Source: an uncultured archaeon | GTDB lineage: Archaea; CAYFZR01 | Assembly (NCBI GenBank): GCA_964347835.1 | Contig: CAYFZR010000065.1 | Coordinates: 19,496 to 83,495, forward strand | Reading direction: 5' to 3' | DNA: 64,000 nucleotides | Program-made: the position numbers and the translations under genes | Part shown: positions 1 to 64,000 of the stretch, in pieces | How positions within the stretch are numbered: the first letter of the stretch is position 1 | Layout: every line of letters begins with the position of its first letter | The notes under the pieces: generated by a model | The model's input: the letters and a program-made list of their open reading frames with translations, nothing else | Databases searched by the model: none | What the model was told of the DNA's origin: nothing

Positions 1-368
1 CTGCCATCTTTTATCACGCCTTCGAAGGGGGGTACATTCCATCCCGGTCCAGCGGGAACAACGTCTAGGTGTGTGGATATTATGGCTGTCTCTTTTGCTC
101 CAGCATTAAGAAATGCATGTAAGTTGGTTCTCTTTCCTTCTAACAAGGGATTTTTTTCTCTTTGTTTCTTTTTAAAAATATCATCAGGCATTAAAATCTT
201 CTCAACTTCAAATCCAAGTTCTTCAAACTTTGGGATTAAAAAATCACATATTTCTTCGTATTTCTCGCCCGGAGGAACAATGGTGGCAAACTTGATCAGA
301 TCCCTGAGTAGATTTATGGTTTGATTCTTTTTTTCTCCTATCGCAACTACAATGTTTTCATCCTTCAT
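1..368 (-). CDS. M20-family metallopeptidase (ArgE/DapE-like), 5' part only; gene runs off the window edge
   Basis: Reverse-complement translation from ATG at 368 gives MKDENIVVAIGEKKNQTINLLRDLIKFATIVPPGEKYEEICDF...ISTHLDVVPAGPGWNVPPFEGVIKDG with no stop before position 1. HLDVVPAG...W...PF..DG is the typical M20 N-terminal metal-binding region. Absent from the ORF track because it is truncated. Confidence 0.55.
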   Translation of the reverse strand, partial: MKDENIVVAIGEKKNQTINLLRDLIKFATIVPPGEKYEEICDFLIPKFEELGFEVEKILMPDDIFKKKQREKNPLLEGKRTNLHAFLNAGAKETAIISTHLDVVPAGPGWNVPPFEGVIKDG

Positions 369-475
369 CTTGACCACGCACGTTTAAAATGCTAGGCGAT
401 AACATTTAAATATGTATTTTCTAACAATTCTCAAAAGAAGAGATAAAAATATTTTAAATTAAAATTTCATGCGGG

Positions 476-2338
476 ATGGTTGGTAATTTGGTGGAAGAGG
501 AAAAAGAATCTAACAAAAGAGAGTCTATGAATTACCTTGAGTCATTGTTTTATTCCCTCCGCGACATCACCAAAGAAAGATGGTTCAAAGTAGATATGCT
601 TGCCATTCTAGCAGGTCTTGCCGGCGGTATTGGTGCTGTTTTATTTAGAGGCATGATAGCAATAAATCAAAAGATCTTCTTCGGCACGCTCTTACCTCAA
701 ATTTCATTCTCGGCTAGCAAGTATAATTTAGGTCTAATAGCCTTGCCTGCGTTAGGAGGATTGATAATAGGCCCTATAATTTACAAAGTCAGTCCGGAAA
801 CAAAAGGACACGGTGTTCCGGAAGTTATGGAGGCTTTAAACCTGAGAGGAGGTAGAATTAGAACAAGAGTTGCCTTCATTAAGATCCTTGTATCATCCAT
901 TACAATAGGTTCCGGAGGGAGCGCAGGAAGAGAGGGTCCTATTGCACAGATAGGCTCTTCTGTAGGCTCCATGGTAGGGCAACGATACAAACTTACCGAG
1001 CGGGATATTAGATTGCTCGTCGTTTGCGGTGCTGCAGCAGGCATTGCTGCTACGTTTAACGCTCCTTTGGGAGGAGTTTTATTTGGATTGGAAGTCCTTT
1101 ACAGAAGAATAGAGCCTTTAGACGCTATACCAATTTTGCTTGCATCAGTGGTTGGTACTTCTGTAGCAATTAGTATATTAGGACCTAGTCCTTCATTAAC
1201 TGTGCCACCCTTCCCGTTTCCAAAAGTACAAGAGCTCGGCTTATATCTTATATTTGGCTTGATATTTGGCGTAATCTCGTTCGTTTGGGTAAGAATTTTC
1301 TACAAAATCGAGGATTTCTTCGACGAGGTAAAGATTATTCCTCCTCAATACAGGCTCGCCGTAGGTGGTCTCTTCGTTGGAATGCTCGGAATCATCTCAT
1401 TGAACATACTTGGCATAAATTATGCAGAAACTGCAAATAACCCTAAAATAATGGGATTAATAAATGACAACATAATGGGAGTAGGATATGGTGGCGTAGA
1501 CTTAGCCATGCTGGGTGGTTTGCCATTAACTCTCTTATTTATCCTTGGATTATTAAAAATATTCTCCACGTCATTTACTATAGGTACTGGAGGTAGCGGA
1601 GGCATATTTGCTCCTTCCCTTTATATAGGCACAATGCTCGGCGGCGCTCTCGGTTTGACCTTCCATAACTATTTCCCTAACTTAGTGGAGACTCCAACGG
1701 CATATTCTCTTGTCGGGATGGGCGCATTGTTCGCAGGAGCGGCTAGCGCCCCCCTCACATGTATTATATTTATACCCGAAATGGCAAGGAATTTCAACTT
1801 GTTCCTTCCTTTAATGTTGGCTTGTTCTACAAGCTATGCAGTAGCACATGTTTTGCTAAAAGGCTCTTCGATCTATACTTTAAAACTCGAGAGGCGGGGA
1901 GTAAAAATAAGAGAAGAATGGGCTCCGACACTTGAAAAGATTAAGGTAGAAGATGCGATGAACACTAATTTGGTCACCATATCTCAAAATGATTATCTAG
2001 CCGATCTTCATGATATTATGCTGGAAAGGCATCATTTGGGCTATCCGGTTGTTGATGGTAATAAGTTGTCAGGTATCATCACCTTCGATGATTTAATAAA
2101 AGTACCCTTAGATGAGAGAAACGGCGTCTTAATCTCAGAAATCATGACTAAAAACCTTATTGTTACCTATCCAGATGAGACTTTACAGAAGGCATTAGAA
2201 AAATTACACAGAAACGATATTGGTAGGTTACCAGTAGTTGAAAAAGATAATCCAGAAAAACTAGTTGGAATTATAACAAGATCTGATATACTTCGCGCGC
2301 TAGAGATTGCAGTTTTAAAGGAACGCGAAATGTATTGA
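476..2338 (+). CDS. ClC-family chloride channel/transporter with C-terminal CBS-domain pair
   Basis: 620 aa. ClC motifs GSGGSAGREGP and GIFAPS are present. The hydrophobic core is followed by two CBS-like segments (GYPVVD..., GRLPVVE...). The true start may be the internal Met (MNYLESL). Confidence 0.85.
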   Translation: MVGNLVEEEKESNKRESMNYLESLFYSLRDITKERWFKVDMLAILAGLAGGIGAVLFRGMIAINQKIFFGTLLPQISFSASKYNLGLIALPALGGLIIGPIIYKVSPETKGHGVPEVMEALNLRGGRIRTRVAFIKILVSSITIGSGGSAGREGPIAQIGSSVGSMVGQRYKLTERDIRLLVVCGAAAGIAATFNAPLGGVLFGLEVLYRRIEPLDAIPILLASVVGTSVAISILGPSPSLTVPPFPFPKVQELGLYLIFGLIFGVISFVWVRIFYKIEDFFDEVKIIPPQYRLAVGGLFVGMLGIISLNILGINYAETANNPKIMGLINDNIMGVGYGGVDLAMLGGLPLTLLFILGLLKIFSTSFTIGTGGSGGIFAPSLYIGTMLGGALGLTFHNYFPNLVETPTAYSLVGMGALFAGAASAPLTCIIFIPEMARNFNLFLPLMLACSTSYAVAHVLLKGSSIYTLKLERRGVKIREEWAPTLEKIKVEDAMNTNLVTISQNDYLADLHDIMLERHHLGYPVVDGNKLSGIITFDDLIKVPLDERNGVLISEIMTKNLIVTYPDETLQKALEKLHRNDIGRLPVVEKDNPEKLVGIITRSDILRALEIAVLKEREMY

Positions 2339-2347
2339 GGAATTCAC

Positions 2348-2851
2348 ATGTGGAAAATTATTGAAGATATATTTGACCCATATCCTGCGCAGAAGAGAGT
2401 TGTCCAATTATTGTTAGAAAGAGGTTTCCAAGTAAGAGAGGACGAAAAGATTGTCTGCGGAAACATTGAGATACCCCACACGCAGATTGCAAAAGAGGCA
2501 GGTGTTGATAGGCGTGTAGTTGACGCTACGGCCAGAAAAATACTTGAGAATGATCTTCTTCGTAATATCTTTACTGAAATCAGGTCAATTGCTTTTTTAA
2601 GAGACGTTGCCATCCACCTAGGACACGGAGTAATCGAAATCTCTGTTAAAGATGCAAGCCAACCAGGTATAATAGGGAGCATAAGCATGAAAATCGCTGA
2701 ACACGGTATAAGCATTAGACAGGCAGTCGCAGATGATCCTGAATTATCTGATGAGCCAAAGTTCACAATAATTACCAACGAACCTATATCGAGCAGTGTT
2801 ATTGAAGAGTTAAAGAAGATTCCAAACATAAAGAGTCTAACCATCTACTGA
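2348..2851 (+). CDS. Small putative regulator with N-terminal HTH-like segment and C-terminal ACT-like domain
   Basis: 167 aa. GAGGA sits 7 nt upstream of the ATG. The C-terminal half (HGVIEISVKDASQPGIIGSISMKIAEHGISIRQ) resembles an ACT fold. 4-nt spacing to the upstream ClC gene suggests co-transcription. Confidence 0.45.
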   Translation: MWKIIEDIFDPYPAQKRVVQLLLERGFQVREDEKIVCGNIEIPHTQIAKEAGVDRRVVDATARKILENDLLRNIFTEIRSIAFLRDVAIHLGHGVIEISVKDASQPGIIGSISMKIAEHGISIRQAVADDPELSDEPKFTIITNEPISSSVIEELKKIPNIKSLTIY

Positions 2852-3268
2852 TTAGAAGGGTCATGTCGTCAGAATTAACAATCGTTTTCTTATCAAAAAT
2901 AGTCATTCAAATGTCTTTTTTACCAACGAAGCCCAAACCATGATCTAAAATGAATTATCAGTAATTATTATAAAATCAAAAATCCTTATTTGGGTTCTAT
3001 TTCAAGAATTGGACTCTCTAGTTCATTTTCTGAATACAAAAAGGAAAATTTCATCTATATAGCTGATTATATCGGTAATTGTATTTAAACCGCAAAATAC
3101 TTATGTTTCGTGAAACTTAGTAAAAACACTTGGTGGGGGAGGACAGATAATATGTTTTTATTTTGAATCTGAATTAGCGTTGAAAACCTAGCATTAAACT
3201 TTTTTTAAATTTAACGCCAAGGAGGGGCGCTATGATAAAAATACTAATTAAAAGGGGAGGTGAAATAA

Positions 3269-3844
3269 ATGGAAATGTACAAAATGGGATTGATACTTTC
3301 ACTCCTGCTAATGATAGGATTAGTAGCAGGCTGTATTGGAGCAAAAGAGAAAGCGGCTGCACCCACGACACCAGCCATCCATGCTACAGGAAATATAGTC
3401 ACCATCATACCCTGCTCTGCCCCTGACGTGGATTGCATGTTCGAACAAAAATTCGGTGACGAGCTAATGAAGACCCGAAATCAATACAGTATATTTACGG
3501 GAACCATGGAGGGAACCGGGACCGGCGTGAATAGCCAATTAATAAACCTAAAGACGGGTAAAGCATTCAACTCGGCGTACGGTCACTTTGTCGGAACAGT
3601 GGGCGACTCAGAACCAGGCAGCTTCGCACGCTTCTGGACGTGGACCCTTGATATCCCAGCCTTACGTGGTGAAGAAGGTAATTACACGTGGGAAGGCTAC
3701 CATTGGGTTATCGAAGGCACCGGCATGGGTGGCCTGGAGGGTATCTGTGGAGGAGGAACCTTTGAGGGCTATGGTACGCCTGAGTTAGGCTTCACCACCA
3801 CCTATGACTTCGAGTTCCGCTTCGGCGAAGCTTGCAAAGAGTGA
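3269..3844 (+). CDS. Putative secreted lipoprotein, paralog 1 of a tandem pair
   Basis: 191 aa. Signal peptide with lipobox LVAGC. GGAGGTGA lies 7 nt upstream of the ATG. Confidence 0.6.
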   Translation: MEMYKMGLILSLLLMIGLVAGCIGAKEKAAAPTTPAIHATGNIVTIIPCSAPDVDCMFEQKFGDELMKTRNQYSIFTGTMEGTGTGVNSQLINLKTGKAFNSAYGHFVGTVGDSEPGSFARFWTWTLDIPALRGEEGNYTWEGYHWVIEGTGMGGLEGICGGGTFEGYGTPELGFTTTYDFEFRFGEACKE

Positions 3845-3845
3845 A

Positions 3846-3912
3846 GCTCGCCATAACCATGAGTAAAATAGGTAGCCTAACCACGAGTTAAGCTTCCCCC
3901 ATTTTTTTTGGT
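3846..3912 (+). terminator. Putative terminator (imperfect inverted repeat followed by CCCCC + T8)
   Basis: gaagctcgcc...gagttaagcttccccca tttttttt directly after the stop codon. Conserved in the second copy at 4730-4784. Confidence 0.35.
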
Positions 3913-4158
3913 TAAAATACTAAACAGGATCTTAGGTTGAACTAATATCGGTAACTTTCACAAAATCGAAAATTACTTATATTTCGGAAAATACAAAGTA
4001 ATCTACCTTAATTTAGCGCCGATGGAGGGGGGCAGATAACATGTTTTATTTTAAATCTGAATTAGCGTAGAAATTCTGCTATTAATTATTTTTTTTAATT
4101 TAGCGCCGAGTGTGGGGCGCGATGATAAAAATACTAATTAAAAGGGGAGGTGAAATAA

Positions 4159-4728
4159 ATGGAAATGTACAAAAAGGGATTTTTGCTACTGTTAATGATA
4201 GGATTAGTAGCAGGCTGCATTGGAGCAAAAGAGAAAGCGGCTGCACCCACGACACCAGCCATCCATGCTACAGGACAGATAGTCACCATCATACCCTGCC
4301 AAGCCCCTGACGTGGATTGCATGTTCACCCACAAATTCGACAACGAGATAGTAGACACCCGAACTGCATACAGTATATTTACGGGAACCATTGAGGGAAC
4401 CGCGACCACAGTGCAGAGCCACACGCTAAACCTAAAGACGGCTAAAGCAATCGCCTCGGGGTACGGTCACTTTATCGGAACAGTGGGCGACTCAGAACCA
4501 GGCAGCTTCGCACGCTTCCAATCGGCTACTTGTGATGTCCCACGCTTACGCGGGGAAAAAGGTAATGTCACGTGCGAAGGCTACCTTCGGGTTATCGAGG
4601 GCACAGGCTTGGGTGGCCTGGAGGGTATCTGTGGAGGAGGAACCGAGAAGACCACGGGTTCGCCTGAGTTAGGCTTCACCACCACCTATGACTACGAGTT
4701 CCGCTTCGGCGAAGCTTGCAAAGAGTGA
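4159..4728 (+). CDS. Putative secreted lipoprotein, paralog 2
   Basis: 189 aa with the same signal peptide, lipobox and leader as paralog 1. A central patch diverges (FWTWTLDIPALRGEEGNYTWEGYHW versus FQSATCDVPRLRGEKGNVTCEGYLR). Confidence 0.6.
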   Translation: MEMYKKGFLLLLMIGLVAGCIGAKEKAAAPTTPAIHATGQIVTIIPCQAPDVDCMFTHKFDNEIVDTRTAYSIFTGTIEGTATTVQSHTLNLKTAKAIASGYGHFIGTVGDSEPGSFARFQSATCDVPRLRGEKGNVTCEGYLRVIEGTGLGGLEGICGGGTEKTTGSPELGFTTTYDYEFRFGEACKE

Positions 4729-4931
4729 AGCTTGCCATGACCATGAGTAACATAAGTAGCCTAACACGAGTTAGGCTTCCCCATTTTTTGGTTAAAATAC
4801 TTAATACTTAACAGAACCCTTCTTCAAATAGCGAGATTTACATGTAAGCGCCAACTGTACAGCGTTAAATCCTATTTCTAAATTCATAACCTTAATATAG
4901 GATCGAAAATTCCATCCCTTGAGGTGGTCAA

Positions 4932-5135
4932 TTGAAGAAAGAATTAATCTTTGCCATCTCTTTTTTTGCGTTGGTTAATATCGCCTTAATTGTATTAGGT
5001 TTACTTTTTCTTTCAAGAATAACAGATCTCTATTCTTCAGGAAAGTTACCTGTATACCCTTTGGTATTAGGTTTTATTCTCGCAATAATCCTCGGTACCT
5101 TATCCGTTTTGCTCAGAAAAATTTTACCAAAATAA
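4932..5135 (+). CDS. Small two-helix membrane protein
   Basis: 67 aa, two hydrophobic helices; isolated ORF in the track. Confidence 0.3.
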   Translation: MKKELIFAISFFALVNIALIVLGLLFLSRITDLYSSGKLPVYPLVLGFILAIILGTLSVLLRKILPK

Positions 5136-5220
5136 ACTATTCTAAAATTATTTCGAAAAGAATCGGAAAAAAAGGAAGATTTTTCGATATTATTGTACAT
5201 ACAGTTTATTGGTGGTGTAA

Positions 5221-5643
5221 ATGGTTGAAAAGAAGAAAAATAACAAGGAGAACTTCATATTCTCCCTTAAGGTTTCTACCATCGTATACGGTATCTTAGG
5301 ATTCTTAGGTCTATTATGGGATTCCTTAGCTGGTCTAATCTTCTTAGGAATGATTCCTCTTACCATAAGTCTTGCTACAGGATGTATTACTGGAAACAAG
5401 ATTAGAAACAGGGCCTTTTGTGCCTCAATAATGGTGGTTAGTCCTGTTTTATTTGTTTGCTTAATCTTCTTGACTGATCTTATAGTTTTCAGCTCAACTG
5501 GAACAATAGCGGTTTTGGAAATAGTCGGATTATTGTATATGCCTACGATTATTCTAACGGCATTAACCGCAGGATACGTCATTGGATCACTCGTTCAATA
5601 CTCTACGAAGCAAAATACAAAAGAAGTTTCCCTAGAAGTCTAA
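5221..5643 (+). CDS. Polytopic small membrane protein
   Basis: 140 aa with about four hydrophobic segments. Confidence 0.4.
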   Translation: MVEKKKNNKENFIFSLKVSTIVYGILGFLGLLWDSLAGLIFLGMIPLTISLATGCITGNKIRNRAFCASIMVVSPVLFVCLIFLTDLIVFSSTGTIAVLEIVGLLYMPTIILTALTAGYVIGSLVQYSTKQNTKEVSLEV

Positions 5644-5705
5644 ATTTTTTCCAATTAATTGTTTTATTCGTTCAAATTTGAACATATACAAGCAATTTTG
5701 ATTAA

Positions 5706-6179
5706 CTAAAATTTTAATTTGTCAGTTATAAGAATGTAGGTATAAGATATGATTAATAGGGAATAGTTCAGGGCGAGAAACCATGGTTCTCCCCACGAAA
5801 TTAATCCTTTTACTTCTAAACTTGAAATGGGATAAAAAGGTCTTGGGGGGGCTATACTCTGATGGGTGAGGAAATCTATTACTACATGCATGCCCCAACC
5901 TAATAATAGAGGATAAAAAAATCTACCAATAAAAAGAGAAGAAATAAAGAAGCAAAAAAACATTGTTAAAGGGCTATGGAAAAGATAATACAACTTGTAT
6001 ATCAGCGATGTTTCAGAAATAAATGCATGGTAAGGTGGAGATTTTCTGAAAGCAAAGTATATTAAAGCAGGGATTCCGAACAGAAGATCGGGTAAAATGG
6101 CGAAGAGTAATCCTAAATATTTCCATTCATACTTTCGGAATATTAAATATGCCCATAGACCGTGAGAAAAGAAGTCCAT
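5706..6179 (-). CDS. Membrane protein, possibly DUF457-type membrane-bound metal-dependent hydrolase
   Basis: 157 aa, hydrophobic, N-terminal MDFFSHGLWAY and C-terminal MHVVIDFLTHQ His-rich motifs reminiscent of the DUF457/YdjM family. Confidence 0.35.
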   Translation of the reverse strand: MDFFSHGLWAYLIFRKYEWKYLGLLFAILPDLLFGIPALIYFAFRKSPPYHAFISETSLIYKLYYLFHSPLTMFFCFFISSLFIGRFFYPLLLGWGMHVVIDFLTHQSIAPPRPFYPISSLEVKGLISWGEPWFLALNYSLLIISYTYILITDKLKF

Positions 6180-6287
6180 TCAGTTCACCTCTGTTTGTAT
6201 TTTTCTGATTAGGATTTACCTGTATAAGAGTGTTACCTCAAAATCTTCTACCCTTATTAATAGTTTCTTTATTTTTCACATCCTTCT

Positions 6288-6523
6288 AGAAGGTGGTAAT
6301 ATTATACTTTATACTGAAATTATCTTATTCTAACCTATCACCCCCTCTCTACACCCCCATATAAAATTTAGAGTAGAGAACAAATATAGAGAAGAAAACG
6401 ACTCATTCGGTACCGTTAATAAAATAATTTTAGGTTAGTTATTATCTTTCTTTTGATCGAACTTTTTTTAAAAGTTCATTGCGGATGGAACGAGCCACAT
6501 TCCATAGCTAGCCACGTTCCATT
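6288..6523 (+). repeat. Copy A of a modular intergenic repeat family (P module + S module + hairpin H module)
   Basis: Contains agaaggtggtaatattatactttatactgaaatta..tatcaccccctctctacacccccatataaa..tttagagtagagaacaaatatagagaagaaaacgactcattcggtaccgttaataaaataatt..gaactttttttaaaagttcattgcggatggaacgagccacattccatagc. Near-identical to 31095-31392 and 56781-57047. Confidence 0.8.
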
Positions 6524-6853
6524 TTAAATAATCAAGTAATTCTCTATTTTTTCAAATATTTCCTCTAATTCATTTAGATCTTCGTCTCCGTTTAGATGGA
6601 ACTCGATGGTAAGGTCGTTTGCTCTCTTATCGTAATGTTTTACGTCTGCTTTTCTTTTCATTTTGTTTTCAAAGAAAGATTTGAGCTTTAATGCTTCCTC
6701 ACAAAAAGGCGTTATGGCCATAAATATGCCTTCAGGAGACACTGTCATGAAAAGAGATAATTCCTTGTTGTTGTATTTAAGATCAATAGAATATTGCACC
6801 ATGTTGGGATAAGGTGATAGCCTCCTTATATCGATGATTTCGATTGTTTTCAT
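6524..6853 (-). CDS. Hypothetical protein
   Basis: 109 aa ORF. Its stop codon abuts the hairpin end of repeat copy A. Confidence 0.4.
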   Translation of the reverse strand: MKTIEIIDIRRLSPYPNMVQYSIDLKYNNKELSLFMTVSPEGIFMAITPFCEEALKLKSFFENKMKRKADVKHYDKRANDLTIEFHLNGDEDLNELEEIFEKIENYLII

Positions 6854-7104
6854 ATATCCTACACCGTTAGTTCATAAGTAAATATTTTACATATACATTT
6901 TTGACTTTTTATCAGCGAATTCGTTTCGTACAACGTTATTAAACTTTTTTTCAGTACTTTAAATACCACCGAAACTCTTATATTATTCAAAATAATATTT
7001 TTCAAGTAAATATTTAGACTTTAAAGCATAAAATTTGCTCAAAATTAAAAATAAACATATTTAATGATAAATCAAACTAAAATTAGATATATGGATGTTT
7101 GTAG

Positions 7105-8139
7105 ATGTCGACATCTCTTTATGCATATGTAAACGCTAGAATAAGGGCGATGAAATCTTACTTATTAAAAACAGCAGAAATGAAATCTTTATTAGAAGCC
7201 ACTTCCGTTGAAGATGCTTTATCCTTCCTAAAGGGCACCTATTACGAAAAATATTTGACAGATATTGAGGCCCCTTCTTTATTATTGATAGAAGAGGCTT
7301 TAGTCAATTCTTTCACTAACGATTATGATAGGCTCATAAGATATCTGCATAAGCAACCAAGAGAATTTCTATCTGAAATGGGGAAAAAATTTGAAATCGA
7401 TGCTATTAAGACTATTGTTAGAATTAAAGCCGCCGATATAAAAGAAAAGTATCCAATCATCCCCTTTGGAAAGATAGACCATGTTTTAGTAGAATCTCTC
7501 ATGGAGATAGAAATGCTCGAAGAGATGGAGGGCATACTAAAAGATTTGGAATACGCACCCATAATAAGAGACACTGTACCAAAATTTAGGGAGAAAGGAG
7601 ATGCATACCCCATTGAAACTGCTTTAGATTCTTATGTTTATAGCAAAATTACCAAATCAATGGAAAAATTATCGAATCAAGATAAAAAGATGGCCAAACA
7701 ATTTATCGGATTAGAAATAGATGGAAGAAATCTAATTAATGTTTTAAGATGTAGGGGTCTCGAGGAAGAGGAAATTTTTGATTATCTCATTCCTTACAGA
7801 TATCAACTATCAGATGTCTTGTTAAATGCGTGTTTTAGCGCAGAGAATATAGATATAATCCCATCAGAGCTTTCTTCCACGAAATACGCAGATATAGTAT
7901 CGAAGGCAGTATCTAAATTTAAAGAAACTGGGTCCCTACATCCTTTTGAACTGGGTTTTAAAGAACTCATATTAGGTCTGAGTAAGAGTGTATTTTCTGG
8001 ATACCCATTCCACATAGGCACAATTTTAGGCTATTTAAACTTAAAAGAGAATGAAATAAGGACTATATTGACAATACTTATCACTAAAGAAGTTAAACTG
8101 CCACCATCAGAAGTTGAGAATTTGATTTTACTAACATAA
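7105..8139 (+). CDS. A/V-type ATP synthase subunit C (AC39/d)-like protein, stand-alone
   Basis: 344 aa. N-terminus LYAYVNARIRAMKSYLL matches the conserved start of archaeal A1AO subunit C. No other ATP synthase genes are nearby. Confidence 0.5.
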   Translation: MSTSLYAYVNARIRAMKSYLLKTAEMKSLLEATSVEDALSFLKGTYYEKYLTDIEAPSLLLIEEALVNSFTNDYDRLIRYLHKQPREFLSEMGKKFEIDAIKTIVRIKAADIKEKYPIIPFGKIDHVLVESLMEIEMLEEMEGILKDLEYAPIIRDTVPKFREKGDAYPIETALDSYVYSKITKSMEKLSNQDKKMAKQFIGLEIDGRNLINVLRCRGLEEEEIFDYLIPYRYQLSDVLLNACFSAENIDIIPSELSSTKYADIVSKAVSKFKETGSLHPFELGFKELILGLSKSVFSGYPFHIGTILGYLNLKENEIRTILTILITKEVKLPPSEVENLILLT

Positions 8140-8152
8140 GTATAGGGATCCT

Positions 8153-9073
8153 ATGAAAGAAAAAAATATCCTTGTAACAGGAGGTTGCGGATTTATAGGT
8201 TCTCACATTGCTGAATACTTTTGCGAATCGAATTATGTTACTATTGTAGATAACCTCTCAGCAGGTAGTTTGGAGAACATAAAGAAATTTAAGGATAGAA
8301 TTGTTTTTTTTAAGTCTGACTTGAACGATTTACCTAAATTAAACTTAGAAGATATAGATATAGTGTTTCATACCGCGGCGAGCGTATCTATAGAAAAATC
8401 TATCGAGGATCCTTTATTCGATGCTCAGACAAACATATTGGGTATCTTAAATACATTAGAAATGTGCAGAAAAAAGAATATAGAGAGATTTGTTTTTTCT
8501 TCCTCATCATCTGTATACGGAGATCCAACATACCTTCCTGTAGACGAAAAACATCCCTTAAATCCTAAGTCTCCCTACGCGATAAGTAAAAAGACTGGAG
8601 AAGATTACTGTAAAATTTACAACGATTTGTATGGATTGAAAACTGTTTCTTTAAGATATTTCAATGTTTTTGGACCTAGACAGAGAGCAAGCGACCCTTA
8701 TTCCGGAGTAATACCTATATTCTTGAATAAAATTAGGGAGCAAAAAACGCTTCCCATATATGGAGATGGAAATCAAACCAGAGATTTCATTCATGTTAAA
8801 GACGTTGTAAGAGCGAACATACTTGCTAGCAAATCAAAAGAGGCCACAGGAAATAAAATAAACATCGGGACAGGAAAAGAAACAAGTGTAAACCAACTTG
8901 TAAAATTATTACGAGATATATCTGGAAAAGAGTTGTCTGTGGAATTTCATCCACCGAGAGAAGGTGACATAAGAAAGAGCGTCGCTGACGTTTCTTTAGC
9001 GAAAAAAGTTCTTAAATTTGATGTCCTTACAACGTTAAAAGAAGGGTTGACAGATTTGTGGAAAAAAATATAA
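8153..9073 (+). CDS. NAD-dependent nucleoside-diphosphate-sugar epimerase/dehydratase (UDP-glucose 4-epimerase-like)
   Basis: 306 aa. Rossmann motif TGGCGFIGSH, catalytic YAISKK (YxxxK) and an SDR-extended layout. Confidence 0.85.
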   Translation: MKEKNILVTGGCGFIGSHIAEYFCESNYVTIVDNLSAGSLENIKKFKDRIVFFKSDLNDLPKLNLEDIDIVFHTAASVSIEKSIEDPLFDAQTNILGILNTLEMCRKKNIERFVFSSSSSVYGDPTYLPVDEKHPLNPKSPYAISKKTGEDYCKIYNDLYGLKTVSLRYFNVFGPRQRASDPYSGVIPIFLNKIREQKTLPIYGDGNQTRDFIHVKDVVRANILASKSKEATGNKINIGTGKETSVNQLVKLLRDISGKELSVEFHPPREGDIRKSVADVSLAKKVLKFDVLTTLKEGLTDLWKKI

Positions 9074-9117
9074 AAGAATAAAAAATGATATATATTTGTT
9101 CAAACAGATTGTCAGAC

Positions 9118-9813
9118 ATGAAAAAAGCGATTATAATCTCATTGGTCCTTTTGGCTTGTATTGGTTCTGTAAATTCTGCAGAAATCGACTCTCTCTTCGT
9201 ATCAAACAATGTTGTTTACATCTTATCTGATGATACCTTAACTGCTTTAAGCGAAGATGGTATACTCCTCTGGAAAACTAGGGCTAAAAACATACTTACA
9301 AGAGCGAATGGAGTGTTGTATGTTGTTTCAGATGGTTATCTTAAAGCCTTAGATCAGTACTCTGGAGAGGAGATATGGAAACTAAATATAGTTCCCTCTT
9401 ACCTCAGATACTCCAACAACTTACTCTATGCATACAATGGAGAAAAACTCAAAGTTCTGGACAAGAGAGGTTTGAGTATGTGGGAGACGGATGCTAGTTC
9501 TGAACCATTATTTTCCTCCGGAATTATATACTTAAGATCTAATGGCGAAATTTTAGCCTTAAATCAATATACAGGGGAAATATACTGGAGTTTTAAGGAT
9601 ACGGGTTATCCTCTCTTCGTATCAAATAATGTTGTTTACATCTTATCTGATGATACTTTAACTGCTTTAAGCGAAGATGGTATACTCCTCTGGAAAACTA
9701 GGGCTAAAAACATACTTACAAGAGCGAATGGAGTTTTGTATGTTGTTTCAAATGGGTATCTTAAAGCCTTAGATCAATACTCTGGAGAGGAGATATGGGA
9801 AATTCTCGTTTAG
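9118..9813 (+). CDS. Secreted PQQ-like beta-propeller repeat protein with recent internal duplication
   Basis: The track ORF starts at 9085, but the signal peptide begins at the Met at 9118 (MKKAIIISLVLLACIGSVNSA). Repeats of the G.LYVVS.GYLKALDQYSGEEIW type. Confidence 0.6.
   Translation: MKKAIIISLVLLACIGSVNSAEIDSLFVSNNVVYILSDDTLTALSEDGILLWKTRAKNILTRANGVLYVVSDGYLKALDQYSGEEIWKLNIVPSYLRYSNNLLYAYNGEKLKVLDKRGLSMWETDASSEPLFSSGIIYLRSNGEILALNQYTGEIYWSFKDTGYPLFVSNNVVYILSDDTLTALSEDGILLWKTRAKNILTRANGVLYVVSNGYLKALDQYSGEEIWEILV
9189..9798 (+). repeat. Intragenic direct repeat: two near-identical segments of about 190 bp (9189-9378 and 9609-9798), period 420 bp
   Basis: ctctcttcgtatcaaa.aatgttgtttacatcttatctgatgata.cttaactgctttaagcgaagatggtatactcctctggaaaactagggctaaaaacatacttacaagagcgaatggagt.ttgtatgttgtttca.atgg.tatcttaaagccttagatca.tactctggagaggagatatgg occurs twice, differing at only a handful of positions. 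Confidence 0.85.
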
Positions 9814-9903
9814 TCCCTATTTATTTCTTTTTGAGATGGAAAATTACCTAGTATTTATTTTATATTCGAAAAACGATCTTGTATCAAAGTAAAGATAATA
9901 AAA

Positions 9904-10149
9904 TTACGTTAAGATATCCATCGATTCGTAATCGTCAATGTCTTCGTAAAGCAATATCCTTGTTATATACGCGCGAAGTTCTTCCATTCTATGCAAAATA
10001 AATTGTACGTCTTCATGATCTCTATCCTTGACCTTTGGACTGCTGAGTATACTGATGAGAAAATTATGGCATTCCATGAGATTATTTTCTAACTCAAGCA
10101 ATTTATTCAAGGTTTCGATGTACTTTAATTTATATTCCATATACTCCAC
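9904..10149 (-). CDS. Hypothetical small protein
   Basis: 81 aa ORF with acidic C-terminus. Confidence 0.3.
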   Translation of the reverse strand: MEYMEYKLKYIETLNKLLELENNLMECHNFLISILSSPKVKDRDHEDVQFILHRMEELRAYITRILLYEDIDDYESMDILT

Positions 10150-10310
10150 ACCCTTCGTAACTATTTATTGATTGTTTAAAGTGTTAATATATAACATTCT
10201 CGATTCTGAAATCTTTATGTACCCGTCTTCTATTGTGAGACGAGTGCTCATACGCGCAAAAATTAATAAAAAAGTAATAAAAAAAAGATTAAAAGAGATT
10301 TAAGACGTAA

Positions 10311-10856
10311 TTATTGGCCTTCATCCTTACTTTTAGTATCCTCTTTTACAATCTTTATCCTTACTGGTATTCTGGGATGCTTTATCTCTCCTTCTTCATC
10401 CAGGTATCTGTCTAGGTCTACTAACTTGTTTAATTTTTGTTCAATGTTTCCTACCGTCTTTTTCATGAGCTCCACTGGAGGGATCGCCTCATAAATATAT
10501 GGCTTTTTGCCTACTTTTTCTGTTTCCGCCTTTTCTCTCCTGACAACTCCCATATCATGAAGGTCAACCAATGCTTCTCTTACGCTGCTCGGATACAAGA
10601 TGGTACCTTTCGCAATCTCCTGAGAAGTCGCCTTTCCAAATTTTCTAAGATATAAGTATATCTTAGCCTTGGTCTCTGTATTCAGGAAAAAAACCAATAG
10701 GTCAACAAAAGGCTTATCTATGTTGTCCAATCCATGTTTAAATCTCTCTTTACGTTCTTCTAACTTCAAACCTTCCTTTATTTTCTCCTTGTCAACTTCA
10801 ATTTTAACTTTCGTTTTCATACTTACCCCTTTATATTGTCCTTTTCTATAGGACAA
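10311..10856 (-). CDS. Winged-helix transcriptional regulator (TrmB/ArsR-like)
   Basis: 181 aa. Central HTH region AKIYLYLRKFGKATSQEIAKGTILYPSSVREALVDLHDMGVV is typical of archaeal wHTH regulators. Lys/Glu-rich N- and C-terminal tails. Confidence 0.55.
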   Translation of the reverse strand: MSYRKGQYKGVSMKTKVKIEVDKEKIKEGLKLEERKERFKHGLDNIDKPFVDLLVFFLNTETKAKIYLYLRKFGKATSQEIAKGTILYPSSVREALVDLHDMGVVRREKAETEKVGKKPYIYEAIPPVELMKKTVGNIEQKLNKLVDLDRYLDEEGEIKHPRIPVRIKIVKEDTKSKDEGQ

Positions 10857-10912
10857 AATATATATACTCCTTAATAAATCTTCCTATTATGCCCTATTAA
10901 ATAGGACAAATT
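10835..10912. promoter_or_regulatory. Divergent promoter region with inverted repeats (candidate operator of the adjacent wHTH regulator)
   Basis: TTGTCC-ttttctata-GGACAA (10835-10856), tcctatt..aatagga (about 10882-10906) and a third ggacaaa at about 10904-10910. A TATA-like ttttctata/ttatattg lies between the divergent genes. Confidence 0.3.
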
Positions 10913-10925
10913 AGGAGGTAAGATA

Positions 10926-11117
10926 TTGAAAAATACGTTTAAGTATAAGATAATCTTGCTCCTTGTATCGACTCTCATAGCTGCTTTACTAATAGAATTA
11001 GAGTTATTTAAGTTAATACTCTATGCTATATTGATTTATGTAATATTCATCTGGCTTAATGGTCAAATTTTTAAATATAAAAGTAAAAATTGGTTTTTTG
11101 TTTCAAGAAAACCATAA
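10926..11117 (+). CDS. Small membrane protein
   Basis: 63 aa, two hydrophobic helices. Confidence 0.25.
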   Translation: MKNTFKYKIILLLVSTLIAALLIELELFKLILYAILIYVIFIWLNGQIFKYKSKNWFFVSRKP

Positions 11118-11285
11118 ATACATGTATTGGTCTTGATTTTCATAATGTCTTTTTGGAGTTGGCTATTGTTTAATTATGTTATCAGATAACTATATGCCTA
11201 ATTATAATAGATTTGGAACTAATTTGGGACAAAAAAGGTCTAATTCTGGAAAATTTATTTCAACAGGTACATTTATGGTAACTTA

Positions 11286-11394
11286 GGGGGCTGGGAAAAA
11301 ATCTGGACTCCTACCTTTTCCCCTCAGGTGAAATACAAGACCCCTTTCCCCCTAAAATCCGCCATTTCGCCACCAATTCCGTCCCCAGCTCCCC
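11286..11394. other. GC-rich island bounded by a long-range helix (possible structured ncRNA)
   Basis: gggggctggg (11286-11295) can pair with cccagc(t)cccc (11383-11394) with a one-base bulge. The intervening about 90 nt is unusually C/G-rich (cccctttccccc, ccgccatttcgccacc) for this AT-rich genome. Overlapping ORFs are low-complexity. Confidence 0.2.
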
Positions 11395-11688
11395 ATAAAT
11401 TATGAAATTGGAATAGAGAGAGTGATTATAGGTGACAAATACTGAGAGAAAAGAAATAAAACCCCAAAAGGTTGAAAAAACATGTTCAACAAATTTCTGT
11501 CCACTCAGCAGGAAAGATTCATTGTTTATTATTATTGCTGGATTCATTTTGATTTTTATTGATAATCCTTATACAAGGTTTGTGGGATTTTTCCTTTTAG
11601 TAAGTGCATATATTCTGCCCTTAATAAAGCATTATATAAAATCCCGAAAACCACAAATTTACGACTCTGTATAGTGATGAATTTTATT

Positions 11689-12231
11689 TCATTCGTACAT
11701 AAATCCTTCTTCTGGATACTTTAAAGCGTTAATGATCTCTCTACAGAAATCTGGGAGATCGTTAGGCTTTCGAGAGGTAATCAGGTTACCATCAACTACC
11801 ACAGGTTTATCCAAATATTCAGCGCCCGCATTCACGACATCATCTTTTATCGCGATAAAGCAAGTAGCTTTTTTGCCTTTCAAAACTCCCGCAGAGACTA
11901 GAACGGAAGGACCGTGGCAGATGGCAGCAACTACTTTTCCAGAATCATTCATTTCTTTCACAAAATTAACAAGTTCAGGATATCTTCTCATGCGATCCGG
12001 TGCCCAACCTCCAGGGATAACCACTGCATCAAAATCCTTTGACTCAAAGTCTTTTATTTTTCCGTCAACAGTTACTGGATATCCGTGCTTGCTGTAATAG
12101 ACTTCTTCTCCAACTCCAACTACTGTAACCTCCGCTCCAGCCTCAATAAGTCTTAATTTAGGATACCAGAGTTCTAAATCTTCGTAGTCATTTTCTGCCA
12201 ACAATATAACTCGTCTCTTTGAAAGCTCCAT
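11689..12231 (-). CDS. pfpI: DJ-1/PfpI family intracellular protease/glyoxalase
   Basis: 180 aa with AICHGP nucleophile-elbow motif and a class I glutamine amidotransferase-like fold signature. Confidence 0.85.
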   Translation of the reverse strand: MELSKRRVILLAENDYEDLELWYPKLRLIEAGAEVTVVGVGEEVYYSKHGYPVTVDGKIKDFESKDFDAVVIPGGWAPDRMRRYPELVNFVKEMNDSGKVVAAICHGPSVLVSAGVLKGKKATCFIAIKDDVVNAGAEYLDKPVVVDGNLITSRKPNDLPDFCREIINALKYPEEGFMYE

Positions 12232-12318
12232 TTTGATTTCCCAAAAATTTTGGGAATAAACACTATAAATATTTTACACAATTCGATTTTAATTGGATAC
12301 AAGTTACGAAGCGAAGAG

Positions 12319-12492
12319 CTAACCTAACTTTAAATTCCAATTTATCTTGAAGCGCTGCCCGCACTGGGGACAGATTAACACTATCTCGTAATAATCTTCC
12401 CTTTTAATGAAGGAGACGTGAAAACCCTTGTCGTAACCGCAGGAATCGCAGGTATGGAACTCTTTTTCAATCTTTTTCTCTCTGATGTCCAT
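12319..12492 (-). CDS. Small zinc-ribbon protein (C-x2-C ... C-x2-C)
   Basis: Reverse-complement translation MDIREKKIEKEFHTCDSCGYDKGFHVSFIKREDYYEIVLICPQCGQRFKINWNLKLG (57 aa). Below the ORF-track size cut-off. Confidence 0.35.
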   Translation of the reverse strand: MDIREKKIEKEFHTCDSCGYDKGFHVSFIKREDYYEIVLICPQCGQRFKINWNLKLG

Positions 12493-12502
12493 GTCTCAAT
12501 CC

Positions 12503-13648
12503 TCAAGAGGACTTCCTTCCTCTAAATTCCATATACAAACTGTAATTGGTTATTAAAATAGCCCCCAGTCCAAAGATAATGGCAAAAAAGCTGATTATGC
12601 CTCCCAAATAAGGAATCCAAGTAACGAATAACAGTATGAAAAGCCCTAGTAAAAGTCCCCAGTACTGAGACGGGGTCTTCTCTTTGTAAAGCCGTTTAAG
12701 TGTCTCGTTTCCGATTAACAACCCTACGTAGATCTTACTGATGTAAAGAGTTATTATATAAAGTGCAAGAACTATCAAGGCCACAGGAATACCTACGATT
12801 GTTATCATAAGTATGAAGCTTGTTATAGGAATAATAAACAAAGCTATAAAACCTACGATGCCGGTTTTCAATGGAGAAGTTAAAATCGTATTCGTTATAT
12901 TGGATGAAACATCAGGAACGAAATAGATTAAAAGCGCCCCTAAAATCAATAACCATGTAAGCCCCAGTAATTTACCTAAGATTGTGCCTCCAATTCCTTT
13001 CTTCGGTTTTGCTGGTTTTTCTACAATTGTTGGTATAATTTTTCCATGAACGACAGCGCCTTCTTGAATAACTACCTCTTTTTGGCTTTTATATTTCAAG
13101 TTTCCCCCAATATCTGCAGAAGAAGAAAGAGTCAGACTATCACATTCCAAGGAAACGTCTCTTCCCACTTTTCCATTTAATCGAAATTCTTCTCCACCAC
13201 CTCTCAAGTCTCTTCCAACATCTCCGTTTATAACAATTTTACCTCCACCTACTATCAGGTCTCTACCAGTTTTTCCATTGATCTCCAAAGTTCCTCCGGC
13301 CAAGAAAGAATCGCCAATTACATCGGAACCAATCCTTACGTTGCCTCCCGCTGCTTTTAAATTATCTTTGACCGGGCTTTCAACGATAACAGTCCCTCCA
13401 AAAGCGAAGAGACTTCCGGACACATTGCCGTTTTGAATTATGGTTCCCGCAAATGCATAAACATCGCCATCCACGGTTCCTTCAATTGTGACGTATCCTC
13501 CAAAGAGATAGACATCATCTTCTATTGTCTGATCTTTGGCTATAGTAACAGTTTCTTCGGAAATAAACTCAGCGGCCGTAGATAATGATATTAAGATAAA
13601 TATCGAAAAAATTGAGAATAATAGCAATTTATTTTTTAGTCTCATCAT
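12503..13648 (-). CDS. Bactofilin-like (polymer-forming, Gly-rich beta-helix repeat) domain fused to a C-terminal multi-helix membrane domain
   Basis: 381 aa. Signal/anchor at the N-terminus. Repeated GDVYAFAGTI..GSLFAFGGTV..AAGGNVRIG..LAGGTLEING..VGGGKIVING motifs, then about five hydrophobic helices. Confidence 0.5.
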   Translation of the reverse strand: MMRLKNKLLLFSIFSIFILISLSTAAEFISEETVTIAKDQTIEDDVYLFGGYVTIEGTVDGDVYAFAGTIIQNGNVSGSLFAFGGTVIVESPVKDNLKAAGGNVRIGSDVIGDSFLAGGTLEINGKTGRDLIVGGGKIVINGDVGRDLRGGGEEFRLNGKVGRDVSLECDSLTLSSSADIGGNLKYKSQKEVVIQEGAVVHGKIIPTIVEKPAKPKKGIGGTILGKLLGLTWLLILGALLIYFVPDVSSNITNTILTSPLKTGIVGFIALFIIPITSFILMITIVGIPVALIVLALYIITLYISKIYVGLLIGNETLKRLYKEKTPSQYWGLLLGLFILLFVTWIPYLGGIISFFAIIFGLGAILITNYSLYMEFRGRKSS

Positions 13649-13716
13649 ATTTCACCATTTTTACTGACGATTCTAATTATCCATATATATTTTTTGGACG
13701 GGTCAAAAAAAATAAC

Positions 13717-14115
13717 TTAAAAAGTAATAATTGGGATGTCTAATGTAGAACTTATTTTTTCTACAATCATCTTTCTTTTCTTTGATATTATTATTGCGTC
13801 GACTTTTCTTTGACTCAGATATTTCATAACAGCCTGAACGTACATTAATGGATTTAATAGGTTGCATTCTCGAATTACACAACCTACAACGTTACGGAAA
13901 TCCAATACAACGTCCTCAAATGCCCTAAAAATGTCTAAAGATACTGGATCCTTTCCTCCATGAAGAATGAGTATGTCTAGAAGTTCTCCTTCCACGATCA
14001 TCTCGTATATCTCATCAAAGACGTCAATCCCCTGTACAGAATCAATTATGCATAGATACCTTCCCTTCATCTGAGGATGAAGCAGATTTTCCTCAATTCT
14101 CTCCACCGATATCAT
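13717..14115 (-). CDS. Hypothetical protein
   Basis: 132 aa ORF. Confidence 0.35.
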   Translation of the reverse strand: MISVERIEENLLHPQMKGRYLCIIDSVQGIDVFDEIYEMIVEGELLDILILHGGKDPVSLDIFRAFEDVVLDFRNVVGCVIRECNLLNPLMYVQAVMKYLSQRKVDAIIISKKRKMIVEKISSTLDIPIITF

Positions 14116-14349
14116 ACAAGTAATACTATGCGATTCGAAGAATTTAAAATTTTAGTAAACAGATATGGGGTATAATTCCCAAAAATAGTATTCAAAAGAA
14201 GTTAAATACAATATGAACAAATATGTAACAAAATTTACAAAATTGATCGGGTAAATAAGTTTCCTCAAAATTGTACAATTTTTCATCAAATTTTATCTCT
14301 TCTAGAACTGCGAATAGAGCGATTCAAGAGGCTTAGTCCAACTATTTTT

Positions 14350-14784
14350 TTATTTAAAAAATTCTGGGTAAATATTTATTCTTATCTCCATTGGCATCTC
14401 TTCCTTTAATAACTCAATGATTCTCCTATCGATGTCGCAGGCCGCTTTATTCGACTCTATCATCAGAGTTCTTCCGCACGTAAATTTACTTCTCCTTACA
14501 ACCATAGAATTTTTATCAGAGTAGGTTAGGTTTTGATGTCCTCTGCCCCCAACAACTTCAAAATAGTCCCCTACATGCAGTATTAACTCTATTCTTGTGT
14601 TACTCGATTTTACAACTTCTTTTATTTCTTCGCTGAACTCATTTAAAGCATGACTGGCCCTAAGGGCGATTATACAATCTGCTTTCTTTGTCATGTTTTT
14701 GTCCTTTGTTATTTCAAATGTAGAGCGATGATTAGCCGTTATGTTTTTATGGCCGATCGCATAGATTTTTAGTTGATGCTTCAT
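14350..14784 (-). CDS. DUF371-family archaeal protein
   Basis: 144 aa. N-terminus MKHQLKIYAIGHKNITANHRSTFEITKD resembles the conserved start of DUF371 proteins. Confidence 0.45.
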   Translation of the reverse strand: MKHQLKIYAIGHKNITANHRSTFEITKDKNMTKKADCIIALRASHALNEFSEEIKEVVKSSNTRIELILHVGDYFEVVGGRGHQNLTYSDKNSMVVRRSKFTCGRTLMIESNKAACDIDRRIIELLKEEMPMEIRINIYPEFFK

Positions 14785-14895
14785 TTTCCACTTTCCTCAT
14801 CTTTCCTATTTTAAAAGTGGTTATTTTAGAGGATAGTTATTTTATAAGTAAGACGTTTATACCGGGATTGTATAAATTTATCATGGCGTGATAAG

Positions 14896-15507
14896 TTGTA
14901 TTTCACCTGCCCAAGTTGCTCTCCTTATGAAGAGTTATTACACGAAATAATTGAGGATAAAAGCAAAGGATCTGTAAAACAGATCTTGATGAGATGCTCT
15001 AAATGTAATACCGTTCACAAGATATCTCTTACTGAAGAGAAAGTGAATCCTGTAAAAACAATAATAAGCAAAGGAAAAGAGTCTATAAGAACTACTCTTT
15101 ATCTGACAAGTGATTATCTTAATAAAGAGTTATCTATAGGAGACAGACTAGAATTAGATGAGTCTTTAATAATCTCTGCCATTGAGAATAAAAATAGAAA
15201 ACGCGTAAAGAGGGCAGATATTAAAGATATCGGAGTTTTATGGTGTAAAATTAAAGATTCTTCTATAAATATTACGATCAATCTTGGAAAGTATACGAAG
15301 AGTTTTAGAGTAAAAACGAATCCTGAAGACGTATTTAAAATAGGGGATGTTTACAAGATCGATAATCTTAACTTTATTGTACATGCAATAAGAGCAGGAG
15401 GTTCTACAAAGCGATATGGACAGTTCTCGGCTGAGAATATCGAAAGAATATACGGCAGGATAACCCCTATCAAAGCGACAAAAATACTGGACGTGACAGA
15501 ACCTTGA
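14896..15507 (+). CDS. Hypothetical protein with N-terminal zinc-ribbon (CPSC...CSKC)
   Basis: 203 aa. Overlaps the downstream pcm start by 4 nt, consistent with an operon. Confidence 0.45.
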   Translation: MYFTCPSCSPYEELLHEIIEDKSKGSVKQILMRCSKCNTVHKISLTEEKVNPVKTIISKGKESIRTTLYLTSDYLNKELSIGDRLELDESLIISAIENKNRKRVKRADIKDIGVLWCKIKDSSINITINLGKYTKSFRVKTNPEDVFKIGDVYKIDNLNFIVHAIRAGGSTKRYGQFSAENIERIYGRITPIKATKILDVTEP

Positions 15508-16166
15508 AGAATTATTATGAAAAAGAAAGGGAAAAAATGGTTAATTTTTTGGAGAGAACTGGATATATAATCTCAGAAGAAGTTAGAGATGCGATGCTAA
15601 AAGTTCCGAGACACCTTTTTGTTCCGGAGAATCAGAGACCTCATGCATACGAGGATAGACCTTTATACATAGGAATGGGTCAAACAATATCCGCCCCCCA
15701 CATGGTTGCGATAATGTGCGAGAACCTTGACCTAGAGTCTGCTCATCTTGTACTAGAGATTGGTGCTGGTTCGGGTTACCATGCGGCGATTATGGCTGAA
15801 ATAATTGGAAAAGACGGATGTGTAATTTCGATTGAAAGAATAAAAGAATTGGCTGATTTTGCACAAGAGAACTTGGAGAAGGCAGAATATTCGAATAGAG
15901 TAAAGATAGTTGTTGGAGACGGGACTTTAGGATACAAGAAGGACGCACCTTACGATAGAATCCTAGTTACAGCAGGTTCACCAAAAGTGCCCCCCTCTTT
16001 AACTGAACAGTTGAAGGTAACGGGAAAGCTTCTTATACCGATTGGAGATAGAACTTTACAGCACTTGATTAAGGTGGAAAAAGTATCTGAAAATGAATTG
16101 AGAGAAGATAACCTAGGTCCTTGTGTGTTCGTACCTTTAATAGGAAAAGAAGGCTGGAAAGCATAG
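15504..16166 (+). CDS. pcm: Protein-L-isoaspartate O-methyltransferase
   Basis: 220 aa. SAM-binding motif LEIGAGSGYHAA and a PIMT-typical C-terminal region. Confidence 0.9.
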   Translation: MKNYYEKEREKMVNFLERTGYIISEEVRDAMLKVPRHLFVPENQRPHAYEDRPLYIGMGQTISAPHMVAIMCENLDLESAHLVLEIGAGSGYHAAIMAEIIGKDGCVISIERIKELADFAQENLEKAEYSNRVKIVVGDGTLGYKKDAPYDRILVTAGSPKVPPSLTEQLKVTGKLLIPIGDRTLQHLIKVEKVSENELREDNLGPCVFVPLIGKEGWKA

Positions 16167-16177
16167 GAGGATGATTC

Positions 16178-16603
16178 ATGAAAATATCCCTGGTCAAGGA
16201 TATAATGATTGAAGAAGTTCTTTTCACAGACGTTTCTTCTTCCATTAACGAAGTCGCGAATCTCATGAGTACAAAAGACGTCGGAAGTCTCGTTGTTATA
16301 GAAGATGAAAAACCTATAGGCATTATAACCGAGAGAGACATATTGAAGAAGGTGGTAGCAAAAGGGTTGGATCCCGGGGAAACTAAAGTTTCAGAGATAA
16401 TGCATACTCCCCTTATAACCATAGATTCAGAATCCTCAATATTTCAAGCAGCAGAATTGATGAACATAAACAAGATAAGAAGGCTTCCTGTAGTCAAAGG
16501 TGAGAAAATAGTAGGTATAATAACCGTTTTCGATATAATGAGTCATTACAGAGAGGTTGCTGGTTGGATAATCGAGACATTAACTCCGATGTTTCAGCCT
16601 TAA
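16178..16603 (+). CDS. CBS-domain pair protein
   Basis: 141 aa with two CBS motifs (GSLVVIED.., RRLPVVKGEKIVGIITVFD). Confidence 0.8.
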   Translation: MKISLVKDIMIEEVLFTDVSSSINEVANLMSTKDVGSLVVIEDEKPIGIITERDILKKVVAKGLDPGETKVSEIMHTPLITIDSESSIFQAAELMNINKIRRLPVVKGEKIVGIITVFDIMSHYREVAGWIIETLTPMFQP

Positions 16604-16606
16604 CAC

Positions 16607-16903
16607 GACCTTCAAAAAGGTCGATCATTTGGTCGAATTCGCTAACGCGAATTCAACAACTCAAATAGCAATAAACGTGCGATCTTCAAAACGCTCAACA
16701 ATCGAGGATTCTCGTGAGAGGTCGATCATTCGATAACATCGCAACCTTTTATAAAGGTTGAACAAAGGCACCACCTCCACCTTTTATAAAGGTGGAGCAA
16801 TGCTACTCCTGTTTGAGATGTTGAATTGCGAAGCAATTCGACCTGATGATCCACCTTTCAGAAGGTGGAATTCGACCTGATGATCCACCTTTCAGAAGGT
16901 GGA
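16607..16903. repeat. Array of about eight short hairpins/palindromes, including a 34-bp tandem direct repeat, directly upstream of tRNA-Ile
   Basis: cgacc-ttcaaaaa-ggtcg, gaattcgc-taac-gcgaattc, caacc-ttttataaa-ggttg, ctccacc-ttttataaa-ggtggag, gaattgc-gaa-gcaattc, and attcgacctgatgatccacctttcagaaggtgga x2 (16836-16903). Confidence 0.75.
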
Positions 16904-16907
16904 GGTT

Positions 16908-16982
16908 GGGCTCGTGGCTCAGACTGGTTAGAGCGTCCGGCTGATAACCGGGAGGTCCGGGGTTCAAATCCCCGCGGGCCCA
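16908..16982 (+). tRNA. tRNA-Ile (anticodon GAU)
   Basis: Cloverleaf read by hand: acceptor GGGCTCG/CGGGCCC, anticodon stem TCCGG/CCGGG with loop CTGATAA, T-arm CGGGG-TTCAAAT-CCCCG, discriminator A. CCA not encoded. Confidence 0.8.
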
Positions 16983-17088
16983 TCTAAACTTTATATCTGC
17001 TATTTTTAATTCTGGATAGATAAAACATTCGATATGTATCAAAAATATGATAAAACTATTTCGACTATGAACTATGAAGTTGAGTTAA

Positions 17089-17778
17089 ATGCCGTATTTG
17101 GTTATAACTTCAAAAGAAAAGAGACCGCGTAATGAGTTAGAGAGATTAGGTTGTGAAATAATTTGCAGATATCTGTGGTTTGTTCCGAGGGATAAGATTA
17201 CTAAGATAAAAAGTGCCTTAGACCAAGATAATTACCTTCTATTTCAAAAAACCAAGATTAAAAAGTCTAAACTTGAGAGAAAAGGTCAAAAAATTGGATT
17301 TACTTTAATCGCCTACGATACATCTAAAAGCGATGATAAGGGGCGAAAAGCAATAAAAAGAGTTCTTTCAAAGGCTCCTTGTCTCATGCTTGCCAAATCC
17401 ATTTATATCTTCCCTTATATAGAAAAAAAACCGAAGATCCCTGATATAAGCACCGTTGAAAAAGTTATTACTGAAAATAGAGGTAATATAACTAAAATTG
17501 GTACTCTAATTCCCATAGAGTTTACTACTGAGAAATTAAGAGAGAGAGCAAAAATTGTTTTAGAAGAAGAGGCAAATAAATTGATGGAAATGACGGAACA
17601 TATCGCTACTGATGAAACTTCTATAAAAAAACACTCGAGCCAAATTAGAGCGTCCCTTATCAACCTAAAACTCAAATCTAAAATTTTTGACTTATCCTTC
17701 CGTATGGAAACTAAACAGGAATTGGGTAAAAAATTTACTAAGATATATAAAACATTGGGTAAGTTCCATGAAACTTGA
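17089..17778 (+). CDS. Lysine-rich hypothetical protein
   Basis: 229 aa basic ORF directly downstream of tRNA-Ile. The segment FTLIAYDTSKSDDKGRKAIKRVLSKAPCLMLAKSIYIF only loosely resembles the Cas2/VapD-type beta-alpha core. Confidence 0.35.
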   Translation: MPYLVITSKEKRPRNELERLGCEIICRYLWFVPRDKITKIKSALDQDNYLLFQKTKIKKSKLERKGQKIGFTLIAYDTSKSDDKGRKAIKRVLSKAPCLMLAKSIYIFPYIEKKPKIPDISTVEKVITENRGNITKIGTLIPIEFTTEKLRERAKIVLEEEANKLMEMTEHIATDETSIKKHSSQIRASLINLKLKSKIFDLSFRMETKQELGKKFTKIYKTLGKFHET

Positions 17779-17852
17779 TCCCAAATAAATCTAAAGAAGT
17801 TCTGAAGATTATTAGCTTTGATAAAATCCGAAATCGATTTTTTAAAGTCAAT

Positions 17853-18479
17853 TTAGCCCCAAATAAAATCTCTGTAACCGGCGAATAGTAGAGTTATCAA
17901 AAAAACTGCGGCCATAAAAAGCCATGGGCTGAAGAGCCAGAGAATTACAATAAGACTGTAAAGCACACCTCTGCTACCGAGAGTGTAAAAGCTGCAACCT
18001 CTGTTCAACAAATTGCCAAGGTATTCATGCTTTGCCATGCCTGTGTGATCCGTTATAACGTCTGAAGGTGTCGTGGTAAATAGGCAGACGAGGCGGTAAT
18101 ATCGAAGAGACGAGACGAAAAACATGAAAGATATGGCTTGAATGGCTACTATAAATAGAATTTTAAACTCGAATAATAAAACGTCTGCAAAAATTCCAAA
18201 ACTTTTAGCATTTATCAACAAGTTGAGAAGTATGCCCGCAAATATAAGGGTTGCAGAAGCAAAGAGAATGCTCACCGAAATCACGTCTCTGAGCTGTTGA
18301 ACCAGAAGTATATGTTCTTCTTTGTTAAGCACATACTCGATTCCTTTCTCTCTAAAGAGGTTTGCGTGAGACTTTACAGTTCTATCTGGCCTTCTACGGT
18401 GCAATAGAAGATACGCGCCATGGTAACCTGCAAAGCTAATCAAAAAAATGATGAGGGCAATCTGATCCAGAAGTTCCAT
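17853..18479 (-). CDS. Polytopic membrane protein
   Basis: 208 aa with five to six hydrophobic helices. Confidence 0.45.
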   Translation of the reverse strand: MELLDQIALIIFLISFAGYHGAYLLLHRRRPDRTVKSHANLFREKGIEYVLNKEEHILLVQQLRDVISVSILFASATLIFAGILLNLLINAKSFGIFADVLLFEFKILFIVAIQAISFMFFVSSLRYYRLVCLFTTTPSDVITDHTGMAKHEYLGNLLNRGCSFYTLGSRGVLYSLIVILWLFSPWLFMAAVFLITLLFAGYRDFIWG

Positions 18480-18767
18480 ACTACTAACACCTCTTCAAGA
18501 TTCCATTCACTAAACCTAACGAATATTTAAAATTTTCGGCGTCCGGAAAAGTGGAAAAATTAAAAAAAAGGCGAATTCAAATTAATTCCATCGTTGCCGT
18601 CCTCCTTCTACGGAGAATTTTCCTTGAAGTCTGGATGACTTCTTTTGTTTTAATTTTGGAGTCTAATATGTCCAAATCTTAAAAAAAGATGTATTTATAC
18701 AATTGGTTATACGTCAAAGATAAAGTTATGATAAACTTTATATATATAACCCTACTTACACCTCTCT

Positions 18768-19094
18768 ATGATTAGAACAAAAGAACAAGCAAAAGAGGCT
18801 CTTAAAAAGACAGCAGATGATGAGGCATTTTACTTTTGCAATGAAAAGGGCTTCTTAAATATTAAAGCAAATAGTATTGAAGAGGCCTTGGAGAAAATAA
18901 AAAATATAGACGAGTCTTCTATAAATTATCACCTGAAGAATGGTCATTTTCAGAAGTGGATTGTCGACATATTCAGAGATGACGCATTGTCAAGGAAAGT
19001 TGACAGATTATCTAAGAAAGAAAGCATAAAAAAAGAAGATCTCGTCAATGTGTTGGAAGAAAGGATTAGATGGCTCAAAAGTAAGGTTTATTGA
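18768..19094 (+). CDS. Hypothetical protein
   Basis: 108 aa, charged and helical. Confidence 0.35.
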   Translation: MIRTKEQAKEALKKTADDEAFYFCNEKGFLNIKANSIEEALEKIKNIDESSINYHLKNGHFQKWIVDIFRDDALSRKVDRLSKKESIKKEDLVNVLEERIRWLKSKVY

Positions 19095-19534
19095 CATTTT
19101 TCGATGATCCTTTTTACAATTCCAATCAACTTCTTAGTTTTTAAGCCACGTAAAATGTTATTAAATGAGAGCGGTTCCCTTCTATATTTATTGTAGACCG
19201 TTAAAGAAGTCTTTTTTTCTTAAATTTAGTTATTTTGAAGTTAAAAGAAAAACGGACAGAATGGATTTTACAAAATATATCTTATTTTTACAAAATGAAG
19301 TTTCAAGAGTATCTTTAAGATAATTAAACGAGAACTGAGCAATTAAATAACAATTAGATAACTTCATAATCTTCGAGGAGCTTATTTTTTCCTTAAAAAT
19401 AATAAAAAATTTTACTAAAGGCTTAAATAAAAGTATTGAAAAGAGATGGAATTCAGTATTGGAATTAACTAGATATTCCGTGAGAGGAGCTTGAAACAGG
19501 ATGGTTTTAAGATTGAAAAGGAGCTAGAAATGGA

Positions 19535-20821
19535 ATGGAAAAAGCGATTGAAGAAGGTAAACCTCCGAATAGTTCATGGAAGAAGTTTATCCCATGGCAA
19601 GACATTTCTGAAGAACAGTGGTATGATTGGCGTTGGCAGATCAAAAACATGATCAGGAAGCCAGAACAACTTGTGAAGATCCTTCCTCTTCCTCGGAAAG
19701 AATTTGAGGATATCTGTAGAGTAAGTGATTCGTATCCAATGTTAATCTCGCCGTACTATTTCTCCCTCATTGACCTTGAAAACCCAAACGATCCTATACG
19801 CAAGCAGTCATTTCCTTCCATAGAAGAACTGGAAGATTTGGCTTACGCGGTAGAGGATCCTTTAGATGAAGAAGAAGACCAATCAGTTCCCGGACTCACC
19901 CACCGTTATCCTGACAGAGTCCTTCTAACGCTCACTAACTTTTGCACCACTTACTGTCGTCATTGCACAAGAAAACGTATTCATGGAAAGAGCAAAGGCA
20001 CCTTATCCTCTTACTGTTTAGACAGAGTTTTAGATTATCTTCAGAAACACGAGGAAATCCGTGATATCGTAGTTTCTGGCGGTGACCCACTTGCATTACC
20101 AAATCGTATACTTGAGAAAATACTTAAGGGTCTCCAAGACATTTCCCACTTAGAGATGATTAGGATAGGCACAAGAGTGCCTGTTACCCTACCAATGCGC
20201 CTTTATGATCAAGATTTACTCAGTCTACTAGAAAATTTCGAGAATCTATGGGTTAATACTCACTTCAACCATCCTAGAGAAATAACTATTGAGGCTGTTC
20301 AGGCGGTCAGGAATTTATTAAAGCTTGGAATACCCGTAAACAATCAGACAGTCCTTCTTAATGGAATTAACGACTCAGTAGAAATTATGCGAGAACTTAT
20401 GCTATCTTTGTTGAAAATCAGGGTAAGACCGTATTATCTTTTCCACTGCGATCCCTCAAAGGGAGTATCCCATTTCAGAACTAGCGTTTGGAAAGGTATG
20501 GAGATTATTGAAGGATTGAGAGGACATATATCAGGTTTGGGAGTCCCTACTTATGTAATTGATGCTCCTAGAGGCGGTGGAAAGATTCCCTTAATGCCAA
20601 ATTACGTTCTTTCATATTCGGAGGATGCAATTGTTCTTCGAAACTACGAAGGGATGATAGTAAAGTACTATCCCAAAGGGAAGCCCAAAGACAGGATTTT
20701 CCATCATAATAATTACATAGGGATTATCAAACTATTAGAAGAGGATGCTGATGCTCTAATTCCTTCCGAGACTCCGAGATTGAAAAGGAGAGAGAATAAT
20801 AAGAGTAATTACAAAAAATAA
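19535..20821 (+). CDS. kamA: Lysine 2,3-aminomutase (radical SAM, KamA/AblA family)
   Basis: 428 aa. Radical-SAM motif CTTYCRHCTRK, KamA-type N-terminus (EEQWYDWRWQIKN) and a C-terminal PLP-binding region. Confidence 0.85.
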   Translation: MEKAIEEGKPPNSSWKKFIPWQDISEEQWYDWRWQIKNMIRKPEQLVKILPLPRKEFEDICRVSDSYPMLISPYYFSLIDLENPNDPIRKQSFPSIEELEDLAYAVEDPLDEEEDQSVPGLTHRYPDRVLLTLTNFCTTYCRHCTRKRIHGKSKGTLSSYCLDRVLDYLQKHEEIRDIVVSGGDPLALPNRILEKILKGLQDISHLEMIRIGTRVPVTLPMRLYDQDLLSLLENFENLWVNTHFNHPREITIEAVQAVRNLLKLGIPVNNQTVLLNGINDSVEIMRELMLSLLKIRVRPYYLFHCDPSKGVSHFRTSVWKGMEIIEGLRGHISGLGVPTYVIDAPRGGGKIPLMPNYVLSYSEDAIVLRNYEGMIVKYYPKGKPKDRIFHHNNYIGIIKLLEEDADALIPSETPRLKRRENNKSNYKK

Positions 20822-20856
20822 AAAAATGAAGGTAATTTCTTTAAAAAAATTAAGAG

Positions 20857-21888
20857 GTGATGAAATTACTCGTTGGTTTAACTTATGATTTAAAGATCGA
20901 TTATTACGAGGAAAATAATTTAAACTCCGATATTTATGAAGAATTTGATGTTGAAGAAACTATTGCAGAGATATCAAATGTTTTAGAGGGTGCAGGACAC
21001 ACAGTTCTTAGATTAGGTAGTGGAAAAAAATTTCTGGAACGCATCCAGAGGGTATCGGTAGATATAGTTTTTAATATTGCAGAGGGCTTTGGAACTCGTT
21101 CCAGAGAGGCTCACGTTCCTGCTGTACTGGAAATACTTGGAATACCCTATACAGGCTCAGATCCTCTTACTTTGGCTTTAACATTGGACAAAGAGACTGC
21201 TAAGCGAGTAGTAATGACAACTAGCGTTCCAACGCCTCCATTTAAAGTAATTAGAGAGATGCAAGATTTGAAGGAACTAAACCTAGATTATCCTCTCATT
21301 CCAAAGTTACTCTACCAGGGCTCGAGCATTGGTTTAAGAAAAACTTCCAAAGTCAATAACTTTGAAGAATTAGAAGAAAGAGTTGCCTGGCTTCTACTAA
21401 CATATCAGGAACCTGTGATAGTGGAAGAATTCATTGAGGGGAGGGAATTTACCGTTGGAGTATTAGGTAATAACCAAAATGCGTATGTCTTGGGAATCAT
21501 GGAGATATCTCCAAAAAAAGGAAAGAGGCAAGATTTCATTTATTCCCTAGAGTCAAAGAGGAATTGGAAAGAATTGAATTACACTGTGAATCCTTCCCTT
21601 GAAAAATCCTTGGAAGAAAGGATAAGACAGGTAGCATTGACTGTTCATAGGGTTTTGGGCTGCAGAGATGTTTCTAGAATAGATTTCAGGGTTGACTCGG
21701 AAAAAAAACCTTACTTTTTGGAGGTAAACCCACTTCCCGGATTGAATCCTAACTTTAGTGATCTTCCATTGATCGCGAGTGGAGTTGGCATGGAATACAA
21801 AGACCTTGTTTACTGTATTTTTGAAAATGCGCTACAACGTTACGGTATGATCTTACATGAATCGAAGAGTAGGTATAATCTACAATAA
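20857..21888 (+). CDS. ATP-grasp enzyme, D-alanine--D-alanine ligase-like (paralog 1)
   Basis: 343 aa. Ddl-type motifs GIPYTGS, EEFIEGREFTVGV, SRIDFRVD and YFLEVNPLPG. Confidence 0.8.
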   Translation: MMKLLVGLTYDLKIDYYEENNLNSDIYEEFDVEETIAEISNVLEGAGHTVLRLGSGKKFLERIQRVSVDIVFNIAEGFGTRSREAHVPAVLEILGIPYTGSDPLTLALTLDKETAKRVVMTTSVPTPPFKVIREMQDLKELNLDYPLIPKLLYQGSSIGLRKTSKVNNFEELEERVAWLLLTYQEPVIVEEFIEGREFTVGVLGNNQNAYVLGIMEISPKKGKRQDFIYSLESKRNWKELNYTVNPSLEKSLEERIRQVALTVHRVLGCRDVSRIDFRVDSEKKPYFLEVNPLPGLNPNFSDLPLIASGVGMEYKDLVYCIFENALQRYGMILHESKSRYNLQ

Positions 21889-22849
21889 GGTCTCTGATGA
21901 TGATAGACCTGATAGAAAGGGAATTTTAAGAGCAGTTGACTCTGTAAAGACAGTTCTAAAGGAGATTGGATATCCTTACAGCCTTTATGGCTTAGATGGA
22001 GATTTGAAACACTTCGTAAGGGAAATTGAATTTATTAAGCCCGACGTAATCATTAATTTATGCGAAGACTTCGAGGGAAAGAGCGAAGGCGAGATTTTCA
22101 TAGCTTCTTTACTCGAAGAAATGGGGATGAGTTACACGGGTTCTCCTCCTAAAGTTCTTAAAAATGCCTTGTACAAACCCATAGCCAAGAAAATTTTTGT
22201 TAAGAGCAGTATTCCCACCCCAAGATGGAGAGTTTTCGGAAAAAAACCTATAAAAGAAAAAGATCTTAGTTTTCCGGTCATAATTAAGCCAAAAAAAGAA
22301 GATGGAAGCATAGGCATAGATAAAGAGAGCGTGGTTGACTCCATTGAATCCCTAAAAAGAAAATCAAAGGAGCTCATTAAATATTTCGGCACCAATCTGA
22401 TGATTGAAGATTATATAGACGGACGTGAATTTAACGCAGCCTTTTTTGATGGTGAAATTCTGGCAATTGGAGAAATAGAATTTGATATAGAGCCAAGAAT
22501 CGTTGGATACGATGCTAAATGGAAAGAAGGCTCTGAAGAAGATCTAAAAACAAGAGCAAAATATCCTGCGAATTTGAATACTAAGGAAGAAGAAAGGATA
22601 AAAGCTGTGGCTCTGAAGGCCCTTAAAGTCCTTCAAATTAGAGATTATGGAAGAGTAGATTTGAGGATGGACGAAGAAGGAAATATTTTTGTTTTGGAAG
22701 TAAACCCAAATCCCGATATATCTCCAGGCTCAGGATTTATAAAAGCTCTCGAAGTTTCCGGATTTTCTTACAGAGATTTTATCCAAAGATTAATAGAGAT
22801 AACTCTTAGGAGAACTGAAAATGAGAATCAGAACTCTCCAAAGCAATGA
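21857..22849 (+). CDS. ATP-grasp enzyme, D-alanine--D-alanine ligase-like (paralog 2)
   Basis: 330 aa. Motifs MSYTGS, EDYIDGREFNAAF, GRVDLRMD and FVLEVNPNPD. Overlaps the upstream gene by 32 nt. Confidence 0.8.
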   Translation: MNRRVGIIYNKVSDDDRPDRKGILRAVDSVKTVLKEIGYPYSLYGLDGDLKHFVREIEFIKPDVIINLCEDFEGKSEGEIFIASLLEEMGMSYTGSPPKVLKNALYKPIAKKIFVKSSIPTPRWRVFGKKPIKEKDLSFPVIIKPKKEDGSIGIDKESVVDSIESLKRKSKELIKYFGTNLMIEDYIDGREFNAAFFDGEILAIGEIEFDIEPRIVGYDAKWKEGSEEDLKTRAKYPANLNTKEEERIKAVALKALKVLQIRDYGRVDLRMDEEGNIFVLEVNPNPDISPGSGFIKALEVSGFSYRDFIQRLIEITLRRTENENQNSPKQ

Positions 22850-23306
22850 AAAATACGAGATTGAGAGTTTGATCATAAAAACTGGGGTTTTTAAACCTAA
22901 TGAGATTCAAGTAGCCTTAGAAGTCTTAGATCGGTCTCTTAAAGGAGATCTTTCTTACCAAATAGAAGTGATGGAAAACGATGATGGTCAGATTTTGGGA
23001 TTTATATGTTTCGGACTTAATCCTATGTGCGATGCTGTTTTTGAGCTGTATTGGATAGCAGTGGATCCAGAAAATCAGGGCAAAGGCATAGGACACTCTC
23101 TTTTATATAATCTCGAAAAGAAAGTTATGGAATTAAATGGAAGAATGATCGTAATAGAAACGTCTTCGAGACCCGAATACAAAAATGCTAGAGAATTTTA
23201 TGAAGATTTAGGGTACGAAATTATTTGTAAATTTCCAAATTTTTATGCTCCGGGGGACGATAAAATAGTGTATGCAAAAGTTTTAAACCAAAAAGTTTTG
23301 AATTAA
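22821..23306 (+). CDS. GNAT-family N-acetyltransferase
   Basis: 161 aa. Acetyl-CoA binding motif A (NQGKGIGHSLL). Overlaps the upstream ATP-grasp gene by 29 nt. Confidence 0.8.
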   Translation: MRIRTLQSNEKYEIESLIIKTGVFKPNEIQVALEVLDRSLKGDLSYQIEVMENDDGQILGFICFGLNPMCDAVFELYWIAVDPENQGKGIGHSLLYNLEKKVMELNGRMIVIETSSRPEYKNAREFYEDLGYEIICKFPNFYAPGDDKIVYAKVLNQKVLN

Positions 23307-23380
23307 ACATCTTCTTCCCCCGTATTATTTAACCTTTTTTCGTTTAGGCTATAATTCTATGTCTCTACAGCAAAAAACCA

Positions 23381-25852
23381 CTAAGCGTATCTATATTCCA
23401 AGAATCTTCTCAAGAATATTTCAAAGAAAAATAAGAAAAGCGCTGCCTTCACTAGTATCTCCCAAATATTTTCCATCTCTGTTTGATATTGTTTTGTTTC
23501 TTTTATATCTTTTAACAGATCTTGTTTTAAAGAGTCTATTTCGTTTGAATCGTAATATTTTCCTCCTGTAACTGAACAAATCTTTTTTAGTGTCTCTGTA
23601 TCAGGCTCAAGTTCTCTTATCTCTACAGGATAGTTAATGGTCATTCCTCCCTCATCTGAATACTCTTTGTTTCCGTAAGCCTTAAACAAAAAAACTCCTG
23701 TATGATTTGATCTTAAGGAAGATTGATACAGGTTAAGATCGATTTGCTCTACTTTCAAAGCCTTTTTCTCTGTTGTTTCGTACAATTCAACCTCTTTCAT
23801 CGGAAAGGAAGTCACTATATTTAATATCATGTTTTCACCTAATTCTGAGTTTCTGGCAATAATTTTAATCGGTTTTCTCCATTCTAAATCTCCTACTACC
23901 CAGTTGACTATGTTCTTCATTAATTTAGGATGATCTTTCCATGCTACAAAAGGATAGCCCCATGAATTGCCGTTGTCTGTAGTGTAAGAGGCGACTCTTC
24001 CTAATCCATAATGCCAGACGGTAAGAATCATGTTCATATCATCAGTAGCAATCAAAGATTGTGCTCCTGCTTTTTTACTCACCAAATTAAGTCCACTAAC
24101 ACTGGAAGAAATCTCGATGTCTCTGGTTATGAAGTGTTCTTCATCCAGGATCTGTAAGGAGTAGTGTTCTTTTCTTTCTTCCTCTTTCTTCCCGAAGAGG
24201 AAACTAAGTCTCTGAACGGCTGTGGGTCTGAAGTATTCTCCTCCTGTTTTTCTTGCCAAAGTTTGCATGAAGGGTTCATAGGTATCGCTGCCTACACCAA
24301 CCGTATAAATTGTGTTTCCGGAAGTTTCTGCATACTGAACAGCCTCCTCTGGAAATGCGGTAAGACCGTCGGATATCAAAACTATGTATTTCTTTCCCGC
24401 AAAACCAGAAAGTAATTGATTTGCTCTTATCAATGCGGGTGTTATGTAAGTTCCTTCGCCAGAGCTTAATCTAGATACTTTCTCCGTTAGATCCTCCATA
24501 TCTGTGACAAGAGAGAACTCTTTTATTAGGTATGGATCCACATCAAAAGCCAAAACACCAACGTAATCTCCTGGATCAAGATCATTTATTAGATTTATTG
24601 TAATTGCCTTCTCGAGATCTAATTTCGATGTTCCTCCAAAGGCTTGTCCTGTGCTACCGGAAATGTCTAAAACAAAGATGATTCCTAACTTTTCTTTCCT
24701 CTGCTTAGGCTCAGGAGATGATGTAACTGGCAATATCTTTTCAAAGGAACTTTTATAGTAAGAGCCATAATCAAAGGAATTATCTCCGCCAATTACCAAT
24801 AATCCTCTGCCTTCTCTTACATAACCCCTTAATTCGTTTATCGTCGAATGTGAAATTCGATTAACGGGAATATTATCAAGTATAATTGCATCGTATTTAT
24901 TTAAATCATCAATAGATGTACTAGAGGTCTTAGTTAAAATATAATCTTTCCCAATTTCACCTATAATATAATTTGAACTCTCTGAAGAAATGTAAATTAT
25001 TTTTGGTCTCTCAACAATCTCTAAAGACGCGTATCTTACATTGTTATACGGAAAGTAATCGTTTTTAGGATCTATGATTGCTTTTATTACATAGAATCCT
25101 TCTTCGCTAGTTTTGTACGAATACTCGATTATTTCTGTCTCTTTTTCTTGAATTTTATGGGTATCATATATCAATTTATCATCTATAAACAATTTGAAGT
25201 CATATTCAGCCGTTAAATTTCCAAAATTTTTTACGTGTACTTCTATGTCAAAAGAACTTCCTGGATAACTCTTTTCGGGTACTATTAATTCTTCTACTGC
25301 TACCTCATTCCTAACGTTAGACACTCCAAGAGCATAAATGCCAATGTCCCTCTCTTTCGCAATCATGCTCGCTTCAATTGGATCTTTGCCGTAATTATTT
25401 TGACCATCCGACACAAGCAGGATCTTTCCTGCTTCCATCTTTGATATTGTCTCTTGGATCGTGTTCCCGATAGAAGTCCTGTACTCATGGGAAAAGGGTA
25501 TTAATTTGACACTGTCCTTACCGATCTTCTCTCCAAAGAAATTATATAAATTCTTTGTCTGGTTATTGAAATTATACAACTCCATACTCCTCGATTCATC
25601 CAGCAGAATATAGATGGTAGGATTTTCTACAATAGTCCTTTCAAAAGAGTATATTCCTATGATAGACAAAATTACTAGTGTAAGTACTATAATTCTTAAA
25701 AAAAAAATTAAAAACCTCTTATTTCCTAAAAAAGCCTTATCAGATCTCTGTAATAAGTAGTAATATAGGATCGCTAAGGGTACAAGCAACAACAACCAAG
25801 GTTTACTTCCTATGAAGATACTCATCTCAAATTCTCCGTATAATACATCCAT
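23381..25852 (-). CDS. BatA-like membrane-anchored von Willebrand factor A (VWA) domain protein
   Basis: 823 aa. N-terminal TM helices, VWA MIDAS motif (IIFVLDISGSTGQ) and a large C-terminal extension. Last gene of the MoxR/DUF58/VWA operon. Confidence 0.75.
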   Translation of the reverse strand: MDVLYGEFEMSIFIGSKPWLLLLVPLAILYYYLLQRSDKAFLGNKRFLIFFLRIIVLTLVILSIIGIYSFERTIVENPTIYILLDESRSMELYNFNNQTKNLYNFFGEKIGKDSVKLIPFSHEYRTSIGNTIQETISKMEAGKILLVSDGQNNYGKDPIEASMIAKERDIGIYALGVSNVRNEVAVEELIVPEKSYPGSSFDIEVHVKNFGNLTAEYDFKLFIDDKLIYDTHKIQEKETEIIEYSYKTSEEGFYVIKAIIDPKNDYFPYNNVRYASLEIVERPKIIYISSESSNYIIGEIGKDYILTKTSSTSIDDLNKYDAIILDNIPVNRISHSTINELRGYVREGRGLLVIGGDNSFDYGSYYKSSFEKILPVTSSPEPKQRKEKLGIIFVLDISGSTGQAFGGTSKLDLEKAITINLINDLDPGDYVGVLAFDVDPYLIKEFSLVTDMEDLTEKVSRLSSGEGTYITPALIRANQLLSGFAGKKYIVLISDGLTAFPEEAVQYAETSGNTIYTVGVGSDTYEPFMQTLARKTGGEYFRPTAVQRLSFLFGKKEEERKEHYSLQILDEEHFITRDIEISSSVSGLNLVSKKAGAQSLIATDDMNMILTVWHYGLGRVASYTTDNGNSWGYPFVAWKDHPKLMKNIVNWVVGDLEWRKPIKIIARNSELGENMILNIVTSFPMKEVELYETTEKKALKVEQIDLNLYQSSLRSNHTGVFLFKAYGNKEYSDEGGMTINYPVEIRELEPDTETLKKICSVTGGKYYDSNEIDSLKQDLLKDIKETKQYQTEMENIWEILVKAALFLFFFEIFLRRFLEYRYA

Positions 25853-27741
25853 TCAATAAGTAGGAATAGCATCACAAAAGAAAGTATGAAAGGATACCAA
25901 TTTCTTTTGTTCTCAGTCAAAGTAACATATTCCGGTTTTTGAATCAATTTATCGTCTGATACAGTTTGTTTAAACGCAATATCCGATTCTTTTTCATTCA
26001 GGAGATTAACCGCGAGATATTCTCTCAAATTATTATGCTCAATTGTATATATGCCAATATGCTCTAAAGGGAATGGTGCAGAAGGTTCTAGGGAAAAGGC
26101 TTTCCCGTTTGGATCGGTTATGCGAACTTTTGAGTTCGCGGTAATTATTGAACCAGTTAGAATATTCTTCTCAGGGATGATTCCTTGATTCTTGCTGCTC
26201 CACTCTAGGGCATGATACCAATATACCGGAAATGAAGGATCATACTGAAAATTGGTCGTTTTATCTGGATAGAAACTCAAGAAAACTACTTTACCACCCG
26301 AAATTCTTAATGAAATGAGAGAATTTCTATCTAATGATTCTGCTATTGTTAATGAGCCATTTTTTGGATTATTGCTAACGTATCTTTCAACAAAAACATT
26401 CTTGAACGAAGTATCCTTTAGTATTGAGTGTTCGCCTACCGGTATGACGTCGGTTTTTTCTTTTACAATGCTTTGAAGATTTACTGGCAATACCTCTTTG
26501 ATCAAACTTAAGGCGCGGAGATCACTTCCAAGGACTATTAAACCGCCGCCTCTTTTTACATAACCGCTGAGATCTTTATCAATTCCAGGTAAAAGATGAT
26601 CATGAGGTACGTCCCCGAAGATTATGACGTCAAAATCATCTAATTTTGAAGGTATCACTGGTGGTTGTGCTAAATCTAATTTTATATTCGGTAGAGATTC
26701 TAATGCCAACCTTAAATAAGGAGGTGCTTCTTTTCTTTCTATGAGTAATACTTTATGCATCCTTATCTCAGGTAATATGCCAAAAGCAACATTATCCGTT
26801 TCTAAATCGTCTTTTGCATCGATTGAAAATCTTAGGGTGTGAACACCGAGTGAAGTAGAACCAGTATAAGTAATTGATTTTGCCTCCTTAGAAGACAAAA
26901 AAATCTTTTCCGAGTGAATTAGTTTTCCATCCAAGTATATATTAGCCTTTAATTCTTCTGATTTTTCTTTGTAGTTTTTTATTCTTAAAAATGTGTAGAA
27001 TACATTCAAATTATTTGTATCTCTCGTTACAGTTGCGCCGACTATGCCAACATTCTCTCCCCTATTATTGATATCTACAAAGGAGGTGTCTATGCCGTTA
27101 GCCCTCAATAAGTTTGTTGCATCTTCGACAGGATAACCTAGTTGACTGTAAGAAATGTCCGATAGTATGTATACAGTTTTTTTCCCTTCTTTGCCCTCTA
27201 ATATAGTATTTGCAAGCAAAATCGCATCTCCGATATTTGTCTTAGTAGATTTGCACTCGAGAGAATTAACAGTATTTTTGATATCTTTATAATTATCTGT
27301 AGGCTGAACTATTAATTCTGGAGTATTTTTAGCAAATATTATACCAATATTCCCATCTATGGAGTCTAAAAGAGAAAATAATAATTTTTTTGCCTTGTCA
27401 AATCTTTTCTCCCCAAAATCCTTTGCATTCATGCTTGCAGAAGCATCTATGATAAATATTACTTCGTCTAATTTTTTTTTTGCTCCGATTGTATATGGAT
27501 TAGCCAGCGATAGTACCAATAGACCTAATATAAAGAGTTGAAGAAGTAAAAGGGGTAGTTGGGTTATCCTTTTTATTGAAAGTTTTTTCTCCCTCTCCTT
27601 TATACCCTTTAGGAAGAACATGAGCGTGGAGAAACTTTCCTTCTTGGTTTTTTGCCATATCAAATAAAGTATTACTACAGGAATCCAAATTAATAAAAAA
27701 ATCAGGGCATTGGGATTTGCGATATCAGCCATGAGAAGCAC
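25822..27741 (-). CDS. VWA-domain membrane protein (BatB-like)
   Basis: 639 aa. N-terminal TM helices, MIDAS motif (VIFIIDASASM) and a C-terminal TM anchor. Confidence 0.7.
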   Translation of the reverse strand: MLLMADIANPNALIFLLIWIPVVILYLIWQKTKKESFSTLMFFLKGIKEREKKLSIKRITQLPLLLLQLFILGLLVLSLANPYTIGAKKKLDEVIFIIDASASMNAKDFGEKRFDKAKKLLFSLLDSIDGNIGIIFAKNTPELIVQPTDNYKDIKNTVNSLECKSTKTNIGDAILLANTILEGKEGKKTVYILSDISYSQLGYPVEDATNLLRANGIDTSFVDINNRGENVGIVGATVTRDTNNLNVFYTFLRIKNYKEKSEELKANIYLDGKLIHSEKIFLSSKEAKSITYTGSTSLGVHTLRFSIDAKDDLETDNVAFGILPEIRMHKVLLIERKEAPPYLRLALESLPNIKLDLAQPPVIPSKLDDFDVIIFGDVPHDHLLPGIDKDLSGYVKRGGGLIVLGSDLRALSLIKEVLPVNLQSIVKEKTDVIPVGEHSILKDTSFKNVFVERYVSNNPKNGSLTIAESLDRNSLISLRISGGKVVFLSFYPDKTTNFQYDPSFPVYWYHALEWSSKNQGIIPEKNILTGSIITANSKVRITDPNGKAFSLEPSAPFPLEHIGIYTIEHNNLREYLAVNLLNEKESDIAFKQTVSDDKLIQKPEYVTLTENKRNWYPFILSFVMLFLLIEWMYYTENLR

Positions 27742-28573
27742 CCAAGAATTCTAAAAAGACGTCATGAATAGGTTGATCCGTTGTTGTAAGGAAGTAATCT
27801 GCGTTAACGTCCCTGCAGAATCTATTTATTGATCGAATGTGTCTCTCCACTTCTTTGGAATATCTATCAATTGCTTTTCTTGTTAATGATATCCTTTGTC
27901 TTTCATGGGTCTCGAGATCTAAAATTTCGTAGTCTCCCTTAAAAGGTAAAAATATCTCTCCTTTATCTAAAATTTGAAATAAGATTATATCATTTCCTTT
28001 AGCCGCTAGTTTGTAAAGAGACCACCTTATAGTCTCTAAATCCGAGAGAAGATCGGATATTAGGATTATGAGCCTCTTTCCTTGGGTAATCTGCATATAT
28101 TCTTTAACAACCTTCTTTAAATCCGTCGTTCCTCGGGATTCTATCTTTTCCAACGCGCTTAGTATTCTTATGAACTGCCTTCTACCTCTTCTAGAATGTA
28201 TTCTTGTGTTTAAATGATCGGAAAAGGTGAATAAACCTACTCTATCGTTATTTTGTGCCACAAGATAAGAAAAACCTGCTGCAGATTTTGTTGCATAATC
28301 TAATTTCGATACAGAATCAGAAGAGTAAAGCATGCTATTGCTCGTGTCCAATAATACATGGGCAATGATTTCTCTTTCTTCTTCATATCTCTTCACGTGT
28401 AATTTTTCAGTTCTGGCAAAAATCTTCCAATCAACAGTCTTGTAGTCGTCTCCCGGCGAATATTCTCTATAGTCGACTATTTCCAACCCTTTTCCCTTTA
28501 GTTTTGATCTATGTTCTCCAGAATAAGCAGTAATCATCTTCTTTTTAACCATTAAGTTTAATTTTTTAAGCAT
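27725..28573 (-). CDS. DUF58 protein (MoxR-associated)
   Basis: 282 aa with the hallmark DUF58 motif DYREYSPGDDYKTVDWK. Confidence 0.8.
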   Translation of the reverse strand: MLKKLNLMVKKKMITAYSGEHRSKLKGKGLEIVDYREYSPGDDYKTVDWKIFARTEKLHVKRYEEEREIIAHVLLDTSNSMLYSSDSVSKLDYATKSAAGFSYLVAQNNDRVGLFTFSDHLNTRIHSRRGRRQFIRILSALEKIESRGTTDLKKVVKEYMQITQGKRLIILISDLLSDLETIRWSLYKLAAKGNDIILFQILDKGEIFLPFKGDYEILDLETHERQRISLTRKAIDRYSKEVERHIRSINRFCRDVNADYFLTTTDQPIHDVFLEFLGASHG

Positions 28574-28603
28574 TTTATAAAAACTAGGATCGTATAAACT
28601 CAG

Positions 28604-29566
28604 TTATGACACCTCTTCAATAATAGAGTTTATAACCCCGTCAGTTGAGGTTCCTTGCGCCTCAGCCTCGAAATTTAATATCAGTCTGTGTCTTAGCACA
28701 GGGAATATCATCTTTTTTATGTCCTCTCCGCTTACATAGGTTCTTCCTTGAATTAGGGCTCTTGCTTTGGAGGCTAAAATTAAGGAAATTGAAGCTCTTG
28801 GGGAGGCACCATATTCGATATATTTTTTCGCTACATTGCTTGCATTGTTAGAATTAGGTCTTGTAGCGGCGACTAGGGAAACTGCATATTCTTCTATGTC
28901 GCCTGCTATTGGTATCATTCTCACCAATTTTTGCAGTTCGATCAAGTCATTCCTACCCAATATCTTTCTTACTGTCGGCTCTTGACCCTTCGTATAGAGT
29001 CTAACTATATCCATCTCCTCTTCGCGCTCGGGATAGTCGATTAGAATCATTTGCAAGAACCTGTCTAACTGCGCTTCAGGCAGAGGGTAGGTTCCTTCCA
29101 TCTCAATAGGATTTTGTGTAGCCAAGACCAAAAATGGGGATGGTAGCTTAAATGTAGTTTTTCCTACGGTTACTTGTCTTTCTTGCATACACTCAAGTAG
29201 AGCGCTCTGAGATTTTGGCGTAGCCCGATTAATTTCATCAGCAAGGACGATATTCGTAAAAATCGGACCCTCAGAAAAAACAAACTTTTTTGTTTTGGTT
29301 ATTTTGTCTTCCTCTATTAAGTATGTTCCTGTGATATCCGAAGGCATTACATCAGGAGTACATTGTATCCTGCTAAATTCTAAGTCTAATACTTTTGAGA
29401 AGATTCTTATCATCATTGTTTTCCCCAGACCTGGTAATCCTTGGAGAAGCGCATGGTTGTCAGAAAGTAAGGTTATGAGCAATTGTTCGACTACCTCTTC
29501 TTGCCCTACGATTGCTTTAGATGCCTCCTTCTTTATCCCATCGAAGATTTCACGAGAGACTCTCAT
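28604..29566 (-). CDS. MoxR-family AAA+ ATPase
   Basis: 320 aa. Walker A (GLPGLGKT), Walker B/sensor region (VLADEINRATPKSQSALLECMQERQVTV). Confidence 0.9.
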   Translation of the reverse strand: MRVSREIFDGIKKEASKAIVGQEEVVEQLLITLLSDNHALLQGLPGLGKTMMIRIFSKVLDLEFSRIQCTPDVMPSDITGTYLIEEDKITKTKKFVFSEGPIFTNIVLADEINRATPKSQSALLECMQERQVTVGKTTFKLPSPFLVLATQNPIEMEGTYPLPEAQLDRFLQMILIDYPEREEEMDIVRLYTKGQEPTVRKILGRNDLIELQKLVRMIPIAGDIEEYAVSLVAATRPNSNNASNVAKKYIEYGASPRASISLILASKARALIQGRTYVSGEDIKKMIFPVLRHRLILNFEAEAQGTSTDGVINSIIEEVS

Positions 29567-30501
29567 TACTTCTCTACCTCTGCCAATTTCTCAAAGTATC
29601 TTTCGGCGATTTCTTTGTACTCGAAAACAATCTCCTCGCTATAGTACCTAGACGGTTCAGTCTCACCAACTTGAATATTTGTCATCTCTTTAGGACCGAA
29701 ATCTTCTTTTTCTATCCTATCTCCTCCAATTTCAGTGCCTTCTCCTCTTTTAATCTCAACTTTCACTTCTTCACCTTCTAGGGGCGCCCTGCTCTCTTCT
29801 CCGAATATATTTTCTCTTTGGCTATAAGTTCCGATTTTGCCTTCGCCTACGATTCCTTTTTCTCCAGTAGTTAGACCCAAGCCAGACAATATGTTATTGC
29901 ACGCTTTTCCTACCTTTGATAAAAGTCCAGTACTGATACTACCTTGATCTTCACCTAAGCCGGGCGCATTTGAATCGAAAACTCCCTTTTTCTGTAAAAT
30001 TGTTCCGTAACCAAGAACTTCAATCTCAAGATACTTGGGAGTGAAAATAAGGAGGATCAGTGCTACCAAACAAAGTATCAAAAAAACCCTCACAAATACT
30101 TTATTCATATCCACCAAGAGATTAAAGTCAAAATTGTCCAAGGATGTTTGCACATCTATGATTAATCTATTGACAAAATGATTTTCTTTCCATTCTTTGG
30201 CGTTGTCGTGGGCTGTTCTCAACTTTTCGCTTAACTCTGAGAAGTTTTCTTCGATCAATAATAAAAAGTTAATAGATCTATTTTTAAGTCTCTTAACGTA
30301 CAAGAAAATACCTGTAATAGTAAGGAAAAGAAATATAATATGAAATTCGTTAAAATTCAGCCTCGAAAGGAGAATAATAATGGAAAGCACGAGAAATATA
30401 ATGACGGCATCTAATATACTTTCATAAAAAATTATTTTTGCATAATCCTCTCTCATTAATTCTACTCTCTTAACGAGTTTGCTTCCAGCGTCCATGATCA
30501 T
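29566..30501 (-). CDS. Membrane protein, first gene of the MoxR/DUF58/VWA operon
   Basis: 311 aa, two to three TM segments plus a Gly/Glu-rich tail. Adjacent to moxR as in Bat-type operons. Confidence 0.4.
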   Translation of the reverse strand: MIMDAGSKLVKRVELMREDYAKIIFYESILDAVIIFLVLSIIILLSRLNFNEFHIIFLFLTITGIFLYVKRLKNRSINFLLLIEENFSELSEKLRTAHDNAKEWKENHFVNRLIIDVQTSLDNFDFNLLVDMNKVFVRVFLILCLVALILLIFTPKYLEIEVLGYGTILQKKGVFDSNAPGLGEDQGSISTGLLSKVGKACNNILSGLGLTTGEKGIVGEGKIGTYSQRENIFGEESRAPLEGEEVKVEIKRGEGTEIGGDRIEKEDFGPKEMTNIQVGETEPSRYYSEEIVFEYKEIAERYFEKLAEVEK

Positions 30502-30543
30502 CTTTTTATATATTCCTTTATTTTTATATAGTGTTGGGGTACT

Positions 30544-31092
30544 ATGAAGAGAAATGTTAACACGTATTTGATGGTAATAAACATCGTCTTAATATTTTCA
30601 CTGGTATCCATGGGTGTATACTCCGGCATTCAGTACAAGCGAGTCAACAAGTTGATAGATGAACTTAACTCGCAGTCAGAAAATCTAATAGTTAGGTTGC
30701 AAGGTAAAGAAGAACAGTTCAACCTTACTTTAAAGACACTAAATATCACCGAAAGTAAGATAGAAGCGCTTAAAGAAAAATACACCAAATTAGATACTGA
30801 GAAGACGAACCTTGAAAAAGTACTACAAAGTACAGTAAACGATTTGGAAAAAACAAAATCTGACTTGAGAGACTTAAGGCAAGACTACAACGAAAAACTT
30901 ATTGAGATTGAGACCTTGAATGCAAGAGTTACAGCCTACAAAAGAGAAAACACCAATCTAAAAGAGTCTTTAAGACAAGTAACACTCGACCTTTATGTGG
31001 CAACAGAGGAAATAGACAATCTGCACGACAAAATAGATGATCTAGAAGAAGATTTAGCGGCTTGTAGAGCAGCGAGTCCACCTCCTCCATGA
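30544..31092 (+). CDS. Membrane-anchored coiled-coil protein
   Basis: 182 aa. N-terminal TM helix, heptad-rich body, PPPP C-terminus. The stop codon directly abuts repeat copy B. Confidence 0.45.
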   Translation: MKRNVNTYLMVINIVLIFSLVSMGVYSGIQYKRVNKLIDELNSQSENLIVRLQGKEEQFNLTLKTLNITESKIEALKEKYTKLDTEKTNLEKVLQSTVNDLEKTKSDLRDLRQDYNEKLIEIETLNARVTAYKRENTNLKESLRQVTLDLYVATEEIDNLHDKIDDLEEDLAACRAASPPPP

Positions 31093-31094
31093 TT

Positions 31095-31392
31095 AGAAGG
31101 GGGTAATAATACATTTTATACTGAAATTACCTTATCCTAACTTATCACCCCCTTTCTAAACCCCTATATAAGAGGAGAAGAGAATAACATTAATTTCATA
31201 ACGTAATTATCCTATCTTACCTTATTAACCCCTTTATACACCTCCATATAAAGAAGGGGGTAAATCACCCCTTTCTAAACCCCCATATAATATTTAGAGT
31301 AGAGAACAAATGTAGAGTAGAAAAGGACTCATTTGGTACCGTTCATAAAATAATTATTTATAATATTGCGGGTGCAGCGAGCCACGCTGCAT
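31095..31392 (+). repeat. Copy B of the modular intergenic repeat family (three P sub-modules + S module + hairpin)
   Basis: agaagggggtaataatacattttatactgaaatta...caccccctttctaaacccctatataa...cccctttatacacctccatataaagaagggggtaaatcacccctttctaaacccccatataatatttagagtagagaacaaatgtagagtagaaaaggactcatttggtaccgttcataaaataatt...ggtgcagcgagccacgctgca. Confidence 0.8.
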
Positions 31393-31523
31393 AGTGTCAA
31401 TTTTTCCAACAAATTTGAAATATGTGCTATTGTCGAAAATGATTTAATAATTTTTCGAAAAATAAATCTGTCTATTTTCCCTCAAATTTGTAAACCAAAA
31501 CTCTATGGCTTAAAAGAGACATA

Positions 31524-31877
31524 ATGTACATTGGTGAGAGTATTAAGTCAGTTGGGGAAGAGAGCGGCCAGGGTGCCCTCGAATATTTTATTTTAACTGC
31601 CACTGGATTGGCAGTCATAGCGACGGGTACAGCGTTTATGAGAAAAGTTGCTATCGAAAGTAACTTAAAATCTGAGCGAGCGTATGGAAGAATAAATCAA
31701 TCAATCGAAGATATTTTAGACGAAATAGTCGAGGAATCTGAGATGCAAACCACCAATCAGGCACAAACATCGCCCTCTCCCCCACCGCAGAATACGCCAA
31801 CTCCCAACGAATCCACAGAACCACCTTACTCAAAAAATTCCAAATGCTGGGTATGTGGGCCCCAATCTCCATGTTAA
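31524..31877 (+). CDS. Class III (type IV pilin-like) signal peptide protein with Pro/Thr-rich linker and Cys-rich C-terminus
   Basis: 117 aa. N-terminal GQGALEYFILTATGLAVIATG fits the archaeal prepilin/DUF361-type signal. Followed by SPSPPPQNTPTPNESTEPP and CWVCGPQSPC. Confidence 0.45.
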   Translation: MYIGESIKSVGEESGQGALEYFILTATGLAVIATGTAFMRKVAIESNLKSERAYGRINQSIEDILDEIVEESEMQTTNQAQTSPSPPPQNTPTPNESTEPPYSKNSKCWVCGPQSPC

Positions 31878-31922
31878 TCTCGTTAATCCCGCTCTTTCTT
31901 AAGGCTTTAAAAAAAAGAGAGT

Positions 31923-32183
31923 TTAAGGAATTTTAATTGAAAAGAAAAAATTGTATGTGCGTCTACCGTTAACAGTACCTTTATATTTTGTGCTTTGATT
32001 GAATGGTACATTAAACATCCTTGAAATTTTTGCAGAGTCCTTCCTTGCCTTATTTATGTTTTTAGAGTAAAAATCATAACCATCTCTAGTTTTTATGAAT
32101 TCATATTCCTTTAAAATCTGGAAAACTTCACTTAACTTATCATTTTCTAAATTTCCTCTGATCTGTATTATCGCCGTATGCAT
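31923..32183 (-). CDS. Hypothetical small basic protein
   Basis: 86 aa ORF. Confidence 0.3.
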   Translation of the reverse strand: MHTAIIQIRGNLENDKLSEVFQILKEYEFIKTRDGYDFYSKNINKARKDSAKISRMFNVPFNQSTKYKGTVNGRRTYNFFFSIKIP

Positions 32184-32192
32184 TTCTAACGA

Positions 32193-32486
32193 TCAGCTTC
32201 CAAATATTTTTGCTGCTTCTCTACCTTTCATGCCTTCTTTTACACCAATATCTTGGGCTTTAGTTGTAACTGCCTTTATCTCAGCATTCATAACGTCCTC
32301 AAATGTATTGACACCCGAAACCATCGCACAGGAGACTCCAAGTTTTTCTGCGGCATCGATATTTAGGTAACCGCACATCACGAATCCATTTTTTCCTCTT
32401 AAGAGGATTAAGGGGGCCACAGGTAAGTCTATTTTGATGCCTAGAACTTTTGCTTCTTCTATCTCCAGTTCTTCTATTTGAATCAT
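32193..32486 (-). CDS. Small conserved protein downstream of ftr (possibly DUF1805/YunC-like)
   Basis: 97 aa (LRGKNGFVMCGYLNIDAAEKLGVSCAMVSGV). Lies 18 nt after ftr on the same strand. Confidence 0.35.
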   Translation of the reverse strand: MIQIEELEIEEAKVLGIKIDLPVAPLILLRGKNGFVMCGYLNIDAAEKLGVSCAMVSGVNTFEDVMNAEIKAVTTKAQDIGVKEGMKGREAAKIFGS

Positions 32487-32503
32487 TTTTCATTAAGATT
32501 AAA

Positions 32504-33394
32504 CTAGAATAACTCATGTAGATTTACTTTGTAGGGACCTAACTTTCCCCCATAGTTCCCCGCTGTGATCTTTACCACACCTGGTACCTTTACTGCAGCC
32601 TCAATTCCTTTCTTTGTAGCCTCTTTTACCGCATCTAGGTTAAGACCATTTATCACAAGTTCGTAAATGGCTTCCACATCTTTAGGTACGAAGGTATCGG
32701 CCACCTTTTCTTTTAGTGTTGGAGCATAGCGTTCGTTTGTACTGGCTTTTAAGAATTTGTACTTGGAACCAACTTTTGAACCTGAAGCGACGATTCCACC
32801 CGGAAACGGAGTTATCGTACCTTCCAGTTCCATAACAGTATCCACGGCATCTTCTGCTGCAGTTAAAGCGGCCATCTGGTTCTTTGCCAAAATAAAAAAG
32901 TTTCCACCTGCCACGCCATCGACAGCGCCAATTTTATCCTCAATTACAAAATCTCCTTCCATCATCGGTATGTAGAACACCTTTCTACCAGATATCTCTC
33001 TCTCACTCTCGAATCCGTCTCCGAAAAATTTGAGTTTTGCTCCAGTATCGAATTGTAACTCGGCATCAGGTAATCCGTTGAAGCAAGCTGCCGTAGGAGC
33101 GGTGAGAACACATTGTCCAATTCTGTTGAGTAATTGGGTTCCCAATCCTTTTTCGCTAAAATGGCAAATCTGAATGTACGCACCAGGTCTTCCATCCGGT
33201 GTTTCATCTCCTCCAACGACCTTCTCAATGCCTGCTTCTGCAGGGCATGCAATCACCGAAGTTCCAAAACCAGTAGCCTCTGTAGCCGCTACTAGGGCCC
33301 ATCTTTTTGTAGCACCAGTTATCAAAGGCCTTGCAATTTTTATTGGAAAGGCCTCAGCAAAGGTATCTTCTATTTCAACTCCATTTATTTTCAT
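32504..33394 (-). CDS. ftr: Formylmethanofuran--tetrahydromethanopterin N-formyltransferase
   Basis: 296 aa. Near-colinear with characterised Ftr (MKINGVEIEDTFAEAF...ATEATGFGTSVIACPAEAGIE...FPGGIVASGSKVGSKY...ITAGNYGGKLGPYKVNLHELF). Confidence 0.9.
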   Translation of the reverse strand: MKINGVEIEDTFAEAFPIKIARPLITGATKRWALVAATEATGFGTSVIACPAEAGIEKVVGGDETPDGRPGAYIQICHFSEKGLGTQLLNRIGQCVLTAPTAACFNGLPDAELQFDTGAKLKFFGDGFESEREISGRKVFYIPMMEGDFVIEDKIGAVDGVAGGNFFILAKNQMAALTAAEDAVDTVMELEGTITPFPGGIVASGSKVGSKYKFLKASTNERYAPTLKEKVADTFVPKDVEAIYELVINGLNLDAVKEATKKGIEAAVKVPGVVKITAGNYGGKLGPYKVNLHELF

Positions 33395-33558
33395 TGTCTC
33401 ACCAATTGAGGTTCGATCAGTTTAGAATATATAATTTTTGGAACAAAGAATCTTGTATATAATCAACTTATTTAAAAATAGGACAGTAGGATTATTATAG
33501 GATGGAGAGCATTTGTAGCCGATACCACCATATTCAAAAATATTCTTCGAGGGATAAA

Positions 33559-34122
33559 ATGGAATACCCTTCAATATTACTTATTACATACATCGAAACC
33601 CTTGCGAATATATCAGGACCTTCAGAAACAATTGATTGGCTGAAAGATCTAGGAATGACGCTCTTTGAAAAAGTTGAACCCCAAGATTTCAAGGACATGG
33701 AAGAGTTTAAAGAAAGTATATCAAAAGGAAAGATGTTTCTGCCGTATTTCACCAACATACCCGAAATTGAGGATAATCTAATTCTTTTTAAGTCATGTCC
33801 ATTTTATGAGGCTCTTTGGAATTACATCGAGCATTATGGGAGGTTTCCGCCTTCTTTTGAAGAGGTAATTGAATACTATAGGGAAAAAGAAGATATCGCG
33901 GTGAGTCCTTTTTGTATTATTCACCGTTTTGTTTGCGAAAGAATCGGTAAGAAAATAAAAATAGGCGGAAAAAATCTTTTTATTACAAGGCTTGGATCTA
34001 AATCAATATTTGGAGAGATTATTATTTCTAAAAATAAAATAAAAGAAAAAAAATTAAATGAAGAAGACATTTTAGAATTATTGAAAGATTTCTCATGTAT
34101 ATATTACTTGGAGACTAAATGA
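33559..34122 (+). CDS. Hypothetical protein
   Basis: Track ORF 33502-34122; the likely start is the Met at 33559 (MEYPSILL). Confidence 0.4.
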   Translation: MEYPSILLITYIETLANISGPSETIDWLKDLGMTLFEKVEPQDFKDMEEFKESISKGKMFLPYFTNIPEIEDNLILFKSCPFYEALWNYIEHYGRFPPSFEEVIEYYREKEDIAVSPFCIIHRFVCERIGKKIKIGGKNLFITRLGSKSIFGEIIISKNKIKEKKLNEEDILELLKDFSCIYYLETK

Positions 34123-34300
34123 TACCTTATTTTCTTGATATTAAAATAGCGAGAATTTCACTATATAAAAAATTATAAATGTGAAAAATCACTTAGCATT
34201 AATATAATATATAGTGACTATACACATATTTGGAGAATAGTGATCATATTTGTTTAGATAAAAGATTTTAGCAATTAAGAAAAGAGAGGAACTGAGGCTT

Positions 34301-35191
34301 ATGATTAAACTGCCATACGGAAACAAAGTTTGTGAAGCAGAAAATGTCAAAAAAATTGTAGATTTATATCCTATTTTTAAAAAATATGAAATTGGTTATT
34401 TATTGGTTTCTAGGAATTCCGGAGATAAAAATTGGTTAATTTATATTTTTTTCTTGGATAAAAAATTTTTAGGTCTTTTTGCGCATACTGATTGTTGGGA
34501 TAAGATTCTACTTGGTGATCTTGCTTTGGATCAAACCAAGGCGCTACTCTGTATATCGGACAAACTAGAAGTATATTCAGTTGATAGAGAAGAAATAATC
34601 GAGTGCAAGAACATGATTCCCAATATAGTAGTAGGAGAGTTAACGGTTCCAAGAGATATAGATTATGAAAGAACAGAATTAGATCAAAAAGAATTGGGAG
34701 AAGAGATAAAATCGGTAATTAAATGGAAGAATGAGCTTTCAGAAAAGTTGGAAAGAGTCCACAGCAGGCTCAGAGTAGAAAACTCTAGAGAATATTTCGA
34801 GGAGGCTGGGTTAGAAATTCCAGATGAGATCGAGGGCGAAAAATACATGGATCTTTGGAAATCTTATTTTAAAATGAATTCACGTAAAAAATTTGACATT
34901 GATCTGGCAGAAAAAATTGGTAAATATCTTGAAAAAAGATTTGCTTTGAGTAAGATGTGGATAGAAGTAAACTCTGAGTACGATGAAGAATTGGTTGTAA
35001 ACATAGATGCAAAACTGCTTCCATTGGAGAATGAAAGAATCGAAACCCTGATTCCTAGATCCTCTAAAATGTCAGTAAAGAGGGAAAATCAAGACGAAAT
35101 CAAGAATGTCATAAAATGCGCTATAGACCGTGTTAGAGAGCGTTTAGATTTGTCTCTGACTCCTGTAATCAAGGTCCAAGTAAGGTCATAG
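34301..35191 (+). CDS. Hypothetical protein
   Basis: 296 aa acidic ORF. Confidence 0.4.
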   Translation: MIKLPYGNKVCEAENVKKIVDLYPIFKKYEIGYLLVSRNSGDKNWLIYIFFLDKKFLGLFAHTDCWDKILLGDLALDQTKALLCISDKLEVYSVDREEIIECKNMIPNIVVGELTVPRDIDYERTELDQKELGEEIKSVIKWKNELSEKLERVHSRLRVENSREYFEEAGLEIPDEIEGEKYMDLWKSYFKMNSRKKFDIDLAEKIGKYLEKRFALSKMWIEVNSEYDEELVVNIDAKLLPLENERIETLIPRSSKMSVKRENQDEIKNVIKCAIDRVRERLDLSLTPVIKVQVRS

Positions 35192-35269
35192 TGATTCTAC
35201 GATCATAAATTTTCTTTTTAGGGAAAGATTTTTATAAATCAATTTATGTTCTATTCGTTTGCAATATCT

Positions 35270-35344
35270 GCCCCGTTAGTGTAGTCCGGCCAATCATTCG
35301 GGCCTTTCGAGCCCGTGACGCGGGTTCAAATCCCGCACGGGGCA
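35270..35344 (+). tRNA. tRNA-Glu (anticodon UUC)
   Basis: Acceptor GCCCCGT/ACGGGGC, anticodon stem CGGGC/GCCCG with loop CTTTCGA, T-arm GCGGG-TTCAAAT-CCCGC, discriminator A. Closely resembles archaeal tRNA-Glu. CCA not encoded. Confidence 0.8.
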
Positions 35345-35394
35345 CTTTCCATAAATTTGTAACCCAAATAACCTTTTTTTATTTCAAACGTTTT

Positions 35395-35955
35395 TTACAT
35401 AAGGTTGATTATGTCTATACAGATCTCTAATATCTCTCTTGGGTTTTTTCCGACAATTCGGATTGCTGGCTCCTTGCCCAAATCTCCATCGTCATAAATA
35501 ATGTCTGGAACCTTTCCTTTAGCATTCTCGATGCTCTCCTTCACTATCCAGTTCATTGAACCGCCTTCTATATACTTTACACTATCTGGCTCTTTTCTTC
35601 TATCAATATAAGATAAGACTAAACCCCTTTTCTCAGCAACTTTCTTAACTGCTCTCAAAATATCTTTAGAGTATCTAATATTGATCGCTGATCGCCTTTT
35701 TCCATCGAATTTCATGACTTCTAATATGAATCTCGCTACATGAGAGGAGGCGCCAAAATCTGGTTCGAAGCAGACTACTGGTCGGCCATAGGCTACACTT
35801 ATCCTTCCCGGAACGCCCGCAACATCTTCTATATTTTTTGCACCTTTTCTTGCGTAGACGAAATTTGTCCTAATTTCCGGAATCAATTCGGAGAATTTAT
35901 AATGCTTCAGCAGAATATTTAAAGACTCTTTTAATTCTTTGATTTCGTCAGTCAT
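35395..35955 (-). CDS. ThiN-like domain protein (putative thiamine-phosphate synthase of the archaeal ThiN type), stand-alone
   Basis: 186 aa. The core AGVPGRISVAYGRPVVCFEPDFGASSHVARFILEVMKFDGKRRSAINIRYSKD is paralogous to the C-terminal domain of the 37181-38083 product. Confidence 0.45.
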   Translation of the reverse strand: MTDEIKELKESLNILLKHYKFSELIPEIRTNFVYARKGAKNIEDVAGVPGRISVAYGRPVVCFEPDFGASSHVARFILEVMKFDGKRRSAINIRYSKDILRAVKKVAEKRGLVLSYIDRRKEPDSVKYIEGGSMNWIVKESIENAKGKVPDIIYDDGDLGKEPAIRIVGKNPREILEICIDIINLM

Positions 35956-35985
35956 TTTCTTCCCTTTTCCTAATTCCCTTAAACT

Positions 35986-36591
35986 TCATAATTTAATTAC
36001 GATGTCCACGTCATCAATTAGTTTATTCATCAACTGTCTTTCTCTCTCAGTTACACCAGATCCCCTGTCCTCTGAGAGTTCTTCTCCGTAGTAGCCGTTT
36101 ATTACGGCGGTCTCGCTATTGTTTAAGACGTCCTTTAATATATCGTAGTCCCCGGCCTGTAAAAATAATGAAACGTCGTTGATGAATAGAATCGGAGTCG
36201 GTTTTTCTAGATATTTTTTGAGAATTTTCTCCATCATTGATGCATTCTCTTTGGCAAGTTTTTCAACCTCTAGACTAGTCTTTCCGGACATTCTAGGAGT
36301 GTTGACTTTCTCAGGAGAAAGGTACCCAACAGTTCTCTGAGTAAGAGTAGGGTCAGACAATTTTCCCCCCACTTTTTTATCTAATCTTATGATTTCGCCT
36401 GGAGCGAAATCGATTACCGTTATATTATTTCTAATTACATTATCCAGAATTGCGTTATCGCATATTTTCATCGCTTGATCTAAAAGCTTAGATGTTAAAG
36501 CCGTTTTTCCACTTCCGAGGTCCCCTATTATCAGAATTTTTTTTCGCATTATTTTAGCGTATTCTAACTCAGTCGAATCCTGGAAATCCAC
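35986..36591 (-). CDS. P-loop NTPase of unknown function
   Basis: 201 aa. Walker A GDLGSGKT. Sits between the ThiN and ThiW genes. Confidence 0.5.
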   Translation of the reverse strand: MDFQDSTELEYAKIMRKKILIIGDLGSGKTALTSKLLDQAMKICDNAILDNVIRNNITVIDFAPGEIIRLDKKVGGKLSDPTLTQRTVGYLSPEKVNTPRMSGKTSLEVEKLAKENASMMEKILKKYLEKPTPILFINDVSLFLQAGDYDILKDVLNNSETAVINGYYGEELSEDRGSGVTERERQLMNKLIDDVDIVIKL

Positions 36592-37063
36592 CTTTTCTCA
36601 ACCCTTTAATGACCAAGTATCCTATGATACTCCCAGGGATGCTACTGGCTAGAAAAGCAATAAGGAAAGCTGTTACGGTCATTGTTTTCCCTATCATCGG
36701 GGCAACTATCAAAGCGCTAATTATAGCACCAGTTCCTGTTCCAATGGGCTCTGTGAGAGCCACCAAGTCATTTTTTATAAAATGATAGGTAACACCCACC
36801 ACGAGAGCCCCGGGGATTCCTCCTGGAAAGGCAAATATTGTGCCGGTTCCAAGCATATTCCTGATTATGCCAGCGGCCGTTGCAACAGAGATGGCATACC
36901 ATGGACCGAGAAGAATACCTGAGATGGCGTTAACCATGTGTTGAAACGGGAAACATTTTGTTGGTCCTACAGGAAAGAAAATTGGGGATAGTATAACTGC
37001 AAGAGCAGTCAATACGGTAGCACCTGCAACCTTTTTGGTGTTTATCCTCCGTTTCTTTGCCAT
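36569..37063 (-). CDS. thiW: ECF-transporter S component, ThiW-like (thiamine precursor)
   Basis: Track ORF runs to 37111, but the likely start is MAKKRR at 37063. About 165 aa with about five TM helices and Gly-rich motifs (LGTGTIFAFPGGIPGAL). Confidence 0.45.
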   Translation of the reverse strand: MAKKRRINTKKVAGATVLTALAVILSPIFFPVGPTKCFPFQHMVNAISGILLGPWYAISVATAAGIIRNMLGTGTIFAFPGGIPGALVVGVTYHFIKNDLVALTEPIGTGTGAIISALIVAPMIGKTMTVTAFLIAFLASSIPGSIIGYLVIKGLRKGGFPGFD

Positions 37064-37180
37064 ATTTGTCACTCTCGGAAAATAGAGATTAACGCAACGT
37101 TTATGAGTCATTGATATTAATCATATATAAAGATTTCCAAGGCGTTTAAATAGTTAAATATAAAATTTGGAGGGATAAAT

Positions 37181-38083
37181 TTGAAATTTCCATGCGAATT
37201 GGTCGTGAAATATTTCTTACCAGCGGTCAGATACCGCATCTCCAAGCAAATGTCCGAATCTTTTAACCAAGAAGAGATAGCGGAAAAGTTAGGGGTGACG
37301 CAGTCTTTAATCTCTCTATACCTGAGTAATAAAATAAATGTTAATGATGAAATCTCAAAGAGATTGGAAGATTTTGACGTGGAATTAGAAAACCTTCCAC
37401 AAACCTCTGACATCGAGTTCATCATCTCTGTATGTAGACTATGTAAGGCGTTGAGATCAGACGATGTTATCTGTAACCTTCACAAGGAAATAGATCAGTC
37501 TCTATTAGCGTGCAACATTTGTTCCCGTCAGGAAGATCTAGAATTAGATAGAATTCACGTCTTAGACAATCTCAAAAAGGCGTTTACGATTTTAAGAAGA
37601 ACAGATAATATGGTAAATTTGGTGCCAGAAGTTTTTATTAATCTCGTGATGGCGGTTCCAAATCCAAAAAGCATATTTGATGTTGCTGGTTTTCCAGGAA
37701 GAATTGTGAAATCAGGTAATGAAATTAAAATCGTTGAGGAGCCTAAGTTCGGTGCCTCAAAACACATGGCGAACATCTTAGTGACAACTATGAGATTTGA
37801 TAATACAAAAAGAGCATGCATTAACATACGTTATTCAGATGAGACTTTAGATATCTGTAAAAAGATGAATTTAAGTACTGTACGTATAGAAAACAGATTT
37901 CAATCAACGGATCTTGACGCGAAACTATCAAAAAATATAGAAAATGTTTTAGAAAAGGAAGTTCCAGATGTTTTATATGATCTTGGAGACGTAGGTATAG
38001 AGTCAATAATCTATATTTTTGCGCCCTCCGCCATAGAAGTAGCAAGTATCGTACAAAAAATTAGCGCTGGGTTATTAAATTGA
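37181..38083 (+). CDS. HTH domain fused to ThiN-like domain (ThiR-like regulator or ThiN enzyme)
   Basis: 300 aa. N-terminal HTH (EEIAEKLGVTQSLISLYLS). C-terminal domain AGFPGRIVKSGNEIKIVEEPKFGASKHMANILVTTMRFDNTKRACINIRYSDE is paralogous to the 35395-35955 product. Confidence 0.5.
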   Translation: MKFPCELVVKYFLPAVRYRISKQMSESFNQEEIAEKLGVTQSLISLYLSNKINVNDEISKRLEDFDVELENLPQTSDIEFIISVCRLCKALRSDDVICNLHKEIDQSLLACNICSRQEDLELDRIHVLDNLKKAFTILRRTDNMVNLVPEVFINLVMAVPNPKSIFDVAGFPGRIVKSGNEIKIVEEPKFGASKHMANILVTTMRFDNTKRACINIRYSDETLDICKKMNLSTVRIENRFQSTDLDAKLSKNIENVLEKEVPDVLYDLGDVGIESIIYIFAPSAIEVASIVQKISAGLLN

Positions 38084-38943
38084 GCATAGTGAAGATTAAA
38101 TCACTTAGTTATAAATACGCGATGGAAGAAGAATATGTTCTCAGAGGCATCAACCTCGAAATATTCGAGGGAGATTTCGTCGTAATTGCAGGACCTACTG
38201 GAGGCGGGAAATCTACTTTATGTCGATGTATGGTAGGTTTGATTCCTCATTTTTATTCCGGCGAGATGGAAGGATCTGTAGAGGTTTTTGGGAGAAACAT
38301 TAGGGAAACAAGCACCCCCGAACTTTCGAGAACTATTGGCATGGTACTTCAGAATCCCATGGATCAACTCGTGGCGATGAGTGTTGAGAGAGAAGTAGCA
38401 TTCGGACCTGAAAACCTTGGACTCCCGCGAAAGGAGTTGCGTAACCGGGTTGAGGAAAGTTTGTTAAAAACCAAGATTTATGGGTTAAGAGATAGAAATC
38501 CACTGGAACTCTCTGCAGGTCAGTTACAAAAGGTGGCGATTGCATCTATACTAGCGATGAAGCCTAAAATACTAATTTTAGATGAGCCTACTTCAGAATT
38601 GGATCCTAAAAGTGCGATAGATATCTTTAATTTATTGAAAGAACTCAATAATCAAGGAATCACGATTATTTTAATTGAACACAGACTAGAACACGCAATC
38701 AATCTTGTAAACCGTTTAATCATCATGGATGAGGGGAAAATAGTGCTCGATGGAGATCCGCGTTCAGTCTTATCGACGATATTGGAAAGCAAAGACATGG
38801 AAAAAATCGGAGTATCCGTCCCTAAAATTTCAATTTTGGCAAAACAACTTATGGATGCAGGCATATCTATAAGCAAACTTCCATTAACTACTAAAGAACT
38901 GGTTGCTCTTCTGGGTGATTTTCTTGCCATACATAGTCTTTGA
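38080..38943 (+). CDS. ecfA: ECF transporter ATPase component (EcfA/CbiO-like)
   Basis: 287 aa. Walker A GPTGGGKST, signature LSAGQLQKV, Walker B ILILDEPTSELD. Confidence 0.85.
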   Translation: MSIVKIKSLSYKYAMEEEYVLRGINLEIFEGDFVVIAGPTGGGKSTLCRCMVGLIPHFYSGEMEGSVEVFGRNIRETSTPELSRTIGMVLQNPMDQLVAMSVEREVAFGPENLGLPRKELRNRVEESLLKTKIYGLRDRNPLELSAGQLQKVAIASILAMKPKILILDEPTSELDPKSAIDIFNLLKELNNQGITIILIEHRLEHAINLVNRLIIMDEGKIVLDGDPRSVLSTILESKDMEKIGVSVPKISILAKQLMDAGISISKLPLTTKELVALLGDFLAIHSL

Positions 38944-39745
38944 TAAAGTTGAATTCACCTATCCTAATGGAATCAAAGCGTTAAATGGAATCAGCCTCAG
39001 CATAAACAAAGGAGAATTCGTTGCCATAATGGGGGAAAATGGTTCCGGTAAAACCACACTGGCAAAACATGTGATAGGTCTTCTAAAACCAGATAAGGGG
39101 AATGTGCACGTTGATGGATACGATACAAAGGAAACAAGAACGGAAGATCTCGTTAAGAAAATTGGATACGTCTTTCAGAACCCCTTACATCAAATATTTT
39201 CTGATACCGTCGAGAAAGAGATTCTGATTGGACTTAAGCATAAGGATGAGAATAAAAACAGATTGGATTACGTAATAAATCTCCTTGAATTATCCAAGTA
39301 TCGTAACAGGCACCCGCTCAGGGTTAGCGAAGGAGAACGGAAAAAAATTACTATTGCGTCAATTTTGGCGTTAGATCCTGATATCATTATTTTAGATGAG
39401 CCAACGCTTGGACAAGATTTTAGGCAGAAAAAGAAACTCTCTGAATTATTACACAGACTTAATTCTGAAGGAAAAGGAGTGATCCTTATTTCACATGATG
39501 TTGAATTTATCTCAGAAAATGTAAACCGAGTAATCCTATTGTCTCAAGGAAAAATCCTAGCGGATGCTTCCACACAAGAAATTATGTACTCAAAAGAAAT
39601 ATTAGAGAGGGCAAAACTCATAAGACCTCAAATTGTTGAACTCGTTGATTTCTTAGAGGAATATGGAATCAAGAAAAAAACTCTAGCGTTAGAAGAAGTT
39701 TACAAGTCTATACTTCAGATATTGGGAGGAAAAGATTTTGTTTAA
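38903..39745 (+). CDS. ecfA2: ECF transporter ATPase component (EcfA', CbiO-like)
   Basis: 280 aa. Walker A GENGSGKTT, signature VSEGERKKI, Walker B IIILDEPTLGQD. Confidence 0.85.
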   Translation: MLFWVIFLPYIVFDKVEFTYPNGIKALNGISLSINKGEFVAIMGENGSGKTTLAKHVIGLLKPDKGNVHVDGYDTKETRTEDLVKKIGYVFQNPLHQIFSDTVEKEILIGLKHKDENKNRLDYVINLLELSKYRNRHPLRVSEGERKKITIASILALDPDIIILDEPTLGQDFRQKKKLSELLHRLNSEGKGVILISHDVEFISENVNRVILLSQGKILADASTQEIMYSKEILERAKLIRPQIVELVDFLEEYGIKKKTLALEEVYKSILQILGGKDFV

Positions 39746-40454
39746 TCGGTTTCGTTTTAAAAAAGGGGAAACATGGCTTTACAAACTTGATCCCAGGAGT
39801 AAACTATTTTTAACCCTGACGATAACAATCCTTTGCTTAATAAACGCGAATCTTTACTATCAGGTTGGATTATCTATAACAATATTCCTTATTGCAGTAT
39901 CTGCTAAGTTTTCAGATGAATGGGTAAAGACAATAAAGGCGTCAGCGCCTTTAATCATATTTGTAGGAGTTTTAAATTACTTCTATCTCGATTTAATTTA
40001 TAGTTTGGTTATATCGCTAAGACTCCTAAATTTGATAGCAATCTTTTCAATCTTTTTTTTAACCACTCCGCCAGAGAGGCTGGAATCGGCTCTTAGAAAA
40101 CTCAGATTTCCAGATACATTTAATTTCATATTTGTTACCGGTATAAAATACGTTTGGATTCTAGCCAGAGAAGCCAATGAAATTTCGGATGCGTATAAAG
40201 CCAGAGGAATTTCTACAGGGAGAAGTTTTTTTGGAAGGGCGCGCTTTTTCCTCATGGCACTTATACCTTTAGTTACTATTTCTATTATGCGTTCACATAG
40301 TTTAGCCGAAGCATTGGAGATGAGAGCATTTGGTTCCGGGAAAAGAACCATGCTTGAGGAGTTTGTTATGGTAGAGAGGGATTGGTTAGTTATATTTCTC
40401 TCTTTGCTTATTGTAGGATTGAGTTTATCTATAAATTACAAACTTTTTTCCTAA
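39738..40454 (+). CDS. ecfT: ECF transporter transmembrane T component (EcfT/CbiQ)
   Basis: 238 aa with five to six TM helices and an ARG motif region (AYKARGIST). Overlaps the ecfA' stop. Confidence 0.75.
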   Translation: MFNRFRFKKGETWLYKLDPRSKLFLTLTITILCLINANLYYQVGLSITIFLIAVSAKFSDEWVKTIKASAPLIIFVGVLNYFYLDLIYSLVISLRLLNLIAIFSIFFLTTPPERLESALRKLRFPDTFNFIFVTGIKYVWILAREANEISDAYKARGISTGRSFFGRARFFLMALIPLVTISIMRSHSLAEALEMRAFGSGKRTMLEEFVMVERDWLVIFLSLLIVGLSLSINYKLFS

Positions 40455-40460
40455 CGGCGT

Positions 40461-40637
40461 GCAAGTATGGGACTTAATAAAAACATGATAAAGACAATAA
40501 TTAAGAGTGTCCATCCTAAATTGAGGAGTTTTCCACTTTCTTCTGCACGACGCGCTGCGAGTATGAAAACCCAAGCAAGAGCAAGAATTAAAATTTGAAT
40601 AGTGAAATACTCCCTCCTACTGACCATTTAATTTCAC
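40461..40637 (-). CDS. Possible small two-helix membrane protein
   Basis: 58-aa reverse-strand ORF (MVSRREYFTIQILILALAWVFILAARRAEESGKLLNLGWTLLIIVFIMFLLSPILARR) inside an otherwise empty 340-bp gap. Below the track cut-off. Confidence 0.2.
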
Positions 40638-40793
40638 CCTATGGAATCTTGCAATTTTAATGCTTATTTATGTTTTCCATAAGTATTTCCCTAAACGTTT
40701 ATAATGTAATAAGCTGCACATGAAAAAACAAGTGAAACCTTCTCAAACCTCGTTGCAGTAATAAAACGAATTCAGACAAAGGAGAACGGAAAA

Positions 40794-41423
40794 ATGGGAA
40801 TACTTGATAGGTTAAAAAGAGAGAAAGAAGAACCAGAAGATGCTCAAGGTTTGTATGAAAAAGGATTTTTGTTGTGGGAGCAAGGTAAACTCGAAAAGGC
40901 AATAAAATATTTTGATAAAACGCTGGAGTTAAATCCAAGAAACGGAAAGGCATGGTACTACAAGGGATTCGCCTTATATTACTTAGGAAAATATGATAGG
41001 GCTATAGAATCCTATGACGAAGCGATAAAGATAAATCAGAACTATGTCGAGGCATGGACCAACAAAGGACTCTGTCTGGGAAGATTAGATGAATATGAAG
41101 AGGCAATTGAATGTTTAGACAGGGCATTAGAGATTGACTCAAATCATGTCGAGGCATGGAACAATAAAGGATGGGTTTTGAACTTAATGAAAAAGTTTGA
41201 AGAAGCTCTCTCATGTTGTGATAGGGCTATTGAAATAGATCCTAACCTTCCTGAACCATGGTGTAACAAAGGATATGCCTTGTGCGGACTAAATAGGTAT
41301 GATGAGGCTCTGGAGTGTGTTGATAAGGCTTCAGAGATGAACCCTGACGACCTATCATACAGTAGACTTAAGTATATTATTTCGTTAAGGAAAAAGGAAG
41401 ATGAAGAAGAGGATTATTTTTAA
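40794..41423 (+). CDS. TPR-repeat protein
   Basis: 209 aa with five to six tandem 34-aa TPR units (AWYYKGFALYYLGKYDRAIESYDEAIKINQNY ...). Confidence 0.85.
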   Translation: MGILDRLKREKEEPEDAQGLYEKGFLLWEQGKLEKAIKYFDKTLELNPRNGKAWYYKGFALYYLGKYDRAIESYDEAIKINQNYVEAWTNKGLCLGRLDEYEEAIECLDRALEIDSNHVEAWNNKGWVLNLMKKFEEALSCCDRAIEIDPNLPEPWCNKGYALCGLNRYDEALECVDKASEMNPDDLSYSRLKYIISLRKKEDEEEDYF

Positions 41424-41482
41424 TTAAATGAAAAGTTTAAATTGTGGGTTAAAATAAGGTTTACTGAACAGGCGGTGAAAAA

Positions 41483-42055
41483 ATGAAAGAAAGGTCAGTT
41501 AAAATCTTTAGGGGAGCGCGGGGTTACCCTCATAACTATGCCAGGGGTTTTTATCTCATGGTGATGTCTTTACCTTTCGCATTTATTATGTTTTTAAATA
41601 TCAAAGCTTCTCCGTGGAATACTAAGGATTTATTATTATTTTTAATTCCTGTATTTTCCCTCTTACTTGGATGGCAGATGTCCGGTCTCCGACCTGTACG
41701 TTACGCGCTCACCGATGAAGCGCTATTAATTCGACACGCGATAGGAAGAACCAAGATACCATATAGCAAGATGGAAAGCATAATACCGGACTCTTTTATT
41801 TTGACGGAGGTAGGGCGGGACTCAATTTTCGGTATGTCATCAACAAAGCAACTCATCAAATTTTCCACTGATTATAAAGTCACGATGGACAGTTATCTGT
41901 TACTTGGTCCGACCGTTTCCAAAATGAAGGGAGATTGCTTACTGGTGAAATTGGCTGAAAAAAATAAATGTATCGTTATTACTCCAAGAAATATGGAAAG
42001 ATTCATCGAAGAGATCTCAAATCACGTCAAAGTGGAGAAATCTGAGACCAAGTAA
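41483..42055 (+). CDS. Membrane protein, unknown function
   Basis: 190 aa with two N-terminal TM helices and a soluble C-terminal domain. Confidence 0.4.
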   Translation: MKERSVKIFRGARGYPHNYARGFYLMVMSLPFAFIMFLNIKASPWNTKDLLLFLIPVFSLLLGWQMSGLRPVRYALTDEALLIRHAIGRTKIPYSKMESIIPDSFILTEVGRDSIFGMSSTKQLIKFSTDYKVTMDSYLLLGPTVSKMKGDCLLVKLAEKNKCIVITPRNMERFIEEISNHVKVEKSETK

Positions 42056-42073
42056 ATTTATTCAATTTAATAT

Positions 42074-42598
42074 CTACAACCTCTTACCTGTTCTAGTATC
42101 CCAGAAGCCTGTAACTACAAACCCTGACCCGAACAATATAATTAGTATTGGAAGGACTTCGATGGGTCTGGGAATCTCCAAGCCCATCTTAAGTATATCG
42201 TTTAGGAGATAAATTAATAATTGGAGAATAACTCCCATTTCTAAGAATATCATTCCAAAAATTATGTTTTGATTCTTTGTTAATTCTGTAACCGAGTATA
42301 AACCGCCAACAAATAAAACACCCATGGAAATGCCGATAATTATTCCGATAGTGAGATTTTTAATGATAAGACCTAGTGCATAGCCGCTTATGACAAGTAA
42401 TAAAAAAATTATCAAAAGAGACCGCTTCATTTTTTTTCTTCGGGATTTGACAATTTCTTCGTCGTATTTGAATTCTAAGAGAGCATCATCGAGGGTTAGA
42501 ATCATCTTACAGTTCATGCAAATGAATTTCTCCTTAGGCTTAAGACCCTTTACCCTTATTCTCCTCCCACAACCAGGACAGTCGATTTTATTAGCCAT
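42074..42598 (-). CDS. Zinc-ribbon plus multi-helix membrane protein
   Basis: 174 aa. CPGCGRRIRVKGLKPKEKFICMNCKM at the N-terminus, then four TM helices. Confidence 0.45.
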   Translation of the reverse strand: MANKIDCPGCGRRIRVKGLKPKEKFICMNCKMILTLDDALLEFKYDEEIVKSRRKKMKRSLLIIFLLLVISGYALGLIIKNLTIGIIIGISMGVLFVGGLYSVTELTKNQNIIFGMIFLEMGVILQLLIYLLNDILKMGLEIPRPIEVLPILIILFGSGFVVTGFWDTRTGKRL

Positions 42599-42740
42599 GA
42601 TAATCCTTTTGATATTTATTAGTTTATAAAATTTCCTTTATTTATTAGAATCATTTTAGAAGAATCTCAATCAAAAAGCAAAAAATAAAAATTAAAGGTG
42701 GTGATCTCCTTTCAGAGATCGTGTGTTCTTAGCCATTATG

Positions 42741-43961
42741 CTATAGTGCTTCCTTAGGTACTTTGGCGGTGTACGCAAGTATAGCTGCTATTATACAAAG
42801 GGCCGATCCCATATAGAAGGATTCTAAGTATCTTCCTGTAACGTCGAATACGAATCCCGCTACCTGAGGTCCTACTACACCGGCTACTCCCCATGAACAG
42901 AAAACAAGACCGTAGTTTACACCTATGTTCTTAGGTCCAAAGAAGTCTGCTGTCGCTGATGGGAACAGAGAGAAGTTGGCTCCGTAACAGAATCCAATAA
43001 TCATCACCGTTGGATATAGCGTTGCAATACTGCCACCCATCTTGAAGAGTATAGCCATCATTATAGCCTGAATACCGAACATCAGACCCATCGTTGTAGG
43101 CCTTCCGAGGTAGTCTGATAACCAGCCTGCTCCCGGCCTTCCAAGACCGTTTAGAATGGATAACATACTTATAGCGAAGGCTGCTCTTACTGGATCGATT
43201 CCTGATTCAATAGCGAAAGCGGCTAAGTGTCCTATTACCAAAAGACCTGCCTGAGCCGCAAAGACGAAGGCTAACCAAACTTGCCAGAACGTACGCGTCT
43301 TTAAGATCTGTCCGGGCTCCAAGTCTTTTACTGCTTTTGCCATTGCTGATGATTCAGGTGGTGTCCATCCCGGAGGCACGTAACCTGGTGGCGGAAGCCT
43401 CAGGAGTTGAGAGAATACTGGTATACCGATTATAAACAGGACTCCAAAGTATAGGAAACATTTTCTCCATCCTAATGCCGGGTTAAGGATAATTGACGTT
43501 CCTATAGGCGCTAAGAAGAACGCTCCAGCACCGAATCCCATCACGATTAAACCTGTAACGAGTCCTCTCTTGTCTGGGAACCATTTTATACCAGTGGCTA
43601 CCGGAGTAACATAAGCAGCTGCTTCACCGATTCCTCCAATTATACCGTAGGTAAACAGCAAGTATGGCAACGATTGAGCCCATGTAGAGAGTATGAACCC
43701 AAGACCAAGTAGAACACCGCCTCCCGTTGCTACCCATTTAGGTCCGTAAATGTCCTGCAATTTACCTGCTGGAATCATCATAAATCCGAACAAGAATACA
43801 ACAACTGTGAATGGGCTTGCTGCTTGCGCCTTAGTCCAGCCAAATTCAGCCATCAATGGTTTGATGAATATAGACCAACTGTAGATAACTCCAAGCTGTA
43901 AGTTTACGATTAGACCGCCTACTACCACTAACCATCGATTGAATACTTTCTCTTCTGCCAT
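42741..43961 (-). CDS. MFS transporter, oxalate/formate antiporter (OFA) family
   Basis: 406 aa with 12 predicted TM helices. OFA-type N-terminus (RWLVVVGGLIVNLQLGVIYSWSIF). Confidence 0.8.
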   Translation of the reverse strand: MAEEKVFNRWLVVVGGLIVNLQLGVIYSWSIFIKPLMAEFGWTKAQAASPFTVVVFLFGFMMIPAGKLQDIYGPKWVATGGGVLLGLGFILSTWAQSLPYLLFTYGIIGGIGEAAAYVTPVATGIKWFPDKRGLVTGLIVMGFGAGAFFLAPIGTSIILNPALGWRKCFLYFGVLFIIGIPVFSQLLRLPPPGYVPPGWTPPESSAMAKAVKDLEPGQILKTRTFWQVWLAFVFAAQAGLLVIGHLAAFAIESGIDPVRAAFAISMLSILNGLGRPGAGWLSDYLGRPTTMGLMFGIQAIMMAILFKMGGSIATLYPTVMIIGFCYGANFSLFPSATADFFGPKNIGVNYGLVFCSWGVAGVVGPQVAGFVFDVTGRYLESFYMGSALCIIAAILAYTAKVPKEAL

Positions 43962-44282
43962 TTTTTCACCTCCCTAAAGTTTATTAAAGCCCCCCGACTT
44001 TACCGAACTATAATGAACTATTGTTATAGTTCTAAGATCAGTTGTATATTTTGATATATTAAAGTTTCGGTTTCCGAGCATATACAATTTCAACGATTAA
44101 AAACAATATTATTTTCATTTTGCTACTATCAATTCTATAAAAATTAAAACTTGATCGAAACTTTTATATTCCAAACGCTTAATCATATGATTAACTTTTC
44201 AACTTGATTCCATGCTATCGTATTTACCTAAAATAATATAAGCGTAATTTGTGATGAAAATAAAGACTTAAAAACCCAAATT

Positions 44283-44996
44283 TTGAGGGGAAGGGAAATG
44301 GAAGCACTTATTCTTGCGGCTGGAGATGGGACTAGGCTCGGATCAGTTACAACGAGAACTCCAAAGGTATTACTAGAGGTAGATGGCGAACCCATTATAG
44401 TCAAAACTTTAAATTCTCTTAAAAATATAGGCATATCGCGAGTTACCATAGTAATAGGGTTTTTGGGTGATAATATAATTAAATATCTGGGAAATAAATG
44501 GAAAGGTCTAAGAATAGACTACGCTTTAAGCGACTGGTACGGAGACGGGATTGTAAGATCTATTATAAAGGCAAAAGATTGTACCAACGAGAGTTTCTTA
44601 TTGCTTTTGGGCGACAATATATTTGAAGAGGAACTGCTCAAGAATCTATCCAAAGTAAGCGGAGACTTCATCCTTCCAGTAGATAAAGACCTCTCGAAGG
44701 AAGGACTTAGGATCAGGTGCGATTTTGAAGGCAAGATTATAGAATGGGGAAACGAGATAAGAGAATATAACGGAATAGCCATGGGCGCTTCCCTTTGCTC
44801 TCCTGTTGTTTTTAAGGCTTATGAACAGGCTCTGAGAAATGGTAAAGTCGACAGACTCGATTGCTTACCTTGGCTTTACGAAAACGGTTACAACGTTAAG
44901 ATTCTCGAAGTACACAACAAGAGATGGTTCGATATAGATACGTTGGAAGACTTGTACATGGCTAGAAAGGCTCAAGTTCTGAAAGAGATCTTATGA
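44283..44996 (+). CDS. Sugar/alcohol-phosphate nucleotidyltransferase, CTP:inositol-1-phosphate cytidylyltransferase (IPCT)-like
   Basis: 237 aa. LILAAGDGTRLG nucleotide-binding motif, LLGDNIFEE, and C-terminal WFDIDTLEDL matching the IPCT WMDVDTKED motif. Confidence 0.65.
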   Translation: MRGREMEALILAAGDGTRLGSVTTRTPKVLLEVDGEPIIVKTLNSLKNIGISRVTIVIGFLGDNIIKYLGNKWKGLRIDYALSDWYGDGIVRSIIKAKDCTNESFLLLLGDNIFEEELLKNLSKVSGDFILPVDKDLSKEGLRIRCDFEGKIIEWGNEIREYNGIAMGASLCSPVVFKAYEQALRNGKVDRLDCLPWLYENGYNVKILEVHNKRWFDIDTLEDLYMARKAQVLKEIL

Positions 44997-46050
44997 ACGA
45001 GTAGAAGAGTAAAAGTAACACCGTTATTTGACAAATAGATACGAATAACAAGGCAAACTCTGGTTTATTCAGAATACAAAGGAGTGCTACTGCAAAAAAT
45101 GAAAAATCTCTGTCCCAGGGTCTGATTTTAGGGTGCCCTAATACTTTTGCATACACTCTTTCCCAAGCGAGGTTAGTTTCTGCCATACAGTATTCTTTCA
45201 GGTAAAAACGCATGTTAAAGGAAAATGCACCTAAAAATCCTAATAGAATGGTCAAAGGAGCATATAAACGGTTTAAACTTACATAGGTCAGCGCAAGAAT
45301 TAGCGCCATTTCGGTCAATCTATCAAAAAAAGAGTCTAAGGAGGCTCCTGCATCAGATGTCTGGCATTTAAGCCTGGCAACTTTTCCATCCACACCATCT
45401 AATAAAACGCCGATATAAAGGAGGGGTGAGCCGTATAAAAAATTTTCAGTTGCCACCAGATATGAAGCAAGAAAAATTATGCCCGGGCTTATTAGAGTAA
45501 TTTGCATCGGATTTATGGGCGTAGCGATAAAAATTCTGGTAATCCACCGGGAAAACGGTAGATTAAAATATCTTGTGAACTTAGAATAACTCGAAAAGGG
45601 AGATTTTAAATCAAATCTGGTTTCTACAGAGAAATCAAATATCAATTCCTCTAAATCCTTTTCAACTATTTTTTCCACGTCTTCGCAGAAATAATTCTCA
45701 GTAAATACCTCCTCAAATTTATCTAAATTTATTTCTTTAAAAGATTCAACGATGTCTTTCTTGGACATTTTATAGGCGGGTAATCTCTTACCATTCTTTA
45801 CTAAGATAGCGGGCATTGTTGCTTTTAATAGCCTAAAAAAAAGTCTATGATCTACGAGTAGATTGGCCTTTAGCAAAAGAAATGTATCTTCTTCGAGATT
45901 TGGTAGCTCTTTATCTAAAACAGACTCATCTAAGAATATTGCATCTAAATTTGCGCTATTCGCTATCCATTTTAACCTATCTTTCCATTTTACGCCCCAA
46001 TGTGTATAATTCAATTTTTGCTCATCGTCATAAAAAAAGACACATTTCAT
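44962..46050 (-). CDS. CDP-alcohol phosphatidyltransferase family protein with about 190-aa N-terminal soluble extension
   Basis: 362 aa. C-terminal membrane domain carries DGVDGKVARLKCQTSDAGASLDSFFDR, i.e. D-G-x2-A-R-x8-G-x3-D-x3-D. Confidence 0.75.
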   Translation of the reverse strand: MKCVFFYDDEQKLNYTHWGVKWKDRLKWIANSANLDAIFLDESVLDKELPNLEEDTFLLLKANLLVDHRLFFRLLKATMPAILVKNGKRLPAYKMSKKDIVESFKEINLDKFEEVFTENYFCEDVEKIVEKDLEELIFDFSVETRFDLKSPFSSYSKFTRYFNLPFSRWITRIFIATPINPMQITLISPGIIFLASYLVATENFLYGSPLLYIGVLLDGVDGKVARLKCQTSDAGASLDSFFDRLTEMALILALTYVSLNRLYAPLTILLGFLGAFSFNMRFYLKEYCMAETNLAWERVYAKVLGHPKIRPWDRDFSFFAVALLCILNKPEFALLFVSICQITVLLLLFYSFIRSLSELEPF

Positions 46051-46054
46051 TTTT

Positions 46055-47038
46055 TCACCTAAAATGGATGTCTACAAGTTCCTTAAGATCATTGTAGGCT
46101 TTTTTAATCCATTCTATAATATCTAATTCCCCGTATACATTTTCATAAGAATCAGGGCCTGATTCAAGTATGAAGGCTCCTCTATACCCTTTATTAGCCA
46201 ATACTTTTATGAAATCTTCTACAGGAGTTACTCCAAATCCCACTGGTAAGTGTAAATCTCCTTTTTTAACCTCATAATCCTTTTTTTCGTCCAAAGCACC
46301 TGATAAGCCGTAATTTGAATGTATATGGGTATGAATGCAATTGTCAGCGAATTCATCAAAGAATTTCTCGTACGGAATATTCATCAGCGTATGAGATATG
46401 GTAGCATGTCCAAAATCCCATACAGTTCCTACGTATGGAGAATTAAGACTCCTTATAATCTCTAATATTTCGTCAGGTCTAGTCCCTACCCTTTTTACTC
46501 CTATTTTCGGAGGCATATTCTCTACACCAATCAAAAGAGGCATATCGTACTTCTCAACCATCTTAATGGCATCTCTTAGGCTAGCGTAAATCTTTGAAAT
46601 CAATTTTTCCTCTACCTCAACCTCCCAATCGTACCTAACCTTATGACTCGGATGGACGATTGCTGCTGGCGCGTCAATTTCGACACAAATTTCAAATCCA
46701 GCGTCTAATATATCTACAATTCTCTCATGAGGTTTTCCACAACTTTCATCTAGATAAACAGGAGCGTACCCAGGATAAGGAGAGTGATAGATATAACAAA
46801 AATCGAATGAACTTAAAGTATCAAGGACGCTTCTCTTCATCTCTTTATTCAAATTACCCATGCTATCAAATATCTTTTGATTAACCCCTTGGAACTCTAC
46901 TACTTTTATTTTAGCCTGCGAATAGAGTTCCAAAACTTCTTCCAAACTGAAATTGTAGGGATCCGAAAACCAGCCCTTAGATACATACATTCCACATTCA
47001 TTGCATAACTTTCTGGTTAAGTATTGATCTATGGTCAT
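46055..47038 (-). CDS. Xylose isomerase-like TIM-barrel enzyme (sugar phosphate isomerase/epimerase; IolE/IolI superfamily)
   Basis: 327 aa. Metal-binding His/Glu/Asp pattern (GVENMP, WDFGHA, HTHIHS). Stop codon 4 nt from the start of the CDP-alcohol phosphatidyltransferase gene. Confidence 0.65.
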   Translation of the reverse strand: MTIDQYLTRKLCNECGMYVSKGWFSDPYNFSLEEVLELYSQAKIKVVEFQGVNQKIFDSMGNLNKEMKRSVLDTLSSFDFCYIYHSPYPGYAPVYLDESCGKPHERIVDILDAGFEICVEIDAPAAIVHPSHKVRYDWEVEVEEKLISKIYASLRDAIKMVEKYDMPLLIGVENMPPKIGVKRVGTRPDEILEIIRSLNSPYVGTVWDFGHATISHTLMNIPYEKFFDEFADNCIHTHIHSNYGLSGALDEKKDYEVKKGDLHLPVGFGVTPVEDFIKVLANKGYRGAFILESGPDSYENVYGELDIIEWIKKAYNDLKELVDIHFR

Positions 47039-47106
47039 TGTATCCGTAATATCTTGGTAGAACCTATAAAATCTTTGCCGTTTTTTGATAAACTTTAAAA
47101 TTCAAG

Positions 47107-47694
47107 TTGGCGCGTACACTTTATATTAGACTAAAAACTTTACATAAGAAAGGTGGTAATTTGAGTAGAGCCTACCTAATTATGTGCGTATACATTTTGT
47201 TTTTTACAGTTAGCATTGCGTTTTCTGAGGAATTTTACACCCTCTCTATGTACAAGAAGTACGAAGGAGAAACATTGAACGGACTCTACATAAGATACGT
47301 AACAAAAGACGGAGTGGGAATAAGAGATAACTTCGATAGATTATGGAGTTTTAACCCTGAGACTTTTCCGACTTGTTGTTCTTATAACAAACTACGAAGA
47401 TACCTCTGGAGGTTAGAGAACGGAATAAGCATGCAGGAATATGGGTACTTAAAATTTAATTATACTGAACTGGAGTTAGATCCACTATCTGTTTATAAAA
47501 GACATATAGGAGAAAATATCAATGGAATAACAATATTATTCGTAACGAAAGACGGAGTAATTGTAAAAGATGAAGAAGAGAATTTCTATGGATTTAATCC
47601 AGAATATTTGCCTAAATGCGCCTGTTTTTCCAATAGGTTGAATGACGTAATTCTTCGATTAACCAGGGGGCTTGAACTTTTGGAGGGTTATTGA
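47107..47694 (+). CDS. Secreted protein built from two homologous about 75-aa domains
   Basis: 195 aa. Signal/anchor, then YKKYEGETLNGLYIRYVTKDGVGIRDNFDRLWSFNPETFPTCCS and YKRHIGENINGITILFVTKDGVIVKDEEENFYGFNPEYLPKCACFS. Confidence 0.45.
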   Translation: MARTLYIRLKTLHKKGGNLSRAYLIMCVYILFFTVSIAFSEEFYTLSMYKKYEGETLNGLYIRYVTKDGVGIRDNFDRLWSFNPETFPTCCSYNKLRRYLWRLENGISMQEYGYLKFNYTELELDPLSVYKRHIGENINGITILFVTKDGVIVKDEEENFYGFNPEYLPKCACFSNRLNDVILRLTRGLELLEGY

Positions 47695-48058
47695 TGGAGA
47701 AGGCAGATGTTAAAAAGATAAAGATAATTCACAAAGATTTTGAAATATACGCTGAACTTACAACGCGAACCCTAAAACAATAAACCATTTAGTTGAAAAA
47801 TTACCCATAGAAGGCTCTGCGAAACTCTGGAAGGAAGAAGTTTACTTTGAAATACCTTTGGAATATGAGTTGGAGAATCCTTCTGACGCTACGAAAAAAG
47901 GAGATATAGCATATTGGCCCCCCGGAAAAGCCTTTTGCATATTCTTCGGGGAGTCTCAGCCTTACAGTGAAGTGAGCGTAATCGGAGGCATAAAAAAAGG
48001 TGTGGAAAAGTTCTCCAGTGTTAAGGAAGGAGATGCCATAAGAATCGAAAAATTATAA
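47694..48058 (+). pseudogene. Cyclophilin-like (TM1367/PF04126-type) gene interrupted by a -1 frameshift
   Basis: Frame 1 gives MEKADVKKIKIIHKDFEIYAELTTRTLKQ* (stop at 47781). The shifted frame continues YNANPKTINHLVEKLPIEGSAKLWKEEVYFEIPLEYELENPSDATKKGDIAYWPPGKAFCIFFGESQPYSEVSVIGGIKKG.. with the family motif GDxxYWPPGKAxCxFFG. The break maps to gaacttacaac, where one missing T (ctttac) restores the frame. Start overlaps the upstream stop (ATGA). Confidence 0.55.
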
Positions 48059-48214
48059 TTTGTTGTATAGTTTTTTTAAGGACTCAAACCTATTAGTTTA
48101 TAATTCTAATGTTTTTTATAAAAAAAATTAAAGTTACTAACTTAAATTAAGAGAAGATAGTATTTATGGTTTGGGGCGCAACTATATATAAAAAGATATG
48201 TTAATTTTTATGTT

Positions 48215-50014
48215 ATGACTGAATTATCTGATAACGCTATAACGGTCTTGAGAAGAAGGTATTTGAAAAAGGATGAAGATGGAAGCGCGATTGAAACTCC
48301 AGAAGAGATGTTTAAAAGAGTTGCGAGTAATATTGCTTCTGCTGATGAATTATATGATGGAAAAGATGTAAAAAAAACAGAAGAGGATTTCTACAGGATT
48401 ATGACAAATCTTGAGTTCTTACCTAATTCTCCCACCTTGATGAATGCAGGCACAGAACTCCAACAACTTGCTGCATGCTTTGTTCTTCCGGTAGAGGATT
48501 CAATAGAAGGAATTTTTGAGACTTTAAAAAACGCAGCCCTTATACACCAAAGTGGGGGCGGAACTGGATTTTCCTTTTCGCATTTACGACCAAAAGGAGA
48601 TATAGTTAAATCAACTGGTGGAATAGCCTCTGGTCCCGTATCATTCATGAAGGTATTCGATGCTGCTACCCAAGCAATCAAACAAGGAGGAAAGCGCAGA
48701 GGAGCCAATATGGGCACATTGCGAGTAGATCATCCGGACATAATCGAATTCATAACGGTAAAAAAAGATACTAGAATTTTGACCAACTTCAACATATCTG
48801 TAGCCGTTACAGAAGAATTTATAGACGCCTTAAAAGAAGGTGAAAAATACAACTTGATTAGTCCAAGAACCAATGAAATCGTAGGAAAATTAAACGCGGA
48901 AGAAGTTTTTGATTTGATGGTAGAGATGGCTTGGAGTACTGGTGATCCCGGAATTATATTTTTAGATCGCATAAACAAGGACAATCCCACACCCCAACTC
49001 GGAGAAATGGAGTCTACAAATCCATGTGGAGAACAGCCCTTATTACCTTATGAGGCTTGCAATCTTGGATCTATAAACCTTTCCAAAATGGTAAAGAATG
49101 GAGAAATAGACTTCGAAAAATTAGGAGAGGTAGTTGACATTTCTATAAAATTTCTGGATAACGTCATCGATAAGAATGAATTCCCATTAGACAGCATTAA
49201 AGAAGTAGTAAAAGGGAACAGAAAAATTGGTCTTGGTGTCATGGGTTTCGCTGACATGCTAGTAAAACTAAGGATCCCTTACAACTCGGAGAAAGCACTT
49301 GAGATCGCTGAAAGAGTTATGAAATTTATTTCAGAGAGGGGAAAAAGAAAGTCAATGGAGATCGCGAAGGAGAGGGGTCCTTTTTCTAATTATGAAGAAA
49401 GTATCAAATATGATCCTGATATGGAAAAGGTAAGGAATTCTACAAGGACGACAGTGGCTCCTACAGGGACAATAAGCATAATAGCCGGTTGTTCGAGCGG
49501 TATAGAGCCTTTTTATGCCATTTCTTATGTGAGAAGGGTTTTGGATGATGAAAGGCTCTACGAAGTAAACCACCTTTTTGAAGAAATTGCAAAAGAGAGA
49601 GGTTTTTATAATGAAGAATTGATGGAGAAAATCGCTGAAAAGGGATCGGTCAAGGGAATGAGTGCGGTACCAGAAGATATTCAAGAACTCTTTGTTACCG
49701 CCTATGATATTTCTCCTGAGTGGCAGGTAAAAATGCAGGCAGCGTTCCAAAAATACGTTGACAATGCGGTATCAAAGACTGTGAACTTGCCGCAAGAGGC
49801 TACTAAAGACGATGTAAGAAGGATTTTCCTGCTTGCATATGAACTCGGATGTAAAGGCATAACTGTTTACAGAGACAAGAGTAAAGAGGAACAAACTCTC
49901 GCCATAGAGGAGAAAGTACCAGTTGAAGAATGTCCCGACTGCGGAGAGGAACTAAAGTTTATTGAAAGGACAGATGTCTGTATAAGATGTGGTTATACAA
50001 CCTCAGTAAGTTGA
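48215..50014 (+). CDS. nrdJ: Ribonucleotide reductase, class II (adenosylcobalamin-dependent), with C-terminal zinc ribbon
   Basis: 599 aa. Motifs NSPTLMNAG, GGGTGFSFSHLRPKGD, EACNLGSINL and C-terminal CPDCGEEL..CIRCGY. Confidence 0.85.
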   Translation: MTELSDNAITVLRRRYLKKDEDGSAIETPEEMFKRVASNIASADELYDGKDVKKTEEDFYRIMTNLEFLPNSPTLMNAGTELQQLAACFVLPVEDSIEGIFETLKNAALIHQSGGGTGFSFSHLRPKGDIVKSTGGIASGPVSFMKVFDAATQAIKQGGKRRGANMGTLRVDHPDIIEFITVKKDTRILTNFNISVAVTEEFIDALKEGEKYNLISPRTNEIVGKLNAEEVFDLMVEMAWSTGDPGIIFLDRINKDNPTPQLGEMESTNPCGEQPLLPYEACNLGSINLSKMVKNGEIDFEKLGEVVDISIKFLDNVIDKNEFPLDSIKEVVKGNRKIGLGVMGFADMLVKLRIPYNSEKALEIAERVMKFISERGKRKSMEIAKERGPFSNYEESIKYDPDMEKVRNSTRTTVAPTGTISIIAGCSSGIEPFYAISYVRRVLDDERLYEVNHLFEEIAKERGFYNEELMEKIAEKGSVKGMSAVPEDIQELFVTAYDISPEWQVKMQAAFQKYVDNAVSKTVNLPQEATKDDVRRIFLLAYELGCKGITVYRDKSKEEQTLAIEEKVPVEECPDCGEELKFIERTDVCIRCGYTTSVS

Positions 50015-50043
50015 TTTTATTTGGTTAGGAAGTCAAAAAAATA

Positions 50044-51810
50044 TCATAATCTAAAAGAGTCCAATTCCCTCGGAGCCTCCACGCGCAAATCTGGAAGTCT
50101 ATTTTTAATCAACTTACTTAATTGAAGAATATTTTCTTCTTCTCCATGCACTAAAAATATGTTTTCGGGTTTTTTGGATAGAGAATTTATGAAATTCATT
50201 ATCTGTGGTCTGTCTGAGTGAGCGCTGAAAGTATAAGACTTTACTATCATATCCAACTTCAATTCCTTTCCATCCAATTCAATGGCTTTTTTTCCGTCTA
50301 GTATTTCTCTACCCAACGTCCCTTGAGCCTGATACCCCACGAGTACCAATAAGTTTCTCCTGTCATCATGTAGCCTTTTCAGATGATGTAAAACCGGACC
50401 TCCTTTCATCATACCTGATGTTGCGAGTATAATCGCTGGTTCAATTATCTTTTCCCTTCTTTTGGGCGTGATTGTACGGAAAATATCTGACAAAAATGGA
50501 TTATCTCTAGTTTCGTCGATTCTGCTTCTTATGCTCGACCGGAGGAAATCGGAATAGTGGGTGTATACCAAGTTAGCCTCTCTAACCATGCCGTCTATAT
50601 AGACAGGATATTTTTTTAGCGCGCCGGATCGCATGTACTCTTCCAAAACAAGCATGACCTCCTGGGACCTGCCTACTGCTGCTACAGGTATCAAAACGGT
50701 GCCTTCCCTTTCCATGGTTTCCTTTACAACTCTTACGAAGTCTGATTCTACTCCTTTTCTCGATGGATGAAGATCTTCCTTTCCGCCATACGTAGATTCT
50801 ATGATTAGGGTGTCAGCGTCGAATTTTTTTCTTGATATATCGAGTAATCTAGTCTTTCTATAACTAAAATCACCAGTATACAGCAATTTATAGTCATTGA
50901 GAGATAGATGAACTAAACTAGATCCAATAATGTGTCCTGCACTTTGTAATGTCAGTTTCACATTAGGAGATGCTATTACGCTCTTTTCATATTCAAGTGG
51001 TATTGCATGTTTTATAGAAAGTTCTATCCCTTTTTTTGAAAATAAAGGTCTAGAATTTCTTTTTGCCAATCTCAAGGTATCACTCCACAACAAATACATA
51101 ACATCCAGCGAAGGTCTGGTGCAAAATAAAGCGCCCTCAAAGCCATTTTCATATAGGTATGGAACAGCCCCACAGTGGTCTAAATGCGCATGAGAAATGA
51201 CGACAGAGTGTAGTCTATCGATTTCGAATTCGGGTAAATCGAATGATGGTAAAAGAGGCGGAGTTTGAGATGCATCAATGCCGCAATCGAGAAGAACACT
51301 ATCAGAGTTCGTATGAAATAGAAAGCACGACTTTCCTACCTGTCTGCAACCTCCAAGGAAGGATATACGCTTCCACTTTAATTCTTCTTTTTCTCTTAAC
51401 TTTTTGCCTATTTTTTTTAGACTCGCAGATCTTTCTCCGTACAGTACCTTGTTTACATTTCTGGTAGCCTGACAAAGTCTTTCGCGAGTCTCAATAATCT
51501 CAAAAACCCATCCTGTCTGTTTAACAAGGAGTTCCTTTGTCAAATTAACATTTGCCAGAAAGTAATTTAACTTAAGTTCTATAAGAACGACTCCGAAATC
51601 GGAGAAGTAGATATTTTGTATGCCCTTTGGGAATACTTTTTCCAGTAAATCCTTTACTTCATCTTTTTTTGCCCTATTTTTTTCTTCTACCCTTAATAAA
51701 ACTTCTTCTCCATGTTCCTCTTCTAATTCTTTTTTGAAATCAGGGTCAAACAGGTCATCTGTGTCAGAAGTAAAGTACACCAAATCAGTACCTAGACTTT
51801 CCACCTCCAT
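50044..51810 (-). CDS. Metallo-beta-lactamase/beta-CASP ribonuclease, aCPSF1 (FttA)-like
   Basis: 588 aa. HAHLDHCGAVPY (HxHxDH), downstream beta-CASP motifs and RMBL-like C-terminus (LVHGEE). N-terminal about 150 aa are KH-like. Confidence 0.75.
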   Translation of the reverse strand: MEVESLGTDLVYFTSDTDDLFDPDFKKELEEEHGEEVLLRVEEKNRAKKDEVKDLLEKVFPKGIQNIYFSDFGVVLIELKLNYFLANVNLTKELLVKQTGWVFEIIETRERLCQATRNVNKVLYGERSASLKKIGKKLREKEELKWKRISFLGGCRQVGKSCFLFHTNSDSVLLDCGIDASQTPPLLPSFDLPEFEIDRLHSVVISHAHLDHCGAVPYLYENGFEGALFCTRPSLDVMYLLWSDTLRLAKRNSRPLFSKKGIELSIKHAIPLEYEKSVIASPNVKLTLQSAGHIIGSSLVHLSLNDYKLLYTGDFSYRKTRLLDISRKKFDADTLIIESTYGGKEDLHPSRKGVESDFVRVVKETMEREGTVLIPVAAVGRSQEVMLVLEEYMRSGALKKYPVYIDGMVREANLVYTHYSDFLRSSIRSRIDETRDNPFLSDIFRTITPKRREKIIEPAIILATSGMMKGGPVLHHLKRLHDDRRNLLVLVGYQAQGTLGREILDGKKAIELDGKELKLDMIVKSYTFSAHSDRPQIMNFINSLSKKPENIFLVHGEEENILQLSKLIKNRLPDLRVEAPRELDSFRL

Positions 51811-51820
51811 TTGATTCCTC

Positions 51821-52243
51821 CTAAATAGAGAGGCTAAAAATGCCTTTTTTGAAAAATTGAAATAAGTAGAACAAAACCATCACTATTATTAGGGCAATAA
51901 CTACCAGAAAAATCCAATAAGCTCTTCTATGCTTTGGATATTTTATCTCTCTATCAATATAAGAAGGGCGATAAACTTCCCTTTTCTTCTCAAGAAATAA
52001 GATCTTAATATTTTCTCCGTTTCTTTCGATGTTCGCTATAAAGTGGTCTTTGGCCCTTATTCTGGAACGGTCCCCGCTCTTGGCGTCAATGAGTAATATA
52101 TCGTTGTAACCTCTCACAACTGAAATGTGTTCTGGAATGATAACATTAACCTCTATCTTCTCCTTTTTTTCTTCAATTTGTTGTTCAATTTCTTCTTTAA
52201 TGCTCTCCAAGTTCATATGAATTTCTCTCAAATCTTTTGACAT
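51821..52243 (-). CDS. Hypothetical protein with C-terminal TM anchor
   Basis: 140 aa. Overlaps the upstream methyltransferase gene stop. Confidence 0.35.
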   Translation of the reverse strand: MSKDLREIHMNLESIKEEIEQQIEEKKEKIEVNVIIPEHISVVRGYNDILLIDAKSGDRSRIRAKDHFIANIERNGENIKILFLEKKREVYRPSYIDREIKYPKHRRAYWIFLVVIALIIVMVLFYLFQFFKKGIFSLSI

Positions 52244-52818
52244 AGAAGTTGTGTCTGTATCGGGCTAGATCTCTTTTCGATTACCTTGAATCCAGCATCC
52301 TCTATTTGCTTAATTATATCTTTTTCATCATACATATAAAATCTGATTCCCCACAAAAACCTTGGTATATTCAGGATATTTTTTTGAGAGAAAGATACCA
52401 GAGCCTTTCCATTATTTTCTAGAACCCGGTATATTTCTCCTAAAGCAACTTTTTTTTCTTTAAGATATTCTAAAACGCCTATCATCGAAATAAAATCAAA
52501 ACTCCCATCTTTGAAGGGCAAAGTTAATGCGTTTGCCCTAACAAATTTTACGTCTGACGCTTTTGTTTTAGCAATTCTTATCATGTTTTGAGATATGTCG
52601 ATTCCATAAAGTAGATTTTCCTTCTCGTGTGATAAGTTCTTATACAAAGAGAGGATCTTTCCAGTACCACATCCAATATCTAATATCTTGACCCCCTCGA
52701 GGTCCATCGGAGATAACATACATTTAAAGATATTCAACTCTTCCTCCTTGATATTCTTAAAAGGAGGGAGTTTGAATAGACCATCGTGAACCAATGCCCT
52801 GATATCCCACGTTCTCAA
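52228..52818 (-). CDS. Class I SAM-dependent methyltransferase
   Basis: 196 aa. Motif I VKILDIGCGTGKI. Confidence 0.75.
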   Translation of the reverse strand: MRTWDIRALVHDGLFKLPPFKNIKEEELNIFKCMLSPMDLEGVKILDIGCGTGKILSLYKNLSHEKENLLYGIDISQNMIRIAKTKASDVKFVRANALTLPFKDGSFDFISMIGVLEYLKEKKVALGEIYRVLENNGKALVSFSQKNILNIPRFLWGIRFYMYDEKDIIKQIEDAGFKVIEKRSSPIQTQLLCQKI

Positions 52819-52875
52819 AACGACACCAAAGATAGATTTAATAAATGTTATTTAAAAATATACTTAGGTTTCGAA

Positions 52876-53328
52876 ATGAAGATGAAAGACCCTTCTACCA
52901 TAACTGTAGAGGAAGTGATGACGAAAAAGGTCATTACCCTGAGTGAAGACGACAGTTTTGAAAAAATAGCCGATACATTCAAAGAAATAAAGGTAAATGC
53001 ATTTCCGGTTTTGAATAAAGATAACAAATTGGTGGGCATAGTTTGTGAGAGTGATGTCATGAAGGTTATAGAAAGACGTTACTTGAGTAGACATGAGATG
53101 TTTGGAACTTTCGGAAGTAAGGCTAGAATCTTGTCTCCCAGTAAGGTTGGAGACGTGATGACAAAAAATCCGATTACCGTATCTCCCTCCGCCACCTTGG
53201 AAGAAGCCATAATCCTCATGCTGATACATCATGTGCGAGGACTGCCAGTGGTAGACAAAAATAACGAAGTTATAGGCATTATTGTAAAAAGGGACATCGT
53301 AAATACTCTTTTATCGGAGAGTGAATAG
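52876..53328 (+). CDS. CBS-domain pair protein
   Basis: Track ORF starts at 52786, but the first 30 codons overlap the divergent methyltransferase. Likely start is MKMKDPST at 52876. Two CBS motifs. Confidence 0.7.
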   Translation: MKMKDPSTITVEEVMTKKVITLSEDDSFEKIADTFKEIKVNAFPVLNKDNKLVGIVCESDVMKVIERRYLSRHEMFGTFGSKARILSPSKVGDVMTKNPITVSPSATLEEAIILMLIHHVRGLPVVDKNNEVIGIIVKRDIVNTLLSESE

Positions 53329-54453
53329 TTGGATTTTCTCCTTCAACTCATTTTAATATTAATTTTTGCGACTATATTCGGAGAATTTTTTCAGAGATTA
53401 AATCAACCAAGTGTGGTTGGAGAAATTATCGCTGGAATCTTACTTGGAATTTTCTTTGTTCCTTTGGAGAGTATAAAAGAGATGGCTAACCTCGGTATAT
53501 TGTTTCTTCTCTTCTTGGCAGGAACCGAGATAGATGTTCGCGACCTCATGGATGTTGGATGGCAATCCTCGTATACGGCAATATTTGGTTTGGTCCTTCC
53601 TTTCTTCTTTGGATCTATCGCATCTTATTTCATTTGGAAAAACATATTGCTCTCTTTATTCGTCGGAACCGCCTTTACCGCGACGTCGATTGGAGTTACA
53701 GTAAAGACCTTGATGGACATGGATAGATTAGATACCATAGTAGGGAGAACCATTATCGGAAGCGCTATTATAGATGATATCTTGGGGATATCTCTCCTCG
53801 GTATCGTATCTTCTCTTTCTCTCGGAAACGTATCCATAAGCAAGACGTTTTTAAACACCTTAATAGGGATATTCTTCATTATTATTATTCTTTACACCGG
53901 CATTAAGACAATAAATATTATAGCAACTCACATGAACAAATTACTCCTTGTTGAAGGTACTTTCATGATTTTTGTAATACTTGCTTTAATACTGGCTTTC
54001 TTTGCTGAAAAAATAGGTCTAAACATGATAATAGGGAGTTTTGTAGCAGGTATTATTATTGGAAAAGTAGCAGACCACCATTTGCTTGGAAAAGTATCCG
54101 CAATATCTCGTGGATTCTTTATTCCAATATTTTTCGCGTTTGTTGGTATGTCTACTCATTTAGGTTTGAGTTATCAAAATTTAGACCTCATATTTTTGTT
54201 TTTGATTGTGGCTAGTCTGAGTAAGATCTTAGGTGGTGGTATCGGTTCTTTAATAGGCGGAATATCTATCAAAGAATCTTTGGTCATAGGCATAGGTATG
54301 ATACCGAGAACGGAGATAGCCTTGGCAGTAATCACAGTTGGATCCGGATTGGGAATAATCTCTCCTGAAATCTTCTCCGCACTGGTGATAACCTTTGCCT
54401 TTACCGTTTTTATAACGCCGATACTACTATCCTTTTCTTATAGAAACTTATGA
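53329..54453 (+). CDS. Monovalent cation:proton antiporter (CPA family, Kef/NhaP-like membrane domain)
   Basis: 374 aa with 10-12 TM helices and a Na+/H+ exchanger-like Gly-rich pattern. Start abuts the CBS gene stop. Confidence 0.65.
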   Translation: MDFLLQLILILIFATIFGEFFQRLNQPSVVGEIIAGILLGIFFVPLESIKEMANLGILFLLFLAGTEIDVRDLMDVGWQSSYTAIFGLVLPFFFGSIASYFIWKNILLSLFVGTAFTATSIGVTVKTLMDMDRLDTIVGRTIIGSAIIDDILGISLLGIVSSLSLGNVSISKTFLNTLIGIFFIIIILYTGIKTINIIATHMNKLLLVEGTFMIFVILALILAFFAEKIGLNMIIGSFVAGIIIGKVADHHLLGKVSAISRGFFIPIFFAFVGMSTHLGLSYQNLDLIFLFLIVASLSKILGGGIGSLIGGISIKESLVIGIGMIPRTEIALAVITVGSGLGIISPEIFSALVITFAFTVFITPILLSFSYRNL

Positions 54454-54459
54454 GGAGGT

Positions 54460-55032
54460 GTGACCTTGAAGGTTTTAGGAATTAATGGCAGTCATAGACG
54501 CGGAAAAACAACAAGAAAATACCTTGATTTTGCTATAGAGGAAATTAAAAAGGAAGGATTCGAAACAGAGATCTTAGAACTGTCAAAACTTAATATCGAA
54601 GATTGTGATGTATGCGAAAGATGCCGAGAAGAGCCTTGTCCTATAAAAGATGACATGCAGGAATTATATAAAAAACTAGAAGAGTCAGATGGGGTAATAT
54701 TGGCGTCTCCGGTCTACTTTGGTACCGTGTCTGCTAAATTAAAAAGAATGATGGACAGAACTCTTTATTTGAGGAGAAAAAATATGGCGTTATCAGGAAA
54801 GGTAGGAGGTGCTATATCAGTAGGAAGGACAAGAAATGGAGGTCAAGAGTTTACTAACATGGCGATCTATAACTTTATGTTCATGCACGAAATGATAGCG
54901 GTAAGTGACAAATCTACGGCTCACTTTGGAGGAATAGCGCATTCAGGAATAGAAGAAGATCCAGAAGGGGAAAAAATCTGCAAAAATCTCGGAAAAAAGG
55001 TTGCAGAGACGCTTAATAGAATGCGTAAATAA
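54460..55032 (+). CDS. isf: Iron-sulfur flavoprotein (Isf; NADPH-dependent FMN reductase fold)
   Basis: 190 aa. Flavodoxin-like N-terminus (LGINGSHRRGKT) and compact Cys cluster CDVCERCREEPC as in archaeal Isf. Confidence 0.65.
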   Translation: MTLKVLGINGSHRRGKTTRKYLDFAIEEIKKEGFETEILELSKLNIEDCDVCERCREEPCPIKDDMQELYKKLEESDGVILASPVYFGTVSAKLKRMMDRTLYLRRKNMALSGKVGGAISVGRTRNGGQEFTNMAIYNFMFMHEMIAVSDKSTAHFGGIAHSGIEEDPEGEKICKNLGKKVAETLNRMRK

Positions 55033-55039
55033 ATCTTGA

Positions 55040-55972
55040 TTAGACTTTGATAATTTCTTTCAGAAGTTCACAAGCCTTGCATACGCTCCTAGAGGTCGGT
55101 TCACCGCATATCTCACACTCCACGATTTTCTCATCCACCAGATTTCTAACGTAGGGCAACATCTTTTCCAGAGAACTTACCACCCCATACTTTGTTCCGG
55201 GTCTCTTCCATTCTATATCGTTTAAAAAATTACGTACATCGGCTCTGAAAGAGGTTCCAGAGTAAGTACATTCATTCAAGGAGCAGGGAATCTCTTTCAA
55301 AATTGTATACAGTGCTACCTCTTTCTCCGGTAAATTTCTAAGGGGTTTTATCCTAGGTACTATCGAAGGATGTATACTGTGTGGTAAAGGATCTAATCTA
55401 ACGAGTTTCTTTAACGCGCCTTGCATCATGTTTAACATTATTGCCTGAGCCTCATCATCCAAGTTATGACCGGTGAATATCTTGTTGCATCCAAGTTCTC
55501 TTGCGTACTTGTTTATGAGATATCTCCTGAACACACCACAATATGTGCAGGGATTTTTTCCATGATCATTCTCTCTACTAATTTTAACCATTCTATCGAG
55601 GGAGTATTCAAATTCGTCTTCAAAAATGTATAAGTGGTGTGAAATGTCTAATTCGTTACATAATCTTCTACAACTTTCTAATGTCTGCTCTCTGTATCCC
55701 CTGATTCCCTCATCAATGGTAATGGCGACGATCTCTACGTCTGGAATTTGAGATGCCACTTTACTTACCATGTAAAGGAGACAAGAACTGTCTTTTCCTC
55801 CTGAGATTGCTACTGCTATTTTGTCTCCCTTTTGTATAGCTTTCAAAAACCTTAATTCTCGCCTTGTTCTTTTTTCAAAGAACGTTGTAAAACATGATTC
55901 ACATAAAATTTTACCAATATATCTCAAATTAATAACTGCCTTGTTACCACAAACACATTTCAAATTAGCCAC
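55040..55972 (-). CDS. ttuA: tRNA 2-thiolation PP-loop ATPase (TtuA/NcsA family) with N- and C-terminal zinc fingers
   Basis: 310 aa. PP-loop VAISGGKDSS. CxxC pairs at the N-terminus (CVCG...CESC) and C-terminus (CEICG...CKAC). Confidence 0.8.
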   Translation of the reverse strand: MANLKCVCGNKAVINLRYIGKILCESCFTTFFEKRTRRELRFLKAIQKGDKIAVAISGGKDSSCLLYMVSKVASQIPDVEIVAITIDEGIRGYREQTLESCRRLCNELDISHHLYIFEDEFEYSLDRMVKISRENDHGKNPCTYCGVFRRYLINKYARELGCNKIFTGHNLDDEAQAIMLNMMQGALKKLVRLDPLPHSIHPSIVPRIKPLRNLPEKEVALYTILKEIPCSLNECTYSGTSFRADVRNFLNDIEWKRPGTKYGVVSSLEKMLPYVRNLVDEKIVECEICGEPTSRSVCKACELLKEIIKV

Positions 55973-56183
55973 CAGAAATCACGTTTATAATTTCCAATAC
56001 ATCGCCATCATTTAATCTCTCTTCCTCTGGCCTAATGCGGCCATTTAGGCTAACAACTACAGTAACAGGATTTATTTTGAGTATTCCAAGAGCATTTAAT
56101 ATGGTACTATCATCCTCCAAGTATAATTCTTCTTCCTTCCCGATCCTTTTTACCTTGATCTTCATGATGAATAAACGATGCAA
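55965..56183 (-). CDS. ttuB: ThiS/MoaD-like sulfur-carrier protein (TtuB/SAMP-like) ending in Gly-Gly
   Basis: 72 aa beta-grasp-like sequence ending ...LEIINVISGG. Overlaps ttuA start by 8 nt. Confidence 0.6.
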   Translation of the reverse strand: MHRLFIMKIKVKRIGKEEELYLEDDSTILNALGILKINPVTVVVSLNGRIRPEEERLNDGDVLEIINVISGG

Positions 56184-56314
56184 AAGAAATTTGAAGGTTT
56201 CGTCATCACGTCGATTGCTCTTTTATATTCTTTCATTTTTTAAAAAATTTTATAGATTATTTTTCTTTTCAAAATCAAAAAATAAATACGCAATAATTAT
56301 AGAGTGATATGTGA

Positions 56315-56611
56315 TTGTTAATGAGATTCAGCAAGCAGATGTTAAAAATCTTATTGGTTCTGAGGAAACATCCCGAAGGATTGACTGAAGAGAAGATAAT
56401 TGCAAGGGGGGAAAGATTAGATAAAACGGAAAATGTGCAACTTAGAGCTTTTAAGTCCAGATACAAAAAATCTATCGAAAAATTGGTTTCTCGAGGTCTA
56501 ATAATCAGAAAAAAGAAAAAGTTCAAACTTACGGGAGAAGGTATTGACAGAGCTCAAGAGGCTTACAGCGAAATTAAGGAGTATTTCAAAGAATATCAAC
56601 ATTTGATTTGA
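56315..56611 (+). CDS. Small basic winged-helix-like protein
   Basis: 98 aa (LKILLVLRKHPEGLTEEKIIARGERL). Confidence 0.35.
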   Translation: MLMRFSKQMLKILLVLRKHPEGLTEEKIIARGERLDKTENVQLRAFKSRYKKSIEKLVSRGLIIRKKKKFKLTGEGIDRAQEAYSEIKEYFKEYQHLI

Positions 56612-56780
56612 CAAAGGCGAAAATTTAGAAAAATCATATATTTCGGTTATTGCCGATCGTTGATCGTAAAAAATAAAAATAAATTGTTGATAATTAATTT
56701 TAGAGGGCTTGTGCCCTCTGCCCCCCCCATTTTTCAAGATTTTTCATTGTTTATCAATTAGGTGCAGTTTTTTGATTAAG

Positions 56781-57047
56781 CTTTTTTTAAAAGTTCAAAT
56801 GTAACGAGCCACGCTAGAAGGGGGTAATAATACATTTTATACTGAAATTATGCTATTTTACCTCATCACCCCCTTTCTAAACCCCCATATAAAGAAGGGG
56901 GCAATCGCCCCCTCTCTACACCCCCATATAATATTTAGAGTAGAAAAAGGCTCATTTGGTACCGTTTATAAAATATCTTTCTTTTGATTGAACTTTTTTT
57001 AAAAGTTCATTGCGGATGGAACGAGCCACGTTCCATAGCCACGCTGC
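56781..57047 (+). repeat. Copy C of the modular intergenic repeat family (half-H module + 2 P sub-modules + S module + full H module)
   Basis: ctttttttaaaagttcaaatgtaacgagccacgct-agaagggggtaataatacattttatactgaaatta...caccccctttctaaacccccatataaagaagggggcaatcgccccctctctacacccccatataatatttagagtagaaaaaggctcatttggtaccgtttataaaat...gaactttttttaaaagttcattgcggatggaacgagccacgttccatagccacgctgca. Confidence 0.8.
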
Positions 57048-57050
57048 ATT

Positions 57051-59045
57051 TTATTCATTTTCATTCGTTCTCAAGAGTTCTTTCGCTCTTCTCTCTTTGT
57101 ATTCATAGATGATATCCTCGATTGTGTCTAAATGTTCCATATCTTTTTGTTTTTTATCTTCCAATAGCCAATTCTCAATTTCTTTCTTGAAGAGTTCTGA
57201 ATCTATAACTGCAAAATCGTCAACATGTCTGAGTTTTACCTTATCAGGATCTATTATAGGAATATTCTCTTGTTTAAATACCTCTTCTGCTACGTGTGAC
57301 ATCCCTTTTTTCGCTATGATACATTTTGCGCCTTTCGCCAATGATTTTGCTGTGGAGGCTCCACCTCCACTCACATCCATAATGTATATAACATCGTTAG
57401 AGAGTCCAACTTGGTCTTTTAATTGTTTTATACAGTCTTTAGAGAATGTGTTCAGTATTTTAACTGGTTTTATCTTTTTTGAGGGTTCTAAAGAGTGAAT
57501 TCTTTTTAATCTTTGAAGTTCTTTTGCATATCTTGAGGATCTCTCCTTTTCCTTAATTATTTCTGTTTTTAAATCTTCAATCATTTTTTCTTTTGCTCTA
57601 AGAAGAGTATCTTTTCGTATCTCTATATCTTCCTCTTTTACGATTCTTTCGAGTTTTATTTGTAACTCATTTTTCTCAGAAATTATTTTCTCCTTTTCTT
57701 CTATTAAAAATACGTTTTCTTCCTCTAATCTATCAATTCTCTTTTCTAATTTCTTAATTTTGTTTATAAAATCTTTCAAATCATCTTTTTCTGGGTGCTT
57801 CTCCACTACTTTCTTTGTTTTCTCTTTTTTCTCGGTTACCATATTGACAGCATCTCTCAGCGTGTAGCCTTTTATCGTTAGTTCCTTTATTTTATTAACG
57901 TCCCCCTTGAAACCAATATCTTCTAGTTTACTACTTATCTGTAAAAATTTATTTTTATAAGAATTAAATGCCTTGATGGCAGCTGCTAAAGAGTCTCTCT
58001 GATGGGAATCGTTGGGAGGATGTATTTTCTCTTCCATTATGTAAGCGTTGACAATTTCCCTCTTATCCTGTACGCTTAGTTGATCGTGAGAAATCAACTT
58101 AGCATTAAATATTGCTGATATCTTTTCAATCTGTTTTGGAGGAGGGTGGATATCTGTTGTTACTATCACAGGAGTGCCGAATTTTCCTACAAAATTTATT
58201 ATGTCGCTTCTTGACATATTTTTCATACTTTTGATGGATAAAAGGCGACCATTGAGATCAAGTATTGATAAACCCGTTGTCGTTCCAGGATCTATTCCCA
58301 CAATCAAAGGAGAAGATTGTTTTCTCTTTTCAAATGTTTTCATTCTTGTTGGTTTTACTGTAACCCTGACGTCAGGACCTTTTACTTCTCTTAAAAACTT
58401 CTTAATCTTAGGGTAGGTTGCATAAGCAGTAAATTCGCTTCTAGAATATCCTTGATCTTTGGTTTTAATATTTAAGTCATAGTCAATACTTTTTTCATCT
58501 AAGTTTCGTTTAACCTCTCTTGTAACCTGCTGGATCAGATTGTGAATCTTTCTTCTGTATCTTGCTTGGCTAAATCCCCCCGGTCCAATGCTTCTTGCTC
58601 TACTCACAATGATTTTGGTAGCGTCTTCAATTTGTGCTATTTCTGTTCCTATACCCTTATCTGCGAGTAATGCACATACACAGGCTTCTTCTAATGAAGA
58701 AGCCCTCTCTCCGAGATGGATTCCATATTTTTTAGCGATTTTATGCAGGGGAATTTGTTTCCCAAATGTGCCAGTTACTTGGACGATTCTGGTTTCTGGA
58801 GATAAATTATCCAAAAAACGTTTCAGGCGCCTCCTGTTAGGTACTAATTCATATACGTTATCCGTGGCGAGTATATTCGGCTTTTCTTTGTAAATTAGCC
58901 TTAAAAGTTTGTGATAGCTGACTCTTTCAAAAGAAAAAACGACGCTACCATCTTTTACTCCAACGGCAGAGAAGTATGGTTGTCTTTTTCCTCTAATTGA
59001 GCCGTATACAACATCGACTCCTACTGTGCGCAAATATACCACCAA
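57051..59045 (-). CDS. Archaeal COG2433/DUF460-type protein: RNase H-fold (RuvC/YqgF-like) domain plus long coiled coil
   Basis: 664 aa. IVGIDPGTTTGLSILDLNGRLL (RNase H-like first strand), central Lys/Glu-rich coiled coil, conserved N-terminal domain. Confidence 0.55.
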   Translation of the reverse strand: MVVYLRTVGVDVVYGSIRGKRQPYFSAVGVKDGSVVFSFERVSYHKLLRLIYKEKPNILATDNVYELVPNRRRLKRFLDNLSPETRIVQVTGTFGKQIPLHKIAKKYGIHLGERASSLEEACVCALLADKGIGTEIAQIEDATKIIVSRARSIGPGGFSQARYRRKIHNLIQQVTREVKRNLDEKSIDYDLNIKTKDQGYSRSEFTAYATYPKIKKFLREVKGPDVRVTVKPTRMKTFEKRKQSSPLIVGIDPGTTTGLSILDLNGRLLSIKSMKNMSRSDIINFVGKFGTPVIVTTDIHPPPKQIEKISAIFNAKLISHDQLSVQDKREIVNAYIMEEKIHPPNDSHQRDSLAAAIKAFNSYKNKFLQISSKLEDIGFKGDVNKIKELTIKGYTLRDAVNMVTEKKEKTKKVVEKHPEKDDLKDFINKIKKLEKRIDRLEEENVFLIEEKEKIISEKNELQIKLERIVKEEDIEIRKDTLLRAKEKMIEDLKTEIIKEKERSSRYAKELQRLKRIHSLEPSKKIKPVKILNTFSKDCIKQLKDQVGLSNDVIYIMDVSGGGASTAKSLAKGAKCIIAKKGMSHVAEEVFKQENIPIIDPDKVKLRHVDDFAVIDSELFKKEIENWLLEDKKQKDMEHLDTIEDIIYEYKERRAKELLRTNENE

Positions 59046-59367
59046 TCAGTATGAGTGTATATGGAAAAACTTTCGTTAAAATACGAAAGATTGTTAAATT
59101 TAACATTTCTAATGAAGATATCAAAACTGAAAGAATAACACAAATGTCTCTGCCTCCTTTTCCACGGTGGCCAATTTTTTCCCACTCTGATAATGGTTTT
59201 CTTCTTATTTAATGTTGTCCCGCCACCGACGAAGAAATGGAAAGAAGACTTAAAGAAGAGAAAGAAAGAGGATTAGAGGATAATTAACTCTCTTCAAAAT
59301 CTCTTTTTTTCTGTGTGGTTTAGGTTGTTAACCCGACTGTATAGAGCTAATTCAATAACTGTATATT

Positions 59368-61124
<1,757 letters not shown>

Positions 61125-61239
61125 TCATAAACCTCCCTTCTTTGAAAATCGAAAAATAATAAGTGGCTTTTAATCTAAAATATATATAATTTTTTCGTGT
61201 AATTCTACTAAGACTCGAATCTCTCAAAAAAGAGTATTT

Positions 61240-61297
61240 TTTATTTCAGTATAAAATTATTCTTAATAAATTAGCGTGTGCAGCGAGCCACGCTGCT
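61240..61297. repeat. Partial copy D of the repeat family: inverted P-module fragment plus CGAGCCACG hairpin
   Basis: tttcagtataaaat is the reverse complement of attttatactgaaa. gtgcagcgagccacgctgc is identical to the copy B hairpin. Lies directly after the stop of the 61302-61778 gene. Confidence 0.6.
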
Positions 61298-61301
61298 TAA
61301 C

Positions 61302-61778
61302 TTATCTTCTCTTTCTTGCTTTAACGTGGATAGACCAGCCGAATAAATTTGGAAACCAGTTATAGTAAAATCTGTCATAATCCTTTACATATGTAGGATC
61401 GAACCCAACAAGTCTTAATACTTTCATTAAATCCTTTGGGTGTACTAATTTCGTGTGATAAGGGTTCCAACCGCTTTCCCATTGAATTTTACCTAAAAGA
61501 TATAATATTTTTCGTCTAACGGTGAACATATTCGGCGTTGTGAATTCCAAGATTCCGTCGGATTTTAATATTCTAAAGCATTCTCTGAAGAAATCAATGG
61601 GATGTATCGTAAGATGTTCTAACAATTCAAATGCTAGGATATATTCACAAGAATTATCCTCGAAGGGATAAGGAGTAACGTTTAGATCTAATATTCTATC
61701 CGGCTCAAAATCCGGGTTTATATCTATGTTTATAAACCCTTCTCTCTTTTTCAATCCGCAACCCAGATTTAATTTCAT
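61302..61778 (-). CDS. Class I SAM-dependent methyltransferase
   Basis: 158 aa. Motif I LNLGCGLKKREGFINIDI. Confidence 0.7.
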   Translation of the reverse strand: MKLNLGCGLKKREGFINIDINPDFEPDRILDLNVTPYPFEDNSCEYILAFELLEHLTIHPIDFFRECFRILKSDGILEFTTPNMFTVRRKILYLLGKIQWESGWNPYHTKLVHPKDLMKVLRLVGFDPTYVKDYDRFYYNWFPNLFGWSIHVKARKRR

Positions 61779-61839
61779 CTCTTAACGCCCTAAGTAATCT
61801 GTTTAAATTTTCAATTAGTTATCGTCGTTTTAACTTTCA

Positions 61840-63069
61840 TTAATTTATAGTTTCTTCATATATCTCTATAACTTTAGGAATAATCCTGTCGGGTAAGAAG
61901 TCTTCCAGAGTTTCGTGTCCTAATTCTCCCATCGATCTTGCAGAGTTTTTATCGTATAGCAAATTGCATAAAGCATCTTCGAGTTCCTCCGAGTCTCCTG
62001 GAGTGAAAAACAATCCTGTTTCTCCATTTTTCACCAATTCTGGGCTGCCCCCAGTCTTAGAGGCTATAACGGGTTTTTTAAAAGAATATGACTCCAAAAT
62101 TACTCTGCTTAGAGGTTCTGGAGATGTTGATGGGACGACTACTAGCGATGAGTTAGCATATTGCTCCCAAAGATCCATACCAACTTTTTTGCCCAAAATT
62201 AGAATATTCTCGTTCAGCCTTTTTTTATTGATTTCCTCAATGATTTCTTTTTTGAGAGGTCCAGCACCCAGCATTTTGAATTTAACTGAGGAATCACTTT
62301 TAACAATTCTTTCTGCTGCTTCTACTAATGTTTCTATTCCTTTTCCCCTTATCCACCGTCCTAAAAATAAAACAATTTTTTTAGAATCATCTTCACTGGA
62401 AATTTTTTTGCTTAAGTCTATGAGATTCGGATCTGCCATATTATAAACTTTGGAAATATTTTTTGACGGTAAAATTTTTGAAGAGACGTTTTTGACGAAT
62501 TCACTAACACATATTATCCTATCCGCCGATTCAAGGTATTTTAGACCGATCCTATTATTAAATACGTTTAAAAAGGATTCGAAACTGTAGTGACCTCGAT
62601 TCTTTAAACACTTAATGCATTTTGTAAAGCTAAATTTTTCAAAACAAACTTCATCGTTGTAGATCAATTTGTTGTCCAATGCTGAACATATCCTAGTGTA
62701 ATCGTGTTGGTGATAAATTAACGGCAAACCTGTTAATTTCTTCAAATACCATGGGTTAAAAACAGAATCGAAATGATGTACATGAATCAGATCTAATTTT
62801 TGTTTATCGATTATTTTTTTTGCTCTTTTTAAAAAATTTAACTTCGGTATTGGAGATCTAGGATAAGATGAATAAACGCCATCAAATCTATAAATTTCAA
62901 AATTATCATTAACCTTTTCCCTTTTTTTTGTACCAGGTAGCGCAGAGGTCAAAACTATGTTTTTAATCCCTGCTTTTGATAAATAATAAGAGTAGAGATG
63001 TGCACTCCTCTCCGCGCCCCCTTGATATGGATGGAAATTTTCGGAGATTCTGCATACCGATAAGACCAT
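61840..63069 (-). CDS. Glycosyltransferase family 4 (GT-B fold)
   Basis: Track ORF runs to 63162, but the likely start is MVLSVCRIS at 63069. GGAERSAHL N-terminal motif. C-terminal EX7E-type region (EPLSRVILESYSFKKPVIASKTGGSPELV). Confidence 0.8.
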   Translation of the reverse strand: MVLSVCRISENFHPYQGGAERSAHLYSYYLSKAGIKNIVLTSALPGTKKREKVNDNFEIYRFDGVYSSYPRSPIPKLNFLKRAKKIIDKQKLDLIHVHHFDSVFNPWYLKKLTGLPLIYHQHDYTRICSALDNKLIYNDEVCFEKFSFTKCIKCLKNRGHYSFESFLNVFNNRIGLKYLESADRIICVSEFVKNVSSKILPSKNISKVYNMADPNLIDLSKKISSEDDSKKIVLFLGRWIRGKGIETLVEAAERIVKSDSSVKFKMLGAGPLKKEIIEEINKKRLNENILILGKKVGMDLWEQYANSSLVVVPSTSPEPLSRVILESYSFKKPVIASKTGGSPELVKNGETGLFFTPGDSEELEDALCNLLYDKNSARSMGELGHETLEDFLPDRIIPKVIEIYEETIN

Positions 63070-63264
63070 TGAAAAGCCCTCCCACCAGCAAATATATAAT
63101 TGAATTATCTTAATAATTGCGCATATTAGAAAGTTATGTGAGGTTAATAAATTTTTTTGCATCTATTCAGATGTAAAGAACCGTCTTCAAGGGATAGATA
63201 AACTTTAGGAGGCTAAAAAGAACAGGCTGAGGAAATGAAATTTTTAATCTCTTAAAAAGATGAT

Positions 63265-63978
63265 TCAGAGAAAGTCTTTCTCTAATTTTGCCATCTTTTT
63301 TATCAGTTCAGACGTATCTATCAGGTCCTTCACGCTGGAAGAACTAACTTTAAGTAGTCTTACGGTTTCTATGGCTGTGAAAAAAGACCATAGGTCTTGA
63401 TCTAGATCATACATTCTAATTTTATTTTTAAAATCGCCGATAGTCTCTTTTTCTAAGAGATTTTTCCTCTCGTCATTTAGTTTTGATGATAAAATCTCTA
63501 TACCTTTGCTTATTATCTCACCAATTATCTCTTCTGAAATAATGTTTTCCGGGATTTTAATTTCCCCAATAAACTTATTATCTTCTATATCTTCTTTTGA
63601 AAATTCTAATAAGCCTTTTTTACTTAGTACAGTAAGCATGGAAAACTTTAGAGCCCATTCATGAAGATTTACCAAGAAATTCATTTCTTCCCTTCTAAAA
63701 TATGGAACAACCTCGTACCTTCCGAAATCTTCTCTGCTTTTTTTTACGTCCTCAATAGCTCCAATAATGACGCCTTTTGCTTTTTCTTCGTCTATATATT
63801 TTGTTAAAAAATCTTTTAGACTCTTTCCAATTTTTTCAATCAATAACTTCGAAAAATCGTATTGTTCTTTTGGAAAAGATAATTTAGGCATGTTCTCTAT
63901 CACATCATAACATACAGCAAAATCTTTTATCAATCGAGAAACAGAATCATTTATATCTTCATTAATCGTTGAATACAT
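63265..63978 (-). CDS. Hypothetical protein
   Basis: 237 aa helical ORF. First gene of the minus-strand block 63978 to 60387. Confidence 0.4.
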   Translation of the reverse strand: MYSTINEDINDSVSRLIKDFAVCYDVIENMPKLSFPKEQYDFSKLLIEKIGKSLKDFLTKYIDEEKAKGVIIGAIEDVKKSREDFGRYEVVPYFRREEMNFLVNLHEWALKFSMLTVLSKKGLLEFSKEDIEDNKFIGEIKIPENIISEEIIGEIISKGIEILSSKLNDERKNLLEKETIGDFKNKIRMYDLDQDLWSFFTAIETVRLLKVSSSSVKDLIDTSELIKKMAKLEKDFL

Positions 63979-64000
63979 AATATTCTATGTGCTTGGAAGT

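Follow-up and report, generated by a model that had tools for sequence, protein, structure and literature searches.

It was found that the spacer between a CBS-domain gene and a tRNA-Ile gene in the window (the whole 64-kb stretch of DNA analysed here) probably consists of two inverted copies of a non-coding, hairpin-ended repeat of about 95–165 nt. The outer terminus of the second copy (copy B) would have been duplicated once more by 34 bp, and the whole spacer would be a MITE/REP-like mobile cluster. I put the probability of this reading at about 0.72. The repeat family is multi-copy and dispersed, is clustered in both orientations in intergenic DNA, and often adjoins tRNA genes. It differs between strains and between species, while its hairpins are maintained by compensatory changes. 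The features of the locus are as follows, where H1 to H4 denote hairpins and L numbers denote other loci.

16178–16603, + strand: CBS-domain gene, an ORF of 141 amino acids (Pfam CBS, E = 2.2e-29), the left edge of the spacer
16606–16760, + strand: element copy A, about 155 nt, with the layout H1...H4, which aligns with L019, L027, L040, and L026
16606–16693, + strand: conserved 5′ module of copy A (nhmmer with the profile of the 92-nt module, E = 9e-25)
16606–16623, + strand, followed by an ATCAT tag at 16624–16628: terminus H1 of copy A, CGACCTT-CAAA-AAGGTCG, of the 20-mer family common to 31 metagenome loci
16635–16654, + strand: internal hairpin H2 of copy A (inverted repeat I15), GAATTCGC-TAAC-GCGAATTC, with compensatory variants in other copies
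16680–16735, + strand: degenerate second H1-like unit, CGATCTTCAAAACGCTC ... AGGTCGATCATTCGAT (direct repeats D1 and D6)
16742–16760, no strand assigned: terminus H4 of copy A, a TATA-like hairpin, CAACCTTT-TAT-AAAGGTTG, with homologues in the same element position in L019, L027, and L040
16775–16797, no strand assigned: terminus H4′ of copy B, a TATA-like hairpin, CTCCACCTTT-TAT-AAAGGTGGAG (inverted repeat I16)
16775–16869, − strand: element copy B, about 95 nt, internally shortened and inverted relative to copy A (nhmmer match 16868–16780, E = 9e-21; inverted repeats I1–I3; alignment)
16823–16839, − strand: internal hairpin H2′ of copy B, GAATTGC-GAA-GCAATTC (inverted repeat I21)
16835–16903, + strand: 34-bp tandem in two copies at the outer terminus of copy B, made of a linker, TGATGAT, and H1′, TCCACCTT-TCAG-AAGGTGGA (TRF; additional partial nhmmer match 16902–16868)
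16907–16984, + strand: tRNA-Ile(GAT) gene (ARAGORN; Rfam tRNA, 68.1 bits), the right edge of the spacer

The earlier note had described a hairpin-dense stretch of about 300 bp, and eight to nine hairpins are indeed present where it placed them. Its perfect 34-bp tandem duplication was recovered by TRF (34 bp × 2.0, 16835–16903, score 138), and the gap to the tRNA, given there as 4 nt, is 3–4 nt (tRNA start at 16907 by ARAGORN and at 16908 by Rfam). The two TATA-like TTTTATAAA motifs are present in the spacer as well. The stem family shared by several hairpins is real, but the description as 5-bp stems with loops of 8–9 nt needs correction; T:A pairs extend the stems to 7–10 bp and the loops are 3–4 nt, as in CGACCTT-CAAA-AAGGTCG and CTCCACCTTT-TAT-AAAGGTGGAG (folding and direct reading). 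Five hairpins follow the pattern NNACC-N8/9-GGTNN (16606, 16742, 16777, 16851, and 16885). Among the other hairpins of the whole 64-kb window that have a 5-bp stem and a 5′ arm ending in CC, just two (12849 and 53404) have ACC/GGT, and the T-rich loop is absent from both. Additional spacer hairpins lie at 16635–16654, 16703–16714, and 16823–16839. The entire spacer forms a big imperfect palindrome, with arms at 16596–16673 and 16804–16912, and its fold is far more stable than those of shuffled sequences (z = −9.3 for the + strand and −8.65 for the − strand; 0 of 100 shuffles as stable). That the array is not a CRISPR holds true, since the unit spacings are irregular, the units occur in both orientations, and the sequences between the hairpins are themselves conserved between loci.

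The sole ORF across the spacer (79 amino acids, minus strand, 16803–17042) runs antisense through the tRNA-Ile and was not taken as a gene. The neighbouring genes are PCMT, CBS, an ORF of unknown kind, DUF599, and lysine aminomutase. An archaeal replication origin would have an AT-rich unwinding element between ORB repeats, beside an orc1/cdc6 gene. The locus does not look like one: orc1/cdc6 is absent among its called genes, and ORB likeness was judged by eye.

The two ends of the element are inverted copies of one hairpin-plus-tag motif. The consensus of H1 is CGACCTT-CWRA-AAGGTCG followed by ATCAT, while that of H4 is TGATC followed by CNACCTTT-WWW-AAAGGTNG. Aligned as terminal inverted repeats, H1 plus GATCA and the reverse complement of TGATC plus H4 agree at about 18 of 22–23 positions. 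The stem-loops H2 and H3 lie between H1 and H4, and the AT-rich centre of H4 is what had looked like a TATA loop. In copy B, H4′ is the inner terminus and H1′ the outer one on the tRNA side, where the tandem holds two H1′ hairpins (16850–16869 and 16884–16903). No clean target duplication was found around the two window copies.

The 92-nt module matches exactly three places in the 64-kb window by nhmmer: 16606–16693 (+), 16868–16780 (−), and 16902–16868 (−). The same profile revealed full or partial copies in L015/L026, L019, L027, L040, L035, L029, L016, and L034. The complete layout H1-H2-body-H3-H4 is alignable across the window, L019, L027, and L040, and a doublet of two H4 hairpins about 16 nt apart is common to all four. 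The degenerate H1-like unit is also found 3′ of the module in L015/L026. Stacked H1 units at element ends recur in L016, L029, and L040; L040 also clusters units in alternating orientation, and L032 has two inverted units around a tRNA fragment. The earlier note had named the absence of the hairpin motif elsewhere as evidence against its proposals, and the motif was found many times. In one scan of metagenome contigs, the 20-mer ACCTTCWRAAAGGTSGATCA occurs at 31 loci, 9 of which are contigs of JABAOF01, an assembly that also holds a 99.8%-identical copy of the window locus. The tetranucleotide signatures of L019, L026, L029, and L035 correlate with that of the window at r = 0.83–0.92, while the two halves of the window correlate with each other at 0.96. 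In summary, contigs of the same Hydrothermarchaeota population contain the module at about eight or more loci besides the window, where "same organism" means contigs grouped by GC content, by tetranucleotide signature, and by the assembly that they come from, rather than a closed genome.

The hairpins vary in a manner that keeps their stems. H1 occurs as CGACC/GGTCG, CCACC/GGTGG, and CAACC/GGTTG. In 16–17 of 23 copies, H2 forms a perfect hairpin of at least 7 bp; it has at least nine distinct stem sequences (GCATTGC/GCAATGC, GAGTTGC/GCAACTC, and GAATTGC/GCAATTC among them), and lies at a constant distance after ATCAT. The predicted folds of single elements are stable (z = −2.6 to −5.3).

How does the locus differ between close relatives? 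In the public contig JABAOF010003819.1, which is 99.8% identical and is a scaffold containing N gaps, the 34-bp unit is present once; apart from this, the sequence is identical over 541 nt. Thus, the 34-bp duplication is not fixed. The earlier note had also counted the lack of the array upstream of the orthologous tRNA in relatives against its proposals, and precisely this lack was observed in a relative of 80% nucleotide identity, represented by two independent assemblies (L002 and L003). Its tRNA-Ile spacer is 53–55 nt long and contains only unit fragments. Since pieces of H4 and H1 are recognisable there, the polarity can be read in two ways: the array may have expanded in the window lineage or collapsed in the relative.

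A related element was found in contigs of 65–72% GC, with the same H1 plus ATCAT and a covarying second hairpin. These copies were retrieved by an exact pattern, so that the invariance of their H1 is partly an ascertainment effect. Only L022 was identified taxonomically, as Thermoplasmatota; for the remaining high-GC contigs this assignment rests on the common GC content and, for 13 of them, on the same metagenome. Direct repeats of at least 16 nt abut H1 in 12 of 17 high-GC copies, as compared with 47 of 5100 control positions. These flanking target duplications are variable in length (16–92 nt), and tRNAs and 3′ ends of genes are frequent targets. The repeats are 3′ or 5′ parts of tRNAs in L025, L028, L032, L037, and L041, and the last 25–92 nt of a gene in L012 and L024, where the stop codon is regenerated. 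Since TRF detected no tandem array in the high-GC loci, the pattern X-E-X was read as a single insertion with flanking repeats. The same pattern is seen in L019 and L027, with a repeat of 19–28 nt. The high-GC relatives are bounded precisely at H1 but variably at the opposite end, and the nucleotides at what would, by analogy with retroposons, be the priming junction are sloppy.

I infer mobility from this anatomy and from the presence or absence of copies, as no transposase, integrase, or reverse transcriptase gene was found beside the copies in L019, L026, and L028. Given the precise H1 end, the variable opposite end, and the 16–92-nt target duplications of the high-GC relatives, the element may spread, or may have spread, as a mobile element via a single-stranded intermediate. 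An enzyme acting in trans would recognise the hairpin end H1+ATCAT. Judged from these sequences, copy-and-paste insertion at nicks that are staggered widely appears to account for the pattern better than a DDE cut-and-paste reaction. No characterised prokaryotic transposition chemistry is known to match such long variable duplications, and no characterised prokaryotic transposase is known to yield them and leave the target gene intact. A rather doubtful extension of this idea is that the family forms an undescribed class of archaeal non-autonomous mobile elements, present at least in Hydrothermarchaeota and Thermoplasmatota. Its members would arise by copying of a single-stranded intermediate, possibly RNA, whose H2-ATGAT-H1 end is precise and structured, and widely staggered nicks would produce the 16–92-nt duplications that rescue the tRNA or gene that is hit, by a SINE-like or otherwise new archaeal chemistry. 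The two elements of the window would then be the 5′ leader/promoter region of the tRNA-Ile.

The earlier note had offered three readings of the array, namely a stack of sites for promoting or regulating the tRNA, a small structured RNA, and a scar of repeated integration and excision at a tRNA gene. If the array were a stack of tRNA-Ile promoter and operator sites, the TTTTATAAA hairpins would be BRE/TATA and the dyads would be sites of repressors or activators. TTTTATAAA occurs six times in the 64-kb window, two of them in the spacer and one 32–40 nt upstream of the tRNA-Glu, which is the expected place of a TATA box. In the relative, AACCTTTATAAAA lies about 48 nt in front of the tRNA-Ile and matches a part of H4 exactly. 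Furthermore, H4′ (110–132 nt upstream) is the TATA-like sequence closest to the tRNA-Ile and was put down as the only one upstream of it in the spacer. As the reason for the array, however, this reading is unlikely. The hairpins are termini of a dispersed element and occur at loci without any tRNA promoter context; in L019, H4 abuts the 3′ end of a tRNA, copies also lie between convergent or divergent genes, the same H1 in high-GC relatives is without any TATA-like sequence, and the relative manages with a spacer of 55 nt. In an archaeal core promoter, transcription starts about 25–30 nt downstream of the centre of the TATA box, and a purine-rich BRE precedes that box. The two TATA-like centres lie 121 and 156 nt upstream of the tRNA-Ile, and the A-rich or otherwise purine-rich BRE is absent beside both. 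The hairpins are thus 110–165 nt away from the tRNA, versus 27–48 nt at the other tRNAs of this group, and the TTTCAGAA units closer to the tRNA (−14 and −48) do not resemble a TATA box. The compensatory stem changes also suggest a folded single strand rather than protein half-sites. What may survive is that one TATA-like hairpin serves as a promoter now. Under the reading favoured here, the original tRNA-Ile promoter may have been displaced by the element in the window, in which case the H4′ hairpin (centre about 121 nt upstream) would be the likeliest present promoter. The pre-tRNA-Ile would then have a leader of 60–95 nt built of the H2-H1 hairpins of the element.

The small-RNA reading has a modest chance of being right. 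Here each unit would be a structured small-RNA gene or a part of one, the array would be a cluster of small RNAs or a long structured pre-tRNA leader, and the dispersal would be due to duplication or retroposition. In both phyla, compensatory substitutions preserve H1 and H2, the ATCAT linker is conserved and single-stranded, and the folds of single elements are significantly stable. A precise H1 end with a variable other end is what is expected of a copied RNA with a defined 3′ end, and Pyrobaculum offers a precedent, a MITE-like element that is at the same time a C/D sRNA (PMC6009581). On the other hand, Rfam searches at gathering and permissive thresholds, covering the window, the spacer, 20 related loci, and one high-GC element, returned only tRNAs and noise. 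The orientation relative to neighbouring genes is inconsistent, the high-GC copies are without a conserved promoter, and hairpins acting in single-stranded DNA (REP, IS200/IS605 ends) would produce the same covariation. A box C/D sRNA has RUGAUGA and CUGA boxes, guides of 10–12 nt, C′/D′ boxes, and a terminal stem or K-turn. A box C/D sRNA or K-turn was rejected for this element: the UGAUGA...CUGA-like motifs have a spacing of 9 nt, the D box is degenerate in this organism (CAGA/UUGA/UAGA), C′/D′ boxes are absent, and a perfect 7-bp hairpin competes; the Rfam C/D models stay far under their thresholds, sR10 reaching 10.8 against 45 bits. A hammerhead starting from CUGAUGA was dismissed, as there is no GAAA after stem II. 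The tetranucleotide 5′ of TGAT can pair with the H1 loop (CUGA/UCAG, CAAA/UUUG, and CUAA/UUAG) in the three Hydrothermarchaeota variants, while a pseudoknot built on this 4-nt pairing fails in the main high-GC variant. A role as an sRNA gene or a regulatory hairpin could exist alongside mobility.

The integration scar is the closest in spirit to what was found, as the spacer appears to be built by repeated insertion and duplication and the family favours tRNA flanks (8 of about 26 loci). The window was found to contain no att duplication derived from a tRNA, however, and the units here are not integrase att scars. An integrase att scar is a partial tRNA duplicate, usually of the 3′ part, that bounds inserted DNA. 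Such a duplicate bounds the inserted DNA in several high-GC relatives, where the flanking repeats often begin in the tRNA T-loop like the cores of integrase att sites, and the tRNA-Ile of the relative is an integration site, with the C-terminal fragment of a Phage_integrase directly after it in L002 (E = 9.5e-15). It is nevertheless very unlikely that the array consists of leftover att sites of viruses or plasmids with tyrosine integrases. The array lies on the 5′ side of the tRNA, and the window has no second copy of the 33-nt 3′ part of the tRNA-Ile at up to three mismatches. Unlike in an attP-bearing element, the repeats vary per locus while the inserted 47–106 nt stay constant. Some repeats cover the 5′ part of a tRNA plus its upstream flank (L041) or sit in protein genes, and an integrase is absent beside the copies examined.

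A purely local accident, in which slippage and template switching at a palindromic promoter created an array with neither family nor function and the 34-bp repeat is perhaps an assembly artefact, is hardly credible. The 34-bp duplication is missing from the near-identical contig, itself a gapped scaffold, and the pieces in the short spacer of the relative resemble the units. However, local slippage is insufficient to place the 92-nt module and the full H1...H4 layout at many unlinked loci or to stack H1 at element ends in L016, L029, and L040, and a 68-bp tandem is below read length and should assemble correctly.

Searches beyond metagenome contigs yielded little. A blastn search of the spacer gave no match to phages or plasmids, and four scans of viral contigs gave chance matches in coding regions only (L043, in a helicase-like coding region, and L044). 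A collection of genome contigs, evidently without the genome of the window itself, gave one chance match to AAAGGTSGATCATYWGGTCGAA, in an alphaproteobacterium. No papers were found for the literal motif, and the literature on MITEs, REPs, and Hydrothermarchaeota provided analogues only.

If the spacer is read as two copies of a mobile element, what looked like a regulatory array made to measure becomes part of a repeat family that annotation can recognise, and the TATA-like hairpins should not readily be taken for a stack of tRNA promoters. In uncultivated archaea, documentation of small hairpin repeats resembling REPs and MITEs is poor. The present family combines a near-identical 20–25-nt hairpin-plus-tag, found in genomes of two phyla at 36% and 70% GC, with structure-preserving covariation, a preference for tRNAs and gene ends, and long variable duplications that spare the target gene. 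If the mobility is true, it suggests an enzyme or mechanism that has so far escaped notice, and the element would be a convenient marker of strain-level variation in these lineages.

The best reading is that the element is MITE/REP-like but lies outside the canonical MITEs. MITEs are non-coding, about 50–800 bp long, and have terminal inverted repeats of at least 10–15 bp. Like prokaryotic and archaeal MITEs, the element is small (about 95–165 nt), non-coding, multi-copy, and intergenic with a strong fold-back; it has terminal inverted repeats of about 22 nt (H1 versus H4), and its presence or absence differs between close relatives. In contrast, the target-site duplications of MITEs are 2–10 bp (PMC11602168), while the element is without a short duplication of fixed length, that of its high-GC relatives being variable at 16–92 nt. 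In addition, each terminus is itself a hairpin, and one end is variable in the relatives. REP, BIME, and REPIN sequences have a short hairpin (an imperfect palindrome of 20–40 nt) with a conserved single-stranded tag, form alternating intergenic clusters, and often follow stop codons; their stems change in a compensatory manner, and two inverted units make a larger hairpin (PMC3116915, PMC3733652). The element shares the hairpin-plus-tag architecture, the alternating intergenic clusters, the frequent place behind stop codons, the compensatory stems, and the larger hairpin made by two inverted units. It differs from the bacterial REPs in its tag (ATCAT/TGATGAT instead of GTAG or CGTC), in its archaeal host, in its apparently modest copy number, in its extra internal hairpins, and in its conserved body of 50–100 nt; moreover, REPs make no long target duplications. 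REP, BIME, and REPIN sequences are mobilised by RAYT Y1 (HUH) transposases, encoded by a single-copy gene of the same genome. Another analogue is the MITE-like C/D-box sRNA element of Pyrobaculum calidifontis, which is multi-copy, has flanking inverted repeats, and lies in unstable intergenic regions (Lui et al. 2018, PMC6009581). Both are archaeal, small, and multi-copy, with inverted repeats and an sRNA-like look. Unlike that element, which is known from a single species, the present motif occurs in at least two phyla, is unrelated in sequence, and is without canonical C/D/C′/D′ boxes or guide spacing. Target-primed reverse transcription is not known as an established mechanism for such elements in archaea. 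By analogy only, the element resembles non-LTR retroposons and SINEs: a precise, structured end stands opposite a variable or truncated one, and the duplications are variable and sometimes long. Unlike SINEs, it is without an A-tail, and no reverse transcriptase gene was found beside the copies examined.

The spacer between the CBS-domain gene and the tRNA-Ile(GAT) gene (16604-16906) contains two inverted copies, A and B, of a hairpin-terminated element.

Features of the spacer and its borders (window coordinates)
16178-16603, + strand: CBS-domain gene (Pfam CBS, E=2e-29)
16606-16760, + strand: element copy A
14 nt: joint between copies A and B
16775-16869, - strand: element copy B, internally shortened
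34 bp: re-duplication of the outer terminus of copy B
16907-16984: tRNA-Ile(GAT) gene

TRF returned the perfect 34-bp tandem that an earlier note had described (x2, at 16835-16903), and all five hairpins claimed there were recovered, at 16606, 16742, 16777, 16851, and 16885. Additional hairpins lie at 16635-16654, 16703-16714, and 16823-16839, and the entire spacer is an imperfect palindrome with arms at 16596-16673 and 16804-16912. Folding of the spacer against dinucleotide shuffles gave z = -9.3 for the + strand and -8.65 for the - strand. The AT-rich 8-9-nt loops were an over-reading; T:A pairs lengthen the stems to 7-10 bp and leave loops of 3-4 nt. When the whole 64-kb window was scanned for 5-bp stems with 6-10-nt loops, just two more ACC/GGT hairpins were found outside the spacer, both unrelated to the array.

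Does the array occur elsewhere? I scanned public metagenome contigs with a 20-mer (ACCTTCWRAAAGGTSGATCA) covering the H1 variants of the window. A few chance matches were expected; 31 loci were found, 4-5 of which (L014, L020, L036, L039) are unrelated chance matches by sequence context and tetranucleotide signature. Nine lie on contigs of JABAOF01, the assembly holding the near-identical locus L001, and one further locus is from JABAOH01. The larger low-GC loci (L019, L026, L029, L035) have the tetranucleotide signature of the window (r = 0.83-0.92). In these loci, the similarity reaches far past the hairpin, over a 92-nt module in the order H1, ATCAT, linker (YWGGTMGA), H2, TCAACAWCTCAAATAGCAATAAACG... 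An nhmmer profile of this module matched L015/L026, L019, L027, and L040 at E = 1e-19 to 1e-25; L035, L029, L016, and L034 held partial copies. Its matches in the window were exactly 16606-16693 (+) and 16868-16780 (-), plus a partial one at 16902-16868 (-). The earlier note had proposed a search for the motif elsewhere, and the scan found H1, and the profile the 92-nt module, at other metagenome loci.

Alignment of full elements gave a common layout of ~150-165 nt: H1, ATCAT and linker, H2, a conserved body, H3 (CTACCTCC-GAAG-GAGGTAG), TTTGAT, and H4 (CNACCTTT-WWW-AAAGGTNG). TGATC plus H4 is the inverted counterpart of H1 plus GATCA. Thus, the element has ~22-nt terminal inverted repeats, each of which is itself a hairpin. 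In the window, it is the H4 termini that form the TATA-like hairpins. A doublet of two H4 hairpins separated by 16 nt (16742-16797) is also present in L019, where it abuts a tRNA 3′ end. L016, L029, and L040 also have H1 units stacked at element ends, so the 34-bp duplication appears to be a recent case of a recurrent process. Element copies occupy all sorts of intergenic DNA, and 8 of ~26 family loci are within ~150 nt of a tRNA gene. No transposase or integrase adjoins the inspected copies.

In the three Hydrothermarchaeota H1 variants (window, L015, L016, L019, L027, L040), the tetranucleotide 5′ of TGAT is complementary to the H1 loop (CUGA/UCAG, CAAA/UUUG, CUAA/UUAG), so that a pseudoknot or alternative hairpin may form. 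This complementarity is broken in the main high-GC variant.

The neighbouring protein-L-isoaspartate methyltransferase shares 87% identity with its counterpart in a Candidatus Hydrothermarchaeota MAG, the next relatives being at 64% or less. L001 (JABAOF010003819.1) and the window have 99.8% identity, the SNPs between them being scattered; L001 thus represents a separate strain or population. Its spacer differs only in the lack of one 34-bp unit. L001 is a scaffold with N gaps outside the spacer; the apparent indels at ~9974-10022 (window 18322-18445) are runs of N and not biology, and those at further places are probably assembly gaps too. A read is longer than the 68-bp tandem, so the one-unit difference is probably real.

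For the 87% relative there are two assemblies, L002 and L003, independent of each other, which keep the synteny (TrmB ... DUF371-CPxCG-PCMT-CBS-tRNA-Ile) at ~80% nucleotide identity. Their spacer measures 53-55 nt and holds a single TATA-like box, ~48 nt before the tRNA. In it, AACCTTTATAAAA matches H4 and TGATAAACATTTCAGA matches TGATCCACCTTTCAGA. Since this short spacer holds pieces matching the units, the array may have either grown in the window or shrunk in the relative. In L007, a more distant relative, the CBS-to-tRNA-Cys spacer is 53 nt. On L010, a more distant Hydrothermarchaeales contig, the 27 nt preceding a tRNA-Thr (1662-1735, minus strand) are CAACCTTTTTGAAGGGAAGAGGTTG; like the window, it has an H1-like core, here ACCTTTTTGAAGG (region 1736-1765), where a tRNA leader would be. 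Downstream of the tRNA-Ile in L002 by ~180 nt, a 71-aa ORF (8449-8664) is a tyrosine integrase C-terminal fragment (Pfam Phage_integrase, E=9.5e-15, covering positions 114-170 of the 172 in the profile), indicating that the tRNA-Ile locus is an integration site and synteny break point. In the window, a 229-aa ORF directly downstream of the tRNA (17089-17778), 100% conserved in L001, has no significant family; its sole match is a sub-threshold PaaX_M, a 'Cas2-like' central domain (E=0.016, 15.7 vs 24 bits).

Seventeen loci of the 20-mer scan are of a related type, most on 62-72% GC contigs, 13 of which come from one JGI metagenome. L018 (53% GC) and L028 (42% GC) belong to other lineages. L022 alone was identified directly, by one protein labelled Candidatus Thermoplasmatota archaeon. 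The tRNA-Tyr of L025 has a short variable arm, which is typical of archaeal and eukaryal tRNA-Tyr. All related-type copies carry CGACCTTCAGAAAGGTCGATCATCA, partly an ascertainment effect of the exact-pattern search. About 6 nt later, there is a second hairpin whose sequence varies by copy with perfect pairing; across both phyla, its stem is at least 7 bp in 16-17 of 23 copies, with at least nine distinct stem sequences. Direct repeats (X) of 16-92 nt flank 12 of the 17 copies, the left repeat ending 0-8 nt from H1; such repeats were found at just 47 of 5100 control positions.

Identity of the repeat X
L028, L032, L037: tRNA 3′ part, starting in the T-loop
L025: T-arm-to-3′-end fragment plus flank
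L041: tRNA 5′ part plus 40 nt upstream
L012, L024: final 25-92 nt of a protein-coding gene, through the T of the stop codon

In L012 and L024, a single element copy lies exactly after the stop codon T and brings GA, which changes TAA to TGA and leaves the protein unchanged. At the five tRNA loci in the list, an intact tRNA is retained on one side. L019 and L027 also have the element between repeats, of 19-28 nt. On the H1 side the junction is exact, with the element beginning at (C)GACC; the last ~6 nt of the adjoining repeat are often mutated. The far end varies in sequence and in length (47 to ~300 nt). TRF found no tandem arrays at these flanked loci. On the archaeal contig L028 (1470-1730), a tRNA is followed by a 78-nt element that has H1, H2, and a hairpin resembling H4 (GTCGACTTTT-CTT-AAAAGTCG) and is bounded by 47-52-nt repeats of that tRNA's 3′ end; more hairpins of this sort lie downstream. 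Thus, the family reaches beyond Hydrothermarchaeota and Thermoplasmatota.

In summary, the element family is multi-copy and dispersed, ends in inverted hairpin termini, differs among strains and species, and keeps its hairpins by compensatory change; in relatives, it has insertion-type flanking duplications with the target gene left intact. The element is probably mobile, now or formerly, and non-autonomous; H1+ATCAT would be the end that is recognised, and the likely substrate is single-stranded and folded (ssDNA or RNA). Its one precise and one variable end, together with the long, variable duplications, point to copy-and-paste with priming at staggered nicks, rather than to DDE cut-and-paste. 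The long-target-duplication variant may be a new mobility mechanism.

The elements would stand between the tRNA-Ile and whatever promoter the CBS-proximal DNA has. The H4 hairpins are the sole TATA-like candidates upstream of it; the centre of H4′ is 121 nt away from it (in L001, 87 nt), from which a leader of 60-95 nt is predicted, consisting of the H2 and H1 hairpins and presumably trimmed by RNase P. The proximal TTTCAGAA units probably do not serve as promoters, because one is 14 nt from the tRNA, while other tRNAs of the group have AT-rich boxes 27-48 nt upstream. The TATA-like TTTTATAAA is also found 32-40 nt upstream of tRNA-Glu, the other tRNA of the window.

Other identities were considered. 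An integration scar was one of the earlier proposals; an integrase att scar does not hold in the window, where there is no duplicated tRNA-Ile fragment; the exclusion of CRISPR stands, since periodicity is absent and inter-hairpin sequences are conserved across loci. No Rfam family matched the element, and nothing similar was found in phages, plasmids, or viral contigs. A C/D sRNA was rejected (9-nt spacing, degenerate D box, no C′/D′ boxes, a competing perfect hairpin), as was a hammerhead ribozyme. No orc1/cdc6 gene is near the spacer.

The window has other repeats. An unrelated multi-copy intergenic family (6287-6508, 31094-31393, 56770-57039, 61251-61299; units of ~80-300 nt, 72-97% identity) has TAGAAGGGGGTAATAAT...CACCCCCTTTCTAAACCCC as well as a hairpin, GCGGATGGAACGAGCCACGTTCCATAGC. 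It was not found in any comparison locus, and nearby ORFs gave no informative Pfam match except DUF460 (57051-59045). A tandem duplication (3156-3596/4044-4480, period ~890 bp, 80-87% identity) takes in two paralogous ORFs of ~190 aa with the regions upstream of them, and a PQQ-like beta-propeller ORF has a 96%-identical internal repeat (9191-9381/9611-9801, period 420 bp).

Among known kinds, prokaryotic MITEs and bacterial REP/BIME/REPIN elements come closest. The family resembles MITEs in size, terminal inverted repeats, and copy number, but its target-site duplications are not short and fixed. It is not known to have a parent IS. It shares hairpin-plus-tag units and alternating clusters with REP/BIME elements, although its tag is another one and its host is archaeal. 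An archaeal precedent is a MITE-like element of Pyrobaculum that resembles a small RNA (PMC6009581). Since the features of MITEs and REP elements are partly present and partly missing, the family is filed as a small hairpin-terminated dispersed repeat, a variant within known kinds.

Follow-up and report, generated by a model that had tools for sequence, protein, structure and literature searches.

A lysine 2,3-aminomutase, two Ddl-clade ATP-grasp ligases and a GNAT form a conserved gene module that may make a beta-lysine-containing peptide

The window (the whole 64,000-nucleotide stretch of archaeal DNA that was analysed) carries four plus-strand genes at 19535-23306, which encode a KamA-family aminomutase, a pair of Ddl-like ATP-grasp ligases (here G1 and G2) and a small GNAT. 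We hold with moderate confidence that the four genes are one biosynthetic operon whose product is a small N-acetylated di- or tri-(pseudo)peptide that contains beta-lysine. The module is a widespread orphan pathway assembled from known enzyme families; whether KamA, G1 and G2, with or without the GNAT, amount to an unrecognised cross-phylum, two-domain pathway to a new class of beta-lysine peptides we regard as evenly balanced. The initial annotation had allowed that homologous clusters might already be characterised, and none came to light in the literature, family models or structures. The interpretation offered there is borne out in part. No published kamA + Ddl-like + GNAT cluster was found in the literature (a search that did not cover the amidoligase survey of Iyer and colleagues (2009)), nor did any curated family model, known-function structure or paper among those searched explain the module. 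The features of the locus are collected in Table 1.

Table 1. Features of the module and its surroundings (positions in the window)
Feature	Position	Strand	Evidence or remark
Upstream intergenic region, AT-rich, 440 nt	19095..19534	+	Sequence read
KamA/AblA-type radical-SAM, PLP-dependent lysine 2,3-aminomutase, 428 aa	19535..20821	+	Pfam Radical_SAM + LAM_C; NCBIfam
G1, Ddl-clade ATP-grasp ligase, 342 aa from ATG	20860..21888	+	Dala_Dala_lig_C (Pfam)
G2, second, divergent Ddl-clade ATP-grasp ligase, 330 aa	21857..22849	+	PF07478, 110.6 bits
Small GNAT N-acetyltransferase, 161 aa, acetyl-CoA motif QGKGIG	22821..23306	+	Pfam Acetyltransf_1/7/10
T6 run, candidate archaeal oligo-T terminator	23335..23340	+	29 nt past GNAT stop; precedes convergent gene ending 23381

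The ORF coordinates confirm the four genes and their overlaps of 32 nt (G1/G2) and 29 nt (G2/GNAT). Three of the ORFs span the positions in Table 1, and the second was read from a GTG (20857-21888, 343 aa). The most likely start of G1 is the ATG at 20860, since the resulting MKLLVGLTY fits both the homologue consensus MKLRVGITY and the public gene call in a related locus (L001). This start leaves 38 nt between kamA and G1, so that of the earlier description of the genes as overlapping or abutting the overlaps stand but the abutment of kamA and G1 does not. GGAG is found at 19520-23, 11 nt ahead of the kamA ATG, and AGGAG occurs within G2, 8 nt upstream of the GNAT start. The operon promoter presumably lies inside the upstream intergenic region; the promoter scan of the window covered sigma-70-type sites only. 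Separate operons had been raised as a possibility, and in the terminator scan none of the three gene junctions held a terminator-like site. The sole plus-strand match (22933-22950) falls within the GNAT ORF, and the number of sites in the scan was not above that in shuffled sequence. Given how archaeal termination generally works, the T6 run is a candidate terminator. A riboswitch or other RNA control was considered and rejected, as the Rfam matches in the window and ten related loci were tRNAs alone. For sigma-54 control in Thermodesulfobacteriota, a strict -24/-12 regular expression gave no match in 36 loci. PADLOC gave no defence-system match, and an anti-phage role was set aside.

The product of the first gene scores 342 bits against TIGR00238 (KamA family), above the cutoff of 199. 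Its top-scoring aminomutase model is the AblA equivalog, at 495.1 bits just below the cutoff of 525.4, compared with 440 bits for the Glu, 379 for the Arg and 239 for the EpmB model. It aligns with the structure 2A5H with an E value of 4.6e-131, and the CxxxCxxC motif reads CTTYCRHC (residues 137-144). D293, D330 and K337 (2A5H numbering) are kept, the first two aligning to Asp, and are invariant in the 68 cluster KamAs; in published LAM work, Lys337 is the PLP-binding residue and Asp293 and Asp330 hold the epsilon-ammonium group of lysine. The predicted conversion of L-lysine to beta-lysine (3,6-diaminohexanoate) is well supported by these features; D293 and D330 by themselves may not rule out beta-arginine as the product.

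G1 and G2 are paralogues (32% identity, E value of 2e-38), as the initial annotation had proposed, with congruent trees and an old split between them. Both belong to the Ddl clade, yet they miss every Ddl cutoff (best model scores of 193 for G1 and 140 for G2 against 243 for NF002378), and their TTL and RimK Pfam matches are weak. The Ddl-fold models of both are of high confidence (the AF2 model of G2 has a pLDDT of 92 and a Foldseek TM of about 0.8 to Ddl). In structure they come nearest to Ddl enzymes, which form dipeptides, and next to LysX/ArgX and RimK, with PylC a distant neighbour. The three-domain ATP-grasp fold and the ATP/Mg2+ residues are present in both ligases, with K97, K144, E180, E187, K215, R255, D257, E270 and N272 (DdlB numbering) kept, and both look catalytically competent. 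The reading of the pocket residues rests on alignment to DdlB, whose sequence was verified as the numbering reference, and not on a complex structure. Family-wide, over 84 G1 and 66 G2 sequences, the D-Ala1 triad E15-S150-Y216 has become E-S-R in G1 and A/D-G/A-gap in G2, and H63 of Ddl is Glu in both. New invariant charged residues are R83 and D302 in G1 and D287 in G2. We regard G1 and G2 as ancient, functionally distinct Ddl-clade ATP-grasp enzymes; their enzyme class is secure and their substrates are inferred.

The GNAT has 14 NCBIfam hits, none of which is an AblB-type or beta-lysine acetyltransferase model; the top hit, RimI, reaches 47 bits and stays under its cutoff, and no resistance-type acetyltransferase model scores above cutoff. 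Among structures it is closest to 2R7H, a GNAT of Desulfovibrio G20 solved by structural genomics (E value of 9e-24). Among the matches listed, this GNAT subfamily is seen only directly 3' of G2 or fused to it. The fusion occurs in one Dehalococcoidia MAG (locus L074), a single case that could be an assembly indel. The modules of Thermodesulfobacteriota and WOR-3 have no GNAT nearby; the acetylation step may thus be dispensable or depend on a gene at another site. The predicted role of the GNAT, where present, is amino-group acetylation, either of an intermediate or of the product.

Among the matches listed, KamA accompanies G1 in 46 of the 47 non-redundant related loci with enough flank, and G2 does so in 42 of 47; the related loci come from at least nine bacterial lineages. 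Conservation of the arrangement across phyla puts it far beyond chance, which bears out the view of the genes as one functional unit and not a chance adjacency. The G1 motifs occur in at least 594 species genomes. The carriers include Thermodesulfobacteriota, Chloroflexota, WOR-3, Dadabacteria, Bathyarchaeia and Hydrothermarchaeota-like archaea, and many are uncultured anaerobes. Presence is nested: KamA + G1 alone occurs, KamA + G1 + G2 is common and the GNAT appears only beside G2 or fused to it. The ligases co-occur with KamA, and the GNAT is the dispensable part. The flanking genes differ among lineages, and the module is therefore self-contained. Across lineages, the module is accompanied by no conserved gene for a small peptide or a carrier; a carrier or precursor peptide as substrate was rejected, the only conserved small ORF being a lineage-specific lipoprotein. 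A neighbourhood search in other archaea returned the same four parts in Bathyarchaeia and Nezhaarchaeota, in a different gene order and with a GNAT of another subfamily. The module is mainly bacterial and no archaeal speciality. In the tree, the window copy nests among bacterial sequences. Because of this grouping, we think that the window copy was probably acquired from bacteria as a block by horizontal transfer.

These data also bear on whether the locus is the ordinary N-epsilon-acetyl-beta-lysine osmolyte pathway with two D-Ala-D-Ala ligase genes inserted by chance. The KamA score is close to the AblA equivalog, a GNAT is present and the two-gene kamA-ablB route is well known (PMC11337218). 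The ligases, however, lie outside both the ablA-ablB and kamA-yodP pathways, as first proposed, and among the matches listed they keep company with KamA across phyla while the GNAT is dispensable. Both lack the D-Ala1 triad and fall below all the Ddl cutoffs, and the GNAT, without an AblB model match, has 161 residues to the ∼290 of AblB. The host, moreover, is an archaeon, so the ligases would have no D-Ala-D-Ala peptidoglycan target; archaea are not known to have such peptidoglycan. The chance-insertion account is already contradicted by the conservation data, and we consider it very improbable. A compatible-solute role for the product, put forward at the outset, found no direct support. Many of the carrier MAGs were recovered from peat, soil, groundwater or freshwater lakes, and the habitats do not speak for osmoadaptation.

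An N-acetylated beta-lysine amide is the most economical reading of the product. In the proposed pathway, KamA would isomerize L-lysine to beta-lysine; G1 and G2 would each turn a carboxylate into an acyl-phosphate and join it to an amine, making two successive amide bonds, and the GNAT would then cap a free amino group using acetyl-CoA. G1 is the predicted first amide-forming ligase, acting on beta-lysine, and G2 the predicted second; G1 is placed nearest to beta-lysine on account of the nested presence. Of the two options first offered for the ligase pair, successive steps or a heterodimer, the nested presence and the G2-GNAT fusion favour successive steps. In G1, the Glu that binds the amine at the Ddl donor site persists within an invariant acidic cluster, and the acceptor site has an invariant Arg and an invariant Asp, a pattern that would suit a diamino acid as substrate. 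This Glu is missing from G2, which would fit an N-blocked (acetylated or already peptide-linked) acyl donor, by analogy with Ngg. The product would probably be a cytoplasmic metabolite or solute and, on the logic of PylB and PylC, may be an isopeptide.

A polymer or oligomer is an unlikely product: oligo- or poly-beta-lysine, or a cyanophycin-like storage polymer in which backbone extension falls to one ligase and attachment of beta-lysine to the other. An ATP-grasp domain is also used by cyanophycin synthetase, and two ligases could divide the backbone and side-chain chemistry between them. In one lineage of Clostridia MAGs (L002-L004), the module is directly followed by a cyanophycinase gene (205 bits, cutoff 127) and the gene of a DcuC-type transporter, with two Amidohydro_1-family genes alongside, of which the one scored encodes a beta-aspartyl peptidase (370 bits, cutoff 331). 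This neighbourhood is, however, absent from the other Clostridia MAGs and from all other phyla. None of the four proteins has a Mur-ligase-type domain in Pfam, the nearest structural relatives form dipeptides, and the acetyl cap and the G2-GNAT fusion suit a defined small product better. The oligo-beta-lysine suggested initially is thus possible but a weaker alternative to the small product.

The weak TTL and RimK matches, and the rank of LysX/ArgX and RimK next after Ddl among the structural neighbours, would instead suit the tagging of a macromolecule, in which beta-lysine or a beta-lysyl peptide is added to a protein C-terminus or side chain (as by RimK, LysX/LysW or TTL) or to an envelope component. 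At two loci with only KamA and G1, moreover, the next genes encode peptidoglycan-type proteins, namely an LD-carboxypeptidase of family S66 and a LysM amidase. The module nevertheless lacks a conserved carrier or substrate gene, and its occurrence in archaea and apparent movement between domains speak against a lineage-specific macromolecular target; we consider such tagging quite unlikely. Beta-lysylation of EF-P in particular was rejected: the class II aaRS adjoining the Thermodesulfobacteriota module is an ordinary AspRS and not an EpmA-like EF-P lysylase, and KamA is of the AblA and not the EpmB type (495 versus 239 bits).

Lysine fermentation has beta-lysine as its first intermediate, and some GNATs acetylate the beta-lysine of streptothricins. 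Both facts would suit a catabolic or detoxifying module that processes imported lysine or beta-lysine compounds or acetylates a toxic beta-lysine antibiotic. Against this, no kamDE, kdd, kce or kal is seen among the annotated neighbours, the flanks vary by lineage, ATP-consuming ligases are biosynthetic, and neither a resistance-type acetyltransferase model above cutoff nor a defence-system match was obtained. We give this explanation hardly any credence.

If the small-peptide pathway is correct, hundreds of anaerobic bacterial and archaeal species make an undescribed beta-lysine-derived peptide, and a route to beta-amino-acid peptides independent of both the ribosome and NRPSs would be added. 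Two new substrate specificities would likewise enter the Ddl clade, which is usually seen as serving peptidoglycan only and whose proteins are routinely mis-annotated as 'D-alanine-D-alanine ligase'. The metagenomic use of any kamA as a sign of N-epsilon-acetyl-beta-lysine osmoadaptation would also need correcting. With three to four genes that form a self-contained set, the pathway would lend itself to a direct test by heterologous expression.

Several known systems share parts of this logic. Like CphA, the module has ATP-grasp enzymes that would form amide bonds with a basic amino acid, and cyanophycinase and isoaspartyl dipeptidase genes adjoin it in one lineage; the association with degradative genes is confined to that lineage, and the module has neither the Mur-ligase domain nor a multidomain synthetase. 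With Ddl and VanA, G1 and G2 have in common the ATP-grasp fold and the ATP/Mg2+ residues, but not the D-Ala triad or H63. In pyrrolysine biosynthesis the radical-SAM enzyme PylB rearranges lysine to a non-proteinogenic diamino acid, which the ATP-grasp enzyme PylC couples to an amine (PMC8225853). The aminomutase and ligase of the module follow the same logic, although PylC is a distant structural neighbour and the ligases lack a close structural or sequence relationship to PylC with PylB and PylD as partners. In the Ngg/AsnO system, a fused GNAT and ATP-grasp-type ligation makes the dipeptide osmolyte N-acetylglutaminylglutamine amide without ribosomes or NRPSs (PMC8070244). The G2-GNAT fusion may be a parallel, by analogy only; the module has a different ligase subfamily, no AsnO amidotransferase and a substrate supplied by an aminomutase. 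AblA/AblB (KamA/YodP) offers a lysine 2,3-aminomutase of the same subfamily, an acetyl-CoA-dependent GNAT and a like operon layout. The module differs from it in the two ATP-grasp ligases between aminomutase and GNAT, which are more conserved than the GNAT, and in its GNAT, which belongs to another subfamily and is much smaller (161 aa, compared with about 290 aa encoded by the 870 bp ablB; PMC11337218). Given these ligases and the distinct GNAT, the product would have to hold amide bonds additional to those of the AblA/AblB product.

The initial annotation described four overlapping or abutting genes at 19535-23306, encoding a lysine 2,3-aminomutase family protein (KamA), two Ddl-like ATP-grasp ligases (here G1 and G2) and a GNAT acetyltransferase. 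ORF and Pfam reading bore out the four plus-strand ORFs and their families, and overlaps of 32 and 29 nt were read from the sequence at G1/G2 and G2/GNAT. The description probably does not extend to kamA and G1: ATG 20860 is more probably the start of G1, as the resulting N-terminus (MKLLVGLTY) fits the homologue consensus and the public gene call, and it therefore leaves a 38-nt spacer downstream of kamA. AGGAG lies inside G2, 8 nt 5' of the GNAT start. A terminator scan gave no terminator-like site at any module gene junction; its sole plus-strand match is within the GNAT ORF, and the site count was not above that in shuffled sequence. An AT-rich spacer of 440 nt lies upstream of kamA and a T6 run lies downstream of the last module stop codon.

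Features of the window and of related loci from other genomes (L numbers, in locus coordinates)
Feature	Position	Strand	Details
ClC chloride channel	476-2338	+	CBS domains
Upstream ORF	18768-19094	+	108 aa; 440 nt upstream of kamA; DUF5752 match marginal
KamA gene	19535-20821	+	428 aa; Radical_SAM + LAM_C domains
G1 gene	20857-21888 (longest ORF)	+	D-Ala-D-Ala-ligase C-terminal ATP-grasp domain
G2 gene	21857-22849	+	D-Ala-D-Ala-ligase C-terminal ATP-grasp domain
GNAT gene	22821-23306	+	161 aa
Terminator-like match	22933-22950	+
BatA/VWA, DUF58, MoxR-AAA gene string	23381-30501	-	First gene 823 aa
Class II ribonucleotide reductase	48215-50014	+	B12-dependent
aCPSF1-like beta-CASP ribonuclease	50044-51810	-	Just 588 aa
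F420-dependent methylene-H4MPT reductase (Mer)	59368-60387	-	514 bits
L001, split G1	9000-10032		Window ~21566
L002, cyanophycinase locus	8524-13002		Clostridia MAG
L049, ORF between kamA and G1	6781-7995
L062, ORF between kamA and G1	6786-7856
L071, KamA+G1-only locus	10962-11909		Omnitrophota MAG
L074, G2-GNAT single ORF	5310-6845		Dehalococcoidia MAG; 511 aa; Dala_Dala_lig_C 142-324, GNAT 366-471
L076, KamA+G1-only locus	8999-9727		Unclassified bacterial MAG
L087, small lipoprotein	14381-14581

The short upstream ORF is not kept beside the module in other lineages. The BatA/VWA string is convergent to the module and the two have a common 3' intergenic region; no Pfam match is recorded for the counterpart of its first gene in the sister assembly GCA_012974965.1 (L001). 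That assembly is 99.9% identical over the module and carries a 1-nt insertion that breaks G1 into ORFs of 247 and 100 aa; this probably reflects misassembly or recent pseudogenisation, and the window copy is intact.

KamA aligns end to end with the Clostridium subterminale lysine 2,3-aminomutase (2A5H; E = 4.6e-131) and retains the CxxxCxxC motif (residues 137-144), the PLP lysine and Asp293/Asp330 (2A5H numbering); the PLP lysine and both aspartates are invariant in 68 of 68 KamA homologues from related clusters. We take these aspartates to bind the lysine epsilon-ammonium, as in the published structure; glutamate 2,3-aminomutase has other residues in their place. The top NCBIfam match is the AblA model, just below its cutoff (495 versus 525 bits); the Glu, Arg and EpmB models score lower. 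The alignment, the conserved residues and the AblA match make formation of beta-lysine a well supported prediction.

We aligned 84 G1 and 66 G2 sequences to Escherichia coli DdlB, the sequence of which was checked against 2DLN. Both families keep the ATP, Mg2+ and transition-state residues in common with Ddl (K97, K144, E180, E187, K215, R255, D257, E270 and N272 in DdlB numbering), whereas the D-Ala1 triad E15-S150-Y216 is altered to E-S-R in G1 and is gone in G2 (A/D-G/A-gap); the H63 position is Glu in both. Invariant in G1 are an acidic cluster (E28, E29, D31 and E33), R83 and D302, and in G2 D287. Both score under every curated Ddl cutoff, and we place them in the Ddl clade as predicted active ligases, but not as D-Ala-D-Ala ligases. 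They are paralogs, as had been claimed, with 32% identity and two old clades of congruent internal topology in a neighbour-joining tree. None of the curated NCBIfam and Pfam models is specific to G1, G2 or the module GNAT; in public annotations the labels are 'ATP-grasp domain-containing protein' or 'D-alanine-D-alanine ligase'.

The module GNAT has the acetyl-CoA motif, gives no match to any AblB-type model and is roughly half as large as AblB; its sole close structure, 2R7H from Desulfovibrio G20, is an uncharacterised structural-genomics target. Its subfamily is located only directly 3' of G2 or fused to it; the one fusion (L074) may be an indel artefact.

G1 homologues number in the thousands, and when species-representative genomes were scanned with a pair of G1-specific peptide motifs, at least 594 proved to be carriers. 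The best 80 of these are all bacterial (Clostridia MAGs, Syntrophaceae and other Thermodesulfobacteriota, Dadabacteria, WOR-3, Hydrothermae, Dehalococcoidia and other Chloroflexota, Omnitrophota and Ignavibacteriales), with peat, soil, groundwater and lakes as the source of many. The ligases are not merely adjacent to kamA: among 47 non-redundant loci with adequate flanks, KamA lies within a few kilobases of G1 in 46 and G2 in 42. This conservation pattern, together with the residue tests, contradicts a plain ablA-ablB pair with stray Ddl genes. KamA-G1-G2-GNAT with overlapping junctions is found in Clostridia MAGs, Dadabacteria, Chloroflexota and Hydrothermales; Thermodesulfobacteriota have G1, a two-component system and KamA-G2; WOR-3 have KamA, an uncharacterised ORF and G1-G2; and a few WOR-3 and Omnitrophota loci have KamA-G1 without the other parts. 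The module is self-contained, because flanking genes vary across lineages.

The ORF between kamA and G1 is conserved in WOR-3/Hydrothermae (356-404 aa; L049, L062, L034 and L058). It matches nothing in Pfam, NCBIfam or the PDB sequences and may represent an additional component of the pathway. In Thermodesulfobacteriota the genes between G1 and kamA encode a PAS histidine kinase, a sigma-54 response regulator and an orphan receiver, and a small lipoprotein, in which a lipobox signal peptide precedes a Pro/Ala-rich tail, is conserved immediately 5' of kamA in L087 and 35 other loci; 36 Thermodesulfobacteriota loci gave no match to a strict -24/-12 sigma-54 promoter pattern. Downstream of KamA+G1 in L071 and L076 are peptidoglycan-type genes (S66 LD-carboxypeptidase, a LysM + amidase_2 protein and a GT4 glycosyltransferase). 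No defence system was matched (PADLOC), nor any Rfam element besides tRNAs in the window and ten related loci.

The window is archaeal and encodes an aCPSF1-type ribonuclease, A1-ATPase subunit C and Mer. Mer, the class II ribonucleotide reductase and the ClC channel are consistent with an anaerobic archaeon using H4MPT. The aCPSF1-like protein has its nearest relative, at 85% identity, in a MAG labelled 'Candidatus Hydrother...', which most likely represents a Hydrothermarchaeota-type archaeon. This protein is ~40% identical to canonical aCPSF1, scores just below the aCPSF1 cutoff (565 versus 580) and lacks PF17214, a domain on record for nearly all other matches; it may be a divergent paralogue. 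Among other archaea, Bathyarchaeia and Nezhaarchaeota do have orthologues of KamA (50-52% identity), G1 (42-43%) and G2 (40%) and a GNAT, in a different order and with a GNAT of another subfamily. Both window ligases nest with Clostridia-MAG, WOR-3 and Hydrothermae sequences, away from other archaea; this nesting and the congruent trees suggest co-evolving ligases and a module probably transferred as a block from bacteria into the window archaeon.

As read from sequence, the linked genes encode a lysine-specific aminomutase, two catalytically intact non-Ddl ligases and an acetyltransferase, from which we infer that KamA would convert lysine to beta-lysine, that G1 and G2 would link it via two ATP-dependent amide bonds and that the GNAT would acetylate one amine. 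G1 would be the ligase nearest beta-lysine, given the nested presence of KamA+G1, then G2, then GNAT. In G1 the Glu that binds the donor amine is retained inside a strongly acidic patch, and Arg and Asp occupy the acceptor site; such residues would suit a cationic diamino acid together with an amino-acid head group. G2 no longer has this Glu and is in physical linkage with the GNAT, a combination that fits a putative N-blocked acyl donor. Only one lineage points to a cyanophycin-like or oligo-beta-lysine polymer as the product: there the module is flanked by a true cyanophycinase, a beta-aspartyl peptidase and another gene from the Pfam family of this peptidase. In these Clostridia MAGs (L002, L003 and L004) the module is followed by the cyanophycinase and a DcuC-type transporter; the two Amidohydro_1-family genes, of which the scored one is the peptidase, are on the opposite strand, and histidine ammonia-lyase and GluRS lie upstream. 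Modification of a macromolecule by the ligases has little support: a conserved target gene is absent near the module, the neighbouring aaRS is AspRS and the module is found across both domains.

The initial interpretation is partly supported: the conserved module is confirmed and its predicted beta-lysine amide/acetyl logic is the best reading, but the emphases on a compatible solute, given the habitats of many carriers, and on archaea, given the bacterial carriers and relatives, are not supported. All the enzyme families are well known, unlike their combination and the predicted product, and the module is unusually widespread for an orphan. The literature searched, with one relevant survey outside its coverage, gave no report of the cluster. 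The proposed route has two precedents. In pyrrolysine biosynthesis PylB, a radical-SAM lysine mutase, acts first and PylC, an ATP-dependent ligase, second (PMC8225853), the same logic of lysine rearrangement and then ligation, and for the dipeptide osmolyte NAGGN a single enzyme, Ngg, performs both N-acetylation and ligation (PMC8070244), a logic in common with the module.

Follow-up and report, generated by a model that had tools for sequence, protein, structure and literature searches.

Mosaics of interspersed palindromes have been amply described for bacteria but, to our knowledge, hardly at all for archaea. Correia elements are cotranscribed with neighboring genes and have promoter-like ends, which was counted as a likeness to the family described here. 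REPs are defined by a palindrome one end of which carries a conserved tetranucleotide, GTAG or CGTC, and bacterial REPs of the GTAG type often supply the TAG stop codon of flanking open reading frames (ORFs) (PMC3733652). For BIMEs, PMC2817692 gives a definition in which successive palindromic units alternate in orientation.

The repeat analyzed here was found in DNA of an uncultured hydrothermal archaeon, in a window of 64 kb, by which the whole stretch under analysis is meant. The window genes are housekeeping genes (Ftr, Mer, ribonucleotide reductase, an ECF transporter, MoxR/VWA, and others), and the GC content is about 36%, against which the G5/C5 tracts of the repeat are conspicuous. The locus of main interest, copy B, had been described preliminarily as one member of a multicopy repeat. 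This was borne out, as three full copies (A, B, and C) and two fragments were found in the window, all on the plus strand and all intergenic, with 0 expected by chance.

Architecture of copy B and of the repeat family

Copy B extends from 31094 to 31394 on the plus strand, and its first base, the start of TAGAAGGGGG, lies 1 nt past the TGA of a coiled-coil gene. The preliminary description had correctly placed the element at this stop codon but had set the start at 31095, 2 nt after the stop. The end had been set at 31392; the element runs slightly further, to 31394 (end of T2) or to 31405 (end of the T5 tract). The cassettes follow in the order L, degenerate L, S, M, T2 (Table 1).

Table 1. 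Coordinates of the repeat copies, of the cassettes of copy B, and of neighboring features
Feature	Position	Strand	Description
Copy A	6287..6521	+	L (6287-6364), M, T1 (6459-6477), T2 (6478-6508), extra loop and 3' arm (6510-6521)
Coiled-coil gene	30544..31092	+	182 aa, N-terminal TM segment; ends ...AASPPPP-TGA
Copy B, cassette L1	31094..31171	+	Long hairpin; repeat family D2, fold, nhmmer E 1.6e-21
Copy B, cassette L2	31174..31251	+	Degenerate L; 65% identity to L1; nhmmer E 5e-8
Copy B, cassette S	31252..31290	+	Short hairpin AGAAGGGGGT-aaatc-ACCCCTTTCT; equals L minus loop
Copy B, cassette M	31291..31364	+	Purine-rich spacer, unstructured (fold z +0.8); families D6 and D8
Copy B, cassette T2	31365..31394	+	ATTGCGGG, 8-bp stem 31372-31379 / 31385-31392, loop AGCCA, ATAG
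T5 tract	31401..31405	+	9 nt past T2; conserved in ortholog L021
Candidate promoter of pilin-like gene	31434..31470	+	CGAAAA-tga-TTTAATAA (31434-31452) and second CGAAAA-ATAAAT; resembles local promoter consensus
Pilin-like ORF	31524..31877	+	117 aa, class III signal-like motif GQGALEYFIL
Remnant of T1 and half T2 (…CTTTTTTTAAAAGTTCAAATGTAACGAGCCACGC)	56770..56814	+	Adjoins copy C on left
Copy C	56815..57048	+	L (56815-56892), S (56893-56931), M, T1 (56990-57008), T2 (57009-57039), extra 3' arm
Orphan unit	61243..61301	+	3' end of M and T2, without L or S; family D7; covariance-model match 45.5 bits

Across the family, the cassettes share one orientation and a fixed polar order of L, S, M, T1, and T2. 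L measures approximately 78 nt and consists of two arms of 11-12 nt (TAGAAGGGGGT and ACCCCCTTTCTA), a 42-nt loop with a near-invariant TTATACTGAAATTA, and the tail AACCCCCATATAA. In cassette L1 of copy B, the arms occupy 31094-31104 and 31147-31158, the 42-nt loop contains the conserved box, and the tail AACCCCTATATAA constitutes submodule 1. The arms of L2 have decayed to GAGAAGAGAAT and AACCCCTTTATA. S, which folds at -15 kcal/mol (z -2.7), is followed by AAACCCCCATATAA, corresponding to submodule 3, and recurs in copy C at 56893-56931. A C5-ATATAA tail follows every L or S. M includes GACTCATTTGGTACCGTT and an 18-nt sequence repeated in tandem (TAGAGTAGAGAACAAATG / TAGAGTAGAAAAGGAC), and the A/T tract ATAAAATAATT forms its 3' end; its pattern was present in 3/3 copies, and its sequence was diverged in the other species. 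The T1 hairpin, GAACTTTTTTTAAAAGTTC, carries T7 and occurs within the window's full copies only in A and C. T2 of copy B matched the covariance model with 54 bits. X, a 50-nt double hairpin, was seen in relatives only. In size, S, T1, T2, and X are hairpins of 19-26 nt and L is a 65-nt hairpin, and the fold z-scores of S, T1-T2, and X lay between -2.7 and -3.9. The inverted repeats of L pair over 11 bp with one bulged base, and this bulge is the sole variable stem-adjacent position. Its change is linked to a second change, resulting in two unit types, TTTCTAAA and TCTCTACA, which tend to alternate along the arrays. Coding potential of the element was dismissed, as the repeat is full of stops and the two small ORFs that overlap copy B (30929-31114, minus strand; 31366-31524, plus strand) are not conserved.

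The remaining copies in the window lie close to the ends of other genes. The stop codon of a convergent gene is located at 6524-6526 next to copy A and at 57051-57053 next to copy C. In the remnant to the left of copy C, AGCCACGC was observed, which recurs at 57035-57042. The orphan unit follows the stop (61302-61304) of one minus-strand gene at a distance of 0-3 nt, and it is also located upstream of the next gene on that strand. Searches with the T2 covariance model and an L profile hidden Markov model yielded no extra copies in the window or in approximately 137 kb of related loci, and the ~137 kb of related sequence contained no further AGAAGGGGG ends flanking an ORF. Upstream of tRNA-Ile, two copies of a related palindrome, CCACCTTTCAGAAGGTGG, were found.

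The submodules were located by searching the window for CCCCTYTCTAMACCCCCATATAA with up to 3 mismatches, with 100 shuffles as a control. Six matches were obtained, all on the plus strand, with 0 expected from the shuffles. They start at 6342 in copy A; at 31149 (1 mismatch), 31229 (2 mismatches), and 31268 (exact) in copy B; and at 56870 and 56909 in copy C. The second of the three in copy B sits inside the degenerate L, which is 65% identical to the reference. The CCCC..CCCCCATATAA submodules thus number 1, 3, and 2 in A, B, and C, respectively, in agreement with the earlier count of three in B against one or two elsewhere. The suggestion of a variable, minisatellite-like submodule number also holds, since the number differs among copies, strains, and species. 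For strains, the comparison that had been proposed as a check showed a single submodule together with a 50-nt double-hairpin insert at L017 (the copy C locus), compared with two in the window.

Covariation in the T2 stem

The general form of T2 is TTGCGGATG, followed by an 8-bp stem with the loop AGCCA and by ATAG. Eight T2 sequences with five different stems were compared, and all of them pair, with 93.8% of the cells paired. Double compensatory changes were found in three of the eight pairs, a level that was reached by 0/500 shuffles and approached by no slid control, while the AGCCA loop and the 5' flank were invariant. The comparison shows the pairing of T2 to be under selection. This is the clearest such sign in the data, and the selected form would be a folded strand, either RNA or single-stranded DNA (ssDNA), and of either strand. 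T2 is flanked by an A/T tract on its 5' side and, in A, B, C, and L021, by T4-5 on its 3' side. A terminator hairpin approximately 130 bp upstream of the next gene had been predicted for copy B, and the T2 stem with its following T5, 131 nt before the ATG, matches this prediction in position. The conserved hairpin and T5 tract could act as a terminator, and T5 itself is a possible archaeal oligo-T termination signal.

Distribution of the family

A gathering-threshold scan of the whole window against Rfam 15 returned two tRNAs only, and the best match that an E-value scan gave for 30900-31600 was noise (score 20.9 bits, cutoff 50; E 0.39). The Pfam scan of 30 window ORFs yielded housekeeping proteins throughout and no transposase, integrase, RT, RAYT, Y1, TnpA, or TnpB/OrfB. 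An exact-pattern scan of 185,579 species genomes found a single source, the Candidatus Hydrothermarchaeota MAG JBHIEG01 (loci L001 and L002). In a metagenome scan, nine true matches were obtained, all from the two assemblies JABAOF and JABAOH, and the remainder were chance matches. Relatives are present in the metagenomes SRR29324583-87 as well as in the JABAOF/JABAOH samples. Exact searches with three window proteins and with P0001 matched no recorded contig. Most of the metagenome matches were at contig ends, and many contigs break inside the repeat, as is expected of a repeat that breaks assemblies. Four pattern scans of viral contigs (L, T2, X, and submodule) gave only chance matches, which fell either in the coding DNA of high-GC phages or on an unrelated hairpin. 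There is no sign of a viral origin, and the family is lineage specific, with matches only in the Hydrothermarchaeota MAG and related metagenome contigs.

Orthologous loci and cassette turnover

Two loci could be compared across species. At L024, a locus of the JBHIEG MAG, the coiled-coil gene has a 75% identical ortholog, and the element is found at an identical TGA-T-TAGAAGGGGG junction. Its cassette order is L-L-M-T2-T1-T2, and its content differs from that of copy B. At the NAD kinase (NADK) locus, an L cassette follows the gene in both species; in L015 the gene takes its stop codon from the TAG of L, and in L028 a TAA immediately precedes a mutated start of L. The gene downstream is mch in one case and bioY in the other, and synteny therefore breaks at the repeat. 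The junctions at both loci have been kept at a protein divergence of 14-25%. An empty site at the NADK-L locus was sought in the second species, where the site was filled too, and five assemblies of that species showed no polymorphism. Within this small sample of two loci, no presence/absence polymorphism was found, and the variation was at the level of cassettes only.

Closer relatives were also informative. L010/L025 represents the window's strain (99.8% identical) and carries the same cassettes up to the contig end. In L017, the flanks are 100% identical to those of copy C over approximately 210 nt, and X (50 nt) replaces the 3' half of L, the first submodule, and the 5' arm of S. The same X cassette is present in L009 and L014, and nested or truncated L cassettes were observed in L007, L013, and L014. 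L021, a Logan contig with an ortholog of the pilin-like ORF (68%), begins inside T2, which lies at the same distance from the gene, and its T2 stem has a compensatory change from G-C to A-T relative to copy B. Between species, L was the best conserved cassette and M the least. The identity of L was 90-94% among paralogs within a genome versus 79-83% among orthologs, and this greater likeness of paralogs points to concerted evolution.

Neighboring genes and candidate promoters

The coiled-coil gene upstream of copy B gave weak coiled-coil Pfam matches only, and its orthologs are P0003 (99%) and P0004 (75%, Hydrothermarchaeota MAG). The downstream gene had been described as encoding a pilin-like protein with a class III signal peptide. 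The ORF and its GQGALEYFIL motif are present, and QGALEYFIL resembles QxSxExxxL, but the class III signal peptide model PF04021 scored below threshold both for the ORF (10.2 bits against a cutoff of 23.7; E 0.79) and for its ortholog (14.1 bits; E 0.048). The label "pilin-like" is therefore taken from the motif only. In the ortholog P0002, which is 68% identical, the ATG is not conserved.

The CCCCCATATAA cores of the submodules had been likened to archaeal TATA boxes. In archaeal promoters, an A-rich BRE directly precedes a box of the TTTAWATA type, and the transcript starts some 25 nt further on. A local promoter consensus of cAAAA-TTTWWAWA, located 30-45 nt before the ATG, was derived from the upstream regions of tRNA-Glu and approximately 20 genes; a sigma-70 promoter scan was set aside as not applicable to archaea. 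The resemblance of the cores to TATA is real, but their orientation is ambiguous, because on the plus strand a C5 tract stands where the A-rich BRE belongs and the minus-strand reading CTAAAT(A/T)TTATATGGGGG (CTAAAT(A/T)TTATATGG) is closer to the local consensus. A candidate promoter of the pilin-like gene lies between T2 and the ORF, where the pair CGAAAA..TTTAATAA was found, which is kept as CGAAA-TTTATTTG in L021. We infer that this pair, outside the element and 3' of T2, may be the gene's own promoter.

Gene-end placement and proposed role

The relation of the family to the stop codon of the upstream gene proved to be consistent. At seven independent loci (B/L024, L001, L002, L015/L028, L008, L009, and L013), it is co-oriented with the upstream gene and either begins 0-13 nt after the stop codon of that gene or supplies the stop. 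On the other side, T2 lies 2-3 nt from the stop of the convergent gene in A and C, and the orphan is directly at the stop of a minus-strand gene. We give a probability of roughly one-half to the reading that the repeats are a REP/BIME- or Correia/MITE-like family of gene-end cassettes whose hairpins act in 3'-end formation or as terminators and which is shaped by recombination and concerted evolution.

According to this proposal, the cassette array would be DNA of REP/BIME- or Correia/MITE-like origin that may grow and shrink through recombination or slippage between cassettes bounded by G5/C5, while gene conversion would keep the copies alike. The array would be tolerated, and probably retained, as a gene-end module. 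The element would then be transcribed as the 3' untranslated region (UTR) of the co-oriented upstream gene, and the hairpin at the stop together with the T tracts (T7 in T1 and T4-5 past T2) would give rise to the mRNA 3' end or shield it. T2 could also close convergent transcripts, given the A/T tracts on both of its sides. Copy B would accordingly be the tail of the coiled-coil gene and would insulate it from the pilin-like gene, which would start at its own promoter 3' of T2.

Several observations count against the gene-end reading. In A, L007, and L014 the upstream gene is divergent, and the L hairpin therefore cannot be part of its 3' UTR. The T tract after T2 is absent in L001 and L002, and archaeal transcripts are as a rule taken to end at oligo-T tracts, not at hairpins. 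The mobile origin is only putative, as neither an empty site, a consistent target-site duplication, nor a cognate transposase was found at the loci and among the ORFs examined. Furthermore, the conserved TTATACTGAAATTA and the invariant TTGCGGATG and AGCCA suggest sequence-specific recognition, for which a plain hairpin model has no explanation. A more specific version of the reading is an archaeal counterpart of BIMEs, that is, a modular, polar gene-end system kept across species by concerted evolution, with a dedicated factor that reads the L and T2 hairpins and sets mRNA 3' ends or terminates transcription bidirectionally. This version is regarded as distinctly unlikely. If true, it would mean hairpin-dependent 3'-end formation in archaea, against the usual view of oligo-T without a hairpin.

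Alternative explanations

One alternative is a purely selfish or neutral, decaying MITE/REP-like family, persisting at gene ends because selection purges insertions elsewhere and homogenized by gene conversion. The 11-12-nt terminal inverted repeats of L, ending in TA, would be expected of such a family, and so would the occurrence of L in long and internally deleted (S) forms, the nesting of L inside another L at the same loop position, the cassette swaps from strain to strain, the synteny break directly past the element at the NADK locus, the frequent breaking of contigs within copies, and the closer likeness of paralogs than of orthologs. However, both cross-species loci are filled in both species, with their junctions kept despite 14-25% protein divergence; the compensatory changes maintain T2 pairing, the orthologous locus included; and the variation of the L stem is confined to the bulged base. 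Moreover, neither a transposase (30 window ORFs) nor an empty site (two loci) was found. A purely selfish or neutral origin is considered unlikely, if deserving of attention. The repeats could also be an array of duplex DNA sites that are bound by a sequence-specific protein, for example a regulator, a nucleoid or architectural factor, or a recombinase. This would explain the invariant blocks that exceed the needs of pairing (the L loop box and the 5' flank and loop of T2). The sites would be the AGAAGGGGG half-sites, the TTATACTGAAATTA box, and TTGCGGATG/AGCCA, and the G5/C5 tracts, which stand out at 36% GC, and the duplicated palindrome upstream of tRNA-Ile would fit as well. A candidate protein was not identified, and the compensatory changes in T2 favor a folded single strand (RNA or ssDNA) over recognition of a duplex. 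The binding array is considered improbable.

Two further explanations involve transcription that starts within the element. In one, the copies would be a family of small RNA (sRNA) genes, with the CCCCCATATAA core as TATA, a start in M, an end at T2 and its T tract to give RNAs of ~80-130 nt, and the L/S palindromes as operators. The A/T-rich TATA-like core at a fixed position ahead of M supports this, as do the covarying T2 hairpin with T4-5 behind it in A, B, C, and L021 and the presence of the element where no downstream gene could be served. It is weakened by M, the body of the putative RNA, which is unstructured (z +0.8) and the least conserved part between species, while the "promoter" part L is the best conserved. 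In addition, the core lacks the A-rich BRE of the local promoters and is better fitted by the minus-strand CTAAAT-TTATATGGGGG, loci with L only (L015 and L028) and with T2 only (61243-61301) exist, and there was no Rfam match. Overall, sRNA genes are judged to be distinctly unlikely, though less so than the binding array. In the other, which the preliminary description had put forward, the element would be a promoter array or 5' leader of the pilin-like gene. The two are co-oriented, at least T2 lies at the same distance in a relative, and in L002 a plus-strand gene also comes after T2. On the contrary, A, C, L001, and the orphan are followed by a convergent gene or by no gene; in A, C, and L001 there is nothing to drive, because the stop of the convergent gene lies 2-3 nt past T2. 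A hairpin and T5 stand between the cores and the gene, C5 occupies the BRE position, and it is the stop codon of the preceding gene, not the start of the following one, with which the family is associated. Because a conserved BRE/TATA-like pair lies 3' of the element and most other copies have no co-directional gene after them, this proposal was not upheld and is the least likely of the four rivals, with a very small chance of being correct. Comparison with known RNA and DNA elements also led to the rejection of a C/D-box sRNA (CUGA is present, with no UGAUGA box), an archaeal SECIS (the upstream genes encode no selenoproteins, and Rfam gave no hit), an integron attC (the neighbors are housekeeping genes 25 kb apart), and origin-recognition boxes (the likeness of the loop and G-string is loose, and the copies are scattered with a spacing that does not fit).

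Significance and comparison with known repeat systems

The family would be a tractable system in which to study whether archaeal mRNA 3' ends are shaped by hairpins located at stop codons. It would equally be a case for the persistence of a repeat without an obvious transposase and for repeat-driven strain variation and rearrangement, as synteny breaks just past one copy. The repeat explains the fragmentation of Hydrothermarchaeota assemblies at particular intergenic sites, and it calls for caution in annotation, since stop codons and the apparent promoter of a pilin-like gene can derive from repeat DNA. Should the element be functionless, it would be an ordinary repeat family.

In comparison with insertion sequence-derived elements, the family resembles the Correia elements of Neisseria and MITEs of the ERIC/IRU type in its length of ~70-150 nt and in terminal inverted repeats beginning with TA, and it shares with Correia elements the long and internally deleted short forms, here L and S. 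The terminal TA is part of the palindrome, and with regard to a target-site duplication, the direct repeat AGCCACGC flanks composite C only, with none at A, B, L001, or L002. Unlike Correia elements and MITEs, the copies are joined in chains with other cassettes instead of being dispersed singly, and they showed no presence/absence polymorphism at the two orthologous loci compared. The archaeal MITEs (for example, Sulfolobus SM1-SM4 and the MITE-like elements of Haloquadratum) are likewise small, noncoding intergenic repeats with structural variation at the strain level. They are, however, single units with target-site duplications and with terminal inverted repeats (TIRs) matching a resident IS, whereas the present family is a polar mosaic for which neither a matching IS nor a consistent duplication was found. 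The PATEs of IS200/IS605 are similar in having hairpins near both ends (here L on the left and T2 on the right), no whole-element TIR, no consistent target duplication, and a single orientation in the window. PATEs have a conserved 4-5-nt target or cleavage motif 5' of the left end and a TnpA/TnpB partner. They differ in that here no conserved tetranucleotide was seen 5' of the left end (the flanks include GAT, TTC, CGC, AAG, CCA, and GAA) and no TnpA or TnpB was present among the 30 ORFs scanned.

The comparison with REPs and BIMEs shows both differences and likenesses. The GTAG/CGTC tag of REPs is missing, as T2 is flanked by GCGGA and ATAG and L starts with NTAG, in which N is G in one of ~16 units. 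In contrast to BIMEs, all L/S units of an array, and all arrays of the window, are co-oriented rather than alternating. Further differences are the archaeal host, the 42-nt conserved loop of L, the fixed polar order, and the lack of a RAYT transposase among the 30 window ORFs (Pfam). As in the REPs and BIMEs of enterobacteria and pseudomonads, the units are short, multicopy, intergenic palindromes that form mosaics with other short motifs, and the two variants TTTCTAAA and TCTCTACA tend to alternate in the manner of the Y and Z units of BIMEs. The archaeal element resembles them further in its location at gene 3' ends, where it often touches or supplies the stop codon (PMC3733652 and PMC2817692). 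Finally, roles in the stabilization of mRNA 3' ends and in termination have been proposed for REPs and BIMEs, as they are here for the archaeal cassettes.

Flanks and rearrangement of the repeat elements

In copies A and C of the non-coding mosaic repeat, the complete terminal hairpin T2 is followed by an additional loop and 3' arm of T2, which in copy C is of the stem type found in copy B. This additional segment of copy C and a segment at the other end of the element make a direct repeat, AGCCACGC, bracketing the entire element. Because of the extra T2 half and this bracketing repeat, the sequence suggests that an older solo T2 served as the place of insertion, or as a recombination partner, for the element.

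Another locus is that of the NAD kinase gene, compared between two species. The gene is followed by a long hairpin cassette (L), past which synteny is lost at once, the next gene being mch in one species and a bioY/ECF transporter gene in the other. As gene order differs directly past L, the cassette marks a rearrangement breakpoint.

Among the metagenomic relatives, an additional cassette, X, was placed within or between L cassettes at three loci. It is a 50-nt double hairpin (CGCACCAAAATCATAGATTTTGGGCG and CAATAATCTTCGATTATTG; z −3.9) and is not present in the window.

Coordinates of the features described in the text
Feature	Sequence	Position	Strand
Additional T2 loop and 3' arm, copy A	window	6510-6521	
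Additional T2 loop and 3' arm, copy C	window	57035-57048	
Other segment of bracketing repeat, copy C	window	56808-56815	
L after NAD kinase gene, loss of synteny	L015	9649-9836	
L after NAD kinase gene, loss of synteny	L028	3823-4067	
Cassette X	L017	46-95	
Cassette X	L014	64-108	
Cassette X	L009	1470-1491	
Assigned ATG, pilin-like ORF	window	31524	
Corresponding site, ortholog	L021	about 166	
34-nt tandem duplication	window	16835-16902	
tRNA-Ile	window	16907	
GC-rich hairpin	window	56703-56735	
Small winged-helix-like gene	window	56315-56611	
Direct repeat, about 440 nt	window	3156-3596, 4044-4480	
Tandem paralogous genes	window	3269-3844, 4159-4728	
PQQ/beta-propeller-like ORF	window	9085-9813	
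Internal 191-nt direct repeat	window	9191-9381, 9611-9801	
beta-CASP/metallo-beta-lactamase RNase with RMMBL domain, 588 aa	window	50044-51810	-

Other hairpins and repeats in the window

A 34-nt unit, AATTCGACCTGATGATCCACCTTTCAGAAGGTGG, is perfectly duplicated in tandem and stops 4 nt short of tRNA-Ile. Each unit contains a TGATGA box and a hairpin, CCACCTTTCAGAAGGTGG; the half-site of this hairpin, AGAAGGTGG, is identical to the L 5' arm of copy A. The GC-rich hairpin AGAGGGCTTGTGCCCTCT, located 3' of the winged-helix-like gene and followed by C8 and T5, looks terminator-like and is separate from the mosaic family. The direct repeat of about 440 nt (80-87% identity) takes in the N terminus of two tandem paralogs of about 190 aa, whose N termini are signal-peptide-like, together with the region upstream, where a strong SD and a hairpin (GCGCC..GGGGCGC) lie. 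The two units inside the PQQ/beta-propeller-like ORF share 96% identity.

Genes of the window

The pilin-like ORF downstream of copy B has been assigned an ATG that is not conserved in its ortholog (ATAATGTAC versus ATATATAAT), which the gene caller lengthened to 170 aa; the real start codon and the length of the signal peptide are therefore uncertain. The beta-CASP RNase gene would be of relevance should the repeat function in forming 3' ends, as this class of protein includes the CPSF-like factor for cleavage and termination in archaea.

What the first reader, a model, noticed from the sequence alone, without database searches (positions are those of the whole stretch)
44283..47038. IPCT-like cytidylyltransferase convergent with an operon of a TIM-barrel sugar isomerase and an N-terminally extended CDP-alcohol phosphatidyltransferase
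The nucleotidyltransferase carries IPCT-like motifs including the C-terminal W.D.DT.ED. The 362-aa partner has the full CDP-alcohol phosphatidyltransferase signature in a C-terminal membrane domain, but about 190 N-terminal residues lack any recognisable nucleotidyltransferase motif, unlike fused IPCT/DIPPS enzymes. The co-operonic upstream gene is a xylose-isomerase-like TIM barrel, the superfamily that includes inosose isomerase and dehydratase. No inositol-1-phosphate synthase is present. Together this suggests synthesis of a CDP-activated polyol/sugar and its transfer to an alcohol, i.e. a di-inositol-phosphate-like solute or an unusual polar lipid head group, by a variant pathway.
Basis: partly seen in the sequence, partly recalled or inferred. 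Interest (0 to 1): 0.6.

Follow-up and report, generated by a model that had tools for sequence, protein, structure and literature searches.

The report
Split inositol-phosphate-type solute cassette with metallo-TIM barrel
The three genes are real and form a rearranged copy of a two-gene unit found in some archaea and many Aminicenantes bacteria, and which I found described in no paper: an endonuclease-IV-like metal TIM barrel coupled to an enzyme pair that activates a small alcohol phosphate with CTP and joins it to a second alcohol, probably to make a stress-protective solute.

Summary
All three ORFs exist as described. The 362-aa protein has a complete CDP-alcohol phosphotransferase (CDP-AP) signature on six TM helices. 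Its N-terminal domain has a nucleotidyltransferase fold with the catalytic motifs lost.

The separate 232-aa nucleotidyltransferase (NTase) matches, over its full length (E 1e-42 to 1e-51), the NTase domain of fused NTase/CDP-AP proteins. Those proteins are also the best relatives of the membrane domain. The window therefore holds a split version of a fused enzyme.

The TIM barrel is closest to MJ1311 and endonuclease IV, not to inosose isomerase. It keeps all nine trinuclear-metal ligands of endonuclease IV. In every context examined, its orthologs sit immediately upstream of, and usually overlap, the fused gene, while the flanking genes differ.

No inositol-1-phosphate synthase is in the window or beside any cassette.

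Best reading: a soluble CDP-alcohol pathway that makes a di-inositol-phosphate-like phosphodiester solute. The TIM barrel probably carries out a phosphoester hydrolysis step. That role and the substrates are inferred, not shown.

It is a new variant of a known kind, of moderate interest.

The parts
44298..44996 (+). Stand-alone nucleotidyltransferase (232 aa from ATG 44298; the ORF opens at TTG 44283). It is IPCT-like and has an intact G-loop LAAGDGTRLG, LLLGDNIF and WFDIDTLEDL.
   Evidence: Pfam NTP_transferase/NTP_transf_3. Best PDB hits are 2xme and 4mnd at about 1e-14. It matches, over its full length, the NTase domain of fused relatives P0033, P0009, P0015, P0008 and P0007 at E 1e-42 to 1e-51. 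A purine-rich stretch (GAGGGGAAGGGAA) runs up to ATG 44298.
44962..46050 (-). 362-aa CDP-alcohol phosphotransferase of AF2299-type architecture (pseudo-nucleotidyltransferase domain plus six TM helices).
45616..46050 (-). N-terminal soluble domain (about residues 1-145): nucleotidyltransferase fold with catalytic motifs lost (AAGDGTR becomes FYDDEQK; GD becomes AN; about 45 residues deleted).
45322..45399 (-). CDP-AP catalytic signature D218xxD221G222xxA225R226...G235xxxD239xxxD243.
   Evidence: Sequence. These columns are invariant or nearly invariant in the 141-sequence alignment.
46055..47038 (-). MJ1311/endonuclease-IV-like metallo TIM barrel (327 aa, or 311 aa from M17 at 46990). It lies upstream of the CDP-AP gene on the same strand.
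   Evidence: Pfam AP_endonuc_2 5.2e-24. Profile against PDB: MJ1311 5.8e-25, endonuclease IV 2e-14, IolI 2.7e-6. Nine endonuclease IV metal ligands present: H85, H129, E173, D208, H211, H238, D261, H263, E292. Orthologs lie next to the fused NTase/CDP-AP in every context examined.
44962..44996 (.). 35-nt convergent overlap of the 3' ends of the NTase and CDP-AP genes. The same overlap is found in the 73%-identical relative.
   Evidence: Coordinates; the same 35-nt overlap in L001-L003.
46051..46054 (-). 4-nt spacer between the TIM barrel stop and the CDP-AP start. AGGTGA overlaps the stop codon, which suggests translational coupling.
   Evidence: Sequence.

Best explanation
The locus is a split, three-gene version of a conserved two-gene cassette: an endonuclease-IV/MJ1311-like metallo TIM barrel followed by a fused IPCT-like nucleotidyltransferase / DIPPS-like CDP-alcohol phosphotransferase.

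Proposed mechanism:
1. The stand-alone NTase uses CTP to activate a soluble alcohol phosphate, giving a CDP-alcohol. L-myo-inositol-1-phosphate is the most likely substrate by family. Glycerol phosphate or another polyol phosphate is not excluded.
2. The six-TM CDP-AP transfers the phospho-alcohol to a second soluble alcohol, giving a phosphodiester. Its N-terminal domain is an inactive relic of the once-fused NTase, kept as a structural cap as in AF2299.
3. The TIM barrel, with its endonuclease-IV-type metal centre, most likely hydrolyses a phosphoester in the same pathway. The favoured step is removal of the terminal phosphate from the phosphorylated product, by analogy with DIPP to DIP.

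Shown: the gene identities, the folds, the split-versus-fused relationship and the conserved gene linkage. Inferred: the substrates, the solute as end product and the step catalysed by the TIM barrel.
For: Link between NTase and CDP-AP:
- The window NTase matches the NTase domain of the fused proteins (E 1e-42 to 1e-51). The same proteins are the top hits for the CDP-AP membrane domain (tblastn 31-38% identity).

Link to the TIM barrel:
- Orthologs (27-33% identical to the window protein, full length) lie immediately upstream of the fused gene, and overlap it by 13 nt in most contexts. They occur in two archaeal lineages (L004, L007), in three divergent Aminicenantes-type contexts (L047, L052, L055) and on a short contig (L046). 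Flanking genes differ.
- About 50 ortholog clusters exist.

TIM barrel chemistry:
- Eight of the nine endonuclease IV ligands are invariant in all orthologs, and nine of nine are present in the window.
- The PDB ranking is MJ1311, then endonuclease IV, then IolI. For the L047 ortholog the best NCBIfam hit is deoxyribonuclease IV.
- Endonuclease IV has intrinsic 3'-phosphatase activity (established knowledge).

Soluble substrates:
- The protein has six TM helices and no extra C-terminal helices. PMC4634129 states that this architecture goes with soluble acceptors, and that AF2299 and DIPPS do not process lipids.

Inositol and stress-solute context of relatives:
- A Bathyarchaeota relative lies in an IPS-NTase-CDP-AP-CDP-AP-GT4 operon.
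- One fused relative lies in an operon with glycerate 2-kinase, a GpgS-like glycosyltransferase and an MpgP-family phosphatase.
- One cassette follows groES-groEL.
Against: - No IPS is in the window or next to any cassette, so inositol phosphate as substrate is unproven.
- The cassette clade lacks the second Arg of the RxxR motif found in DIPPS, AF2299 and PIPS (S317 in the window; G, N, I, T, S or M in fused relatives). That motif includes a PIPS Arg that binds the phosphate of the acceptor. The acceptor may therefore not be a phosphorylated alcohol, and then no phosphatase would be needed.
- I know of no small-molecule phosphatase in the AP_endonuc_2 family.
- Fused-type orthologs replace the D229-equivalent ligand by Q or R.
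- NCBIfam scores for IPCT/DIPPS are far below the cutoff.
Confidence: 0.5

Rival explanations
1. The TIM barrel is a sugar or polyol-phosphate isomerase/epimerase that makes the unusual alcohol phosphate which the NTase then activates.
For: The family PF01261 contains isomerases, epimerases and IolI/IolE. IolI is hit at 2.7e-6, and weak NCBIfam hits go to fructoselysine 3-epimerase and IolO. No IPS lies near any cassette. The missing second Arg argues against a phosphorylated acceptor, and so against the need for a phosphatase.
Against: The nearest relatives are MJ1311 and endonuclease IV, not isomerases. The five His/Asp ligands specific to the endonuclease IV trinuclear centre are kept in addition to the E-D-H-E set shared with isomerases.
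Confidence: 0.2
2. Kennedy-type lipid head-group synthesis. The CDP-alcohol made by the NTase is transferred to a membrane lipid alcohol (archaeol or diacylglycerol type), giving an unusual polar lipid, as proposed for the Bacteroides vulgatus MIPS/NTase/CDP-AP/HAD cluster.
For: PMC9246714 proposes exactly such an NTase + CDP-AP + hydrolase route. The enzyme is membrane-embedded. The next-best NCBIfam models are inositol-lipid synthases.
Against: The protein has only six TM helices, and lipid-acceptor CDP-APs usually have three or four more (PMC4634129). The closest structures, AF2299 and DIPPS, use soluble substrates. Relatives sit among compatible-solute genes.
Confidence: 0.15
3. This is ordinary di-myo-inositol-phosphate synthesis. 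The TIM barrel is simply the organism's DNA-repair endonuclease IV and has no role in the pathway.
For: JGI names several orthologs 'endonuclease IV'. The nine metal ligands are conserved.
Against: The adjacency, often with overlapping reading frames, is kept across bacteria and archaea while all other neighbours change. The window protein gives no NCBIfam endonuclease IV hit. An ortholog scores 42 bits against the TIGR00587 cutoff of 129.65. As I recall (paper not held), MJ1311 was reported to lack the DNA-binding groove.
Confidence: 0.07

Closest known systems
AF2299 of Archaeoglobus fulgidus (PDB 4o6m/4o6n/4q7c), a CDP-alcohol phosphotransferase with an N-terminal cytidylyltransferase-like domain
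   Same: Two-domain architecture: a non-catalytic nucleotidyltransferase-fold domain on a six-TM CDP-AP with the full signature. Foldseek TM 0.70-0.72 over both domains; phmmer E 4e-14.
   Different: Only about 21% identical. The window protein is closer to the cassette-type fused enzymes. It has DGK instead of DGE in the signature and RDFS instead of RDFR. It is paired with an adjacent active NTase and a TIM barrel. I could not examine the gene neighbourhood of AF2299.
Bifunctional IPCT/DIPPS (A. fulgidus AF0263, PDB 4mnd; NCBIfam NF041135)
   Different: The activities are split over two genes, and the cis NTase domain is dead. Scores are 78 and 64 bits against a cutoff of 580. No IPS is nearby. 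The gene is always linked to a metallo TIM barrel, which is not part of the described DIP pathway.
MJ1311 (PDB 3wqo), an uncharacterised TIM barrel of Methanocaldococcus jannaschii
   Same: It is the best solved relative of the TIM barrel (5.8e-25). It has the same nine endonuclease-IV-type metal ligands.
   Different: About 25-30% identity. MJ1311 has no assigned function, and I could not examine its gene context.
Endonuclease IV (Nfo, PDB 1qtw and others)
   Same: TIM barrel fold family. All nine trinuclear-zinc ligands align.
   Different: It scores far below the family cutoffs. The gene linkage points to small-molecule metabolism, not DNA repair.
Bacteroides vulgatus-type putative inositol-lipid cluster (MIPS + NTP transferase + CDP-AP + HAD hydrolase; PMC9246714)
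   Same: A triad of nucleotidyltransferase, CDP-AP and a hydrolase encoded together.
   Different: That cluster includes MIPS and a HAD hydrolase and is proposed to make lipids. Here there is no MIPS, and the hydrolase candidate has a different fold.

Membership tests
Class I CDP-alcohol phosphotransferase | Signature D1xxD2G1xxAR...G2xxxD3xxxD4 on TM2-TM3 | tested here: met
   D218, D221, G222, A225, R226, G235, D239 and D243 are all present. Pfam PF01066 scores 46.5 bits against a cutoff of 22.
AF2299-type CDP-AP | N-terminal cytidylyltransferase-like domain without catalytic motifs, fused to a six-TM CDP-AP | tested here: met
AF2299-type CDP-AP | Orthology with AF2299 (same substrate pocket) | tested here: inconclusive
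   The membrane domain is closer to the cassette-type fused enzymes (93-100 bits) than to AF2299 (56 bits for the whole protein). RDFR becomes RDFS and DGE becomes DGK.
Bifunctional IPCT/DIPPS (NF041135) | Score above the curated cutoff of 580 bits | tested here: not met
   NTase 77.8 bits; CDP-AP 63.6 bits.
Bifunctional IPCT/DIPPS (NF041135) | Active cytidylyltransferase and phosphotransferase in one polypeptide | tested here: not met
   The cis NTase domain lacks the GxGTR loop and the GD motif. The active NTase is a separate convergent gene.
DIP pathway | Inositol-1-phosphate synthase available | tested here: inconclusive
   No IPS in the 64-kb window or in any cassette locus. The rest of the genome could not be searched.
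DIP pathway | CTP:inositol-1-P cytidylyltransferase and DIPP synthase activities | not testable with these tools
   Needs enzyme assays.
Archaetidylinositol phosphate synthase (NF040950) | Score above the cutoff of 180 bits; about 190-aa protein using CDP-archaeol | tested here: not met
   66.4 bits, partial match to residues 168-270. The protein has an extra N-terminal domain and a partner NTase.
Xylose-isomerase-like TIM barrel (PF01261) | Pfam score above the gathering cutoff | tested here: met
   85.7 bits against 31.1.
Endonuclease IV (Nfo) | Nine ligands of the trinuclear zinc centre (H69, H109, E145, D179, H182, H216, D229, H231, E261) | tested here: met
   H85, H129, E173, D208, H211, H238, D261, H263 and E292 (two columns corrected by eye). 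Orthologs keep eight of nine.
Endonuclease IV (Nfo) | Family-level sequence membership (TIGR00587 cutoff 129.65) | tested here: not met
   No NCBIfam hit for the window protein at E up to 0.1. Ortholog L047 scores 42 bits.
Endonuclease IV (Nfo) | AP-site DNA binding and cleavage | not testable with these tools
   Needs biochemistry or a structure of the TIM barrel.
Inosose isomerase / dehydratase (IolI, IolE) | Closest relationship to IolI/IolE among TIM barrels | tested here: not met
   IolI at 2.7e-6 ranks below MJ1311 (5.8e-25) and six endonuclease IV sequences.
Sugar/alcohol-phosphate nucleotidyltransferase (PF00483) | G-loop, catalytic Asp and Pfam score above cutoff | tested here: met
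   47.9 bits against 21.2. LAAGDGTRLG and LLLGDNIF are present.

The most novel reading that the evidence does not exclude
The MJ1311/endonuclease-IV-like TIM barrel is a previously unrecognised class of small-molecule phosphoesterase dedicated to phosphodiester-solute biosynthesis: the pathway's own phosphatase. The cassette then makes a solute other than classical DIP, without a linked IPS, in Aminicenantes and several uncultured archaea. This would also give a first function to the MJ1311 orphan family.
Probability: 0.3. Interest if true: 0.7.

Novelty: new variant of a known kind. Interest (0 to 1): 0.5.

Why it matters
Phosphodiester solutes such as di-myo-inositol phosphate, diglycerol phosphate and glycerophosphoinositol are hallmark stress protectants. 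The dephosphorylation step has no dedicated enzyme. As I recall, the genes for the glycerol-based solutes were never assigned, and AF2299, although crystallised, has no firm function.

A metallo TIM barrel that is translationally coupled to an IPCT/DIPPS-like enzyme across two domains of life is a concrete, testable candidate for a missing step. It also gives a handle on the orphan MJ1311 family.

The window adds a natural example of how a fused bifunctional enzyme decays into the AF2299-type pseudo-enzyme architecture while the lost activity is supplied in trans.

Tried and rejected
- Word-index homolog searches with the single proteins found almost nothing. Only the exhaustive profile search and profile-seeded searches reached relatives.
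- The first AlphaFold run with a two-sequence alignment failed (pLDDT 37).
- Sequence-only tests of the N-terminal domain against NTase profiles were not significant and gave inconsistent registers (phmmer; hhalign). Homology of that domain rests on the predicted fold and on its position.
The four-sequence scan returned mostly partial Paenibacillus and Clostridia TIM barrels with no CDP-AP nearby, which I rejected as unrelated family members.
- P0005, a 25%-identical TIM barrel, has no CDP-AP neighbour and is not an ortholog.
- The stand-alone CDP-AP P0006 has an uninformative context.
- The HAD phosphatase beside the fused gene in L006 first looked like a replacement for the TIM barrel. It is an MpgP-family enzyme in a glycosylglycerate-type operon, so I do not use it as evidence for the TIM barrel's role.
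- Longer CDP-AP homologs carry no phosphatase fusion that could hint at the third step.
- Look-ups to extend the window's contig failed.
- The Sciara 2014, Borges 2006 and MJ1311 structure papers are not held.
- Literature searches found no description of this TIM barrel/CDP-AP pairing.
Full report
**Observation**

They give clear family matches:
- NTP_transferase/NTP_transf_3 for 44283-44996(+).
- CDP-OH_P_transf on residues 184-328 of the 362-aa product of 44962-46050(-).
- AP_endonuc_2, the xylose-isomerase-like TIM barrel, for 46055-47038(-).

The stated motifs are all visible in the translations: WFDIDTLEDL in the NTase, and the full D1xxD2G1xxAR...G2xxxD3xxxD4 signature at residues 218-243 of the CDP-AP.

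Gene layout:
- The TIM barrel stop is 4 nt from the CDP-AP start, with AGGTGA in front of the ATG.
- The NTase converges on the CDP-AP gene and overlaps it by 35 nt.
- The only close relative found, from a Candidatus Hydrothermarchaeota genome (CDP-AP 73%, TIM barrel 85%, NTase 82% identical), has the identical layout.
- The NTase probably starts at ATG 44298, giving 232 aa.
- The TIM barrel may start at M17.

No IPS homolog is in the window (Pfam scans).

**The 362-aa protein**

It aligns over nearly its whole length with AF2299, a crystallised A. fulgidus CDP-alcohol phosphotransferase (E 4e-14). PMC4634129 makes three relevant statements:
- Neither enzyme processes lipids.
- AF2299 was solved with CDP-glycerol bound.

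A two-sequence AlphaFold run failed. With a 141-sequence alignment the model reached pLDDT 92.5 and pTM 0.89.

| Search | Target | Result |
|---|---|---|
| Foldseek | AF2299 | TM 0.70-0.72 over both domains |

In the alignment the N-terminus is colinear with the NTase domain of its fused relatives. The G-loop is destroyed (AAGDGTR becomes FYDDEQK), the GD motif is lost (AN), and about 45 residues are deleted.

Sequence alone does not prove this homology. The alignment given to AlphaFold also contained real NTase domains. I therefore rate "decayed NTase domain" as likely, at about 0.8, rather than certain.

The membrane part has six TM helices and nothing beyond them.

**The NTase and the split-gene relationship**

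An exhaustive profile search found only P0002 as a close relative. The next hits (E 7e-23 and weaker) cover the membrane domain only. The best of these are fused NTase/CDP-AP proteins of 436-459 aa: P0007, P0008, P0009, P0015 and P0033.

The window's stand-alone NTase matches the NTase domain of exactly these proteins over its full length at E 1e-42 to 1e-51. This is far better than its match to A. fulgidus IPCT (1e-14). The two window genes are therefore the separated halves of one fused enzyme type, and the cis copy of the NTase domain has decayed.

These fused proteins are distant from curated IPCT/DIPPS: 136-180 bits against a cutoff of 580.

**The TIM barrel**

A profile of the TIM barrel and its orthologs was searched against solved structures:

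| Target | E-value |
|---|---|
| MJ1311 | 5.8e-25 |
| Endonuclease IV (nine distinct sequences, from several species) | 2e-14 to 1e-4 |
| IolI | 2.7e-6 |
| Xylose isomerase | above 1 |

All nine ligands of the endonuclease IV trinuclear zinc centre have counterparts: H85, H129, E173, D208, H211, H238, D261, H263 and E292. Two columns were corrected by eye.

Eight of the nine are invariant across six orthologs that are only 26-85% identical to one another. D261 is Q or R within a conserved CHCP motif in the fused-type cassettes.

For one ortholog the best NCBIfam hit is deoxyribonuclease IV, but far below the cutoff. The window protein gives no NCBIfam hit. The protein is therefore endonuclease-IV-like in its active site without being a member of that family.

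As I recall, the MJ1311 structure paper reported the same nine residues and no DNA-binding groove. That paper is not held.

**Conserved linkage**

Orthologs of the TIM barrel (27-33% identical to the window protein, full length) lie immediately upstream of the fused NTase/CDP-AP on the same strand, usually overlapping it by 13 nt. This holds in every context I could read.

| Loci | Source and context |
|---|---|
| L004/L005/L010/L045 | uncultured archaeon |
| L007/L011 | second archaeon |
| L046 | 2.5-kb metagenome contig |
| L047/L056/L057 | cassette directly after groES-groEL; a second, more canonical fused paralog 2 kb downstream |
| L052-L054 and L055 | Aminicenantes-type contexts |

About 50 ortholog clusters exist. 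Those that carry an organism name are all Candidatus Aminicenantes or Aminicenantaceae, and JGI calls several of them "endonuclease IV". Because the flanking genes differ each time, the two-gene cassette is the conserved unit.

One member of the fused clade (L006) lacks the TIM barrel. It sits in a tight operon with glycerate 2-kinase, a GpgS-like glycosyltransferase and an MpgP-family phosphatase, which is a compatible-solute context.

A stand-alone Bathyarchaeota relative lies in an IPS-NTase-CDP-AP-CDP-AP-GT4 operon. None of the cassette loci has IPS.

**Mechanism**

Shown:
- An active-looking IPCT-like NTase.
- A complete six-TM CDP-AP with a dead NTase cap.
- A metallo TIM barrel genetically coupled to both.

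Inferred:
1. The NTase makes a soluble CDP-alcohol.
2. The CDP-AP joins it to a second soluble alcohol.
3. The TIM barrel hydrolyses a phosphoester in the pathway. Most simply this is the terminal phosphate of a phosphorylated product, as in DIPP to DIP. In 2015 PMC4634129 noted that the analogous PIP phosphatase was still unidentified.

Weak points:
- The cassette clade lacks the second Arg of the RxxR motif that DIPPS, AF2299 and PIPS share. It is S317 in the window. PMC4634129 reports that R153, which lies in that motif, binds the phosphate of the acceptor together with R191. I could not tell which of the two motif arginines is R153. The acceptor may differ, and a phosphatase may not be needed.
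- No IPS is linked to the cassette.
- I know of no small-molecule phosphatase in this TIM barrel family.

The main rivals are an isomerase/epimerase role for the TIM barrel, and a Kennedy-type lipid head-group synthesis like the one proposed for Bacteroides vulgatus (PMC9246714).

**Verdict**

- The N-terminal extension is the known AF2299-type pseudo-NTase domain, not a new domain.
- The TIM barrel points to phosphoester chemistry, not inosose chemistry.
- New, as far as the held literature shows: the conserved pairing of an endonuclease-IV-like TIM barrel with an IPCT/DIPPS-like enzyme across bacteria and archaea. The window holds its split form.

Noticed in passing
window 19535-23306 (+): A lysine-2,3-aminomutase-like radical SAM gene is followed by two D-Ala-D-Ala-ligase-like ATP-grasp genes and a 161-aa ORF. 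This may be a beta-lysine-derived solute or peptide cluster.
   Followed up: no
window 23381-30501 (-): A run of same-strand genes. The two scanned (23381-27741) carry BatA, VWA, DUF7408, CARDB and GATase1-like domains, resembling an aerotolerance (Bat) operon. The three ORFs at 27725-30501 were not scanned.
   Followed up: no
window 47107-47694 (+): A 195-aa ORF divergent from the TIM barrel, with no family hit. It has an obvious internal duplication (YKKYEGETLNGLYIRYVTKDGV... and YKRHIGENINGITILFVTKDGV...). A 165-178-aa gene with no family hit occupies the same position in the relative, but I did not compare the sequences.
   Followed up: partly
window 42741-43961 (-): An MFS transporter scores above the NCBIfam cutoff for the L-lactate transporter SfMCT (423 against 320 bits). 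It lies next to the NTase gene. The relative's contig ends before this point, so linkage could not be checked.
   Followed up: partly
L042 4403-8859 (also L043, L044): A Bathyarchaeota-type operon: inositol-1-phosphate synthase, a 253-aa NTase, two consecutive stand-alone CDP-APs (231 and 225 aa) and a GT4 glycosyltransferase. It suggests two different inositol-phosphate products, or a glycosylated one.
   Followed up: partly
L006 964-6448: A tight operon of glycerate 2-kinase, a 443-aa GpgS-like glycosyltransferase, an MpgP-family phosphatase and a fused NTase/CDP-AP, with a convergent 228-aa GpgS-like glycosyltransferase. It looks like a combined glycosylglycerate and phosphodiester solute island.
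   Followed up: partly
L047/L056 232-7885: The order is groES-groEL, then the TIM barrel/fused NTase-CDP-AP cassette, then a second, more canonical fused IPCT/DIPPS-like paralog 2 kb downstream. This recalls A. fulgidus, which has both DIPPS and AF2299.
   Followed up: partly
L004, L007, L046, L047 TIM barrel orthologs (column of window D261): The Asp equivalent to endonuclease IV D229 is replaced by Q or R. The neighbouring His is flanked by two conserved cysteines (CHCP). This may be a remodelled third metal site.
   Followed up: no
window 32504-33394 (-): A formylmethanofuran:tetrahydromethanopterin formyltransferase (FTR) gene, showing that the organism has this step of H4MPT-dependent C1 metabolism.
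   Followed up: no
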